From positions 71,860,001-71,924,000 of the forward strand of contig NC_086097.1 of the NCBI RefSeq assembly GCF_963921235.1: DNA of 64,000 nt, written 5' to 3'. How positions within the stretch are numbered: the stretch's first letter is position 1; the number at the start of each line of letters is the position of its first letter. Positions 1 through 64,000 of the stretch are shown one piece after another. The notes beneath the pieces were generated by a model. It worked only from the letters and a program-made list of their open reading frames with translations. It did no database searches and was not told the origin of the DNA. Both the position numbers and the translations under genes were made by a program. This DNA is from Mobula hypostoma (lineage: Eukaryota).

Positions 1-776
1 CTCCTGTCATCCTTTTGTTCTTCACATAATTGAAGAATGCCTTGGGGTTTTCCTTTACCCTACTTGCCAAGGCCTTCTCATGCCCCCTTCTTGATCTTCT
101 CAGCCCCTTCTTAAGCTCCTTTCTTGCTTCCCTATATTCCTCAATAGACCCATCTGATCCTTGCTTCATAAACTTCATGTAAGCTGCCTTCTTCCACCTG
201 ATTAGATTTTCCACCTCACTTGTCACCATGGTTCCTTTACCCCACCATTCTTTATCTTCCTCACCAGGATAAATTTATCCCTAACACCCTGCAAGAGATC
301 TCTAAACATCGACCACATGTCCATGGTACATTTCCCTGCAAAAGCATCATCCCAATTCACACCCGCAAGTTCTAGCCTTATAGTCTCATAATCTGCCCTT
401 CCCCAATTAAAAATTTTCCTGTCCTCTCTGATTCTATCCTTTTCCATGACAATGCTAAAGGCCAGGGAGCGGTGGTCACTGTTCCCCAGATGCTCACCCA
501 CTGAGAGATCTGTGATCTGACCCGTTTTGTTACCTAATACTAGATCTAGTATGGCATTCCCCCTAATAGGCCTGTCAACATATTGTGACAGGAATCCGTC
601 CTGGACACACTTAACAAACTCTGCCCCGTGTAAACTCTTGGAACTAATCAGGTGCCAATCAATATTAGGGAAGTTAAAGTCACCTATGATAACAACCCTG
701 TTATTTTTGCACCTTTCCAAAATCTGCCTCCCAATCTGCTCCTTGGTATCTCTGCTGCTACCAAGGAGACTATAGA
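1..776 (-). mobile_element. CR1 LINE ORF2 fragment (APE endonuclease and linker), running off the left edge and interrupted by a solo LTR
   Basis: ORF 223..789 has CR1 EN motifs IIGDFNFPNIDW, LDLVL and SDH. The reading continues at 1655-1707 (minus) as DTITATERVGNVAGSSFE|SVWVE across the LTR. Confidence 0.92.
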
Positions 777-1650
777 ATACTCCACCCATACTGATTTGTG
801 ACGAGAATACACATAAAATTAAGATGTTTGCTGGCCTGGGCTAGCATCAGTGGCATCAGCAGTTGGTCTGCCACCTGCCCTCAGGGGAAGGAGAGATAAG
901 GAACAATGGAGCAGCGTCTGGAGATGTGTAATGAAGGGACGTGGGAGAGAGAGCTGTCTGGAGCGGCTCCCCCCTTTGAACCCTGAACTGTCTGAAGTGA
1001 TGGACAGGCGATACCCCAGCAGGGGGATAAAAAGGGACAGGTTCGCTAAGACGGGGACACACGCCACCCGAGGTAACGAGACCCTGGAAGCGGTGCGCCT
1101 CTCACGAGTGGGTGAGAAGTATCAGACAACGACCAGGGTGGAAAGGTACGATCAGCGGGAACCCAGTGTGTGTCCGCCCTTGCCTGGGTACCGGGTTCAC
1201 TGCAGAGGATCGACCGCATCTGGAGGAGGGGTCACAGTCGGTGACCTCAGGTGACATCACCAAGGACCCGCCCAAAAAGTTGCTTGTGAGCAATCTCGCC
1301 GGTCTGTGAGTGAAGCTGTGCTGAATGATCAGTTGTTCCTGTTCTATCTCTCTCTTCCCCCACGTTGTCCATCGCCATGGCAACGATTACTGCGAACTGA
1401 ACTGGACTGAACTTTGAGTCCTTTTGAAATTTGGTCATTTACCCCTAGACAACGATAGAGCTTGATTGATGCTGTTATCTTAATTCTGTGCACATGTGTG
1501 GTTATCATTGTTGAACTGTTGCATTTATTATCCTTTCGATTACTGTTTTGCTTGTTTCTTTAATAAAACTTTCTTAGTTCTAGTACTCCAGACTCCAACT
1601 GAGTGATCCATTTCTGCTGGTTTGGCAACCCAGTTACGGGGTACGTAACA
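777..1650 (+). mobile_element. Solo LTR, 874 bp, probably Gypsy/ERV type
   Basis: Termini TGTGACG...CGTAACA form an imperfect inverted repeat. Perfect 4-bp TSD GATT at 773-776 and 1651-1654. AATAAA at ~1562. It splits a CR1 coding sequence. Confidence 0.9.
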
Positions 1651-1707
1651 GATTCAAAAGAGGATCCTGCTACATTACCCACCCTTTCTGTAGCTGTAAT
1701 AGTATCC
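1651..1707 (-). mobile_element. Continuation of the minus-strand CR1 endonuclease fragment
   Basis: The reverse complement rejoins 761-776 to give the CR1 EN motif ESVWVE. Confidence 0.8.
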
Positions 1708-2370
1708 ACAGATCCCTGACAGTTGCCTCACAGGTGGATAGGATAGTTAAGAAAGCTTATGGGCTGTTAGCTTTCATAAGTCGAGGGATAGAGTTTAAGA
1801 GTCGCGAGGTAATGATGCAGCTCTATAAAACTCTGGTTAGGCATAACTTGGAGTACTGTGTCCAGTTCTGGTCGCCTCACTATAGGAAGGATGTGGAAGC
1901 ATTGGAAAGAGTACAGAGCAGATTTACCAGGATGCTGCCTGGTTTAGAGAGTATGGATTATGATCAGAGATTAATAGAGTTAGGGCTTTACTTTTTGGAG
2001 AGAAGGAGGATGAGAGGAGACATGACAGAGGTATACAAGTTATTAAGAGGAATAGATAGAGTGGATAGCCAGCGCCTCTTCCCTAGGGCACCACTGCTCA
2101 ATACAAGAGGACATGGCTTTAAAGTAAGGGGTGGGAAGTTCAAGGGTGATATTAGAGTAAGGTTTTTTTACTCAGAGAGTGGTTGGTGCGTGGAATGCAC
2201 TGCCTGAGTCAGTGGTGGAGGCAGATACGCTAGTGAAATTTAAGAGACTACTAGACAGGTATGTATGGAGGAATTTAAGGTGGGGGGTTATATGAGAGGC
2301 AGGGTTTGAGGGTCGGCACAAAATTATGGGCTGAAGGGCCTGTACTGTGCTGTATTATTCTATGTTTTAT
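1705..2370 (+). mobile_element. CR1 LINE 3' end (RT C-terminus, 3'UTR, TTCTATG-type tail)
   Basis: ORF 1734..2207 reads VKKAYGLLAFI...LEYCVQFWSPHY...TRGH. Tail tattctatgttttat at ~2354-2370. Confidence 0.92.
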
Positions 2371-3179
2371 AGAAAATGGCAGAATCTAATGAAAGGTTAT
2401 TGTTCAGATACTGACTCTGTGTCTCTCTCCACAGATACTGAAACTCATTTATTATTATCACATGCACCAAGGCAAAGTGAAGAGCTTTTGTTTTACTTGT
2501 TATGCAGACTGATCGCACCAATCATAATTGTATTGAGATCATAAAAAATTCCAGAATATAGTGTTGAAATTACAGATTAGATACAGTGCAGGTAAACAAA
2601 TGAAGTGCAAGGGTCAGGACGAGTTAGTTTGGTTCATCTATTAGTGTATGTGAGGTCCAGATCAAGCTGTTGAGTGTTTCTGGCAATATCTGGTTTTGGA
2701 CCTGCTACAATTTGCAACTTAAATCTTGTTCCTATTCTCTTATTTGCGACAACCGTTCTCTATACCCTCATAATGACAAGGATTAATTTTTCAAGTGGCT
2801 TCTTTGAACTTCCCTCCTCCATAAGCTTTAGAAAATATAAGACTTCTTGTACAGAAATTTCCTGTACTGGCCTTTGATACCAATCAGCACATTATCAGTA
2901 AGTTATACTATCCTTTTCAGTCACACTGTATGAAGGTCTTTGGTTTTCAACCACTTTAGAGACTCACTACCTTCTGAAGAGTCATCTCCTGCCCCAAAGT
3001 CGAAACCAAAATGTAATGTGTGTTTGATCTTGCATTAATCCTTCTTTCCAACCCCATCTTTATTTAAAACAGATTAGTTGTCCTTTGTTATCCTTGCCGA
3101 AAGGTTTGCTAGTGCTGTTTGTGAGGCATTAGATTAGCAGAGGATGGAAACCACAGCAGTACACTATTGTGAAGTGCTG

Positions 3180-3765
3180 AGGACAAGGAAAATGATGGGA
3201 TTTCTTCAGTGTATTCAACAGGAGTTCTTGAAGCAGCTTGCGTAGAGTCCAACTAGAAAAGAGAACACTCTGGGCCAAGTTTTGGGAAATGATTTAGACC
3301 AGGTGACAGACCTGAGACAGAGTGAACGTTTTGGGAATAGTAACCACAACTCATGCTTTAAGATTATGTAGAAGAATTGAATTGGATTTTATGGGAAGAT
3401 ACTAAAGTGGGGGAATGCAAATTATAGTAGTAAATGGTCAGAATCTCTTCCCCATGGTAGAAATGTGAAAAAGCAGAGGACATGTTTCTCGTGTTAGAGG
3501 GGGTTGGTTTATAGGATATGTGAGAGGCAAGTTTTTTAAACAGAGAGCAGAAGGTGCTTAGAATGGGATTCCAGGGTAGTAGAGGAATCAAACAATTTGA
3601 TAGGTGTTTAAGAGGCTTTCAGATAAACACATGAATACGAAGGAAATAGAGGAATGTGAATGAATCACAGGAGGAAAACATTTAGAATAAATTGGCATCA
3701 CAATCAGCACAACATCATGGTCTGAATGGCCTGCCCAGTGTTGCACTGTTCTATGTTCTAGGTTA
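3180..3765 (+). mobile_element. Decayed CR1 remnant (EN fragment joined to 3' end)
   Basis: EN-like tract aatagtaaccacaactc, a 3' segment agaggacatg..., and tail ctgttctatgttcta. Confidence 0.6.
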
Positions 3766-4204
3766 TCCTGTGTTCTGGAATTCCTTCCCCAGTCCTTTAA
3801 CCTCCTTCTGTTTTTCACAAACATTCTATATCAAGTCTCATTGTTTCCCATTTTCAGATCAAGATGCAGTCTTGACCTAAAGCAATGACCATCCCTCTGC
3901 CTCCGCAGGTGCTACATGACCTGCTGAGTTCCTCCTGCTGTTTGTCTTTTTTGCTGTAATGTTGCATTGATATTTACCACTTATTTCAGTATTAGGAAAC
4001 TCCTCTTAGGTGAACAAATTTAATATTTTTAAATGCACTATTTTACGAACAATCCAACATGACCCTTTGTCTTTCTGTCTTGCAGAATGCATCATCAAGC
4101 AATTCCCAATCAGTTTTGGTCATTGAGTTAAATGGACAACGTAATTAATAAAATAACTTCAGGAGAATGAAGTACACCATTTGAAACATCAGCAGCACCC
4201 CCGC

Positions 4205-5355
4205 TTATTCTCAACACTAGCAAACCACAAGGCTGCGACCTCAGCTCCCTACTCTACTCTCTGTAGACACACACCGACTACAGCATGGCCAGATTCGACC
4301 CACAAGTTTATAGATGATACCACCGTAGTGAACTGTATCTCAAATAATGATGATTTGTAGCACAGGAAGGAGATAGAGAGCCTAGTGACATGGTATCATG
4401 ACAACAACCTTTCCCTCAATGTCAGCAAAACAGGAGTTGGTCATTGACTTTAGAAAAGTGGTCAGTGCTCATCTGCTGTTTACATTAACAGCGCTGAGAT
4501 CAAGAGGGCTGGGAGCTTCAGGTTCCTAGGAACGAACATTACCAGTAGCCTGTCCTGATTGAAACATGGTGATGCCACTGTCAAGTAAGCTCACCTGTGT
4601 TGCTACTTCCCCGGGAGATTAAAGAAATTTGGCATATCCTCTTTGACCGTCATTAATTTTTACTGATGCATCATACAAATCATTCGAACCAGATGCACCA
4701 TGGCTTGGTATGAGAAATACTCTAACCGTGATTGCAAGAAACTGCAGAGAGATGTGGCAACAGTTCAGCGCATCACTGAAACCAGCTTTCCCTCCGCGGA
4801 CTCCATCTCCACTTCTCACTGCCTTGCTAAAGCAGATAGCATAATCAAAATCTCAACCACAACATCTTTTCCCCTATCCTATCAAGCAGACAATACAAAA
4901 GCTGGAAAGTATTTATCACCTGGCACAAGAACAGCCACTATCCCACTGTTATAAGACTATTGAATGGTTCTCTATGATAAGATGGGTTTTTGACCTATGT
5001 AAAGCACCTTACTTTCTGTCTGTACCGTGCATTCTCTCTACTGTTAACACTTCAGTCTGCATCTGTTATTGTTTTACCTTGGACTACCTCAATGCAATGC
5101 TTCTGCCCCCTTCATCTCCAGTCCTGATGGAAGATCTTGGGCCGAAACGTTGATTGATTATTACTTTCCATAGATTCTGCCTGAGGTGCTAAGTTCCTCC
5201 AGTGTGTTTTGCTCAATATTTCCAGCATCTGCAGAATCCCTTGTGTCTTTGTGTGCGCTCAGGTAATGAATTGATCTATATGTACTGTATGCAAGACAAG
5301 TTTTTCATTGTGCCTTAGTATATATGACAATAATAAACCAATTTATCAATTTACT
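4205..5355 (+). mobile_element. Decayed Rex1/L2-clade LINE RT and 3' end, interrupted by a Penelope-derived fragment
   Basis: Remnants of GC.LSPLLYSL and DDTTVV at 4230-4330 and WYHDNNLSLNVSKT at ~4390. 3' tail atgacaataataaacc at ~5325. Confidence 0.75.
5100..5250 (+). mobile_element. Penelope-like pseudo-LTR remnant with decayed hammerhead motif
   Basis: cagtcctgatgg...gccgaaacgttgattg followed by tccatagattctgcctg...ttccagcatctgcagaat, homologous to 23030-23155. Confidence 0.75.
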
Positions 5356-5359
5356 ATCA

Positions 5360-5970
5360 ATGGTCATTGAAATTTAAGAAGGCACTGAAAGTTATATGTT
5401 GAAGTTGTATAAGACTTTGTGAGCCCTAATTTAGAGTATTGTGCACAGTTTTGGTCACCTACCTGCAGGAACGATGTAAATAAGTTTGTAAGAGTACAGA
5501 GAAAATTTACAAAGACGTCTGAACTGGAGGACCTGAGTTGTAAGGAAATTAGAAATAGATTAGGACTTTATTCCTTGGAATGCAGAAAATTGAGGGCAGA
5601 TCTGATTGAGATAAACATCACTATGAGGGGTATAGATAGGGTAGGTGCAAGCAGGCTTTTTCCACTGAGGTTGGGTGCAACTACAACTGGAAGTCTTGGG
5701 TTAAGGGTGAAAAGTGAAAAGTTTAAGGGGAACATGAGGGAAAATGTCTTCATGCAGAGGGTCATGAGAGTGTAGAATGAACTGCCAGTGCAAGTGGTGC
5801 ATGCAAGTTCGATTTCAACATTTAATAGAAATATGGATAAGTACATGGTAGGTCTATGGAAAACTATGGTCCAGGTGTTGGTTGATCGGAGTAGACAGTT
5901 TAAATAGTTCAGCATCGACTAGATAGGCTGAAGACCTGTTTCTATGCTTTTTTTCCCCATGTCTCTATTT
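5360..5970 (+). mobile_element. CR1 LINE 3' fragment
   Basis: ORF 5419..5775 has LEYCAQFWSP and LGLYSLE; a CR1-type 3'UTR follows. Confidence 0.85.
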
Positions 5971-6589
5971 TTTGTAATGTTATCTCTTTAGGGATAGTTT
6001 AACATACTTTTTTTCATATACTATTAGCTCCGTCGAAGAGATTCTGAAGAGGAATTGTTAAGATTGGGATAATGAGTTACTTCTAAAAGGAATCTGGTTT
6101 ATAAGCTGGTCTTGGTAATAAGATTCTTGGTTACAATGTTTAATTGTTATTTGAATAGTCAAGCAATACTTTCACATGCTGTTGGAGCAGAGTCTAGGAT
6201 GGCTTAAGTGAAGGGAGCAAAAAAAACATGAGAACCCAGTAGCAAAGCTTATGAAGAAAGATGAATTCTAAGATTCCGGATTATTGGTAACTTGCAAGTG
6301 TATCATGCTCCTGCGAAAAATCACGTGTCTCTGGCCCTGTTTTTCCAAAACCAATGAAATTTGCTTCAAGTAATTTCTGCATCTGTTTTAGATCACTTAA
6401 TCGTGATTGATTGTACAGTCAGTAAATACTTCCATTAACATTGAACACTGCATCTACTAGATTGGTAGGTTTGGATCTCGGTCTTTAAAAATCTAGTTCT
6501 CCTGTGTGAGATGCAGAGTTTACTGCTACAGAGAACATGGCTGCATTTGACTGAGTGTGGTGTTGCTGAGTCTTTGTAACATTGAACCA

Positions 6590-7330
6590 GTGGTAATTAC
6601 GGGGAAAATCTCCACCTCTCATGCTATTTGTGATTGTTAATCAGTCATCTCAGACATCTCTTGCATTAGGAACTCCTCAGAGCATGTTCCTGGGCCCAGC
6701 TACTTCATCAGTACTTACCTTCAACATAAAGTCAGAACCAGGGATGTTCACTCATTACTGCACATTATTCAGTTTTATTCATCATTCAGTTAAGAAGGCA
6801 GTCAAGAATAAGTAAAAGTGTGAAGATTTTTCAATGAATGATTAACCTCCTCAGACACCAAAGTCTTTCATCCATTAACAAGTCAGAAATGTAATGAATA
6901 ATCTCCAAAATGGCTCAAGTGCAGGCAAAGTGATCCACTTGATTGATCCAGCACTCTCTACTCAATAACTCCCTCCATTAAGACACATCTTGACTGCAGT
7001 GTGTATCATCTCCAATATACATTGCAGCAAACTTCTTCAACAGCATCTCACATTCCTGTAACCTCCTCCCATTGGAAGAGTAAGGGTACAAATGCATGCA
7101 AAAATTACAATCTTGAAGGAACCCATTAATAAGATAACACACCTCCTTAGAGATGTATTGGCAATCATCTTCATTACTGGTCAAACCTGAAAATCCTTAC
7201 CCACAGCATCGTAACTCTACTTGCAGTATAGGGGCTGCAGTAGTTCAAAGATTTGGCAAATCACCACCATTTGAAATAATTAGGAATGCATAATAAATGC
7301 TGGCTTTGCCGATGAGCCTTACATTACAAG
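6590..7330 (+). mobile_element. Highly decayed non-LTR retrotransposon 3' part
   Basis: RT-like ggaactcctcagagcatgttcctgggcccag. The 3' motif gcagtagttcaaag...caccacc...aataaatgctggc recurs at ~24195-24260. Confidence 0.45.
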
Positions 7331-7544
7331 AGAAAACAAACATAAAATAAATGGGAAGTGGTTGGAGTTGTATCTAGACTGTAGTTTCACATATATCTGT
7401 TTCAGCAGAAATCCAGTAACGAGTGCAATCTGAATCAGAAATGCTTAGTCTCATTCTACACTTTCATATGTCTCATATATTGCATTTCAGGATTGCAATG
7501 ATCATGAAAAACTGGAATTGGTCTTTGTACAATACAGATATGTG

Positions 7545-8100
7545 GAATATTATAGAACTTCCCAGCATAGAAATTGTCCATGCCAATGAACATTTATGTC
7601 TAAACTAGTCTCATTTGCCTGTGTTTGTCCCATATCCCTCTAAACCTTTCCTATTCATATACCTGCCCAAATGTTCTTTAACAATTTTAATTGTCCCTGT
7701 CTCCTCTGGCAGTTTGTTCAATATACCTAGAACTCTGTGTGAAAAAGTTTCCCCTCAGATCTTCTTTGCTTCCTTCCCATCTCACCTTAAACTTATCCCC
7801 CATTGTATTAGAATCCTTATTGTCTTTGACTGTGACTTCCTATCCTACCTATGCCCCTAATAATTTAATAAACCTCTAGAAGAATACTTTTTAGCCTCCT
7901 TCGTTCCTCGGACTATCCAATTTCTCCCTTAACTCAAGTCCTCCAGTCCAGGCAACGTATTTGTGAAACATCTGTAATTTGGCCAGAATTGTACAGAGTA
8001 CCCCTAGTGCAGTCTAACCAACATGTTGTAAACACTGTATCATGACAACACAACTCTTGCATTCAGTACCATGGTTGATGAAGGCAAGCATTCTACCCTG
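7545..8100 (-). mobile_element. Decayed CR1 3' fragment
   Basis: Antisense CR1 motifs ccatatccctctaaacctttcctattcat and ccagaattgtacagagtac. Confidence 0.7.
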
Positions 8101-10015
8101 GGTATGAATAAACAATATTCAGCTGTTTGAGATGAGACGGTGCCTTTAACTGTTTTCCTTTATTCTATTAATGAATGTACTTCATATTAGTCAGAAATGT
8201 CCATTGATATCTCTTCAGTAAACTCAATAAAAGAATTTACTAGGTAGAGAACGAGGAAGGTAGTCTGTGAGCAGCAGGTAGTATCATCCAATAAGCTGTT
8301 AGATTTTAAGTGGATTTTGATTGTCTTTAAGCAGTGGACCATTAACTAAACTGTTCCAATTTCAACACAGTCTTCAAACTATTAATCATTGTATGTTGAA
8401 ATCTTTAGGCTTGCTTCAGTTACTTCCTCATTTGAAAATTATGTTTCAAAGACATAATGGCTTCAGAATCAAGTATATAAGAAATGATTTGTCAAGTTAA
8501 TACATGCAGGAATGTGGGACATCACATTTAACACAACAAAAGTCTATTTGTAGCACCACACGTAATACTTTTGATCAAAATTGGCAATGTGGAAAGATTA
8601 CATGGCAAGAAAGGTAATTGGAGAATTCTGTTTCAGTAACAAATGTATTTCAGCTTATTGTGTACAGGATGCTGCAAATGCGGTATTTAATATCTCCAGT
8701 ACAGTAATCCGCAATTACTATGCTAAGTGGGTGAAGCCATGAATTTGTTTCGGTCTTTGCTGCCACAAATTTGGAGTTCAGATTAGGGAGGATCTGTGTT
8801 ATTGAGCCTTTGCTGTGACCAGGGGCAAGGATAGGCAGTTCAGAGGGGTGTATCACAGCCAGGCACTGGAGTAATTATGGGAGGAGGAAGGACATTGGTA
8901 GGATATTGCCTAGGTGGAAGAGAATGCCATAACTGCAATCTTGGGGAATCTTGGAGTTGTAAGAAATACTGGCAGAGCTGAGGAAGGGATTGCAGGGTTG
9001 TATGAGGGCAGAGCTGGTGCAGGCCAGAGTTAGTAGCAGAATATCAATGGTAAGCACATGAGTTTGGTAGCACCAGCGACCAGTGTTCCACTTAGAACAG
9101 CAAGTCACTTGGGATGGACCAGCAATGGAAGCTTCCTTCTCCAGGAGCTGCTGAAGTGAATTTCATGTAGTAAGCAAGGTAGATTCATTCCAAGAAGTGT
9201 TGACTTTTCAAATTGACATGAAACCAGCTAGAAGTGAATACTGTTGCATTGCACGGCAGAGAAAAGCGACTTTTATTTGCATAAAGTTGAAAAAAAGGAG
9301 AGATGCACAAGGGGAGATTTGAGCCAAGAAGAGACTGTATGCTTAAGTGAGTGTGTAGACTGGGAATGGGGCAGTAATTACAGCAAAATATGAACAGTTC
9401 AAGCAGTCAGCTCCAATCTGCTGATTTTTGCATTTAATTTGAGTGTATTAGACTGCTCAGGGAACATGGGCTGCTATTGCAGTGTTATAGCAATGAAATG
9501 TAAAACAGATTTTAGATTTACCAGCAGTCTTGAAAATCATGACTGAAAGCCAAATGCGAATATCAAGAAAACTGGAGACACAGGAGATAGCAGATGCTGG
9601 AATCTGGAGCAAAAAAACAAACTGCAGGAGAAACTTAGTGTGTCTTGTAGCATCTGTGGAAACAGAGGGATAGTCAATGTTGTGCATTAAGACTGTGCGT
9701 CAGGATTCAAGAAAATTCAATTGACCGGTGAAAACCAATGGTGATATTTCATTAAACATCCAGTACTCTCTGCTGCTTTTGTCTATGAATGGAAAACATA
9801 TGTTCTCAGTAACTTGTCGAGGATTTATTTAAAGATTTTTTGAATTACATCTGGCTGGACAGCATTTTGGAAGCTGAATCCTGGTTGAAGCAATGTTGGC
9901 TTCATTTGAGCTCTTTAAAGGGTGGATGGCCGTGGGGATATAGAACTTGCAGCAGCCTCTACTCACGTCATTGGGTGTAGAGGCAGGGAATGTGCCTCCT
10001 CTTCATGTCAGAAGT

Positions 10016-10655
10016 CCACCTACACTCTGTCCGCCAGAGAAGGCAGGATCTCCCAGTGGCCACATATTTTAATTCCACATCCCATTCCCATTCTGATATG
10101 TCTATCCACGGCCTCCTCTACTGTCAACATGAAGCCACACTCAGGTTGGAGGAACAACACCTTATATTTCGTCTGGGTAACCTCCAACCTGATGGCATGA
10201 ACTTTGACTTTTCTAACTTCCATTAGTGCCCCATCTCCCCTTCACACCCTATCCCTAATTTATTTATTTATTTATTTATTTATTTATTCATTCATTCCCC
10301 CCTTTTTCCTCTCTCTTTTTTCTCCCTCTGTCCCTCTCACTATAAGTCCTTCCCATCTTCTGGGCTTCCCCCCCCTTTTCTTTCACCCTAGGCCTCCCGT
10401 CCCATGATCCTTTCCCTTCACCAGCCTCGTATCCCTTTTGCCAATCAACTTTCCAGCTCTTAGCTCCATCCCTCCCTCTCCTGTCTTCTCCTATCATTTT
10501 GGATCTCCCCCTCCCTCTCCCACTTTCAAATCTCATACTATCTCTTCTTTCAGTTAGTCCTGACGAAGGGTCTCAGCCCAAAATGTCGACTGTACCTCTT
10601 CCCATAGATGCTGCCTGGCCTGCTGCATTCACCAGCATTTTTTGTGTGTGTTGCT
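10016..10655 (+). mobile_element. Penelope-like element 3' fragment (GIY-YIG C-terminus and pseudo-LTR)
   Basis: ORF 9990..10226 (HLHSVRQRRQDLPVATYFN...LEEQHLIFRLGNLQPDGMN) closely matches 22530-22734. A hammerhead-like motif lies at 10555-10592 with GAAA mutated to AAAA. Confidence 0.9.
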
Positions 10656-10689
10656 CCATTAGGAGTGTTGGGTTGTCACATCAGCTGCT

Positions 10690-11312
10690 GGCAGGAGGAG
10701 AAGATGGCAGCGCACCTGCGTGTGCGCAGCCCTCTGGTGAAAAATGATATTGTATCTGTTAGATAGGGGCCGTGGACAATTCTGATTTGATGGAGAATGG
10801 ACGTGAAAGCACAGAGGAACATCTGGAGAAATTTCTGAAATGCCTGTTCGCTGCTGTCATTACTGTGTGGTCGGGAATCTTTTGGAGGGTAGGCCTCAAA
10901 ATCCCCGGCCTTGCCTGCTTTTGGCGACCAAGAAGGAGGTCAAATTGTTCGGATAGAGATGGCGCTCAGTACTCGGTGTCAGAGAGCCGATCAGAGCTCG
11001 AAGTTTTCGGATGACTCAGAGTTGGATTGTGGTCAGCATGGCAGGGAGAGTTTTTCTTCCTTCTCCCGTCTGCGTGAGATGTGGAACATTTGAGAAACTT
11101 TGAACTTTACTGTGCTCATGGACTTCATCATCAAGTTATGGTATTGTTGCACCATCGTAACTATATGTTATAATTATGTGGTTTTGTCAGTTTTTTCAGT
11201 CTTGGTCTGTCCTGTGTTTTGTAATATCACACCGGAGGAAATAATGTATCATTTCTTAATGCATGCATTACTAAATGACAATAAAAGAGGACTACGTGTC
11301 TTCATAATCATA
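10690..11312 (+). mobile_element. Putative non-autonomous retroelement with a Rex1/L2-like 3' tail
   Basis: CpG-retaining non-coding body that starts near AAGATGGC and ends aatgacaataaaagagg...cataatcataa. Confidence 0.5.
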
Positions 11313-12331
11313 AAATGTCTGCTGCCTTCTACAACATAATTTGATCTCAGTGCCACAGGTTACCCACAGGAGATTGTCAATATACCACCATGATTAACTT
11401 AGATCTTGATCCATGGTCTCCTAGTTCAATAATCCATAAACGCAGAAGAAGGGTGACTAATGGTTAATTCATTTGTACCAGTAATTCTTTGAAGATGGTC
11501 AGCAATGACAGCAGTCAGAGTCCCTGGCTTTTCAAGTTTGCATCAGAGGCTGGCTTTAGGAGAATGACTTTATTTCACCCTCATTACACCTGCCAAGATA
11601 ATTACTGTGATTAGAAATGTAAAAGAGCATGGCGACTTCAGAGACTTGTTCCACCAGGTCAACTGGTGTCATTTATGGTACAGAGGTGACAACCAACATG
11701 CACCCTGATCTACCCTGAATATTCAGCAACCACAGGGCTTCTGGTTTGTTGATATGGAGACATTTATAACGAAACATTTAAGCTGTTGTGCAATGGGTTC
11801 TTACAGAGCTCTACAAAGCTTTAATTCTGCGATGGAATCTAATCTAATCCTGCAGGCAGATTTAACGGTGTGTGCTTTGGGAAAAGAGATACCTGCTTTA
11901 GTCCCCAGATGAGCATTCTGAACCATGACACCCTGTCGTTCTGCAGCAAATGTAGCATGTCATCAGGTGTTTGAATGAACAAAGCATTAACTGAGTATGT
12001 GATTACAATTAATGCTTAACGTACGTCTGAGATGCACAATGGCTGGATTCTATTAAGAACTTTTGGAAAACTATGGTGAAAGAAGTAGCTGCGGGAATAT
12101 TGGACATGATGCGAGGTGAGTAAAGCGAAGGTATTACAGAGGCTGGTTATACTCTGAGCAATTAAGTCACCATGTCCAGATTAAAAGCTGCTTAAGATTC
12201 AGAAGGAGACATTGCAGAAGTGCTTGTAACAATCTTCCATTCCTTCTTATATAAAGGGTGATATCAAAGGTCTGGAGAATTAGGAATACTCGAAAAGGGA
12301 AAGAAAACATAAACGTGGCATGAACAGATGT

Positions 12332-12414
12332 AGGGTCTCGGCCCGAAACATCGACTGTACCTCTTCTTAGAGATGCTGCCTGGCTGTTCACCAGCAACTT
12401 TGATGTGTGTTGTC
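12332..12414 (+). mobile_element. Penelope pseudo-LTR remnant (3' half of the hammerhead motif)
   Basis: agggtctcggcccgaaacatcgactgtacctctt...gttcaccagcaactttgatgtgtgttg matches 23042-23128. Confidence 0.85.
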
Positions 12415-12674
12415 AGAATATATAATTCACACTAATCATGTACAAGAAGTAAAATAATGAGAGGGAAATAGCAAAGGAATTAAGAGAGATAACGCATCAA
12501 AAAGAAAAAAAAGCTGACAAATATTTAATTTAAACTGGAGAAAGCATTTTGTTTTCAAACAATGTCTGCAATTTACCATATTGTGTGCATCTCAACATTA
12601 GCAAGGCAAAATGGGCAAACTCCTTCATTAGTACATTAGCACACAAAATTGGCAAAGAGCAGATACTAACGTAA

Positions 12675-14042
12675 TAGAAACATAGAAACATAGAAAATAG
12701 GTGCAGGAGTAGGCCATTCGGCCCTTCGAGCCTGCGCCGCCATTTATTATGATCATGGCTGATCATCCAACTCAGAACCCAGCCTTCCCTCCATACCCCC
12801 GACCCCTGTAGCCACAAGGGCCATATCTAACTCCCTCTTAAACATAGCCAATGAACTGGCCTCAACAGTTTGCTGTGGCAGAGAATTCCACAGATTCACC
12901 ACTCTCTGTGTGAAGAAGTTTTTCCTAATCTCGGTCCTAAAAGGCTTCCCCTCTATCCTCAAACTGTGACCCCTCGTTCTGGACCTCCCCAACATCGGGA
13001 ACAATCTTCCCGCATCTAGCCTGTCCAATCCCTTTAGGATCTTATACGTTTCAATCAGATCCCCCCTCAATCTTCTAAATTCCAACGATAACAAGCCCAG
13101 TTCATCCAGTCTTTCTTCATATGAAAGACCTGCCATCCCAGGAATCAATCTGGTGAACCTTCTTTGTACTCCCTCTATGGCAAAGATGTCTTTCCTCAGA
13201 TTAGGAGACCAAAACTGCACACAATACTCCAGGTGTGGTCTCACCAAGGCCTTGTACAACTGCAGTAGTACCTCCCTGCTCCTGTACTCGAATCCTCTTG
13301 CTATAAATGCCAGCATACCGTTCGCCTTTTTCACCGCCTGCTGTACCTGCATGCCCACTTTCAATGACTGGTGTATAATGACACCCAGGTCTCGTTGCAC
13401 CTCCCCTTTTCCTAATCGGCCACCATTCAGATAATAATCTGTTTTCCTATTTTTGCCACCAAAGTGGATAACTTCACATTTATCCACATTAAATTGCATC
13501 TGCCATGAGTTTGCCCACTCACCCAACCTATCCAAGTCACCTTGCATCCTCTTAGCATCCTCCTCACTGCTAACACTGCCACCCAGCTTCGTGTCATCCG
13601 CAAACTTGGAGATGCTGCATTTAATTCCCTCATCCAAGTCATTAATATATATTGTAAACAACTGGGGTCCCAGCACTGAGCCTTGCGGTACCCCACTAGT
13701 CACCGCCTGCCATTCTGAAAAGGTCCCGTTTATTCCCACTCTTTGCTTCCTGTCTGCTAACCAATTCTCCACCCACACCAATACCTTACCTCCAATACTG
13801 TGTGCTTTAAGTTTGCACACTAACCTCCTGTGTGGGACCTTGTCAAAAGCCTTTTGAAAATCCAAATATACCACATCCACTGGTTCTCCCCTATCCACTC
13901 TACTAGTTACATCCTCAAAAAATTCTATGAGATTCGTCAGACATGATTTTCCTTTCACAAATCCATGCTGACTTTGTCCGATCATTTCACCGCTTTCCAA
14001 ATGTGCTGTTATCACATCCTTGATAACTGACTCCAGCAGTTT
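12675..14042 (-). mobile_element. Young 5'-truncated CR1 (RT to 3' tail), open reading frame retained
   Basis: ORF 12753..14189 has YLDFQKAFDKV, GVPQGSVLGP and FADD, and is nearly identical to 59025-60394. (CATAGAAA)n tail at 12675-12697. Confidence 0.96.
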
Positions 14043-17000
14043 TAATGAATCAAAAGCTGGACAAAAATGAAAGTTATTAGCAACATCACAAGGAAGAATG
14101 AAAAGATAGCAATGGGAGAGCTTTAGAGAAGGATCTTCAGATCTTAGGAGCAAGGAGGTTGAAAGAATGTCACATTCCCTTATCTCCATAATCTATCTCA
14201 CTTCCAGCAATGTGGATGGCCTCAGCAATCTACATCTTTCACCTAACAGAAGGCTTCTTTCTCCATTATGCAACTGCCAAACACAATGTACCTCTCTGTA
14301 TATGATCTGCTTCTCTCCTCATGGACTGCTGCTCCTCTCTGACTTTCTTCCCATTTTAGTCCCTGTTTCTCTCCCTCCAAAATTCACCCTCACTGACCCA
14401 CCCTCTGTGATCTGGCCTGATTTGTTTCTTCCCCGTTTGTCACGGGTTGACCCCGCATGGTCCTATGCTGTAGTCTATCAAAGACTTTCCCCATCTGCAA
14501 GTCACCCTCCTCTTAATCTGACCAGCTATGAACATAGAGTGATACAATATCAATATGGCTTGGCTTTTCAGGAATTTCTGTTCCGTGTCTCATTCCTTTC
14601 ACTCCTCACCCTGACTCTCAGGAACATTGTTTGCACAATTGAAATAGATTGCTTGTATTGTGGAATTTATTTTTAATTCATCTACTTCCGGTCCATTTGT
14701 TCCCAATGGGTAAATGATTCTTTAATCAGAAATTGATTGTTAATGAGTGTGACACAAGAAATCAGTTCAAGTTTGGTGGATCTATTTTTTACAACAAATG
14801 TACTAGCAGAATTACCACAACAAAAAATGTAAGCTTAAAGTATAATTTTGGACTTCAATTATCCAAGAAAGTGATATATATTTGGTTTCAGAAGATGACA
14901 TTTAATTTAATATACTGTTAGATCATCATTGTATGGAAGTGCAGGAGCTGGAGAAGGTTTCATTTAGGTGATGAATTAATAATGCATTTATCTATTCGGT
15001 TTATTATAATAATAATAAACTGCTTGATTCCTCAAATAGGTGATTAAGAAGTGATGATATTTAAGAATTGCCATATCAGCATCAGAGCTAACTGCCTATG
15101 TTATGGAAGTTTAAGAGGACCGATACCACATTTCAGAATAACGGGTTGACTTCTAGAATAATGTGTTTTCCGCTAATTTATGTAGACTAAGTAATAAGGG
15201 CCAGTAATAGCAAGGTTTAAGCTGAGGAGAACATATTAATCTATTCTGTCCTCTTACTTCTTCACTAATGTACATTGAATTGAGGCCAGGAATAAAAACT
15301 TGAAGTATTCAGTTCCAGAATGGTGCAGTGTGTTAAACAGAGTGTGGATGAATTGCCATCTGTTTTATTCAGATTCTTGCTGTAATTTTTATTATTCATT
15401 TAATTTTTACAGGTTTATAGATAACATCTTTGCATTAAAGAATGACATTCAATGATCTTGTTCTGTCCCATTGCCTGATGTTAACTGTATTACTTGAAGA
15501 AAATCCCAATTTAATCTTTCAAAACCTAGACAGATTTTTCAACATTTTCATCTCCAGTGCCCAATATAATTGGAATATCATTGTACTTGAGAGATTGTTT
15601 CAAAGGCATACACATAAAATTCATGATTGTTTTTTTTCTGAGATTTGTTGTTTTCTGATGCAAATTTGTCTTTTTTTAAGCATTTCACTGCACACCACTT
15701 CGTGGACTGGACAAACCTTTTAAAATCTGCTGGTCTTCAATGCTAGAATTTGAAGGGATTTGGATATAAAGTACTAAATCAATGCTTCCAGCTTCAGTGA
15801 TAAGTATGTGCAATGTTCAAATGACTGAGGGCACCTGCAATAAAAATGTTGATTGGTCTGATACAATGACAAGCTGGAAGGTAAAACGTTAAGTAATCTG
15901 ACAGAGGTACAAGAGATGATACATTTACAAGTCTAGCATTAACTGTATAAGATAACATGTTGATAAGAACTCACTGGCTAGAGGATTTTGTTAGCCTGAC
16001 ACTTGACAAATTGAACTAAGCTGCGCAGCAACTTTCAGAAACATGGCATAGAAGTTGGAGAATGATATGTAGTTTTGCGCAAGTGATATTTTGTACTCCT
16101 TAATTTGTCAGGCAATTGAAAAATACAAGGAGAATTCTTCAGAATCTTACAAGATGTTGGATAAGTTTTCTGGAACTTCTATCAAGAGCAAGATTAATTC
16201 AAAACTTGTGCACTAAATATAATTAATAATTTAAGCTAAATAGAATAAGACAAAATTCTCTGAATGATTAATAACAGCAGGCTAACTCAGCTATCTTTCT
16301 TGGCATTTTAAACTATCACCAAGTCTTTTATTGTGGCTATTTCAAGGTTATTTTCAAACTGCTGCAGAATGATTTGAAGCCTGACTAAAGCAAATTTATA
16401 AACAGTAGTTCTATTGTGTGCACTAACTAGTTTTTATAATAAAATGTGATTTTTTATAACTACTTTAAAATGAGGCAACCATTGCCCACACATTGAGTGA
16501 AATCCGATGAACTTTCCTAAACCAGCACAATGGGAGATACTCTCAGATCTAACCACGTATCATGGCTGGATAATGGTCAGAATCTGATCTGGCAGATTGT
16601 TCTTTGGCCCAGGAATGGATGTAGACTTGTCATTTTAGGAATTGCTGAGATTAAAGATTCCGCAATCATTATACTACTTTGGCTGAATCCCCACAATAAA
16701 TCACCCCTCCAAGCCTTCCAATTTAGATATTATCTGTGTCAATGAGAGTGAACGTATAATATTTCATATCATTTGTATGCACACTGAGGTTTTCCACACA
16801 CCGAAACTTGCTCAAATTTATCAATTGTGCAGAACATGCCAGCATCTCTGCATTTTATTATCCCCAATAAACCTATCATTATGTACCTATCACCTACTTC
16901 AATTATACTCAGAAGAAATGAGATTGTGGTGACTGGAGAATCTTATAGGCAAGATGCCAGAATTGAAGGCCCCTTAAAAGCATTGGGGTTTATTTAAATC

Positions 17001-20000
17001 ATATGCCTGTGTAACTCAGTGCAAGGAAATTTCTGAGTGCATTGATAAAAATAGCCATACCTGTATATAACTGCATCTTGATGACAATCTGTGCAAGCTT
17101 AACAACACACATGATGTAATGTTAATGGAAACATTCACCAGGCAGAGAAATTAGTTTTTATCTAGTTGTTTATCCGGACACAAAGTATGGCAGACCACAA
17201 TGGTTGGGAAGCTTTGGGAGCCATGGAACCAATGACATTTTTGTCATTCCAAGCCTGCAATCCATACCACAAACAAAGAATTAGATTACTAATGTACTAC
17301 ATCTCAAAATACAGAAAAAGACCAGAGCCATTTCATAGATACACGTGGTTATTTACAATATGATTCTTTCTGCTGGCATAAGTAATAACTTAATCTACTG
17401 ACTAAAGCATAAACTAATTGGTTTAAGATTATTTTTGATTTCATACCACAAAGCTGATTATGTTGATTAAGCTGTGGCATTCATTAGACAGCTGCTAAAT
17501 CAAATGTTTCTTTGAACCTTGCACATTTTCACTTCAACTTGACATTTGAATATTTAAAAAATTGTGTTTTCTTTAAATTGGCCAGAAAATAAGTTTTAAT
17601 TTTGGGAATGTTGAAAATGTGGGAGAATTATACATGTCTTGAATGACAATAGAGTGAAATAGAGGAATGAAAAACCTGTTTATTGGTGTCTTTCCTTTTT
17701 CCCTCTGATGCATTTGCCCTTTGACTGTGCATTGCATATGTACCACGTGCTGAAGCTGACAATTCCAGTGTGTATTACTTGAAATATATTAATAGTCTTC
17801 ATGTAACATTAGTCAAAATAAAAACCAGCTCAACTTTTAAATGATAATCCCAAAGGCAGCTCATCACAATCTGACAAAGACTCTTTTTCAGTAGCATTGT
17901 TTCTAAATATGAACGTGCCTGGTAATTGAAAATTTCTGCCTATGATGCCAAGTTTACTTGTAACATGCAAGTTCAAATTGTTGGTAAGTCATTTATTTTG
18001 TTTTGCTTTGTAATTGCCTTCAACTATGATAAAGTAGGTGAATGGATAGTCATACTTATTTAAGGAAGTGTATCTGAACTTGGAAATTTCCCAGCCCACC
18101 CTACGGAGGTAGTCCACATTCTAATTAAATCATGAAGTTACTGATTTGAGTCAATAATGTGGTAGCATGTCATTAACAAAGCAAGTGCTGCTTGCTTTGG
18201 GGTCTTCTTGATGACAGAAACACCAAGTTTTCTCACCAGACTTGGTGGCATAGCTGTCTCTATTAGTTGTAAGTATTTCTGTCTGTATACAGAAAAGGGC
18301 AGATGCAATGTAATGGAATGGAAGGAACACAAGAAAAACTTTTACCTTCAACTCAGTATCCACAAATACATAACTTCTAATGAGCCCACTTTAATGAACT
18401 GCATAACATTTATAAAATGGTACTTCAGTTAGAAGTAATGTAGTTGTGCAAACTTCACAGCATTCCCCATTTGTTAATAGGTGTATTTGATTATGGCCCA
18501 CAGGATCTTGGAAAAAGATTCAGATCACTCAAACTGAGCTTTGTTGGATCCATTTAACTTATTTTCAGATAGGCTAATGTACAGAGTGCTGAACTCAAGG
18601 CAAGAAAAAAAAAATCTCTATACTAAAGGCTGACATCGGTTGGCAGATCTAGCCTGCAGCCATGGCGGAAAACGACCTTTGAAGAGGAAAAAATAATTCT
18701 GTATGGAACCCAACTGTGATTAAATGAAATGGATTTCTGTTGAATTACTGATGGACTTAGCCTTTTCCTCAGGGAATGGCTGTCACTGTTTCCTGTGGCT
18801 CATTGCAGGAAAGTAATTCCCACTTTGCAGGTGTTTCATACTGATAACTAGATGAATACAACCCAATCTGAACTTAAATTATTTGCATAATTTCATTAAA
18901 ACAAAAATTTGTTTGTTGCAATTAACAACAATGCTACGATTTTGCTAAGGTACTACATCAGTATTTTGTTGGCAATTGTTGAGATATTGATAAATTATTA
19001 TATGCAAATCATTATGGTCAGTGAAATCCTGGATCATCTTTATTTTGAGATGAGTATACTTGAGATTAGCTGGTGGGGACAGTGGTGAGTATGATATTTG
19101 GGAACAGAGTTTCCTCCACCCTAAAGTGTGAATAACAAACTGTTTGGCTGTAGGTATATAGATGTTATCATGCACTGTCATTGAAAATTACAGTACTTGT
19201 AGAGCTATTGAAATGCATGAAATTAACTCATCAGAAAAAGAGTTTCTTCTTATAACACATGTTAAGCAATTCGATGTTGGAAAGTCAGTAGTGGTAAGTT
19301 CCAGAGAGCAACTGTGTGTGCTATCATTGCTAAAAGGTTGAGGGAAACTTATTACACATTCCTCTCTTGCATGCTTCCTTACTGATGGTGCGCTGCAGTT
19401 ATTCATTTTAAATTCTTTATGAGCTAATAACAGTATTTTAAATTATTTTCATGTTGTTTCTGTCACAACCAAGGAATCTGCCATGGAGTCTGGGCGCTCT
19501 CGCAGGCAGGCAGCAGAAGAAGACAGCAATCGTGCACATGAGAAAGCACATTAAGGTTTCTTTGTAATTACATTTAATTCCCTTCCTTTCGTTTCAGTCT
19601 TGACAAGTATTAACTGAAGCACAGCAATGGCAACACTCTCTCCTTACTCCAGTCCACATTCCAGGAAAGAAGACTGGCACAAAGGTTGCTCTCAAGGATG
19701 AATGTAAGAACCATGCTGGATGTGTTCCTGGTGAGAGGGTGAATAGAAAAGAATATTATCCAAATACACAAATACAAACTGATTCAACACGTCGTTGACC
19801 AGGGCCTGAAAAACAGCAGGGCAATAGCCAAACCAAATGGCACTCATAGTGGCCATTGGAAGTGTTGAATGCAACCCTTCTCTGATACGAACCAGGTTGT
19901 AAGCAATGTGCAGATCTATCTTGGAGAATATGGTTGTTCCCTGGAGATGTTCAAATACAGAAGTAAGCAGGGGAAGAGAGTACTGGTCCTTCACTCTGAT

Positions 20001-20649
20001 GTTATTGAGGGGCCGATAATCAACACAGGGACGGAACTTGCTATCCATTTTGTTCACAAAAAAGGAGCTCACCTCTGTTGGTGAGGTTGATGGACTAATG
20101 AATCCTAGGGCCTTGATGCATTCTTCAATTACCCCTTTCAGGATGAGAAAGTGAAAAGATCTGCTCCCTGGCAGAATTAGAATTTAGTAAGAGGTCAATG
20201 GTGCGGTCATGTACTCAGTCTAGAGCCAGGGAAGTTGCTTTCTTCTCACTGAAGATTTCAAGAAGGTAAGCTTATTCAGCTGGGACAGCAGACAGGTCCA
20301 CAGCAGCAGTTGGCACAGGAGGGGATATGCTGATGGGGGCTTGGGCTAGACCCAGACAGGTAGACAGACATGCCAGACCCCACTCTTGGAGTGCCCTTAT
20401 GGACTAATTGATCCACCGCCAAGCACCTGCGGCATTTCAGCTGAATCAACAAGACAGAAGAAGAGCCGTTCCCTTTGGTTGCCTTCTAACACAAATGCGA
20501 AGAGTGTGATCCAGAGGAATTTTCTTGAGTTCTTGAGTTGCAGATTGGGACATCCTGAGAAAGTCTCTCATGTGGGACTTCCAGCAGGCACAGGTCTCCG
20601 GTGCTCTGGGAGGCACACCGGGGGGGACGGAGTGGTTGCTGTGATACCT

Positions 20650-20900
20650 GTTGTTATGCGATGGCAGTACATTGCAAACATAATAATAAAAAACTGGGAA
20701 TTACAGTCATAAAAATACGTGAATAAATTTAAATTAAATAACTAGTGCAAAAGGAGAAAATAAGTGGTTCATGGGTTTAATGAACAAATCCAGAAATTTG
20801 ATGGTAGAGGGAAAGAAGCTGTTCCTGAATCAGTGAGTGTGTGCCTTCAGGTTTCTATACCTCCTCCCTGATGGTGGCAATGAGAAGAGGGCATGTCCTT
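20650..20900 (-). mobile_element. Rex1/L2-clade LINE 3' end
   Basis: Antisense 3' signature gaagctgttcctgaatcagtgagtgtgtgccttcagg...cctcctccctgatgg...gagaagagggcatgtcc, shared with other Rex1-like ends in the window. Confidence 0.7.
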
Positions 20901-21054
20901 GCTTCAGTCTTGTCAAGTCTTGACTGAAGAACGGTGATGATAACACTCCCTGCTTACCTTAGCCCATGTTCTGGGAAAGAAAGGAGTAAAGGAGTAGTGT
21001 TAGTTCAGTTGCTGGTGAACGCAGCAGGCCAAGCAGCATCTATAGGAAGAGGCG

Positions 21055-21092
21055 CAGTCGACGTTTCAGGCTGAGACCCTTCGTCAGGACTA
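21055..21092 (-). ncRNA. Minimal type-I hammerhead ribozyme motif (Penelope pseudo-LTR), core intact
   Basis: RNA reads UAGUC-CUGACGA-A-GGGU CUCA GCCU-GAAA-C-GUC^GACUG. Stem I is UAGUC/GACUG, stem II is 4 bp, and stem III is a palindromic ACGU. Predicted cleavage is between 21060 and 21059. Confidence 0.75.
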
Positions 21093-21388
21093 ACTGAAGG
21101 AAGAGTGAGTAAGGGATTTGAAAGCTGGAGGGGGAGGGGGAGATGCAAAATGATAGGAGAAGACAGGAGGGGGAGGGATAGAGCCGAGAGCTGGACAGGT
21201 GATAGGCAAAAGGGGATACGAGAGGATCATGGGACAGGAGGTCCGGGAAGAAAGACAAGGAGGGAGGGGTGACCCAGAGGATGGCCAAGAGGTATATTCA
21301 GAGGGACAGAGGGAGAAAAAGGAGAGTGAGAGAAAGAATGTGTGCATAAAAATGAGTAACAGATGGGGTGCGAGGGGGAGGTGGGGCC

Positions 21389-22067
21389 TTAGCGGAAGTT
21401 AGAGAAGTCGATGTTCATGCCATCAGGTTGGAGGCTACCCAGACGGAATATAAGGTGTTGTTCCTCCAACCTGAGTGTGGCTTCATCTTTACAGTAGAGG
21501 AGGCCGTGGATAGACATGTCAAAATGGGAATGGGATGTGGAATTAAAATGTGTGGCCACTGGGAGATCCTGCTTTCTCTGGCGGACAGAGCGTAGATGTT
21601 CAGCAAAGCGGTCTCCCAGTCTGCGTCGGGTCTCACCAATATATAAAGGCCACATCGGGAGCACCGGACGCAGTATATCACCCCAGTCGACTCACAGGTG
21701 AAGTGATGCCTCACCTGGAAGGACTGTTTGGGGCCCTGAATGGTGGTAAGGGAGGAAGTGTAAGGGCATGTGTAGCACTTGTTCCGCTTACACGGATAAG
21801 TGCCAGGAGGGAGATCAGTGGGGAGGGATGGGGGGGACGAATGGACAAGGGAATTGTGTAGGGAACGATCCCTGCGGAATGCAGAGAGAGGGGGGGAGGG
21901 AAAGATGTGCTTAGTGGTGGGATCCCGTTGGAGGTGGCGGAAGTTACGGAGAATAATATGTTGGACCCGGAGGCTGGTGGGGTGGTAGGTGAGGACCAGG
22001 GGAACCCTATTCCGAGTTGGGTGGTGGGAGGATGGAGTGAGAGCAGATGTACGTGAAATGGGGGAGA
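21389..22067 (-). pseudogene. Penelope GIY-YIG endonuclease region, left arm, frameshifted at the YIG motif (~21645)
   Basis: ORFs 21415..22077 and 21389..21664 together encode the same peptide as the right arm. Confidence 0.9.
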
Positions 22068-22734
22068 TCACGTACATCTGCTCTCACTCCATCCTCCCAC
22101 CACCCCACTAGGAATAGGGTTCCCCTGGTCCTCACCTACCACCCCACCAGCCTCCGGGTCCAACATATTATTCTCCGTAACTTCCGCCACCTCCAACGGG
22201 ATCCCACCACTAAGCACATCTTTCCCTCCCCACCTCTCTGCATTCCGCAGGGATCGTTCCCTACACAATTCCCTTGTCCATTCGTCCCCCCCATCCCTCC
22301 CCACTGATCTCCCTCCTGGCACTTATCCTTGTAAGCGGAACAAGTGCTACACATGCCCTTACACTTCCTCCCTTACCACCATTCAGGGCCCCAAACAGTC
22401 CTTCCAGGTGAGGCATCACTTCACCTGTGAGTCGACTGGGGTGATATACTGCGTCCGGTGCTCCCGATGTGGCCTTTTATATATTGGTGAGACCCGACGC
22501 AGACTGGGAGACCGCTTTGCTGAACATCTATGCTCTGTCTGCCAGAGAAAGCAGGATCTCCCAGTGGCCACACATTTTAATTCCACATCCCATTCCCATT
22601 TTGACATGTCTATCCACGGCCTCCTCTACTGTAAAGATGAAGCCACACTCAGGTTGGAGGAACAACACCTTATATTCCGTCTGGGTAGCCTCCAACCTGA
22701 TGGCATGAACATCGACTTCTCTAACTTCCGCTAA
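22068..22734 (+). pseudogene. Penelope GIY-YIG endonuclease region, right arm, with one frameshift near 22230
   Basis: Reads RVPLVLTYHP...CKRNKCYTC...FTCESTGVIYCVRCSRCGLLYIGETRRRLGDRFAEHL...LEEQHLIFRLGSLQPDGMN. Confidence 0.9.
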
Positions 22735-23029
22735 GGCCCCACCTCCCCCTCGCACCCCATCTGTTACTCATTTTTATGCACACATTCTTTCTCTCACTCT
22801 CCTTTTTCTCCCTCTGTCCCTCTGAATATACCTCCTGCCCATCCTCTGGGTCACCCCCCCTCCTTGTCTTTCTTTCCGGACCTCCTGTCCCATGATCCTC
22901 TCGTATCCCCTTTTGCCTCTCACTTGTCCAGCTCTCGGCTCTATCCCTCCCCCTCCTGTCTTCTCCTATCATTTTGGATCTCCCTCTCCCCCTCCAGCTT
23001 TCAAATCCCTTACTCACTCTTCCTTCAGT

Positions 23030-23067
23030 TAGTCCTGACGAAGGGTCTCGGCCTGAAACATCGACTG
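23030..23067 (+). ncRNA. Minimal type-I hammerhead ribozyme motif (right arm), stem III mutated (GUC to AUC)
   Basis: tagtc-ctgacga-a-gggtctcggcct-gaaa-c-atc-gactg. Confidence 0.65.
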
Positions 23068-23644
23068 CGCCTCTTCCTATAGATGCTGCTTGGCCTGCTG
23101 CGTTCACCAGCAACTTTGATGTATGTTGCTTGAATTTCTAGCATCTGCAGAATTCCTGTTGTTAGTGTTAGTTCAGTATTAGCTTACTGCTTCTGAGATG
23201 CAGTGACAGCATTGGATTTTAACTTGAGAGGTTTAGTTAGTGGCCCTGTTAGCCTAGCATTTATTATTTTCCTTTTGTTCTGTACAGTTCCCGTTAAAAC
23301 TCAGTGAACAGTTCATTCCACTTCGGTGTGAGTCCCTCTGTACGTGGGCCCTCACTAAACTCCTGTCAGCAAGACTTGACTGCAGGTGGTTTGGGCCACT
23401 CAGTAATTGCCATGAACTTTACGGGGTCTATTTGAACATTGAGCATATAGCCCACGAACAACACTTGCTCTTTGTGGAACTCACATCTCTCTCTCTCTGT
23501 CTCTGTCTCTCTTTCTCTCTCACTAACTTTGTGATGGATTAGCTTCCATCGTCACAGACAACTGAATTTTCAACAACATCAAAAATTTCAACTTCTTCCG
23601 TGACAGTGCAGCTTGTGTACTACAGCAAACTGCAGCTAATTTTT

Positions 23645-23990
23645 ACAGATGGAGAGCATTCTAACTGGATGCATCACAGCCTGGTATACAGGCTGCAATG
23701 CAGAGGATTGCAAGAAGCTGCAGAGAGTTATAGATTCAGCCATCTCAATCATGGCCACACCATCCCCCACTAACAAGGACATCTTCAAGAGGTGGTGCCT
23801 CCAGGAAGTGGCTTCCTCTATATAGGACCCTCAACATTCAGTATGTTCTCTCTTCTCATTACTGCCATCGGAGAGGAGGTATGAGAGCCTGAAGACTCAC
23901 ACTCAATGATTCAGAAACAGCTACTTCCCCTTCATCATCTTAATGATCAATGAACTCATGAATTCGAACTCATTTGTTCCTTTTTTGCAT
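23645..23990 (+). mobile_element. Rex1/L2-clade LINE 3' fragment
   Basis: Reads ESILTGCITAWY...CKKLQRV, followed by ctcttctcattactgccatcggagaggaggt and cagaaacagctacttcccc. Confidence 0.75.
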
Positions 23991-25053
23991 TAGTCTGAAG
24001 GTTTTTCTCAGTACCTTTCCAAAATCTGTGAAATGCCTACCACTCTGGAATGCCAAAGACGGAAAATAGAAGGGAATGCCGTAGGTTACCTTTTCCCTCC
24101 CAGACACACACTATTCTGATTTGAAAATATATTTCATTTCTAGACGTCATTCTAGAATTCCCTACTGATAAGCATGCTGACTAGAACAACAGCAGTGCTT
24201 TAAGAAGGTACATTGCCACCTTCCAAAGGTAATTAGGGATGGAAATAAATTTTGGTTTAGTACTGATACAATCACCCTACCAGTGATGAAAAGCAAGCTC
24301 AAAAACTTCTCATCTTCTGTCAAAACAGATGGGTAAGGCTCCATCTCAATCTGATTTATGATACTAATTACATATCTGTTATGCAGAGTTAAACAGCCGC
24401 AGGGAAATTCCAGTTAGAATGTCTTTCAAGCAAAATTGTGCAAGTCAAGTAATATAAATAAAAAGGATTCATGTTTAAAATGCACAGTTATAACTCGGGT
24501 AGGAATGATCTCTTTGTCACTCTAAAATCTAACTGTTACTGTGTAGCATTGGATCTGTCAGCCTGCCAAAGCCCTGCAGGGAAATAACCTGCAGCAATGT
24601 ATCTGTGCTTGTTTGCAGGGTGGTGATGCTGTTGAAATGTACTATTGTACAATTGTCCACTGGTTATGATCGATGGCACATCCTCCTGAAGGAACGGTTG
24701 CACCTTATGGAATGATTGTGCAACTGTGCACGAGTGGCAGGAAGATTTATGATGCAGATGGCAACACAAAATGTCTGGCAGCAGGATGAACAAGCACCAA
24801 CCAGCTTGTACACAGAAGCAAATTAATATGGTTCAGCCAAAAGATTTGCTGTGGCCATCTCAGCATGTAAAGCACACAGGAAGAAAATGAACAGCTCCGA
24901 AAATATTGCAGGCCTTCATCCTGAAAACTGCTTGCACAGCATTTCCACACATGCCCTTTTGTGATGCCCTCACCAAGTTTTGCTTGGTACTATGGATGCA
25001 TGTACAGAGGTCGTATCTCCACAGCAGCTGGAACGTGTAGTTTGCCTGCCACT

Positions 25054-25196
25054 GAGCAACAAACAATCTGGTGAAGGAACTCAGTGGGTTGAGCAGCATC
25101 TGTGGGAGAGAGGAATTGTGGGCAATCCTTGTCTCTCATCCCCCCCCCAGATGCTGCTCAACCTGCTGAGTTCTTCTGGCAGATAGTTTGCTGCTC
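25054..25196. repeat. Short imperfect inverted repeat made of Penelope pseudo-LTR-like termini
   Basis: gaactcagtgggttgagcagcatctg (25078-25103) pairs with cagatgctgctcaacctgctgagttc (25148-25173). Confidence 0.75.
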
Positions 25197-26181
25197 CAGA
25201 CTCCCTACCATAGGGATTGTTTAGACTTCATTTTGATTCCATTGCAGGGAAATTATCTTCCTGGTCTCGGACCAAGACCTCCATTCAATGCCTCATGAAG
25301 AGTTGGATATTGCAGAGATACTGGGGATACTGCACAAACAGCTCTCTTTGGGTGATGGCTGCTTTGGGTCAAATACTTAGGTAAATTTGTAGCATTATAA
25401 TCTCAGATATTCTGGTGAAGAAAATGTTCACAAGCAGATTCAAAGTGTTAATGTTATTTTTCTGCTGCTACTTTCTCTATTCCAAATCTTTCTCGCATCC
25501 CTGGATATTTGTCAAGGCCATTAATCCTTGTTAAAGGGTATTGAAGAGAAACCCTTGACAACAATCTCAGACTATAAATGGGGAGATTAATTTCACTTCT
25601 CATTGTTCATCCAGAGAGTTTAAAGAAGGGAAGGCAGATTCAGAAGGTGCTACAGAGCTGAGATAAATACCAAAGGGGTTCTCATCGCTGTGGCATGAGC
25701 ACATAATTATCATAAAGTAATACAAGAGGTTCATGGGGCACCTTGGAAAGTGCACAGGACATACTGTAGAACCCAGCAAATATATTCCAGGGGAGAGAAT
25801 GTGCAAGAACAGGCAATGCTATCTGTGGTTGTTTGCTGCTCTGTTGGGGTACTGACTGTCGTAACCAACAGAGACAGTAATGCAGTTCAAGATCTCCGGG
25901 CTATGTCACATGCTGCTTTGGGAACTGTGTAGGAGTCAGCTCCTATTCTGCTGCCTTTTGCATTAAGCTTTGACACACACTCCCCCCACTGACATGTACT
26001 CTAATGGAGACTATACCAGGAGCAGCACAGTTTTAGAAGGTTACTTCCTTCCCCATGGACTTCACTGTCGTCGTCCATTTACCATACGGCAAAGTTGTGA
26101 TAATTCTGAACTGAAGTAGAATGTAATTGACACATAAAACTGCATAGCCTGCCAGAAAAGATGCATCTTCCTTCTTATATT

Positions 26182-26610
26182 AGACTTTCATTTACTGCCC
26201 GTAATGCTGTTAGAATTAAGGGCAGCAGTGAGGGTCCTCCATTTCTGGCAGAGTTCAGGACTTCCTTCATCATGTCAGTAGCTTCCTCCTGGTTTTCACT
26301 ACAGTCAGTCATACAAGTCCTGGATGGAGACTCAGGAATACCATCACACTCAGATGTAGAAGGATTCTTCATTACCGTTTTTATAACAGTTTTGTTTTAC
26401 CAGTCAGGGTTGTTAGCCCTGAGCTGAATCCCAAAACCCTGGAAGACTGATAGACCATTCTTAGTCCGGCCTCTACCCTTTGACCTGTTTGGCATGGGTG
26501 ACCCGACCAAGAGCCAAAGCATAAAGCCCTGACTCCAGCCAACATAGCTCTCTGCGTCACTGAGGCACACAAGCCTCCAAACCCCGACAAGGTTTTGGTC
26601 CTCTTGGAGG
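26182..26610 (-). mobile_element. Non-autonomous RTE-derived retroelement (RTE 5'UTR fused to RTE 3' tail)
   Basis: 10-bp TSD ttcttatatt at 26172-26181 and 26611-26620. The minus strand has RTE/Expander-type 5' motifs (ccttgtcg, gagctatg, gggtcacccatgccaaacaggtc) and a 3' tggaggaccctcactgctgccct. Confidence 0.75.
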
Positions 26611-26696
26611 TTCTTATATTCATAGACAGCAATCAAATAACATAAAGCTCTTTGAAGGGTAAGTGGATGGGCTACAACAGCACAAGACTACGAACA

Positions 26697-26756
26697 TACA
26701 CTCAGTGGCCATTTTATTAAGTATAGGAGGTACCTAATAAAGTGGCCACAGACTAT
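26697..26756. mobile_element. Miniature Tc1/mariner-type MITE (TIRs only)
   Basis: TA-cactcagtggccattttattaagta ... tacctaataaagtggccacaga forms a ~58-bp palindrome. Confidence 0.7.
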
Positions 26757-29074
26757 ACAAGCTATTCATTGGAATATCTCCCAGTTCTGTTGAAAGGACA
26801 TTAACCTGACACAGGAAATCTGTTTCTACACCACATGCTGCCCGGTCTGCCAATTCCAGATTTTGTTTCTTTGTATAGCAAAGAGCAGGGCTAACATTTG
26901 CCGTTTAGTTCATATAGCTCTCATCCGCTGTGATAAAATCTGCTTAATCACAAATGAAGTTGCTTGGCCTGTGGTTTAATAGAACCTTTTGAATTATAGT
27001 AGGGTTCAACTGGATGAAAAACTGCTTCTGCTTGTTGGGAAGGGGTTCGGGATGGATCCAAACTAAGCATAATAATTAAGAGGAGGTATTAAGAAATCCA
27101 ATAAGAAACTCAAGAGAAACTTTTTTTTACATTTACAGTTTGGAAGAAACTACTGCAGTTGAAACAAAGAACAGAGACACCTTTATGGGAAAGCAAGATA
27201 AAGAAATGAGGTTGAAAGAAGCAGAGGTTATGCTGATTGCTCGAGGAACTGTGCTCTGAGAAACCACATAGGTAGTATTAACACCACATAGATCACCTAA
27301 GATATAGCTTATTTTTATACTGCACGTTCTATGTCACTCTTTTTCACATTGAAAAATGCCACAGTTGCTTCATCTTCATCGAAAAATATTTGTCTATTTG
27401 GATGTCTCAATTCTGTGTATCTTGGTGTTACTGCAGCTTTTGAAATTGTTGTTTTGAAACCATCAAACAAGATTCACTGAACAATAGGGTGATTTGAAGT
27501 GGTGGGAGGCAAGCTACAGGACATCAGCACACTGCACAGACTGTTGCTAGGAGCTGAAGTGAGGCAACGACATGCAGCGTACAGAAAGAGAAAGGGAACT
27601 AACAAGTCACTTGACACGGAGGAGGCCGGTGCAACTGGGTCTACTGCAGACAGGAGAGACAGAAAAGGAATCAAAACCAGGCTGCATATTCCTCAAAGCA
27701 AGAGGGAAAAAAATGAAGCACATTTCTTTCTTTGTTTTTATTTTCAGAATATGTTTGGTGCTCACAGGACTATTTACAGTGCTGTTTTTTCTGTCACTAA
27801 TACTGTTTACCTCAGGCCAGGAAAATATCAGTAACTAAGAAGTTACAGTAAACACCAGACAATTATTTTTTCTAACTATTCAGAAGTATTGCTGATTTAC
27901 AAATTATGCATTGGGGATATATTGGGAAAGGAAATGTTATTCCCTCTATTTTAGCAACAACAGCAGAACTGCTCTCACAGCTAGTGTCCTTTGAAAGTTC
28001 CTGACTGCTGTGCTGAATGACTTTAATCATTTTACCTTTACAGAATACAATGCTTAGGACAAATTTTGGTCTGAGTAGTGTATGATTTTCTACCGTAATG
28101 AAATCAGCACCACCACAATAGATTTAATAATTCATTTTTCATACACTTTGGGAGTCAGCAGCTGTGTAAGTCAAGACATTTCTTTTATCATTAAGGTCTG
28201 TCTGAGCTATTTGATATAAAGAATACAACTGGTCCAACAATATTGGCATTTTACGCTGCCACAAAATTAAATGCATTGATTAGTATTTGATTCTTCATAT
28301 TCTTATAAATTCTCTGCCAGCGATTTCCAAGGAGATTCAAATAAGAAGGAAAGGCCACCTTTCACAGAACAGTGTGCCAAGTATTAAAATATGCAAATCC
28401 CCCTTTCCGATCAAATGTGAAGGAAGTTCTGCTTGGCTGGCAAGGGAGCCCCAATGGGTTCCAGTAGCTGTAAAAATAATTTTAATAGGGTGACAGAGCT
28501 TGATGCTGAAGATGGCTCAAAGAATGATATATCCGAAGGTTGTCAATACTGAAATCAGATTGTCAGCGAAACAACATCAGCATGAGGGGGGTCTCCTTGA
28601 TAAGACTGCCGGTAAAGCACAAAGCTTCGGGCATCAAAATGGAGTTTCAGCAATATTCTATTTGCTACAAAAGCAGTTATGAATTATTCAGGAATAGCAA
28701 TGGGGAAAATTGGTGATGGGATGCAAACTGGAAATTAGCATAAGTCAAGGAGTCCAAACCTATGTTTGGATAAGCACAACAATTCAGGGATAGAAAAATC
28801 ATAAAAGGACATTAGAGATATTAACATAAAAATACAAGAGAACAAATATGAGAAACAAAACTAAAATAATGGTCTGGATCCAGCAAGAAACGCGCAAGGC
28901 CGTTATTGGCAGGGGCGAGGCAAAGGAAATAGAGGGAGCATGGGAAACTGGTCATTTGGAATTGACTTAGCAGGGAGCCACCTTGCAAATGGGGGTGAGT
29001 TGGCAAACTGGAGGAACATCTGTTGGTAACAGGTTGGGTGCGAGAGGGAACAGAGCCCACAAGCTTTTAAGTTT

Positions 29075-29660
29075 ATTCAATGTTTTATTAATTTATTTTT
29101 TTGTCACATATATCAATGTGTGCTTGTCATCCATACAGATCATTATATCACAATAGTATACCGAGGCAGAACAAAGGAAAGACAACAATAGAATGCAGAA
29201 TAAAGTGTCCCAGTCGCAGGGGAAGTGTAGTGTAGCAGGCAGTAATATGCAATGCCGTAACAAGGTAGATTGTCAAGTCAAGAGTCCACCTTATCATGCT
29301 AGGTGGACCAATCTATAGTCTCATATTAGCGTGACAGTCTATCCTTGTGCCTGGTGGTACACTTTCTCAGGATCTTACACCTTCTGCCTGGTGGGAGGGT
29401 GGAGAAAAGAGAACATCTTTTCTCTTGGTGGGTTCTTTGATAATGTTAGCTGCTTTACTGAAGCAATGAGAAGTCTAGATAGAGTCCGTGGAGGGAAGTC
29501 TAGTTACCGTGAAGTGCGGAGTTGTGTCCAAACTCTCTGCAAGTGTCTTATGATCTCTGCAGAGTAGTTGCCGTACCAAGCCATGAGTCATCTGGATAGG
29601 ATGCTTTCTGTGAAGCATCTATAAAAATTGGTGAGTGTTAAAGCAGGCTCGTCAAATGTC
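29075..29660 (-). mobile_element. Decayed Rex1/L2-clade LINE 3' end
   Basis: Antisense motifs agttgccgtaccaagcc and ggataggatgctttctg; similar to 55785-56450. Confidence 0.7.
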
Positions 29661-30664
29661 AGTATTATAGTGGTCAGTCACTGTTGTTGCTGTTGTGGAT
29701 CCAGTAATTAAAATGGGGCTTTTTTTTACATAATCAATTCCATGATTGTGTTCAATGTAAGAGTGTGTACGTATAACAGCTTGTGCAGTAAATGGAGCAG
29801 TCAAGTTGTAATTAGTTATAGAACTAGATTGAATTTATTTAGTCTGTTAATCACTCCTCACAATTGTACTGAGATTATTATACGTCCAAAATTGAACTTG
29901 ACTTTTGATCCCTTTGACATGTTGATCACAAGTGAATGAACTCAGGTGCTGGTTTGGCTCTGGAGACTGGAATATCATAACCATATGAAAAATATAGCTG
30001 AATGAAGGGCAAGACTGACAACTTAGTTTAACAGGAGACAGATGCTATCGGCATGACAGAGGTGCAGGTAAGAAAGGAAGGGAAGTGTTTTCTTGATGAA
30101 AGATGTCGTAGTATTCCTTAGAGAGCATATTCTTGGACAATTTATGGGCACATGGGTAGAACTTAGAAATGGAAAAGTGATGATGACTCTGATTGAATTG
30201 TATTATAGGACCCCAGCATTCTGCGGGAATTAGAGGAGCATATATGTAGAGAGGTTTCAGCTGGCTGCAAACATAATAAGGTAGGACTGGTGGAAGATTT
30301 TTAACCTCTCAACTATTATCTTGGTCAGCCAAAATGTTTGAAGTTTAATCAGAATGGAATTTGTGAAATGTGTCTTGATCAATAGATCGAGAGACCTATG
30401 AGAGAAGATACAACACTGGACTTCCTCCTGGGGAATGAGGAAGAGCAAACTGTGGATGGGCTTGTCAGCAAACAGTGACTATAATTCTATTAATTTTAAA
30501 ATAGCTGTTGGAGAAGGATATGACAGGTTCACAGGTTAAGGTCCTGAAAAAATCTTGGAGCCATTAGGCAGGATCTTGCAATAATTGTCTGGGCAAGATT
30601 GTTTGCAGGGAAAAGAGTGTCTGCCAAGTGGAAGGCCTTCAAAAGTGTGTTGTCAAGTTCTCAC

Positions 30665-31870
30665 AGAGTCATTGAGACATCAAGTTCTATAGCACAGAAT
30701 CAGGCATTTTGGCTCATCTAGTCCACACCGACCTGTTTTTTCTATTCCTCCCATCTACTGCATTCAGACCATAGCCTTTCATACCACTTTTATCCATGTA
30801 CCTATCGAAGTTTCTCCTAAATGTTTCAATTGAACCTACATCCATCACTTCCACTGGTAGCACATTCTGCACTCACACCACCCCCTGAGTGGAGAAGATC
30901 CCCTCAGGTTCCCCTTAAATATTTCACTTCTCAGCCAAAAACTACGGCCTGTAGTTCTAGTCTCACCTAGTCTCAGTGGGGAAAGCCTGTATGTACTTAC
31001 CCTATCTATATCCCTCATAATTTTGTATATCTCCATGAGACCTCCCACATTCTCCAATGGTCCAGGGAATAAAATCCTAACTTATTTAAACGTTTCCCAA
31101 AACTCAGGCCCTCAAGTCCTGGCAACATCCAGCATACCTTTCCTGTAGGTAGGTGACCAGGAATGCACACAATATTCCAAATTCAGCCACACCAAATCTT
31201 GTCCAACTTCAACATAACATCCCATCTCCAGTACTCAGTGTTCTGATTTATGAAGGCCAATATGTTACAAGCTGTCTTTATGACCCTATACACCTGTGAC
31301 ACTACTTTTAAGGAATTATGGATCTGTATTCCCAGATCCCTTTGTGCTGCCCCACATTCAGTGCTCTATTGTTCACTGTAAGTAAATCCTATCCTGATTT
31401 GTCTTGCCAAAGTAACACCTCATATTTTTCTGCATCAAATTCCATTTGCAATTTTTCAGCTCGTTTTCACAGCTGGTCCAGGTCCCGCTGCAAGCTTTGA
31501 CAGCTTATCTTGCTGTCTACTATGCCCTCATCTGGGTGTTATCCACAAGTCTGCTGATCCAGTATACCACATAATCATCTATATCATTCACATCCTGTAG
31601 GTGCTAAACAACAATGGACCCAGCACCCATCGTTGTGGCACACCATGAAGTCACAGGTCTCCAATCAGGGAGACAATCATCTCCTACCACTCTCCATCTT
31701 CTCCCACTAAGCCGATGTTGACTCCAATTCATGACTTCATCCTGCTTGCCAAGTGTCTCAACCTTCTGGACCAGTTTCATACGTGGGACTTTGTCAAAGG
31801 CCTTGCTAAAATCCATGTAGACAACATCCACTGCCTTTTCTTCACCAACCTTCCTTGTAACCTCCTCCTG
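30665..31870 (-). mobile_element. CR1 RT and 3' end nested antisense inside the older CR1
   Basis: ORF 31604..31873 has AVDVVYMDFSKAFDKVP. ORF 30845..31057 has EIYKIMRDIDRV. Confidence 0.85.
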
Positions 31871-32726
31871 CACGTTCTTGTTATGGTGAAAGGCAAGACT
31901 GGCATGTTAAGGCGATCCTGACTGATATCCTGATCAGCATGGATACCTGTGCATGGAACCAAAGGAAATGGGTAAGATTTTTAACGAGTATTTCTCCTCA
32001 GAATTTACTGTGCTGTAAACAATGGAGGTTAATAAGATTGAGGAAATGGGTGGCGTTGTCTTGGATTACGTACAAATTGACAGGGAGTTGGTATTGGAGG
32101 CCTTGAAGTACATTAAGGTGCTCAAATGCCCCAAGTCTGACCATGGATTCCTAGACCTTGTGGGAAGCTAGAGAAGAAATTACAAAGGCTTTTGTTTAGA
32201 GATTTTTGCTTTATCTTTGGATAAGCAAAGATTGGAGAGTGACTAAGGTGTACTATTGTTTAAAAAGGGTAGCAAAAACAGACAAGAAAACTACAAGACA
32301 ATGAATTGACGGAGTGATGGGCAAATTGCTTTAGGGGATTCTGAGGGTCAGAATCCATCGCATTTAAAGAGATAAGGTCTGATCTGGGACATGTAGCAGA
32401 GCTTGTGTGTGGAAATTGTGTCTGTTAGATCTCCTTGTGTTCATTGAGGAGATAATCAAGAGGGTAAATGATGGTAGGGCAATGGCTACTGTCTATATGG
32501 ACTTTAGCAAAGCCTTTGATAAATTACTTCATGGTTATCTGGTCTGGAATGTTAGGTCACATGTGATGAAAGGGGAGGTAGAGGATTAGGTTTATCATTG
32601 GCTCAGAAGTAGGAAGCAGAGAGTATTAGTCCAGGGTTGTTTCTCAGACTGGAAGTTTGTGTCTGGTGGTGTGCCACTGAGGCCTTTGTTGTTTGTAATT
32701 TGTAGATTTCGATATAGATGTCCAAG

Positions 32727-32867
32727 CAGGAGAAAATCTGCAGATACTAGAAGTCTGACTGGTCCTGATAAAGAGCCTCGGCCCGAAAAGTTAACTGTTA
32801 ACTCTTTTCCATAGATGCTTCCAGGCCTGATGAGTTCGTCCAGAATTTTGTGTGTGTTGCTTGGAGG
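32727..32867 (+). mobile_element. Short Penelope-derived insertion with decayed hammerhead motif
   Basis: ggtcctgataaagagcctcggcccgaaaagttaactg. Flanking direct repeat tagatgt(c/a)caag at 32715-32726 and 32868-32879. Confidence 0.75.
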
Positions 32868-35568
32868 TAGATGTACAAGGTATGGTAAGTAAGTCTGTGG
32901 ATGACATTAAAACAGATGGTGTTGTTCATAGTGTAGAGGAATATGAAAAATTAATCAACAAGATACATGGGCTGATAACTAGCATTTGGCTTTCAATCCA
33001 GAGAAATGTGAGGTATTGTGTCTTGGGAGGTCAAACCAGGGATTTATACATTGAATGGCAAGCCCTTGGAAAATCCTATAGAACAGATACCTAGTTGTGC
33101 ATAGTTTGCTGAAAGTGGTGTCACATGTAGAAAGGATGGTGAAGAAAATGTATGGCCTTCATCAATCAGAGTATTATGCATAGGAACTAGGAAGTTATAA
33201 TGCAGTTATATAAAATGCTGGAGAGACCATGTGTACTGTTTTGGTCACCCTGTTATAGGAAAGATTTTATTAAACTTGAAAGTCTGCCCCCTACTAAATC
33301 ATTAACAGCTATCTAGATAGGTACATAGATAGGAAGGGTTTAGAAGGCTATGAGCTAAATATGAACAGATGGGACTAGGTCACTGGGCAACCAAGTAGTC
33401 ATGGTTAGGCTGAGGAGCCTGTTTACGTGTTGTATGGCTTTATGAGACTTCAACTCTATGACTCCACACTTGTTTAAGAGAAAAGCTGGAATATACAAAG
33501 CAAACCAGATGTAATACTGATAGGTTGTGGCCTCTCATCTCCATAAGTTTTCTGAGTATTTTCACTGAAGACATGGGAAATCCATCTTAACTAGAGCAAT
33601 TAACAGCAAAGCGATGCACAGTTTCGCTTTTGTCAAACGAATCATGCTGTAATTTGGACTTCTTGCATGTCCGTTGCTATCAGGTGTAAGTTGCTGAGTA
33701 TCCCTGAGATCCAACCATGGCGATGTCATCAAATTGGCAATTGAAGATTCACGCGAAGAACAAACAGGGAGGAGGAAAGGTGTCATCTTTAACCAATACT
33801 TTATACAGTTTTTGCAAGAAAAATAAACAGTAAAAAATATAAAATAACGAAAGGTCAAATACTATTAGCAAGTTGATTGAAACTATGAAAGCTTATCTGT
33901 AGAATCTCTTGTAGCTAAGGGTTATAATCACTGACATACAACAAAGCACATTATTTTAAAGTGTTTCTTGGAGGTTAATTTGGAACTGTCTTAAATTCTT
34001 ATGAAATCACTGATCTCCCATGATTGTCTGGAATAGTCTGGTATATTGTGCAGCATAGAAGATGGAAATAAACACAGCAGCCCCTGAATTTCTACATTTA
34101 TTTGGCTGTACAGGAATCCCAGAAGTGCAACCAGTTTCACAGTGTATTAGTGACAAATGTTAACAGCCTTGCCTTCATTGCTTCTAAAAATAACAAACCT
34201 TGTTAATTTTATCCACAGTAATGTGCAATACCTGTGATGGATTGATAGCAGGAACATTTCCACTGATTAATAATTCTGGAATAGATCGCGACAAACTTTG
34301 GATCTTACTGCATAAATTAGAATCTCTTGGGGGTAAAGTGGTGGTAACATGGTACCTCATTTCTGGGTTCTGCTGCATTAATACATGGTTAGCGAACTGC
34401 AGGCATTAATGGTGCCTGTGCTTGAGTGGGAGGTTGCCCATTTAGGTGGCACATCGGTGGAGATCCGATACAGCCAGTTTGCTGCTCTGCCACCAATCCA
34501 ATGCCACCCACAACTCATCCATTTGGACCATGCATTCAGCCTCTTTACCAAGTGTCCTTTCAACTCTTCTGTGGATTTTGTTGCTCCCTTTGTGAAGCTC
34601 TTGAGAAATGAAGCTGCACTGAAGATGTTTGATGCATACTTCATTGTTGCAACATTGCTGGAGCATTTCGGAAAGGCGGGAAGAGGAATCAAGTACAGGT
34701 CAAGTGTGCAGGTGGACTAAATCCTTTCGCTGAGAGGCAGTTTGTGTGTTTAATGGACTGAAAATAAATTTTTAGAAGCAGCAGAGGAGATGTGAAAAGC
34801 TGTGCACTGCATAAAGGTCATCTCAGTCAGGCAGATGATAAAAAAAATCTTTAAAATGATTTAAAATGTTCCAAAAATAGATGGACAAGCTGTGGAATAT
34901 GACTTGAAGAATCCAAGTGGAAAGCTAGTAAACTTCCAAAATTCAGTGTGGAGTTCAGCCCAGGGAGAGTAAGAAGCCAGTGATAGAAATGCCTGATGGT
35001 GAATGGGGAACAAGTTAGAGCCACTAGCCACTCAGAAGTTGGCATCAAAGAGGTGTTCTGAGATACAGTATTGTGACAATAAACAAAATGCACTGGATAA
35101 TGACATGGAGACTTAGATGATTAGACCCTTAAAACAAGCAATATGATGTTGTTGTCTGAATTACAAGAAGCTCACCAATTTGGTGCTGTTATTTTCCAGT
35201 AGCTGCCACATACAGTCTGCATCAACTCTGCAGATGACTAACCATGCATCAGCAGGTACATCATGGCTACAACATCTGCTGCCGGCATACCATAACTGAA
35301 CTGAAAAATGGCATTAGTTGGGAGAGAGTGTACTTTGAGGTTCCCTGCATCAAAGGCCTGGGTGGAGGAGGTGGAAAGCAAGAAATATCAGAAGATTAAA
35401 GGAACTTGCAGATGCTTGTTCATGAGTAGTGGACCAGATAGTCGTGAATTTCACGATTCAGGTCCAAAGTCCTTGGATGAAGAAAACCAATTATCTCACA
35501 CAATTAAGTGCCAATGTTGCCAACTACCAACATTGGACTCAAAACTGCCCAATTCAAAACAGCACCAT

Positions 35569-36099
35569 TCTACTGCCCTCATTGTGTGTCTGTGCACAGC
35601 TATGCAGTGAGCTAAACAGCTTCTCAAAAATCACCCAAGATGGAAGCTTTCTTCAGGGTGTTTAATCAGATCTCCTTACTTGTGAGACTGCAGAAAAGTA
35701 AGTAAGATAAATCTTAAATTCAATAGAGAAACACTGTGCACCTGAATATCTTAATACTGTTGATTATTCTCACAAACAGTGTTAACCAAAAGTATACACA
35801 CAGAACCCTCCATAACTATGCAGTGTAAACAAGAGCAAACTTGTGGTCCAACTGTAAACTTAAATTTAATACTTTCTTCAAAATGTATCTCCTACATGTT
35901 TACCAATATCACCAAAAACATCAGAGTCACAGATATTGCTGTTTCAAGGACAGAAAGAGAGTGGAATGAGATGTGTGTCTTTCCACCGTGCACTTTGAAT
36001 CCAAGTAAAACCAACCTGTACAAGAAATGGTATAAAAAAGCCTTACATGCAGGAAGTGATATTCATACAAAATGAATTGTCCCTGAAGAGGCCAGAACA
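35569..36099 (-). repeat. BEL/Pao 3' LTR
   Basis: Homologous to 46026-46193 plus 48114-48445. Starts TGTTCTGG on the minus strand right after a purine tract CAGGTGGGGA (36101-36110). Confidence 0.85.
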
Positions 36100-36575
36100 A
36101 TCCCCACCTGGCATCTGCAGGATGTCAAACTTAACTACTGAAACTAAAAGTCAAATGATCACTTCACTAATTCCTCAGTAAAAGAAGGGTAGTTTCAGAG
36201 ACTAGTCATGAAATCAGTCTTACCTCACAGCCTTCAACTATTCTCACTTTGGAAAATCTGGTCTTGATGATATCTATGCTCGTGGTAATGTCTAATGAGC
36301 ACAGATGTGACACGATGCTCACCCAGAATGACGATTGGTTGAGGAAGTCCTGAAGTGAGTTCTGCTTTCTTAATATGTCCTGCTACTTGCAGTGGCCCCT
36401 CAGAATCAAGAAAGGGACAGAGTTTACTAAGGGGACTTCATTTTGGAAGAGGTTTCTGCTTTGTACTGCTCCACACTTTCTCTGCATAAACATGCCTTTG
36501 AACAACAAGAAGGGTTCCAACTTTTACCCAATTCAGTCGCACTGTACTGAGAGGTTGCTTACAGATGTGCCAGCC

Positions 36576-39500
36576 TGTCAGGCCTGTACGTACAGGCTTC
36601 TCCCAGTCTCATACCCTGCTAACAGGAGACACCTGCCACTCATTTCCAACTCATCATCTGCAGCCTATTTAAACCCATATCTCATCCACAATCTTTGTTC
36701 ACTCATACCAGTTGTTCCTAGTGTTCAGTTACTTTGTTGTCTTGTTGTGTTATGTATCGGTTCTCTCTTGTTTTGTGGCCCCTCGTGGCTCGTTATTTTG
36801 CACCTTATTATTAAAGTTATCACTCACCAGTAAATTATCTCTGCTGCCCTGAGTTTGGATTAAGCCCCCTCTACATTCTCTGACAGGATGAGTGAACTAA
36901 CAATGGACCCAGCAGCGTGTTCTGGCTTAAAGAAAGTCATCCATCGAGATGAGCACACAATCCACAAGCTGCAAGAAACCACTGGCACTTTCTTGTTGAT
37001 ATGCTTGCCATTCTCTTCCAGTTCGCCATCTCAGTAAAGCAACCCTATGACAATCAGTCTCCTCCCTCTGAGCTCTGGATTCCAGTGCCCAGTGACGGAG
37101 CACCAACCGGATGATGTAACTTCCTGTCCCAGTGCCTCTCCAGCCGTCTCTTTATTTTACGGACTGAGCCTGACCCAAGTGTACGGTTATGGCCTGAGTG
37201 TAGAGGGAGAGACATTGAAGCAGATGAACAATTCACAGACTTGTAATAAAATCTGTGCAGAACTAAAGGAAAAATAATAAATGCTAGGCCAACAGGGCTG
37301 TCAACTAAAACTCTCAACCTGAAGATTAACGTCAATACTATGGCTAGGAAGCAATAACTTATTACTTAATGAATACTTCTCCTTTACAGCGTCAATCTAA
37401 GTGGAAGCCTTCTTTCGGGGGACAAGGCAAAGGTAAGCAGAGGGTATAGACATTACTGCACTTTTGCACCAGTCCTGACAAGACTGGAACAAGAGGAAGG
37501 GAGTTAAATACCACCACAATGAAACACAAATTGGCTGGAAAGTGCATACTCACGAGCGCGATTGCCAAACTTGTTCTGCAGCCCACCTGCAAGTGCGTGA
37601 AGGCCCTGTGGAAGAGTCCATGGCTGTGACAGAACCAAGATTATCTTCGTCATCTCTCTCTTGACGGGGTGAGTTCTGACTTGAATTACTGCTAACTGGG
37701 ATAACAAAAAAACCACCATTTGCAATAAATTTGAAGAATTGACCACTGATATGCATTGGGTTTTCGACCATCCGAAGGGGGACAGTGGATTGGATACTTT
37801 CCCTGCATCAAAGTTCACGGTCAATGCTGGATTACACTGTGGAATTCAGAACTCTTAAAGCGGAGTGTGGATGGAATGTGGAAGTACTGCTGGCCCATTA
37901 CCATCACAGCCTCTTGGAGTGCTTGAAAGATGAGCTGTCTACTCTAGAGGTGCTCACTGACCTCGAAAGCCTCATAACTCTGGTCCTCCAACTTGACATG
38001 CGCCTTCTGAAAAAAACCCTCCAGATCATCAGCCAAAATCCCAGTTCTGGTCCCTGGACCATTTCAGGTTGCAGGACCCTCATCATCAACACCTGCAGAA
38101 CCCATGCAGTTAGGGAGAGGGCGCCTAACTCCAGAACAGCGTAAGCATCGGTAGAGAAACAACTTGTGCTCTTACTGTGGAGCAGCTAATCACTCACGCA
38201 TCAAATGCCCACTGCGTCCGGGAAAATGGCACTGCCAGATAGAGATGGAGGACCTTCTTTTTGTCAAGTTCCCCCAACCATTTGTTCCAGCACCATAGCC
38301 CAACTTACACGCTCTGATCTCCTCCACACCCCAACAGCTCTATGTGCCCAGGAGGCTGTCGTGGATTCTAACATAGCAGGCAACTTTCTGGACCGGACTC
38401 TATGTCTGCAGCTTGGACTGCCTACCAAGCCAATCTCTCAATCCTTCTGCATCACAGCTATTAAGAGATGTCTCTTGGGATCTGGGATGTTCAGAGTGCA
38501 CACATGGCCTGTGCACATGAGCATTGGAGAGCACTATGTCCATCCAATTCTTCCTGACTAACCCACCCAACACGCCTTGCATCCTGGGCTAGCCATAGCT
38601 TTCCATTCATCATCCTCTCTCCACCTGGTCATCCAGTTCACTGGTGAGTTGGGAACCCACTTGTCAGACCACCTGCCTGCAACCTCAGTTGACTATATCT
38701 CATAAATCCGTGTAGACAAAGGAAACACTCGATCTCAGCAATCCTCTGCAGGAATACCATGTCTTAGACATTGCCTTCAGTAAATGGGAGGCCAGCACCC
38801 TGTTACCCTACAGATCACACAACTGTGTGATTGACTGTCTCCCGAGTAACACCCCTCCCCAAAATTGTCTGTCCTCCCTCTCCCCTCCTGAGACCCAGAC
38901 CATGAATGAGTATATCGCCAAAGCACTACAGCATGGCTTCATTCGAGCATCCTAGTCCTCAGCTGGTGCAGGGTTCTTCTTTGGACTGATGGTTAGCACA
39001 TTGAAGCACTCTGCAGGGCCCAGACCTTCATCAAATGTGATTGATGCAGCACATTCAACCTGACCCGTGTCCACCAGGGGGATGAGTGGAAGAAAGCATT
39101 TGTAACACTCATTGGTTTCTATGAATATATTGTAATGCCTTTCAGACTTTCCAACAGTCTAACTGTTTTCCATGCTTTCATTCACAAGGTCCTCTGAAAC
39201 ATGCTACACAGGTATAGTAGGTATTTTGTCTACTTCGATGACCTACTCATCTTCTCCAAAGACCCCCAAGTCCCTGTCTGTCATGCCTGTCCAGTCCTTC
39301 AACATCTCCTCAAAAACCAACTGTACTGCAAGTTGGAGAAATGCCAGATTCCTCCCCCCACCGCCCCAAGTCATTTCCTTCCTGGGTTATGTCTTTTCAC
39401 CACAGTGCATTACATGGACCCAGAGGAAGTCCACACAATTGTTGAATGACGCTGACCATGCTCCCTTAAACAGCTGCAGCAATTCTTCGGCTTCTCCAAC

Positions 39501-40815
39501 TTCTACCACTGTTTCATCAGGATCTGCAGCCAAGTTGTCTCTTCTCTCACCACCCCCCCCCACCTCATAGATAACCTGGTCTGCTGCTGAGGACCACACT
39601 TTCAAGGAGTACAAGAGATGCCTCACTACCATTTCCACTGTTCACCATCCAAACCTCTCAGGACCTTTCGTGGAAAAGGTGGATGGGTGCCGGAATCATC
39701 CTCTCCCATCGAGGACTAAACAGGAAGAGACACCCTTGTGCCTTCTTCTTGCGCAAGTTCAACTTTCACAGTACCATTATGGAGTAGGAGACAAGCAGCT
39801 ACTCATCATTAAATGGGCCTTGGAGCGATGGCTGTTGGGGAGCACTAAGCCCTTCCTGATCTGGACTGACCTCCAGAACCTCATCCATTCAGCAGACCCA
39901 CTAGCTCAAAACCTGTCAGGCTCACTTAGCCCTCTTCTTCGAGCAATTCAACTTCACCATCTCCTACCAACCGGGCTCCAAAAATACGAAGATGGATGCC
40001 CTGTCATGACCGTTTGACCAAGTTGAAATGGAGATCAACCCGCAGCTCAGCATTCCATCCTCATAGATCCTCACACCGATTGTCAGGGATCTTGAATAAC
40101 AAATCCAGCAGGGCCTACAGCATGAGTCTGTGCCGGCCTACACACCTGACCACCACATGGACGTGCTGGTGGGCATGTGACCTGAAGCATTCCAGTGGGC
40201 CCTCTCCTCACCTCTCTCCAACCATCCAGATGCACAATGGACCCTGGATTTTCTACAACGTTGGTTCCAGTGACCCTCCATGATCACAGATATACATCAG
40301 TTCCTCGCAGCCTGCCCTCAATATGCCCAGTCCATTTACTCCAACCAGCAGCCATCTGAGCTCCTACTCATGGTCCCACATCGCTATGGATTTCATCGCG
40401 GATTTGCCACCTTCTAGTGGGTCCACGGTAATTATGACAGTGTTGGATCGGTTCTCCAAGGCAGCCCACTTCATTGCCCTCCCCAAACTTCCCTCAGTCG
40501 TTGATAGAGTAGACCTCATTCTCCAAAATATAGTTCACCTCCATGGTTTCCCTTAAGACATCGTGTTGGACCGAGGACCACAATTCATCCCCTGCTTCGG
40601 GTGAACCCTCTGCTCCCTCCTCCTCATCTCAGTGTGTTTGTCCTCTGGCTGATATCCATAGAGCAACAGTCAGTCAAAAATAGCCAACCAGCAAGTGGAG
40701 AAGTTTCTAAGGTGCTTCGCCACCTCTAACATTTCCACTTGGAAGAAGTACAGTATTTGCTCTGGGCTGAACTATTCCACAATCTACACATTACCTCTGT
40801 CTTGGGTATGTCTCA
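36576..40815 (+). mobile_element. Decayed Ty3/Gypsy (sushi-like) element: 5' LTR (36576-36885), gag, PR, RT, RH, IN; 3' end missing
   Basis: LTR TGTCAG...CTGACA with ATTAAA. ATGGACCCAGCA (MDPA) at 36903. Gag DYTVEFRTL..ECGWN, zinc knuckle CSYCGAANHSRIKC (~38166), [40 protein letters not shown]...[12 protein letters not shown]. Confidence 0.92.
37155..37631 (-). mobile_element. Solo LTR inserted in the Gypsy gag, same family as the LTR pieces at 19461-23370
   Basis: Ends ggctgtgaca (TGTCACAGCC on minus; compare tgtcacaacc at 19461). gaactaaaggaaaataataaatgctaggccaacagggc matches the reverse complement of 23243-23280. Left boundary approximate. Confidence 0.7.
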
Positions 40816-42024
40816 CATGATAGCCATCCTCTTAAGGCCACTGCTGCCGAGAGACAGTTGCCAAATATATGAACTCCCATGCGACACCCCAGTGTCTCAT
40901 TGTCCAGTTAGAGGTCATGAAGCTACAAGAATCTAAGACAGCCTCAATGATCCTCTCTCACTAGAAAGCTGTGAGACATTTGTTCGATGCCTGCCATCAC
41001 TGTATACTGTGGTGGACACAGTTCTGAAGGCATGAGGAGCCCAAGCGAAGAGTTATTGAGGTCTGGACCCCACAAGAGCACAGTGTTCAGTGATATGTCT
41101 TTGAACTGCGCTCTTGATGTAAGTACAATTCGTGCAGGTTTCTGGGGGTGGTAAACACCAAAGTTGAGCAAAGACCAGACTTCTTTGTTGGGATCTAGTG
41201 CAGGAGCAATCTCAGCACAATTGTTCCTGAAGAACTTCTCCATGAACTCCATGTAATGATCATTCATTTCTGGTTTCCTTCTCAATGTGTGACTGAGGGA
41301 AATGAGTCAACTAAGGGCTTGCTCTCTGTTGTTTGTTAGGAGTTGTTGTGGAGAGTGGAAAGGAAGGGGAGCTATCCAAATGTTTGACTCATCTTTGCCA
41401 AACTCTTTGTTCATGATCTCATCTTCAGTAGAAAATGAGATCATGCTTATAATCATCTTCCGAGTGACAGAAGATCAGCTAGCCTAAATCTGGTTGAGCA
41501 GAGGTAATATGTCAGGGCACTTGGTTTGCTTACCTGCAATCTTCTCTTTCGTACAGATGCTACTCTCATAGGATCTGAAATGGCTTGGGAGACCATTCTC
41601 CAGGACATTAGTATTAAACATGCTGAGAGTAGGCTGAAAACCACTATCAAGGCAGACTTCATCTGCAATAACCCAACCTAGGTCTATCATCAGGCATTAG
41701 GTGTATTGTGCTGACCATTGTGCTGTTCACGTCCCTAATGCACAGATCGTGTCTCTCCCAAGAAACAGAAGAATCTCAGTGGAAGAGTCAAGTGGAGGTA
41801 TCTTGTCTCTATGGCTTAAGATGTGAATGACCGTGTGTAGCCTCAGAAGCTGAGATTTTATCCCTGGTGTTGGGAATATGGTCACACTCAATGAGGGCTG
41901 GCAAAGATAACCTCCCTCCTAGTGGCTCCATGACAAATTCATTGGCTCTTCTGGCAACTTCTGATATTCCAGAACACACCAATAGAGTGTACAGGGAAAT
42001 GGAACTTTGATTACTGAATGTGTC

Positions 42025-44200
42025 CAAGGCATGCAATAAGGGCAATGACACAATTGTAATGGAACCCTTAGGAGACAGTGATCATAATATGATTGAATTC
42101 ATCCTTCAATTTGAGGGGGAAGCACAAGTCACGTATTTCAGTATCACAATGGAATAAAGGGAATTACAGAGGCATGAGAGAGGGGCTTTCCCAGGTGGAT
42201 TGGAGAAGGATACTGATGGGGATGACGGCAGAGCAGGGATGGGTGAGATTTCTGGGAATAGTTCACAAGACACAGGATAGATACAGTATGTCCCCAGAAG
42301 AAATAGTTCTCAAATGGCAGGGGTAGGCAATCATGGCAAAAGTGAGTGGGAAGTTGGATGATTGGAAAGTTTTTAAAATCCAATAAAAGGCAACTAAAAA
42401 AGCAATAAGAAGGGAAAAGATAAAATATGAGATCAAACTAGCCCATAATATAAAGCAGGATACTAAAAGATTTTTCATTTATATTAAGAGTAAAAGGGAG
42501 GTGGGAGTTGATATTGTACCACTAGAAAATGATGCTGGTGAGATAGTAATGGGGGACAAAGAAATGGCAGATGAACTTAATGGATACTTTGGATCAGTCT
42601 TCACTGTGGAAGACACGAGCATTGTGCCAGAGGTCCATGAATGTAAAGGAGCAGGAGTGAATGTCATTGCTGTTACAAAGGAAAAAGTGCTAGGCAAACT
42701 CAAAGGTCTTAAAGTGGATAAGTCACCTGGACCAGATGGACAACATCCCATTATCCTGAGAGAGGTCACTGAAGAGATAACAGATGCATTGGTCATGATC
42801 TGGAAGATTGCAAATGTCACTCTACTCTTTAAAAAAGGGAGGAAGGCAGAAGAAAGGAAATTGTAGGCCAGTTAGCCTAAACTAAGTGGCTGGGAAAGTG
42901 TTGGAGTCTATTATTAAAGATGAGGTTTTGGGGTACTTGGAGACTAATGATAAAGTAAGATAAAGTCAGCATGGTTTCTGTAAAGGGAAATCTTGCCTGA
43001 CAAATCTTTTAGAGTTCTTCAAGGAAGTAACAAGCAGTGTGGACAAAGGAGAGGCAGTGGATGTCATTTACTTGAATTTTCAGAAGGCATTTGATAAGGT
43101 GCTGCACATGAGTCTGCTTAACAAGATAAAATTCTATGGCATTACAGGAAAGATGCTGGCATGGATAGTGGAATGGCTGTCAAGCAGGAGGCAGCGAGTG
43201 GGAATAAAGGGGTCCTTTTCTGGTTGGCTGCCAGTGACTAGTGGTGTTCCTCAGGGAACAGTATTGGGACTGTTACTTTTCACATTGTTTGTCAATGATT
43301 TGGATAATCGACTTGATGGCATTGTGAGAAAGTTTGTGAATGATACAAAGATAGGTGGAGGGGTAGGTAGTGCTGAGGAAGCAATGCGATTGCAGCAGGC
43401 CATAGACAAACTGGAAGAATTTGTAAAAAAAAATGGCAAATGGAATAGTGTTGTGAAATTTACGATAATGCATTTTGGTAAAAGGAACAATAGTGTGGAC
43501 TATTATCTAAGTGGGGAGAAGGTTCAAAGATCAAAGGTGCAGAAGGACTTAGGAGTCCTCGTGCAAGATTCCCAGAATGTTAATTTACAGGTTGAGTCTG
43601 TGGTAAAGAAGGCAAGTGCAATGTTGGCATTCATTTCGAGGGGAATAGAATATAAAAGCAAGGAGATAATGATGAGACTTTATAAGACACTAGTCAGGCT
43701 GCACTTGGGATATTGGCAAGAATCCAGAGGAGGTTCACACAGGAATGAAGGAGTTAACATATGAGGAGCGTTCAGCAGCTTTGGGCCTGTACTCATGCGA
43801 TTTAGAAGAATGTGAGGGGATCTCATTGCAACCTACCAAATGTTGAAAGGACTAGGTAAGCAGGATGTGGAGAGAATGTTTCCTATAGTGGAGGTATCCA
43901 GAACTAGAGGGCACAGCCTCAGAATTGAGGGGCAACCTTTAAGAACAGAGGTAAGAAGGATTGTTTTTTAGCCAGAGAGTAGTAAATCTGTGTAATACTC
44001 TGCCACAGACTGCAGTAGAGGCCAAGTCCATGGGTATACTTAAGGCGGAAGTTGATCATTTCCTGATCGGTCAGGGCATCAAAGGAGATGCCAAGAAGGC
44101 AGATGTATGGGGTTAAGTGGGATCCGGGATCAGCCATGATGGAATGGCAAAGCAGACTCGATGGGCTGACTGGCCTAATTCTGCTCCTATGCCTTATGGT
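42025..44200 (+). mobile_element. CR1 LINE (partial EN, RT, 3' tail) inserted in the BEL protease region
   Basis: ORFs 42501..42866 (DKSPGPDG) and 43039..43764 (AFDKV, GVPQG). Tail cctatgccttatggtctt. Confidence 0.92.
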
Positions 44201-46025
44201 CTTTTGTTGACTTTGGCAATCACATGTTGTTCTGATCATCTGATATCTATTATTTTTTTTAATCAGGATGCCCTTTTTGGTAGATGTTTACTGGATATAT
44301 TTTGGAGCAGGATTTGCCTTGGAAGCTGCCCCTGCATACCTCTATGCATGGGGATGTAACTATGTCTGACAGATGCTCAGCTGGCTTCCTCTTCCTATCA
44401 TACTCTGCTCTGGATGAACTGGAACTAGCGGTAGCCCAAGGTGCTGACCCTGAATGAAGTGCTGATATGTGCTGGTCACTGATGCAGTATATGATAGCTT
44501 TACAGTCTTTTGCTTGGTGTGCTGTTGAAGCACGACATTTGAAACATATTGAGTGCTCCTTTAGAAAGCATCTCTGGTCTGCAAATGTTTTTTTCTCTGA
44601 CACAGGGCATTGTCTATTTGAGGTCAGGATAGAGTTCTACAATTCAGTTTTGCTGATCACGATAGGGGTTTTGCTTTTCTATGCTTTTGCCAGAGACCTC
44701 TCTTTGAGTGAAGCGTTCCCAGAAGTTTAGAGCATAAAAGTATGATCATTTCACATTTCTGCGTGATAAATTACACAAAGAATGAAAATGGAGAATTGGC
44801 AACGTGACGCTTCATTTTATACTTGAATTCTTCAGTTATCCACTGTTCTTAGATAGTGTTCAGAAGTTTCCCCAATATAGGGTTTATTCCTCTTCCTGTG
44901 TCCGAGAAACTCAGCCCTAGTTGGACTAAACCCCCCACCCCCATTCTTTTGCAGCTTGCTGTTGTGGCAACAGATCTGCAATCTCCTGTAGTTTCTATGG
45001 CTCTTTGTGTGAGAGCTTTGGAAAATTATAGAATCTACTGAAGAGACATTCTTCTGTTGCCTCTGGAAAGCAATAACATTTGTCCAACCGCTGCCACAGC
45101 TGGATTATTAATGTGAACTGCTCTAATCCTTCTTGTATGATGCAGTGACTCCCCATCAAGCCACTTACAAAGCAGGTTTAGCTCTTCTCTAGGTTTGAGA
45201 TCTCATCTTTCCACAGTATTGCAAAAGCTTGACTTCCAGGACAGGTAACTGACAGACTGGTTGTTGAACACGTTTTGTCCTGCTGTGACTATATCTCAAA
45301 GAGCCAGATATCAAGCCAAATCTAATGCACCTGCGGCTCCTGAATAAGAGCATTGAGGAGATTGGTTTGCCAAATGTGTCCTGGGATAGGTGGAAGCTCA
45401 GCCTATCCATGTCTGTGCAAGTGAAGTTGGAGTCAGTAGCAACTTTTGACTGAGGTCTTTGTAATGGTGGAAACACAAAGGAGGTGTTGTGGGTCTTTGG
45501 TGATGTAGACATTGACTGTCAATACCTAGACTGAAGGCAATATTGGCTGCATAGTGTGGACAGCTTCACCTTGTACAGCTGAATCACCATCGTTTTTATA
45601 ACCATATTCTTTAGTAAGATGCATTTGCTGTTGTGATGGCAAAGCATGGCTGATTCTGGTTATAGACTCACCACCATCTAAGTCAGCTGCTTCTTCATGC
45701 ACCTTTGCCGCAGCTTGATGCACCTCCTTAAGCCTTCTTGATGTAGTCCCTACATGTGCTCTCTCCATGTCTATACAGGCTTTCTCTATTTGCATCTCAA
45801 CTTCTCGCTTAGCATAAGCTGCTCTCATTCTTCCTGCTTCAGCTTTGGCTAATTGTAATTCTGTTTGAGCACTAGAAACACATGATAGATGCGTCATATT
45901 CTCACCTAACTTCCAGGTCTTGGCGACTGACATTGCTCGGGTCGGAAGCTGCCATTATTGTCTGCGGCTTTCAGATGCATCTCCAGTCCGTGGGGGATGC
46001 CTTTGAAGACAAGATATCTTTTCAC

Positions 46026-48445
46026 TCTGCTGGCTGTATTGTGCATCTATACACAGCTATGCAGCGAGCTAAACAGCTTATCAAAACTCACCAAAGATGG
46101 AAGCTTTCTTCAGTGTTGTTACGAAGTAATGTCCTTGTGAAGCTGCAGAAATTTAAGTAAAATACATATTAAATTCAACACAGAATGACCGCAGGCTTAA
46201 TTAGGAAGGGGAAAAAAGATTATGAGAGAAAACTGGCAGGGAACATAAAAACTGACTGTAAAAGCTCTTATAGATATGTGAAAAGAAAAAGATTGGTTAA
46301 GACAAATGTAGGTCCCCTATAGACAGAAACAGGTGAATTGATTATGGGGAGCAAGGACATGGCAGACCAATTGAATAATTACTTTGGTTCTGTCTTCACT
46401 AAGGAGGACATAAATAGTCTTCCGGAAATAGTAGGGGACAGAGGGTCCAGTGAGATGGAGGAACTGAGGGAAATACATGTTAGTAGGGAAGTGGTGTTAG
46501 GTAAATTGAAGGGATTAAAGGCAGATAAATCCCCAGGGCCAGATGGTCTGCATCCCAGAGTGCTTAAGGAAGTAGCCCAAGAAATAGTGGATGCATTAGT
46601 GATAATTTTTCAAAACTCTTTAGATTCTGAACTAGTTACTGAGGATTGGAGGGTGGCTAATGTAACCCCACTTTTTAAAAAAGGAGGGAGAGAGAAACCA
46701 GGGAATTATAGACTGGTTAGCCTAACATCGGTGGTGGGGAAACTGCTAGAGTCAGTTATCAAAGGTGTGATACAGCACATTTGGAAAGCGGTGAAATCAT
46801 CGGACAAAGTCAGCATGGATTTGTGAAAGGAAAATCATGTCTGACGAATCTCATAGAATTTTTTGAGGATGTAACTAGTAGAGTGGATGGGGAGAACCAG
46901 TGGATGTGGTATATTTGGATTTTCAAAAGGTTTTTGACAAGGTCCCACACAAGAGATTAGTGTGCAAACTTAAAGCACACGGTATTGGGGGTAAGGTATT
47001 GATGTGGATAGAGAATTGGTTGGCAGACAGGAAGCAAAGAGTGGGAATAAACGGGACCTTTTCAGAATGGCAGGCAGTGACTAGTGGGGTACCGCAAGGC
47101 TCAGTGCTGGGACCCCAGTTGTTTACAATATATATTAATGACTTGGATGAGGGAATTAAATGCAGCATCTCCAAGTTTGCGGATGACACGAAGCTGGGCA
47201 GCAGTGTTAGCTGTGAGGAGGATCCTAAGAGGATGCAGGGTGAATTGGATAGGTTAAGTGAGTGGGCAAATTCATGGCAGATGCAATTTAATGTGGATAA
47301 ATGTGAAGTTATCCACTTTGGTGGCAAAAACAGGGAAACAGATTATTATCTGAATGGTGGCCGATTAGGAAAAGGGGAGGTGCAATGAGACCTGGGTGTC
47401 ATTATACACCAGTCATTGAAAGTGGGCATGCAGGTACAGCAGGCGGTGAAAAAGGCGAATGGCATGCTGGCATTCATAGCAAGAGGATTCGAGTACAGGA
47501 AGGTGGAGGTACTACCGCAGTTGTACAAGGCCTTGGTGAGACCACACCTGGAGTATTGTGTGCAGTTTTGGTCCCCTAATCTGAGGAAAGACATCCTTGC
47601 CATAGAGGGAGTACAAAGAAGGTTCACCAGATTGATTCCTGGGATGGCAGGACTTTCATATGATGAAAGACTGGATGAACTAGGCTTATACTTGTTGGAA
47701 TTTAGAAGATTGAGGGGGGTTCTGATTGAAACGTATAAAATCCTAAAGGGATTGGACAGGCTAGATGCAGGAAGATTGTTCCCGATGTTGGGGAAGTCCA
47801 GAACGAGGGGTCGCAGTTTGAGGATAAAGGGGAAGTCTTTTAGGACTGAGATTAAGAAAAACTTCTTCACACAGAGAGTGGTGAATCTGTGGATTTCTCT
47901 GCCACAGGAAACAGTTGAGGCCAGTTCATTGGCTATATTTAAGAGGGAGTTAGATATGGCCCTTGTGGCTAAAGGGATCGGGGGTATGGAGGGAAGGCTG
48001 GTGCAGGGTTCTGAGTTGGATGATCAGCCATGATCATACTGAATGGCGGTGCAGGCTCGAAGGGCCGAATGGTCTACTCCTGCACCTATTTTCTATGTTT
48101 CTATGTTTCTATGCCTGAATATCCTAATACTTGAGATTATTTTCACAAATATTGCTAACCAAAGTAGTACACATATGCAATACTCCATAACTATGCAATG
48201 ATAATTTAAATATAATACTTCCTTCAAAATATATCTACTAAGTATTTGCCAATAGCTCCAAAAACCTAAGACTCACTGATATTGCTGTTTCAAGGGCAAA
48301 TAAGGAGTGACTGGAAATTTGTGCCTTTCCACTCTGCACTTTAAATTAAATCCAAACTAACCTTCACAAGAAGTAGTATAAACAACAGTTTACCAACAGG
48401 AAGTGATGTTCATACAAATGAACTGCACCTCAATTGGCCAGAAGA
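46026..48445 (-). repeat. BEL/Pao 5' LTR, split by a CR1 insertion (46194-48113)
   Basis: Shares acagctatgcag(t/c)gagctaaacagctt...agatggaagctttcttcag, cctgaatatc.taatact and caggaagtgat.ttcatacaaa with 35569-36099. Confidence 0.85.
46194..48113 (+). mobile_element. 5'-truncated CR1 of the young subfamily, with a few frameshifts and stops
   Basis: Highly similar to 58479-60394. (TTTCTATG)n tail. Confidence 0.95.
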
Positions 48446-48469
48446 ACCATCACTCACCTGTCAGGAGTG

Positions 48470-48725
48470 TCTGGTGGGGGGAGGAGTTTAAAGAAGGTGT
48501 GGAAGGGAAGTTCTTTTTTACAGCGAGAGTAGTTGATGCCTGGAAGCAGATGCATCGTGGTGTTTAAGGGGCATTTAGATAGATTCATGAAGATGCAGGA
48601 AGTGGAGACATATGGATCCTGTACAGCCAGAAGAGATTTAGTTTAATTTGGTATTGTGTTGAGTATAGACACTGTGGGCCGAGGTGCCTGTTCCTGTGTT
48701 GTACTACTTCATGTTCTATGTTCTA
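48470..48725 (+). mobile_element. Decayed CR1 3' tail
   Basis: gtgggccgaggtgcctgttcctgtgttgtactacttcatgttctatgttcta. Confidence 0.65.
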
Positions 48726-48819
48726 TTAATTAGGACTCAAATTTAATTTTTGCATGCTCTGCTGCATCATCATGCAAATGGTATTGTTTTCATTTTCATA
48801 CTTTTGTTCAGAGCATGTC

Positions 48820-49147
48820 AGTAATTCAACCACATGCCTTGAGAAGTTTGCATCCATCATTAGGGGCCCCTATCACCCAGAACACACTCTCTTCTCATTG
48901 TTACCATCACGGACGAGGTACAGGAGATGGAAGACCCACACTCAATGACTCAGGAACAGGTTCTTCCCCTGTAGGATCAGATTTCTGAACAGACCATGAA
49001 CCAAAGAACACTACTTAATCATTACTTTTATTTTGCATTACTAATTTATTTTGTAATTTTTAATAATTTTATGTCTTTGCCACAAAGCAACTTATTTCTT
49101 GTCATATAAAACAGCAATAATAAACCTGACTGTGATTCTGATTCTGA
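48820..49147 (+). mobile_element. Rex1/L2-clade 3' end
   Basis: ctcttctcattgttaccatca...aggtacagg...caggaacaggttcttcccc. Tail aataaacctgactgtgattctgattctga. Confidence 0.7.
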
Positions 49148-49469
49148 GATATATTGTGTCAAGTTCACAAACATGTTTTTGTAGGACAGAGTGGGATATA
49201 AACAGAAACAACAGGAGCTGACTTTAGGCTCTAGGGTCTACCTGTGTGCCTTTACTCTCATGGGGAAGACAGAGATGACCACGCACAGGACACCTATGAT
49301 GGGGCACCAGGTGGCAGCAAGACTGACACAAGTGAAGCTAATGGTATTCTCAGATCTAGTTCTACAGCCTGTAATCCTCTTTCCATTTGTCCTAGAATTA
49401 CTTCTGTATTCGCCAAATGCAAACATCATAAGCATGTCCTGTTCATTCCCTTCCACTTTTGTTCCATGT

Positions 49470-50046
49470 TCCAAGGAATTGGTCAGACAGCACTTGGAAT
49501 AAGGTGAGCAGATCTGAGACCCTTATCTAAAAATGATTTACTGGCACTGGACAGGGTCCAGAGGAGGTGCCCAAGATGATCCCAGGAATGAAACGCTTAA
49601 TGTGTGAGGAGTATTTGATGGTTCTGGGCCTGTAACTCTGGAGAAGAATTTAGAAGAATAAGGCAGGACCTCGTTGAAACCTGTTGAGTACTGAGAGGCC
49701 TACATAGATTGGACATGGAAAAGATGTTTCCTATAGCGGGAAAGTCTAGAACCAGAGAGCACAGTCTCAGAGTACAAGGATGTACCTTTAGAACAGAGAG
49801 GAGAAGGAACTTCTTTAGCCAGAGGATGGTGAATCTATGGAATTCATTGCCACCGATGACTGCGGAGGCCAAGTCACTGGGTATATTCAAAGTGTAAGTT
49901 TACAGGTCCTCGATTAGTAAGGTTGTCAAAGGTTATGATGAGAAGGCAAGATAATGGTGTTGAGGAGATAATAAATCAGCCATGGTAGAATGGCAGAGGA
50001 GGTTCGATGGGCTGAGTTGCCAAATTCTGCTATGTCTTATGGTCTC
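49470..50046 (+). mobile_element. CR1 3' fragment
   Basis: ORF 49709..49897 reads SRTREHSLR...FFSQRMVNLWNSLP. Tail tatgtcttatggtct. Confidence 0.85.
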
Positions 50047-51245
50047 ATGTGCAATTCACAATGCAGGTGCTCTGCACCGAAGTTAGAGATTGGCTTGGAA
50101 ACAGAATTAGTATGTGGCGGGATCATTGGTTCAAAATGCACTGGGAAGGATGGCATAGCTACTATTCTGCCACAAAGTAAGGTTGCATGTAGTTTCTGCC
50201 TCAGGGTCTTAGATGTGGGAACATCAGAAGAAGGGTGACAGGTACATGTAGTGAGCTGCTCATATTTTGCAGGCTTGTCAGAGAGTCCTTTCCAGACTGA
50301 AATTGGCAAGCAGGAGAGCATGATAATATTGTTAGTTTTGTTTCCTTATGAAAAAGTGAATGAGCAGCTTCCCTCACGTTTAATGCATGATCAGACGAGC
50401 GTCTCATATTGAATAATGACGTGAAGAAGGCTGAATCTGAGAAAGGAAGAACTCATTCTCAGTCACGAGTGTTAACTAACAGAATAATGGCTGAGCATTT
50501 TATCCTGTTCCTGAAACTCTGTATTATTGACTTTTTCTGTACTTGGTAAAGGGAAATAACAGATAAAATTAACCTCCAGGTTGGTACAAAAAGGGTAGCA
50601 AATAAGAATAAAAAAGATTAGGTGAGCAAGAAGTGGAGATTGAAGAGAAAAGTATCAAAACATTCATCATAATCTCAGATTTTTAAAGTTTCCTTCCACA
50701 ATCAAAGCCTGAAGCATGGTTGTAATAGTCAATCTTCACCGTCCAGCGAGATCGATAGACAGTAATTAACACTTATCACAACATTGAAAGGGCACTTGGA
50801 TTGAAGTGAACAAGACCTGACTCTGTTGAGAGTTTAATTTGTATATTCTGGTCAAATAAAGCAACATCACACCATTCAACACATTTCAATGGCGAGGCAG
50901 ACACAAGATGACATTCTTTGCAAAGATAAGAGTGGAACATTGCATAATAACAGAATCCTTGAAATTCTTTCTGTGACCCACATCTGCCCTTGCATGCAAT
51001 TTCTGTAGTATTTGCGTTGATGTAGTGTTACGGTATGGGTGCATACTTTTTCGCCTTCTATGTCAGAACTGTCCCATTGACAGCAGTCCTATTTTATCTC
51101 CCACATCCCCTTCAAATACCTGATTCTGCAACTATGGGTAATTAACCTACTAATCAGCACATTGTTGGGATCTGGCAGGAAATAGGAACATGAGGGAAAA
51201 TGCATACAGACAAAGGGAGCATATGCAAGTTCCATACAGACAACA

Positions 51246-52160
51246 GATTCAGATTCAGATTAATTTATTTATCACGTGTAGGTAGAAACATACAGTGAAA
51301 TGCAACATTTGTGTCAACAACCAGCACAAGAAAGGATGCGTTGGGGGCAGCCAGCAAGTGTTACCACACATTCTGGCACCAACATTGCATACCCACCATG
51401 TTTACAGAACAACACAAGCAACAACAACAACAACAACAGAACAACAGCAAAACAAGGTCCGTTCCCCTCTCCCACCCACCCACGCACACGCAAGACAGCT
51501 GTCCAACCCCAGATCTGACTGTCTCCGGTTCCTCAGCCTCCACTGGAGTCAGAATTGCAGGTACTGGGCTTTCGACTTCCCCCATGGACTCGCAGACTTG
51601 AAAACCCAAGGGTCCAGCCACTAGGCCTCAAATTCCAAATTTCCAATGAACATTTGGGTTTCGATCTTCAGTATTGACCAAGTACTCACAAATGAAGATT
51701 CTGGATGAGAACCTCCAACTCCAGGCCTTGAACACTGGACTTACTGATGATGGGACCATGAACAGCAGGCCTCAAACTCCCGTACCTAGGAGGTCACCTG
51801 ATCTCATGCCTCCTACCCGCAGGGAACTCTGATCTCCAATCCCAGAACCCGCCGACAACTCACTGACCTCGGGGTGGGGGGAGTGGAGTTTTGGACCCAG
51901 GCCTCATCCACGCTGGTCTGTCAGCCCAAGCTCCGAACACAGATATCCTTTGTCACATGTTCACATCGCTAGACTTCAAATGCAGAGCGGAGGCCTAGAC
52001 TCCAACCTGACCTCTAACTCCCCCACATCCCTGTCCCTAAACCCTAATCTGACCCCTAACTCCCTGTTCAGTTCCCAAAACCATGCTTACAAACCTTCAA
52101 AACAACTAAGTCAGAACCACAACCTCAGTGAAGAACACAGATGGTGCCATATTGACTAGA
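51246..52160 (-). mobile_element. Putative non-autonomous retroelement with Rex1/L2-like tail, apparently inside a SINE-like remnant
   Basis: (GATTCA)n tail followed by ttatttatcac at 51246-51275, a non-coding body, and an internal (CAA)n. Confidence 0.5.
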
Positions 52161-52504
52161 GCACTTAAGGCTAAGATTAACTCTGGGTCTCTGGAGCTGC
52201 GTTGTATCACCATTAACCGTTACCAACATTGTTACAAACATCATTAACCTTGCTGTTATTTTAAGAGAAAATTATGACTCAGTCTGTTTTAGGACATGAT
52301 TGTTGAGATTATCTTGTATACTGGACTGAATAACTGTGGTGCAATTGTTTGGCTGGGAGGCACATACTGCATGTGAAACATAAGATACTCTGCATCACTT
52401 TTTTCTTCCATTTATATTTTACTTTTGTGTTATGATCCAAGGAAATAGTAGTAATTTAAGAAGACAAATCAAAATGAGTGGCCATTAATACTGGGAAGGA
52501 GTTT

Positions 52505-55082
52505 ATTTAAGAGTGCGAAAGTTAACCAAAAACTTTGGCTTAACTAAGACAACTTTAATAAATTTAACACGACACTCTAAGAGACTTTCTGTCTGCTGCT
52601 TTAGCATTATCTTTTGTCCTTCACCATGCATGACTTTGGTAATTTCAACACTCTCTATCCTCCACCATACCATAGATCTTTCCTTAATCCTGCTCTGCAC
52701 CTGCACGACATTCCTTCACTCTGCATTGGGTTGAAGAAATCTCTGCCCAGTTATCATCAGCATATAACCTGCAGTACCAGAGGTCCCAACACACCAGATC
52801 ACTGGTATACTATAATTAAGAATGTCTACCGTTCCATGCCTTGACCACATTTCCAGAAATCTGATCACTTGGCTGTCCTTCTCCCACATGCATACAGGCA
52901 GAAGCTAAAGAGCAAGACTCCAGAGATAAGGACAACAAAGAGGTGGTCTTAAGAGGCAGAGGTGTGGCTACAGCATTGCTTCATGTCGGTGGACTGGGCC
53001 ATGTTCAAGGACTCATTTGTGGAAGTGTAAGAGTACACCATGGTTGTCACAGATTTTATTAAACAGTCATGGACAAGTATACCCCCACAAAATCATTCAG
53101 AGTCTTCCCCAACCAGAAAACCTGGACGAATCATGAGATCTGCATTTCCTGAGGGGCAGCTCAATGACACTCAGGTTTAGCGACCGGGTAAGATGAAAGA
53201 GGTCCAGGTATGATATCCAGAAAGCCATCTCACATGTGAAGTGCCAATTCCAGATCAAACTTGAGTCACTGCAGGATGCTCATCAGCTGCGTCAAGGCTA
53301 GAATGCTGTTGCCTCACATGAAATCAAGTGACAGGTGACAAGAAAGCTTTACTCCCAAATGAGCCCAATGCCTTCTATGCTTGCTTTGACCATCAAAACA
53401 TGGAGGAACTTCATGAACTACCACAGCCCCTGATGAACCTATGATTTCAGTCTCTGAGGTCAACATGAGAGATCCTTCAGGAGGGTGAACCCATGGAACG
53501 CATCAGCAGAGGTGGGGTTCACTGAATAATAAAGACCTGTGCTGATCAACTGGCTGGAGTGCTCATCGATACCTTCAATCTCTTGCTTCAGAACTCTGAG
53601 GTACCCCCCGCTTCAATTATTGCAGTGTCTAAGAAGAATGTAACCTACCTCAATGACTGTTGTCCAGTAGCACTTACATCCACTGTGATGAAGAGCTTTG
53701 AAAAGTCAACGATGAAACATATCAACTCTTGCAAGAGAAATGACTTGAATCTGCTCCAATTTGCCTACTGGCACAACAGTTGCCATCTCATTGGCTCTTC
53801 ACTAAACCCTGGAACATCTGAACAGCAAAGATACATACATCATGATGCTTTTTATCGACTATAGCTCAATATTCAACACTATCACCCTCTCAAAACTAAC
53901 CAATAAGCTTCAAGACATTGGCCTCAGTACCTCCTTTTGCAATTGGATTCTGGATTTCCTCACTTGCAGAATCCAGTCAGTTCAGATTGGCGAAAACATC
54001 TCCCCAATCTCCATCAGCACAGATGCACCACACACCTTTGTGCTTAGCCTCCTGCTCTACTCGCTTTAAATTTGAGACTGGGTGGCGAAGCACAGCTCTA
54101 ATGCCATATTTAATTTGCTGATGACACCACCTTTGACTTGTTGGCTGAATCAAAGGTAGTGACGAACAGCATATAGGAGTGAGATTGAAAATCTGTCTGA
54201 GTGGTGCCACAACAACAACCTCTCACTCAATGTCAGCAAGACCAAGGAGCTGATTATTAATTTCAGGAGGAAGAAACTGGAAGTCCATAATCCAGTCCTC
54301 AACAGGGGATCAGAGGTGGAGAAGATCAGAAACTTTAAATTCCTTGCTGTTATCATTTCAGAAGATCTGTCCTGGGCCCAGCACTTAAGTGTAATTATGA
54401 AGAAAGCACAGCAGCACCTGTTTGCGAAGATTCAGCATGACATCTTTGACAAACCTCTCTAGTTGTGTAGTGGAGAGTTTATTGAGTGGTTGTATCATGG
54501 CCTGTATGGAAACACTAATGCCCTTGAACACAAAATCCTACAGAAAGCAGGGGACTCAACCCAGTCATCATGGGTAAAGCCCCTCCCCCACCACTGAGCA
54601 CATCTACATGGACAACTGTCAGAGGAATGCAGCATCCATCATCAAAGACCCCCACCACCCAGGTTATGCACTCTTCTCATTGCTGCCATCAGGAAGAAGG
54701 TACAAGACTCCCAGGACCCACACCACCAGGTTCAGGAAAAATTATTACCCCTCACCTATTATGCTCTTAAACCAGAGGGAATAAGTTCAGTCAAACGTCA
54801 CTCTCCACATCTCTGAACTGTACCCACAAACTATGGGCTCACTTTCGAGGACTCTTCATCTCATCTTCTTGATACTTATTGCTTTTTTATTTATTATTAT
54901 TATTTTCTCTTTCATATTTACACAGTTTGATGTCCTTTGCACATTGGTTTATCTGCTCTGATGGTCTTTCATTGATTCGATTGCGTGCCATGGATTTACT
55001 GTGTATGCCCTCAGTAAAGTGAATCTCAGGATTGTATTCAGTGCTGTGCATGTACTTTGATAATAAATTTACTTTGAACTTC
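52505..55082 (+). mobile_element. Decayed Rex1/Babar (L2-related) LINE ORF2 (EN and RT) and 3'UTR
   Basis: Motifs [47 protein letters not shown] and EWCHNNNLSLNVSKTKELI. Tail aataaatttactttgaactt. Confidence 0.88.
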
Positions 55083-55464
55083 GAAGAGGTTTTCATCTTT
55101 GACATATTTATCTTTTAATAGCAAGCTATTGATTAAGACCTTATCTTTTTATCTTTCCATACAAGATGCCTGACCTTCTGGTACTCTAGTATTTTCTATG
55201 CTTATTTCAGGTTTCTTTTTTGTTTTAATTACGTTTCTCCATGATCTGATAGTCCAGCTGAGCTGATTCTTCATGCAGGTGATGGTGTTTTACTGAGAAC
55301 CACACATGGATGGGAATAGATGAATGGGAGATATACAAAAAAAAACTGATTACCTTCTCAACTCTGTACCTCATTTCTAAGCAGAAGCAGAACTTCAAAG
55401 TGTAGTTCACCTACCCAGACCTTAGGGCAGCAGAATGAATTTCCCCTCCTATACAATTAGCTCC

Positions 55465-55760
55465 GTACAGTGGTGCAGTTTGTAGAACCGCTACCTTACT
55501 GCGCCAGAGATCTAGGTTCAAACCGGACCTCAGAGGGTGTTTTCACATTCTCTGGTTTCCTCCCAAAGGCATCCAGATCGGTACCTTAAGTGGCCACTGT
55601 AAATTACTCCCATTATTTAAGTGAGTGGTAGAACTTGGAGTGAATTGATGGGAATGCGGGGAGAATAAAAATGGGATTGATGTTGAAGTGAGTGTTTGAT
55701 GATTGGTACAGACTTGGTGGGTGGTAGATCCCAATTTTGTGCTCAAAGTATCTGACTCAA
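55465..55760 (+). mobile_element. tRNA-derived SINE (V-SINE/HE1-like), decayed
   Basis: A-box-like tggtgcagtttgtag, B-box-like ggttcaaacc, and a central ctctggtttcctccca...tggccactgtaaatt. Confidence 0.65.
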
Positions 55761-55784
55761 TGTGTTGTGGAGCTCCCTCAGTAG

Positions 55785-56452
55785 TGGGATTGGTATTGGT
55801 ATTGAAATTGGCTTATTATTGTCACATGCACCAAGTTACAATGGGAAGTTTGTTTTGCATACTGCCATACAGATCAAATCAGTACACAGTGCATTGAAGC
55901 AAGAACAAGGTGAAACAATAACAAAGCAGAATAAGTTGTATAAGCTACAGAAAAGATGCCGTACAGATAAGCAATAAAGTGCAAGATCATAACGATGTAG
56001 GTAATATGTGTCCAGGAGTCCATTTTATCATACAAGAGTCAGATAACAGTGGGATAGAAGATATCATTGAGCCTGGTCATACATGTTTTCACTTTTTATT
56101 CTTCTGTCACATGGGTGTGGGGGAGAAGAGAGAAAGGTAGGTGTAGCTCTTTGATTACGCTGGTTGCTATACTGAGGCTAGGAGAAGTGTAGACAGGATC
56201 CATAGAGGGGAGGCCGGATTCCATGCTGTGCTAAACTGTGTCCGCAACACTTTGCAAGTTACTTGTGGTCACCTGAAAAACAGTTGCCATACCAAGTCAT
56301 TATGCATCCAGACAGACTGTGTTCTCTGGTGCAAATATAAAATTGGTTAGGGTCGATGGGGCATGCCAAATTTCTTTAACCTACTGAGGAAGAAGAGATG
56401 TTGGTGAGCTTTCTTGGCTGTGGTGTGTACAGGGTTGGACCAGGGCAGGCTA
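55785..56452 (-). mobile_element. Rex1/L2-clade 3' end
   Basis: (ATTGGT)n tail, ttattattgtcacatg, cagttgccataccaag and ttggtgagctttcttggc. Confidence 0.72.
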
Positions 56453-56919
56453 TGATGATAGGACAGTATCAAGGAATCCCCTGAAATTTGACCTTAAGAC
56501 CATAAGATATTGGAGTAGAATTTAGGATTTTGGTCCATCAAGTCAACTATGGCTGATTGTTCTTTTTCAATCCCATTCTCATCCTTCCCTACATAACCCT
56601 TACCCCCTTACCAGAATTTGCTGGAACTCCATAAATCTCAGGAAAGCTAATGGGCAAGAACCCTTAGCAAAATGACTTTGGCTTCTTCTTTGCTTGGTAT
56701 CTGGGCAATAAACTTTGCGGAATTGAATAGTGGATGTCATCACTTGGGCATTTTTTTCCAGTTTTGTTCTGTTTTCTGCTTATATTTTTTCAATTCTTTA
56801 ATCTTTCTTTCTGTTTTTTTTTCCCTGATGATCTTGCTGTTTGCTGAATGGAATGTTTCTATTTTGATCCAACCGTGGAAATGGCAGAATCCGGTCAGGA
56901 TTTAAAGTGAGTACACATA

Positions 56920-57291
56920 AAGTGGGAGGGTGAAGAGCCAGAGGTCCTGGTACATATAGGTACCAATGACATAGGTAGGAAAAGGGATGAGGTCCTGAAA
57001 GAAGAATATAGGGAGCTAGGAAGGGAGTTGAGAAAAAGGACCGCAAAGGTAGTAATCTCGGGATTACTGCCTGTGCCACGCGACAGTGAGAGTAGGAATG
57101 CGATGAGGTGGAGGATAAATGCGTGGCTGAGGGATTGGAGCAGGGGGCAGGGATTCAAGTTTTTGGATCATTGGGACCTCTTTTGGCGTAGGTGTGACCT
57201 GTACAAAAAGGACGGGTTACACTTAAATCCTAGGGGGACCAATATCCTGGCAGGGAGATTAGCGGGGGCTACTGAGGTGACTTTAAACTAG
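56920..57291 (+). CDS. CR1 ORF1 C-terminal SGNH/GDSL esterase-like domain (5'-truncated)
   Basis: Reads KWEGEEPEVLVHIGTND...VVISGLLP...DGLHLN..G, matching the SGNH blocks GxND and DxxH. Stop TAG at 57289-57291. Confidence 0.9.
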   Translation, partial: KWEGEEPEVLVHIGTNDIGRKRDEVLKEEYRELGRELRKRTAKVVISGLLPVPRDSESRNAMRWRINAWLRDWSRGQGFKFLDHWDLFWRRCDLYKKDGLHLNPRGTNILAGRLAGATEVTLN

Positions 57292-57296
57292 AATGG

Positions 57297-60296
57297 TTGG
57301 GGGGTGGGAATCAAATTAAAGCGGCTAGGTGTGAGGAGGTTAGTTCACAACAGAGGGATGGGAACCAGTGCAGAGAGACAGAGGAGTGTAAAGTGAGCGT
57401 AGAAGCAAAAAGTACAAAGGGGAAAAGTAAAAGTGGCAGGCCGACAAATCCAGGGCAAGCATTAAAAAGGGCTAAGAGAGTTGTAAAAGAGCGCCTGAAG
57501 GCTTTATGTGTCAATGCAAGGAGCATTCGTAATAAGGTGGATGAATTGAAAGTGCAGATTGTTATTAATGATTATGATATAGTTGGGATCACAGAGACAT
57601 GGCTCCAGGGTGACCAGGGATGGGAGCTCAACGTTCAGGGATATTCAATATTCAGGAGGGATAGACACGAAGGAAGGGGAGGTGGGGTGGCGTTGCTGGT
57701 TAAAAAAGAGATTAACGCAATAGAAAGGAAGGACATAAGCCGGGAAGATGTGGAATCGATATGGGTAGAGCTGCGTAACACTAAGGGGCAGAAGACGCTG
57801 CTGGGAGTTGTGTACAGGCCACCTAACAGTAGTAGTGAGGTCGGAGATGGTATTAAACAGGAAATTAGAAATGTGTGCAATAAAGGAACAGCAGTTATAA
57901 TGGGTGACTTCAATCTACATGTAGACTGGGTGAACCAAATTGGTAAAGGTGCTGAGGAAGAGGATTTCTTGGAATGTATGCGGGATGGTTTTTTGAACCA
58001 ACATGTCGAGGAACCGACTAGAGAGCAGGCTATTCTGGACTGGGTTTTGAGCAATGAGGAAGGGTTAATTAGCGATCTTGTCGTGAGAGGCCCCTTGGGT
58101 AAGAGTGACCATAATATGGTGGAATTCTTCATTAACATGGAGAGTGACGTAGTTAATTCAGAAACAAAGGTTCTGAACTTAAAGAGGGGTAACTTTGAAG
58201 GTATGAGACATGAATTAGCTAAGATAGACTGGCAAATGACACTTCAAGGATTGACGGTGGATATGCAATGGCAGGCATTTAAAGGTTGCATGGATGAACT
58301 ACAACAATTGTTCATCCCAGTTTGGCAAAAGAATAAATCAAGGAAGGTAGTGCACCCGTGGCTGACAAGAGAAATTAGGGATAGTATCAATTCCAAAGAA
58401 GTAGCATACAAATTAGCCAGAGAAAGTGGCTCACCTGAGGACTGGGAGAAATTCAGAGTTCAGCAGAGGAGGACAAAGGGCTTAATTAGGAAGGGGAAAA
58501 AAGATTATGAGAGAAAACTGGCAGAGAACATAAAAACGGACTGTAAAAGCTTTTATAGATATGTAAAAAGGAAAAGACTGATAAAGACAAATGTAGGTCC
58601 CCTGCAAACAGAAACAGGTGAATTGATTATGGGGAGCAAGGACATGGCAGACCAATTGAATAATTACTTTGGTTCTGTCTTCACTAAGGAGGACATAAAT
58701 AATCTTCCAGAAATAGTAAGGGACAGAGGGTCCAGTGAGATGGAGGAACTGAGCGAAATACATGTTAGTAGGGAAGTGGTGTTAGGTAAATTGAAGGGAT
58801 TGAAGGCAGATAAATCCCCAGGGCCAGATGGTCTGCATCCCAGAGTGCTTAAGGAAGTGGCCCAAGAAATAGTGGATGCATTAGTGATAATTTTTCAAAA
58901 CTCGTTAGATTCTGGACTAGTTCCTGAGGATTGGAGGGTGGCTAATGTAACCCCACTTTTTAAAAAAGGAGGGAGAGAGAAACCGGGGAATTATAGGCCG
59001 GTTAGCCTAACGTCGGTGGTGGGGAAACTGCTGGAGTCAGTTATCAAGGATGTGATAACAGCACATTTGGAAAGCGGTGAAATGATCGGACAAAGTCAGC
59101 ATGGATTTGTGAAAGGAAAATCATGTCTGACGAATCTCATAGAATTTTTTGAGGATGTAACTAGTAGAGTGGATAGGGGAGAACCAGTGGATGTGGTATA
59201 TTTGGATTTTCAAAAGGCTTTTGACAAGGTCCCACACAGGAGATTAGTGTGCAAACTTAAAGCACACGGTATTGGGGGTAAGGTATTGGTGTGGGTGGAG
59301 AATTGGTTAGCAGACAGGAAGCAAAGAGTGGGAATAAACGGGACCTTTTCAGAATGGCAGGCGGTGACTAGTGGGGTACCGCAAGGCTCAGTGCTGGGAC
59401 CCCAGTTGTTTACAATATATATTAATGACTTGGATGAGGGAATTAAATGCAGCATCTCCAAGTTTGCGGATGACACGAAGCTGGGTGGCAGTGTTAGCAG
59501 TGAGGAGGATGCTAAGAGGATGCAGGGTGACTTGGATAGGTTGGGTGAGTGGGCAAACTCATGGCAGATGCAATTTAATGTGGATAAATGTGAAGTTATC
59601 CACTTTGGTGGCAAAAATAGGAAAACAGATTATTATCTGAATGGTGGCCGATTAGGAAAAGGGGAGGTGCAACGAGACCTGGGTGTCATTATACACCAGT
59701 CATTGAAAGTGGGCATGCAGGTACAGCAGGCGGTGAAAAAGGCGAACGGTATGCTGGCATTTATAGCGAGAGGATTCGAGTACAGGAGCAGGGAGGTACT
59801 ACTGCAGTTGTACAAGGCCTTGGTGAGACCACACCTGGAGTATTGTGTGCAGTTTTGGTCCCCTAATCTGAGGAAAGACATCCTTGCCATAGAGGGAGTA
59901 CAAAGAAGGTTCACCAGATTGATTCCTGGGATGGCAGGTCTTTCATATGAAGAAAGACTGGATGAACTGGGCTTGTACTCGTTGGAATTTAGAAGATTGA
60001 GGGGGGATCTGATTGAAACGTATAAGATCCTAAAGGGATTGGACAGGCTAGATGCGGGAAGATTGTTCCCGATGTTGGGGAGGTCTAGAACGAGGGGTCA
60101 CAGTTTGAGGATAGAGGGGAAGCCTTTTAGGACCGAGGTTAGGAAAAACTTCTTCACACAGAGAGTGGTGAATCTGTGGAATTCTCTGCCACAGCAAACT
60201 GTTGAGGCCAGTTCATTAGCTATGTTTAAAAGGAAGTTAGATATGGCCCTTGTGGCTACAGGGGTCACGGGGTATGGAGGGAAGGCTGGGTTCTGA
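57297..60296 (+). CDS. CR1 ORF2: APE endonuclease and reverse transcriptase, uninterrupted (the track's start is TTG; the frame opens at 57276)
   Basis: Motifs NARS, ITETW, YRPP, GDFN, SDH, KSPGPDG, NYRPVSLT, AFDKV, GVPQGSVLGP and FADD. Confidence 0.96.
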   Translation: MGGGNQIKAARCEEVSSQQRDGNQCRETEECKVSVEAKSTKGKSKSGRPTNPGQALKRAKRVVKERLKALCVNARSIRNKVDELKVQIVINDYDIVGITETWLQGDQGWELNVQGYSIFRRDRHEGRGGGVALLVKKEINAIERKDISREDVESIWVELRNTKGQKTLLGVVYRPPNSSSEVGDGIKQEIRNVCNKGTAVIMGDFNLHVDWVNQIGKGAEEEDFLECMRDGFLNQHVEEPTREQAILDWVLSNEEGLISDLVVRGPLGKSDHNMVEFFINMESDVVNSETKVLNLKRGNFEGMRHELAKIDWQMTLQGLTVDMQWQAFKGCMDELQQLFIPVWQKNKSRKVVHPWLTREIRDSINSKEVAYKLARESGSPEDWEKFRVQQRRTKGLIRKGKKDYERKLAENIKTDCKSFYRYVKRKRLIKTNVGPLQTETGELIMGSKDMADQLNNYFGSVFTKEDINNLPEIVRDRGSSEMEELSEIHVSREVVLGKLKGLKADKSPGPDGLHPRVLKEVAQEIVDALVIIFQNSLDSGLVPEDWRVANVTPLFKKGGREKPGNYRPVSLTSVVGKLLESVIKDVITAHLESGEMIGQSQHGFVKGKSCLTNLIEFFEDVTSRVDRGEPVDVVYLDFQKAFDKVPHRRLVCKLKAHGIGGKVLVWVENWLADRKQRVGINGTFSEWQAVTSGVPQGSVLGPQLFTIYINDLDEGIKCSISKFADDTKLGGSVSSEEDAKRMQGDLDRLGEWANSWQMQFNVDKCEVIHFGGKNRKTDYYLNGGRLGKGEVQRDLGVIIHQSLKVGMQVQQAVKKANGMLAFIARGFEYRSREVLLQLYKALVRPHLEYCVQFWSPNLRKDILAIEGVQRRFTRLIPGMAGLSYEERLDELGLYSLEFRRLRGDLIETYKILKGLDRLDAGRLFPMLGRSRTRGHSLRIEGKPFRTEVRKNFFTQRVVNLWNSLPQQTVEASSLAMFKRKLDMALVATGVTGYGGKAGF

Positions 60297-61485
60297 GTTG
60301 GATGATCAGCCATGATCATAATAAATGGCGGTGCAGGCTCGAAGGGCCGAATGGCCTACTCCTGCACCTATTTTCTATGTTTCTATGTTTCTATAAGTGG
60401 AGAGGGTGGAAGAAAAGCAGTAAAATTAATCTAAACAATTCCGATGGATACAATGGAAGTTGTGAAAGAAGATTAGTCAAGAGTACATTCAGTCTGCAAT
60501 ACAATATCATGTATAAATGAAAAAGATGATGCCATGCAAAAACTCTTCTTCATCATTATACCTGACTTCAGATAAAAATTGGAACAGATTAAGAAAGCAG
60601 TCTGTTTGGCAACAAAATGCTGGCTTACAACTGGGATAATGTTCAACTGGTTCCCATAGGCATCAATGTACAGTGACAAAGGAGAGTTGCTCTTGCAATA
60701 TTAACCAGCTGATTCAGAGGAAATGGTGGAAAAATACAATATTAAAAGCAAACTGTCTCCAGAGACAGTATTTTAGAACACTGTGTGGATGACTCTTCTG
60801 TCAATATACAATGATGTATTACCATTTTAAATCAGATAATGTTGCTTTAAATGTTGAAGAAGTTTAATGTTGACATTAAACATTTATTGCATGGAACTGC
60901 TGTTGGCATAACATAGGAGTTAACACGGATAATCCAATCCATATCCCAAATGTATTTATTCAATCTATCCCCGATATCTACAGACAGGTTGCAGATTATG
61001 TCTGCTGTACGATAAAGGCAGAGCCATAAACTAAAACTGCAACATTGATATGATGATTTAATACAAATAATATTTTACTGTCCAATATTCAATCATAGAT
61101 TAATGCATTACAACAGTATCTGTAAACTCAGATATTTAATAAATGTTTTGTTTTAGCTGCTTCAAGGCATATCTGGAGTGACAGACAAATGGGACAATGA
61201 TGGAAGCCAATTCTGCAGAATATTTTACAATTTGATTGCACACATCTTGGTTTTTTTTTCCATTCTCTTTCTGAAGGGCAAATTCTCTTTCCACACATTT
61301 AATTAATCAGTTCTCATTTATTATGGAGCTTACAGAGTAAATGGTAGTCAAGGATTGCACTGTTGAACGTTTCACAGCTTTTTCCAATCCTATGTTCACT
61401 CAATATTCAATCATGAGCCAACAGAGAGAGATGTGAAGAGTAACATGGCAGATTTTTCTCTCTCTAGAAACTGCTGAGTTACAAG

Positions 61486-62200
61486 TACAGTGGATTCCAG
61501 CCAATTGGTCCATTGGTAAATCAGGGTAGCTGCTTATTTGGGACAACTCTTAAATTACAAAAATTAATCAAGAACCTAGCCAGGATTCCCTTCATTTATT
61601 TAGGACACTATGCCACTTCATTAGTGCAGCAGACTGTTACCATCGTTTTTCTAGCTAACATCAGTTGCATGAACTTGTATGGCCATCAGATACTGTACTG
61701 TGCTTAGAGCACAGTTTTTAAATAATGTCAGTTTTGTGTCTACTTCCTAAGCCCATCAGCCTTAGTGGGCCATAGGCTGCTGACTGGAGTATGGCCACTG
61801 TCGCACGCAAACTGTTACTTGGAGCCACAGCTGAGAGTTGAGTGTCTGGTGAGGACTAAAGTGAGTGAGCTGCCCCAGAATGGACACGACAAGCTCCTTC
61901 ACCAGAGGTGCAACCCCTCCCTGGACATCCCATACATGGCAATGTAGACTGGATGAATTCATCCGTCGATAACAATTAGGAACCAATACACAGTTTTATG
62001 GTACTGTAGTAGCATTGGCAGTGTTCTAACTTGTTCTGTATTTCATTTAAATACACAATTTGTTACTGAATAAAATGGTAGTTTGTCTTTTTTATACCTT
62101 TTTAACTATTTCCAAGAAACTTGGACTAATTAGGGCAGCCGCTTAATTGGGCCAAAATGTACTGGTCCTGGTGTGTCCCAATGAACTGAAATCCACTGTA
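61486..62200. mobile_element. Non-autonomous Tc1/mariner-pogo (Tigger-like) DNA transposon
   Basis: TA-CAGTGGATT... and ...AATCCACTG-TA. A subterminal gc.gctta.ttggg motif occurs at both ends. Confidence 0.8.
61742..61932 (-). mobile_element. Short RTE/RTEX-derived non-autonomous element nested in the MITE
   Basis: The minus strand has gggaggggttgcacctctggtgaaggagcttgtcgtgtcc (RTEX-like 5' end) joined to gcagcctatggcccactaaggctgatgggcttaggaag (3'-tail-like). Confidence 0.5.
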
Positions 62201-62983
62201 TTGGACTTCTACCAACACATCAGGTGAAGTCAACTTTGTTAGTGTGGAGAAAGGAGCTAATCTTGATCCACAGAGGCCAATAGCATTCTAAGTCATAAAT
62301 GTTCCTATGGAACTAATGGAAGAATCAATTAATTTCTTTTGATAAAAACCAGTGAATTCAAGGCTAAGTTCTACAAATGCAATTTGTTTTGCTAACTTAT
62401 GTCATTTATGTCTGTGTTGAAAAGTAATGTTGCTTGAGTTTTCAAAAACACCACGAATATTTTAAATCTGGAAGCGTTATCTTATCATAGGGAGGAGTCG
62501 TGTTAGACATAGAGCAATGATGGGGTTAATAGCTTATGAAGGCATTACAGCATAACTTTGTGTATCAATGAAGAGAGGTACAGAGTTAACGATTCAGAGT
62601 TTTTCAGAAAAGTGGTAGAGTTTCTGACTGCAGAAACAGTTTCCCAGATAACTGTTTCCATCAACTTGGGCAAGGGTAAGCCCCTGAGGGAGCCTCACTG
62701 CTGGCATGCCAATGGCACTCGTAGTTGGATTGCTCATGGCAATGGAGTGCCAACATGCTGAAGGTTCTGAACAATTTTAAGAAATCTATCCATAGGAACT
62801 GCACTGGATTAGAACCCGTGCAGGTTTGGTGGCTCCTTTTCAATGGAGAAAATTGGCAACAAGGGAGAGGCTTATGGGACCCCCTGAAATATTCACTTTG
62901 TTTCTCTCTTCACAAATAACATCTGCCAGTATTGTCTTTTTATTTTTCATTTGCATAATTTACCTAGTATTTGTCTTGTTTCA

Positions 62984-63001
62984 GTGTGTGTGTGCGTGTG
63001 T

Positions 63002-63043
<42 letters not shown>
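62984..63043. repeat. (GT)n microsatellite, ~30 units with two interruptions
   Basis: Read directly from the sequence. Confidence 0.97.
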
Positions 63044-63047
<4 letters not shown>

Positions 63048-64000
63048 AGCTTGCATATGCAGAAGCAGTCTATTATTATGCTAGCTCTCTGAGAAAATGT
63101 AAGTGGAACCAGTATTTAAAATGACACTTAACTAATTCAACAAAGATCAAACAAACATAGAGATCCTGTTGAGATCCCTCTCTGTTTCCTCTGTTATCAT
63201 CTCCCGCTTAGAGCTTGCTGCAAACACTGTTAGTAGATCAAGGTCAGCTGGCAAAAGTGAAAAAAAATGCTGCACTAGTGGTATTGTTCTAAGAGCACAT
63301 ATTGTTGAATGAATGAAATAAAGCAATGTTACATCAGCTTAATTATTCATATCATAGAATTAGCCATGCTTCGAAGAAATACAACATGAAAACAGTAATC
63401 ACTGATTATTTCTACAGGAAATTCCAATTCCTAGTGAAAACTTTAATTGAGCTTGATATAAAGTATGAAATCAGATAGAATTTGTTCAGTGTTGCAAAAG
63501 TGGGTTTCAGCCGTGCCATTAGACTCAATGGTCAAAACATCAAATACTTGGGTGGTAGTGATTTGTAAATCTCTGGTACAAATGCTAATCACTGGAAAAT
63601 CAGATGTTAAGTTCAAATCTGAATTCGAAGATTTTTGATAATTGAGGATAGTGAGGGATGTGGAAAGAGTGTGGACATGGAATTTGGTCATCGATCAGTC
63701 TCAATCCCATTGGATGACAGAAAATAGTCAAGTGACTGAATGGACTTCTCTTATTCCTAAACTCCTTTGCTGCATACATATATCCTTTTTGCAATCATCT
63801 TAAACCAAAGAAACATGAAAAAAAGAGTATTTCTACTCTGAAGGAAACATCAGAATGTCTGTACAGAGTTGTATAAGAGAATATGCAATACGTGAAAGAT
63901 TATTTTGGGAAGTTTCCCAAAATTACAAGGAATTAAGTTCAAACTAGCAAAACAAAGACTGGTAGGGGAATTCCTTCTTTACATTTCAAGTAGCAAATGC

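Follow-up and report, generated by a model that had tools for sequence, protein, structure and literature searches.

A head-to-head Penelope-like element insertion in Mobula hypostoma with family sequence unique to each arm

Here, we examined a 64-kb stretch of the Mobula hypostoma genome (contig NC_086097.1, positions 71,860,001 to 71,924,000; hereafter the window) and found that a 2.15-kb quasi-palindrome within it represents a dead Neptune-type Penelope-like element (PLE) that lacks its 5' portion and belongs to a very high-copy ray family. The element entered an older repeat in a single event bounded by one target-site duplication (TSD), and its two arms each contain some family sequence missing from the other, namely the spacer on the left arm and the tail on the right. 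With slightly better than even confidence, we attribute the structure to one integration event in which each of the two nicks of a cut staggered by 15 nt primed RT.

Structure of the insertion

The coordinates of all features are shown in Table 1. In a pairwise alignment of the left arm (minus strand) with the corresponding portion of the right arm (plus strand), the two were 98.19% identical over 1051 columns and differed by 15 substitutions and 3 indels (4 gap columns), that is, in 19 columns in all. The right arm with its tail measures 1095 nt and the left arm about 1060 nt, and the extension that only the right arm possesses is 47 nt long. The 15-bp TSD, TAGTGTTAGTTCAGT, is perfect and occurs only twice within the window; a match of 15 bp without mismatch was obtained in none of 1000 random draws of 41-nt window pairs. 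Each arm has its own frameshift, a 1-nt loss on the left and a 2-nt loss on the right, and both arms are dead. The left arm stops 15 nt before the inner 3' end of the family (23115 versus 23130), a distance equal to the length of the TSD, which may be a coincidence.

Translated on the left arm, the 11-nt spacer gives ISPI/SRTSALT, which is in frame with the family proteins (the tblastn match of the family protein P0002 begins at 22068), and family contigs run from the left arm through the spacer and base 22068 into upstream family sequence (47 contigs in run X1 and 43 in run X8). Because contigs from 22068 enter upstream family sequence, this base fits both arms and represents a 1-nt microhomology. 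The predicted RNA fold of the insert was a single 1039-pair hairpin, in which uninterrupted stems of 38, 3, 121, 1, 95, 145, 55, 8 and 294 bp follow one another from the centre outward. An earlier note, made from the letters of this DNA, had described two near-identical outward-facing arms of ~1.05 kb, an 11-nt spacer extending the left-arm reading frame, a single perfect 15-bp TSD round both arms, a left arm without the last ~50 nt of the right, an AGT microhomology of the left arm with the TSD and a separate frameshift in each arm, and all of these features were recovered in our analysis.

Table 1. Features of the insertion and its immediate flanks (window coordinates)
Feature	Position	Strand	Remark
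Older host repeat, left half	20896-20994	.	Paralogue at 37493-37379, minus strand
TSD, left copy	20995-21009	+	Last 3 nt (AGT, 21007-21009) shared with the element
Left arm, 5'-truncated Neptune-type PLE, tail-less	21007-22056	-	3' end leftward; ~15 nt short of the usual inner 3' end
Minimal hammerhead motif, left arm	21055-21092	-	CUGACGA ... GAAAC GUC; short helix I; motif only
Left-arm ORF remnant (linker and GIY-YIG)	21389-22068	-	Broken by 1-nt loss at 21647/21648
Spacer, 11 nt	22057-22067	-	Element sequence extending the left arm upstream
Right arm, portion common to left arm	22068-23115	+	
Right-arm ORF remnant	22068-22734	+	Broken by 2-nt loss near 22234; stop at 22732-22734
CX4CxxC linker, right arm	22330-22356	+	
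GIY-YIG (PF01541), right arm	about 22438-22665	+	
Minimal hammerhead motif, right arm	23030-23067	+	CpG change at 23060 disrupts the ACGU palindrome
3' extension, right arm only, 47 nt	23116-23162	+	Contains the family tail of ~30-33 nt (about 23130-23162)
TSD, right copy	23163-23177	+	
Older host repeat, right half	23178-23369	.	Paralogue at 37363-37170, minus strand

Identity and abundance of the element

The arms contain the last ~220 codons of a Penelope-like ORF and its stop, beyond which a minimal hammerhead motif lies in the 3' region. The GIY-YIG domain was matched by PF01541 above the cut-off (E 8e-6; residues 68-143 of the 165-aa remnant, then the stop), and the CCHH motif whose two cysteines stand between GIY and YIG, part of the definition of EN+ PLEs in PMC8557442, is present (GVIYCVRCSRCGLLYIG and downstream histidines). 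Both arms also have the linker CKRNKCYTC (CX4CxxC). Since a CX2-5CxxC linker between RT and EN is common to Neptune and Nematis and absent in Penelope/Poseidon, according to PMC8557442, the element was placed with Neptune or Nematis and not with Poseidon. The label Neptune-type was chosen because of this linker and because Neptune is a clade detected in vertebrates (10.64898/2026.07.22.740005), the insert itself being without RT. PLE-type RT, absent from the insert owing to 5' truncation, could be seen in relatives: P0002 (95% identical) contains YIDD, and P0008 gave an RVT_1 match below the cut-off. The best protein match was 95% identical and came from Mobula hypostoma, the others being from Hypanus and sharks (16 matches among 268 candidates, longer proteins only). 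The one-sided tail of 30-40 bp, the inverted 5'-truncated copy and the TSD that EN+ PLEs may carry were all found as well. The assignment to a Penelope-like element and the insertion as one TSD-bounded event, both put forward in the earlier note, are supported.

The hammerhead motif of the left arm includes the core, a long helix II and the palindromic ACGU, in agreement with the PLE hammerheads described in PMC4209133. It should be noted that this call is by motif only, as the Rfam hammerhead model gave no match in the insert, and that the folding stability of the motif showed no excess (z 0.2-0.5). The 49 Rfam matches obtained, mostly to miRNA models and all below the gathering scores, were rejected as hairpin artefacts.

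With regard to abundance, a 2.6-kb stretch was matched by 87,082 to 141,969 contigs per run in four runs (130,546 in run X1). The comparison was made with contigs only and covered the centre, the right arm and the right flank (22030-24600) in 4 of the 23 runs listed. Summed depth in the two closest runs was of the order of 10^6 on the arm versus ~7 on the unique flank, a ratio that should not be read as a copy number. In metagenome contigs, a pattern scan for family DNA gave 0 matches and none of the 187 candidates of a protein scan was confirmed; similarly, none of 10 candidates in viral contigs was confirmed. A literature search of main texts, with few subscription papers among them, yielded no description of two-template PLE palindromes or of the present ray family.

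A single event in an older repeat

The insertion is one real TSD-bounded event. Its flanks are contiguous halves of one older repeat, and a paralogue in the window (37493-37170) matches both in order and carries between them a single 15-mer, 10/15 identical to the TSD. In addition, a contig of organism B matches 23163-23277 with 4 differences and then continues with 95 letters unlike the element, and in a contig of organism F the match starts at 23166, with 145 other letters beyond; both look like empty sites, the flank being a low-copy repeat for which paralogues are possible.

These observations argue against an artefact of fold-back chimeric reads in assembly or library, or of one arm having been mis-polished with reads of other copies. 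Among the contigs listed for the best-matching run, none spans the centre or the right junction, and mis-polishing could mimic the silent-biased differences described below. However, the arms differ at many columns, neither the frameshift nor the unique family sequence of one arm is found in the other, the flanks differ from each other and yet form one repeat, the paralogue holds a single TSD-like word at the very spot, and the contigs of two other organisms part from our sequence at the right junction; we find an artefact hardly credible. Two separate events, that is, an ordinary insertion to which a second family copy was later added, or which such a copy overwrote in part, through insertion or ectopic recombination, might be expected of so abundant a family, and the arms do differ as two copies would. 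Yet both arms lie within one perfect TSD, a search of the junctions gave no second one, the 5' ends are no more than 11 nt apart and the head-to-head layout is standard for the PLE class, so that such a history appears quite improbable. As to how a single event produced both arms, the earlier note had proposed a snap-back cDNA copied to nearly full length, which in its simple form is unsupported. Along the plus strand, the centre is antisense through the left arm and spacer and then sense into the right arm. A fold-back from the tailed right arm does not fit, because its loop would continue the right arm but in fact continues the left; a fold-back from the left arm does not fit either, because the 47-nt tail would be missing from its copy. 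A simple snap-back should leave one arm inside the other and the loop on the primary cDNA, which was not what we found: with the spacer only on the left and the tail only on the right, each arm is an incomplete copy of the other, and a snap-back completed in one step is excluded.

Snap-back followed by editing would be a more elaborate alternative. In it, a tailed cDNA would fold back, be copied almost as far as its start and be joined to the upstream target through AGT; asymmetric loss of bases from the fragile centre, or repair of the centre from some other family copy, would then have left the 11-nt spacer of the left arm and a few subfamily variants close by. Palindromes acquire central deletions. 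Such a course needs no coincidence for the near-equal 5' ends, explains the non-standard left end with its microhomology as well as the one-sided tail, and accords with the four silent changes between the arms, none of which is more than 262 nt from the centre, the region in which repair of a hairpin break would take place. R2 proteins give snap-back junctions (PMC11371274), and self-priming has been proposed for PLE palindromes (PMC3846280). On the other hand, the spacer polarity is wrong for a single step, so that a second event, such as a later central deletion or a second priming, is required, the present junction offers only 1 nt of pairing, and nine UTR differences are located far from the centre. 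We regard this course as possible but doubtful.

Proposed priming at both nicks

Double priming, in our judgment, fits the arrangement somewhat better than plain snap-back. In this model, the bottom-strand nick would prime a cDNA at the outer start site, giving the right arm with its tail, and the top-strand nick, aided by the 3-nt microhomology, would prime a second cDNA at the inner site, giving the left arm. Both cDNAs would stop within 11 nt of each other, their 3' ends would be joined nearly blunt with a 1-nt overlap, and copying of each through the other would result in a head-to-head pair between the TSDs. The family sequence unique to each arm is consistent with two primings. Moreover, 3' ends of the other PLE pieces in the window form two clusters ~30 nt apart: four of nine end at 23128-23132 and three at ~23159-23162 (right-arm coordinates), the remaining two being unclear and the ends of the pieces at 12324, 5120 and 9603 having been read by eye where alignments overshoot. 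The single PLE protein examined in vitro nicks and extends both strands and starts RT at two sites whose spacing equals the tail, and it is predicted to form a dimer (PMC11167929).

Two observations count against double priming. Independent 5' truncations would be expected to lie no more than 11 nt apart in only 0.5-0.8% of cases, and since chance agreement of the 5' ends is below 1%, coupling of the two polymerases must be assumed. Furthermore, the left arm ends at 23115, outside the inner cluster, with microhomology, and a microhomology join to the target is also how a snap-back strand looks (PMC11371274).

One or two template RNAs

If both nicks were primed, the arms might have been copied from one RNA or from two. 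Six coding substitutions separate the arms; all four non-CpG changes are silent, whereas both CpG changes replace residues. The silent bias of the non-CpG changes gave a P of 0.0036 (163 silent and 503 replacement sites) in a test that was post hoc and on 4 sites, and P became 0.015 without the site beside an indel, 0.035 with both CpG changes included and 0.098 with both adjustments. Between the arms, pS was 2.5%, UTR divergence 1.9% and non-CpG pN 0. A 506-nt stretch without non-CpG change had a P of 0.009 under uniform decay versus 0.13 under selection weighting, this test sharing sites with that of silent bias and thus not being independent of it. No significant difference in substitution density between ORF and UTR could be observed by itself (P 0.06).

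The arm differences resemble divergence under selection, silent divergence being close to that of the UTR, and these data suggest either that the arms differed before insertion or that a later rewriting from some other copy altered part of one arm. The total arm divergence (15/1047) could also lie within what decay since the sister-species split would give, the flank differing from the sister species by 1.5-1.8%. Three residues common to both arms (VRHH, CEST and SHFD) were unseen in the homologues aligned at those columns, and therefore the arms should come from one close lineage. On the basis of these sequence comparisons, two source RNAs are mildly favoured over one as template. A further proposal is that the two RTs of a dimeric PLE RNP, carrying two source transcripts, primed at opposite nicks and stopped together, which would make head-to-head PLEs two-RNA hybrids; we offer it tentatively and think it rather unlikely.

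Other PLE pieces in the window

Typical PLE insertions have an inverted 5'-truncated copy beside the 5' end and a tail of 30-40 bp at one end (Craig 2021, PMC8557442), and rotifer PLEs show the same layout with TSDs and junction palindromes, head-to-head being the most frequent arrangement (Arkhipova 2013, PMC3846280). The formation of these inverted structures is called undefined in PMC8557442. The statement of the earlier note that PLEs often carry inverted 5' segments agrees with both sources and with the window, where three of eight PLE insertions are head to head. These eight comprise 10 strong profile matches and one inverted tail piece (E 0.24); two weak matches of the 12 (E 0.21 and 0.73) were left out of the count.

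A second head-to-head case is a decayed 143-bp palindrome (25054-25196) from the 3' end of an older PLE, with arms of ~60-75 nt and a very short spacer; no TSD was found around the pair at 25054-25202. An older PLE mini-insertion (32715-32879) consists of an inverted tail (32731-32752) and a direct, non-overlapping body that bears the hammerhead (32761-32863), within a TSD of 12 bp with 1 mismatch (6 matches in 1000 null draws). As fold-back cannot give an inverted tail together with a non-overlapping direct body, two primings are needed here, and the layout looks like twin priming at two RT start sites. Solo PLE 3' fragments of several ages are present at 10017-10660, 12324-12424, 5108-5250, 3862-3963 and 9603-9705, ~65-85% identical to the focal element or to one another. 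The minus-strand piece at 9603-9705 was considered as a partner of the 10017-10660 copy and rejected, since it belongs to a different, older family and has no convincing TSD.

Palindrome stability and surroundings

The earlier note had regarded long palindromes with tiny spacers as generally unstable, which is probably overstated for the present insert. In yeast, spacers >8 bp escape MRX/Sae2 attack and cause no fork stalling, and a 9-bp spacer reduces breaks by 80%, although breaks are not abolished (PMC8053094). Given these data, the 11-nt spacer and the mismatches 38 bp out, beyond the innermost perfect stem, should make the insert a milder substrate than a perfect palindrome. Read-through transcription might, as the earlier note supposed, give ~1 kb of dsRNA that could serve as an endo-siRNA or ADAR substrate, and the DNA might extrude a cruciform.

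A Pfam search of 149 of the 160 open frames outside masked repeats gave no match to a known host gene family, and short exons would be missed by it. Five frames had Pfam matches, four to retroelements and one, weak and below the cut-off, to DUF3439. A LINE, which we take to be CR1-like, has an uninterrupted 1006-aa endonuclease and RT frame at 57276-60296 and is possibly young, with truncated near-identical copies at 12674-14042 (98.8%) and 46194-48112 (95%). Decayed LTR-retrotransposon-like pieces occur at 19692-20183, 37700-41300 and 44259-45954 (RVT_1 at 19695-20183, RT-RNaseH at 39571-40014), their frames being presumably Gypsy-like and Bel/Pao-like. Two imperfect small inverted repeats (18355-18454 and 26697-26757), ~70% self-complementary and unrelated to the PLE profile, are possibly old MITE-like elements.

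Significance

The insertion is a tidy, long example of a known PLE layout, of modest mechanistic interest. The locus itself is a dead repeat, and its value lies in providing a clean case for how PLEs build inverted structures. Ray genomes offer thousands of copies in which spacer polarity, the side of the tail and silent arm differences can be recorded, and these features could separate snap-back, double priming on one RNA and priming on two RNAs. If the two-RNA reading were true, head-to-head PLEs would record an intermediate of PLE integration that can be counted in ray genomes. The case also shows that a quasi-palindrome of kilobase size and only 11 nt of spacer can be present in a vertebrate assembly for long enough to gain frameshifts.

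Comparison with known systems

The closest parallels are described EN+ PLEs (PMC8557442, PMC3846280), which share with the present insert the head-to-head arrangement, one TSD, the one-sided tail, the hammerhead motif and the short junction. Here, in contrast, both copies are truncated near the same point, which turns the whole into a 2.15-kb quasi-palindrome, whereas in rotifer PLEs (Pen2a_Av, PMC3846280) the inverted part is the pLTR of ~200 bp. The TSD is also longer (15 bp, compared with 8-10 bp in the rotifer cases described), and the one-sided extension reaches 47 nt owing to the early stop (by ~15 nt) of the left arm.

For PAc, a Poseidon element of Anolis carolinensis (Frangieh 2024, PMC11167929), two RT start sites bound the tail, both strands are nicked and extended and a dimer is predicted. 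PAc belongs to another clade, Poseidon being without the CX2-5CxxC linker that the present element possesses, and that study dealt with nicking and extension rather than inverted products or their joining. Its start sites are not homologous to the cut DNA, whereas the present left junction has a 3-nt microhomology. The chemistry of PAc is nevertheless what an explanation by double priming needs.

A similar use of both nicks was reportedly put forward for L1 by Ostertag and Kazazian in 2001 as twin priming, in which a second primer from the other nick gives an inverted 5' segment within one TSD. It resembles the present insert in the primer from the other nick, the microhomology at an internal site, the inverted 5' segment and the single TSD. 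The two halves of twin-primed L1 copies are mostly non-overlapping parts of one RNA; the present insert differs from them in that both arms span the same 1.05 kb. L1 twin priming is touched on in 10.1101/2024.12.14.628481. Finally, cDNA snap-back by R2 proteins (PMC11371274) likewise joins antisense element sequence to the upstream target, but its loop lies on the primary cDNA that bears the 3' end, whereas the present spacer is on the other arm.

Follow-up and report, generated by a model that had tools for sequence, protein, structure and literature searches.

The window, a stretch of 64,000 nucleotides from one strand of Mobula hypostoma (NC_086097.1:71860001-71924000), contains a 5'-truncated copy of a LINE which we take to be CR1 rather than L2. 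The features identified around its ORF1/ORF2 junction, numbered from the first letter of the window, are the following.

56920..57291, plus strand: 3' part of the CR1 ORF1, with the SGNH esterase domain (Pfam Lipase_GDSL_2, PF13472, E 8e-15).
57273..57275, plus strand: TGA, upstream bound of the -1 frame, read from the sequence.
57276..60296, plus strand: ORF2 frame of 1006 codons, -1 relative to ORF1, comprising linker, APE endonuclease and reverse transcriptase.
57282..57288, plus strand: slippery heptamer T_TTA_AAC in the X_XXY_YYZ phase, from sequence and conservation.
57289..57291, plus strand: ORF1 stop TAG, directly 3' of the heptamer (TAA or TAG across families).
57297..57299, plus strand: near-cognate TTG in the ORF2 frame, the best candidate start if ORF2 were reached by reinitiation; not conserved.
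57299..57309, plus strand: G-run (conserved G5, +11 to +15) followed by TGGGA, a candidate unstructured 3' stimulator.
57351..57365, plus strand: recombination join (57350/57351) and a further G motif, now vestigial, inherited from the ORF2 donor.
From about 57495, plus strand: APE endonuclease, and at about 58971-59624 the reverse transcriptase, both from Pfam.
60372..60394, plus strand: some three copies of the short tandem repeat TTTCTATG, which make up the 3' tail and end the element, read from the sequence.

The ORF1 was identified by Pfam as an SGNH/GDSL esterase, and the domains of ORF2 are PF03372, PF14529 and PF00078, that is, APE endonuclease and then reverse transcriptase. The copy is truncated at its 5' end near 56920, identity with other copies stopping near 56912-56920, and for this reason it is itself unable to use the junction signal. 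In longer copies the full ORF1 has 311 aa (L006:707-1639); its matches comprise shark, ray and tetrapod proteins, the closest named one being from a ray (98%). The family of the window is very young, with all 40 scored matches (from 1519 candidates) 100% identical over 301 nt, and the sense strand of the element is G-rich, with a GC skew of about 0.3. The label of CR1-clade LINE was given from the type of ORF1 and from PMC13343379, where chondrichthyan L2 is described as having no ORF1.

ORF1 ends in ACT TTA AAC TAG (57280-57291), as read from the sequence, and the coordinates that the preliminary description had given for a heptamer in phase right before the stop are correct. The same description had placed ORF2 in the -1 frame, opening after the TGA at 57273 with an overlap of some 16 nt. 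The frame is indeed open for 1006 codons and the overlap is 16 nt; since the TGA closes the -1 frame, any shift is confined to these last 16 nt of ORF1. A stop in the -1 frame was identified 10 or fewer codons upstream in 62 of 78 copies. The first in-frame ATG of ORF2 lies at 57900 (codon 209), over 130 codons into the endonuclease, in agreement with the earlier placement inside that domain and about 200 codons in, and the ATG at 57293 belongs, as had been said, to another frame, the third, which stops after 8 codons. The TTG at 57297 is absent from the earlier description. In the window alone the heptamer motif is at chance level (7 matches with one mismatch allowed, 5.9 expected), so the case depends on conservation.

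The sampling anchor without junction bias was the esterase motif DGLHL, located 78 nt upstream of the stop. This pattern has 19,502 genomic matches, compared with 5 for the reversed control, and TAA or TAG is in register at 14,186 of them. The sample comprises 100 of these loci and the window; among these 101 the stop is in register in 70, the other 31 having been set aside because of indels, lost stops or non-CR1 hits. TTTAAAC was identified in 59 of the 70. Genome counts with a shorter anchor were 13,021 for TTTAAAC followed by TAR, 382 for forms altered at the first T and 114 for TTCAAAC, numbers not strictly comparable with the 14,186 from the DGLHL anchor. The heptamer variants, among those listed, are scattered over many family backgrounds, which fits decay after insertion. 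A TTCAAAC subfamily, which would have made the heptamer dispensable, was also considered and rejected, the 114 copies being dispersed with the exception of a small similar group on C58. Ten further loci were chosen by means of a distant protein, and TTTAAAC precedes the stop in 7 of them, the other 3 being mutated or shifted. As the copies share descent, all these counts overstate the number of independent events. Conservation rules out a chance motif as the explanation.

At base level, 29 of 30 cluster representatives have T as the last base of the codon before Leu, although the residue coded there may be G, A, D, S, C, V or another. The remaining one, L070, is an out-of-register copy that later counts omit. 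Leu is TTA in the 27 representatives having Leu (27/27), and other conserved Leu positions use several codons. In a tree of 78 copies (69 from rays and 9 from metagenomes), built from the esterase sequence upstream of the junction, the first T of the heptamer presents 0 changes, against 6 and 11 for the first and second bases of that codon; internal-branch changes at third positions of codons 7-23 range from 1 to 9, with a mean of 4.1. The codon usage of the element (T at third positions 0.24, TTA 0.16-0.21 of Leu, AAC 0.36 of Asn) predicts the heptamer combination about 1-2% of the time under protein constraint alone; nucleotide conservation at the heptamer exceeds the coding need. Heptamer, phase and stop, the conservation of which the preliminary description had proposed to look for, are kept across ray subfamilies and amniote-type copies as a nucleotide-level signature. 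The junction signal is real, deeply conserved and apparently of the recoding type.

The same base-level data bear on a different explanation, in which the motif is kept for another reason (the Leu-Asn C-terminus, or RNA packaging, stability or processing) and ORF2 is reached by internal initiation or splicing. It may be that the last Leu packs within the final esterase helix, G runs are common in a sense strand with this skew, and among the representatives conservation is also 67-83% at neighbouring third positions. However, protein need by itself would give the heptamer codons as rarely as stated above, the TAA variants and the G-rich upstream sequence are ill-suited to a splice acceptor, and across 16 linker lengths the -1 frame stays open from the heptamer onwards; we regard this explanation as very improbable. 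Splicing was in addition rejected from four runs, one of them perhaps from the source of this DNA, a weak result covering contigs only; no joint fell within 57225-57330, and variants at 57279-57330 stayed at or below 3%. Joints that did appear in a separate comparison were not recurrent GT..AG ones, likewise a weak indication.

The endonuclease is in frame with the heptamer in 54 of the 72 copies having an endonuclease match. The stop-free linkers (n=42) have 16 different lengths, from 99 to 312 nt; 25 have no ATG, 9 have one at codons 4-6 and 8 a later one. By cluster (n=29), codons 4-6 contain ATG in 7, NTG in 7 (that of the window included), a weak near-cognate in 10 and none of these in 5, a tally blurred by ties and decayed singletons. 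The 9 intact linkers with an early AUG and the 7 NTG clusters count against frameshifting. A UAAUG overlap (TTTAAAC TAATG) was identified in one ray subfamily (DGLHLG) and in L117, and TAG-NN-ATG in the amniote-type copies L101, L102, L104 and L107. Among close copies of the window the first Met is at codon 207 in 30 of 30, and the frame is open to the locus end in 29 of 30. An in-frame AUG upstream of the endonuclease, which the earlier description would have counted against its reading, is absent from the family of the window but present at the stop or shortly 3' of it in one ray subfamily and several amniote-type copies. The heptamer is retained in all start-codon classes, none of the start codons is conserved, and the AUG occupies codon 4 or 5 depending on the lineage.

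The family of the window is a recombinant. The window is 94% identical to L050 over 56920-57350 and 90% identical to L169, from the AUG-bearing subfamily, over 57351-58700. The join excludes the heptamer and in-frame AUG of the ORF2 donor and keeps the -1 phase to the upstream heptamer, and a variant with a 27-nt deletion (240 to 213 nt) again keeps this phase. As this young family thrives without the AUG of its donor, that AUG is unneeded for recent success, though the TTG at 57297 remains.

Another route would be stop-coupled termination-reinitiation, of the kind used by SART1, L1 and influenza B BM2, where ORF1 ends, translation restarts within a few bases at AUG if there is one and otherwise at UUG or another codon, and a free ORF2p is produced; the conserved bases would then serve termination or restart. 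The UAAUG and TAG-NN-ATG copies and the TTG in the family of the window favour it, and the mechanism is known in LINEs (PMC3894237 and PMC2881922, in the parts available). For L1 and SART1, the LINEs that have been tested, PMC2881922 describes reinitiation that depends on ORF1, which counts against frameshifting. UGGGA was also identified upstream, at -96 and at -117 in 38 of 78 copies each, but these upstream stretches are Trp codons and others lie downstream at +16; the usual TURBS window (-90 to -40) contains UGGGA in only 8 of 78 copies and in 1 of the AUG-bearing copies tested. Moreover, 5 of the 29 clusters lack a near-cognate and 10 have only weak ones at codons 4-6, a single step would turn the ATT or TTG present at these positions into Met, and the young recombinant family has dispensed with the AUG. 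Reinitiation also leaves unexplained a fixed canonical heptamer in the right phase, AUG-bearing families included, and on the whole it seems an unlikely route.

Downstream of the stop there is free variation from +4 to +10, and +11 to +15 are G, with 0 internal-branch changes. The fixed G5 covers two synonymous third positions and the first position common to D, E, G, A and V. At least four of the five G were identified in 76 of 78 copies and all five in 58. The G-rich tract of the window copy begins at 57295 as previously reported, but the conserved portion is just the G5 from +11 to +15 and not the whole tract from +7. It is a conserved motif at fixed spacing, without shared structure. In the 90 nt 3' of the heptamer predicted structure is no better than in shuffles (mean z -0.39, n=29), and the purine-rich region downstream has 0 consensus base pairs and no shared stem in a folding that is blind to pseudoknots; this counts against frameshifting. 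According to the available part of PMC3542737 a classical -1 frameshift signal needs structure 5-9 nt downstream, and no shared hairpin or pseudoknot of the sort that canonical eukaryotic -1 frameshifting requires at that distance was found at this junction. The junction is therefore not classed among canonical two-part signals.

Other elements were sought and rejected. No conserved hairpin was found in a search of 17 rows, one of which (L163) was in the wrong strand orientation. A G-quadruplex was predicted in only 6 of 29, so it is not general, and the best pairing of the G-run with a distant part of the element (-19.4 kcal/mol) is inside the range of 8 shuffles. When 18S rRNA was searched, without a control, for pairing with the G motif, sites better than helix 26 turned up; the best ones were scattered, 15 of 30 falling on a C-rich stretch near nt 675-724.

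The ORF1 proteins listed number 120, of which 36 are without the motif; among the matches listed, a Leu-Asn C-terminus was identified in 74 of the 84 motif-bearing ones. The named hosts are rays, sharks, coelacanth, frogs, turtles, a snake, lizards and a hummingbird. Among the metagenome loci, which are labelled amniote-type from their best matches and come mostly from one assembly, 11 of 41 reach the junction; TTTAAAC is present in 11 of 11 and the endonuclease is directly visible in the -1 frame in 6 of them. The more distant representatives (tail of 22-40 aa, n=71) end in LN in 37, GN in 7 (6 of them QGN), KN in 1 and otherwise in 26, and the last group counts against frameshifting. The QGN tail could be encoded by CAG GGA AAC, another strong heptamer. 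No DNA of amphibian, turtle or QGN-type relatives was found in viral contigs, genome contigs and plasmids, so for the QGN group the G_GGA_AAC idea stays only a lead. A family with a natural in-frame ORF1-ORF2 fusion was also considered; 5 longer proteins were identified, with esterase and endonuclease joined in P0121 alone, which is one gene model and is most easily accounted for by an indel.

The AUG-bearing lineages retain both heptamer and G5, as would be expected if both routes were used, with frameshifting ancestral and the AUG added in some lineages, or the reverse. Nothing separates this combination from the single-route models, however, and the position of the AUG differs by lineage; we give it hardly any probability.

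The junction of esterase-type vertebrate CR1 (U_UUA_AAC, stop and fixed G5) is likely to be a programmed -1 frameshift site yielding an ORF1-endonuclease-reverse transcriptase fusion. Wobble constraint, tree, genome counts, breadth, phase, AUG loss and G5 all argue for frameshifting, and according to PMC5009743 mammalian ribosomes shift on few heptamers as readily as on U_UUA_AAC. The majority of ribosomes would halt at UAG and release ORF1p (311 aa), the main product. In a minority the tRNA-Leu and tRNA-Asn would slip from UUA AAC to UUU AAA, CUA being read next, to yield a fusion of about 1,313 aa with the predicted junction T-L-N-L-E-W-L-G. The ribosome may pause there, though this is more weakly inferred, owing to the adjacent stop and/or to a protein or the ribosome itself touching the single-stranded G-run, and not to a pseudoknot. 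The gag-pol-like fusion proposed in the preliminary description is supported to this extent, with frameshifting itself deduced from sequence. Frameshifting of the -1 type is a known mechanism; its use by the CR1 clade would be new, as would its coupling to a 3' element that is non-canonical. No proposal of it for CR1 was found in the searchable literature, the key 1997 CR1 papers lying outside that search. More tentatively, and with somewhat more doubt than belief, the dominant LINE of most vertebrates may have made a gag-pol-like ORF1-endonuclease-reverse transcriptase fusion since before the split of sharks and birds, by -1 frameshifting with a new, structure-free G5 element, and its QGN relatives may have switched to G_GGA_AAC.

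CR1 is an abundant vertebrate jumping gene, and its copying enzyme is likely made through a ribosomal slip. The question of how LINE ORF2 is translated has been answered for few elements so far, by reinitiation. If true, frameshifting in CR1 would set the ratio of ORF1p to ORF2p, and cis delivery of the reverse transcriptase would be explained by its covalent fusion to ORF1 with its membrane-binding esterase. The annotation of ORF2 would have to be corrected as well, since starting at the first ATG removes half of the endonuclease. The junction would also be a natural frameshift site without RNA structure and a guide for a working CR1 retrotransposition assay.

Esterase-type vertebrate CR1 elements of chicken, turtle, coelacanth and chondrichthyans present the same SGNH ORF1, APE-RT ORF2, 5' truncation and tandem-repeat tail (PMC13343379, PMC3905857); in the parts of both sources available the word frameshift is absent and the junction signal is undescribed. 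Translation of LINE ORF2 is ascribed to unusual initiation in PMC5009743, where CR1 as a whole word is absent from the first 300,000 characters; further background is found in the accessible portions of PMC11835228, PMC5006619 and PMC4255032. With the reinitiation systems of SART1, L1 and calicivirus/BM2 the element may share a stop adjoining the ORF2 start, UAAUG being present in one ray subfamily, whereas it has no conserved AUG, no TURBS-positioned UGGGA and, in exchange, a conserved heptamer. In the Dictyostelium elements TRE5-A and TRE3-A, which are also non-LTR elements of the APE type, a -1 frameshift is said to be required for ORF2 (PMC5911963, in part), but they belong to a different clade and have a different ORF1. 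Retroviral gag-pol and coronavirus 1a/1b share the in-phase X_XXY_YYZ and a -1 downstream ORF without its own start (PMC3542737 and PMC5009743, as far as available); in contrast to them, CR1 has G5 in place of a conserved 3' hairpin or pseudoknot and no protease to cut the fusion. The PRRSV nsp2 site, where nsp1beta/PCBP and a C-rich motif are involved, also has a short downstream motif at a spacing-sensitive distance (PMC7618843, PMC5009743, both in part). The CR1 motif is G-rich, unlike the nsp2 one, and the likeness between the two is an analogy of layout.

The youngest abundant CR1 family arose by recombination between two CR1 subfamilies (sampled loci L050 and L169), the join being located 60 nt 3' of the ORF1 stop, and in this recombinant family the G motif, a G-rich run just 3' of the heptamer, is duplicated (window 57350-57365). 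Many more LINE ORF2 fragments were identified in the window, including the following and others; two of these further fragments present 91-98% protein identity to the ORF2 of the studied copy.

12777-14042, LINE ORF2 fragment
46173-47997, LINE ORF2 fragment
42044-43968, LINE ORF2 fragment
30759-33286, LINE ORF2 fragment

The 3' flank of the studied copy (60394-60415) is similar to the element sequence at its 5' truncation point (56918-56940), with the pattern TAA(A)GTGG...AGGGTG, which points to possible microhomology where the 5' end was joined. The copy shows no clear target-site duplication.

Among the esterase ORF1 proteins, P0022, P0026, P0064, P0121 and P0122 contain CR1 ORF1 sequence but are publicly annotated under host gene names or a bacterial name; they are probably chimeric models or contamination. 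Seven distant proteins (P0115, P0181, P0187, P0203, P0208, P0218 and P0228) end in QGN, a C-terminus compatible with a putative G_GGA_AAC heptamer, and no DNA for this group was found in viral contigs, genome contigs or plasmids.

The ORF1 stop is TAA or TAG in 77 of the 78 junction copies. TGA would likewise encode Leu in the -1 frame, yet it is present in a single copy. TTCAAAC is common to four similar copies on one contig (G000:C58, rows at 1.5-3.6 Mb), possibly a local duplication of a single mutated copy. In the DGLHLG subfamily (L153-L170) TTTAAAC is followed by TAATG, so that one junction contains both the slippery heptamer and a stop-start overlap, the latter resembling that of SART1, a LINE using termination-reinitiation.
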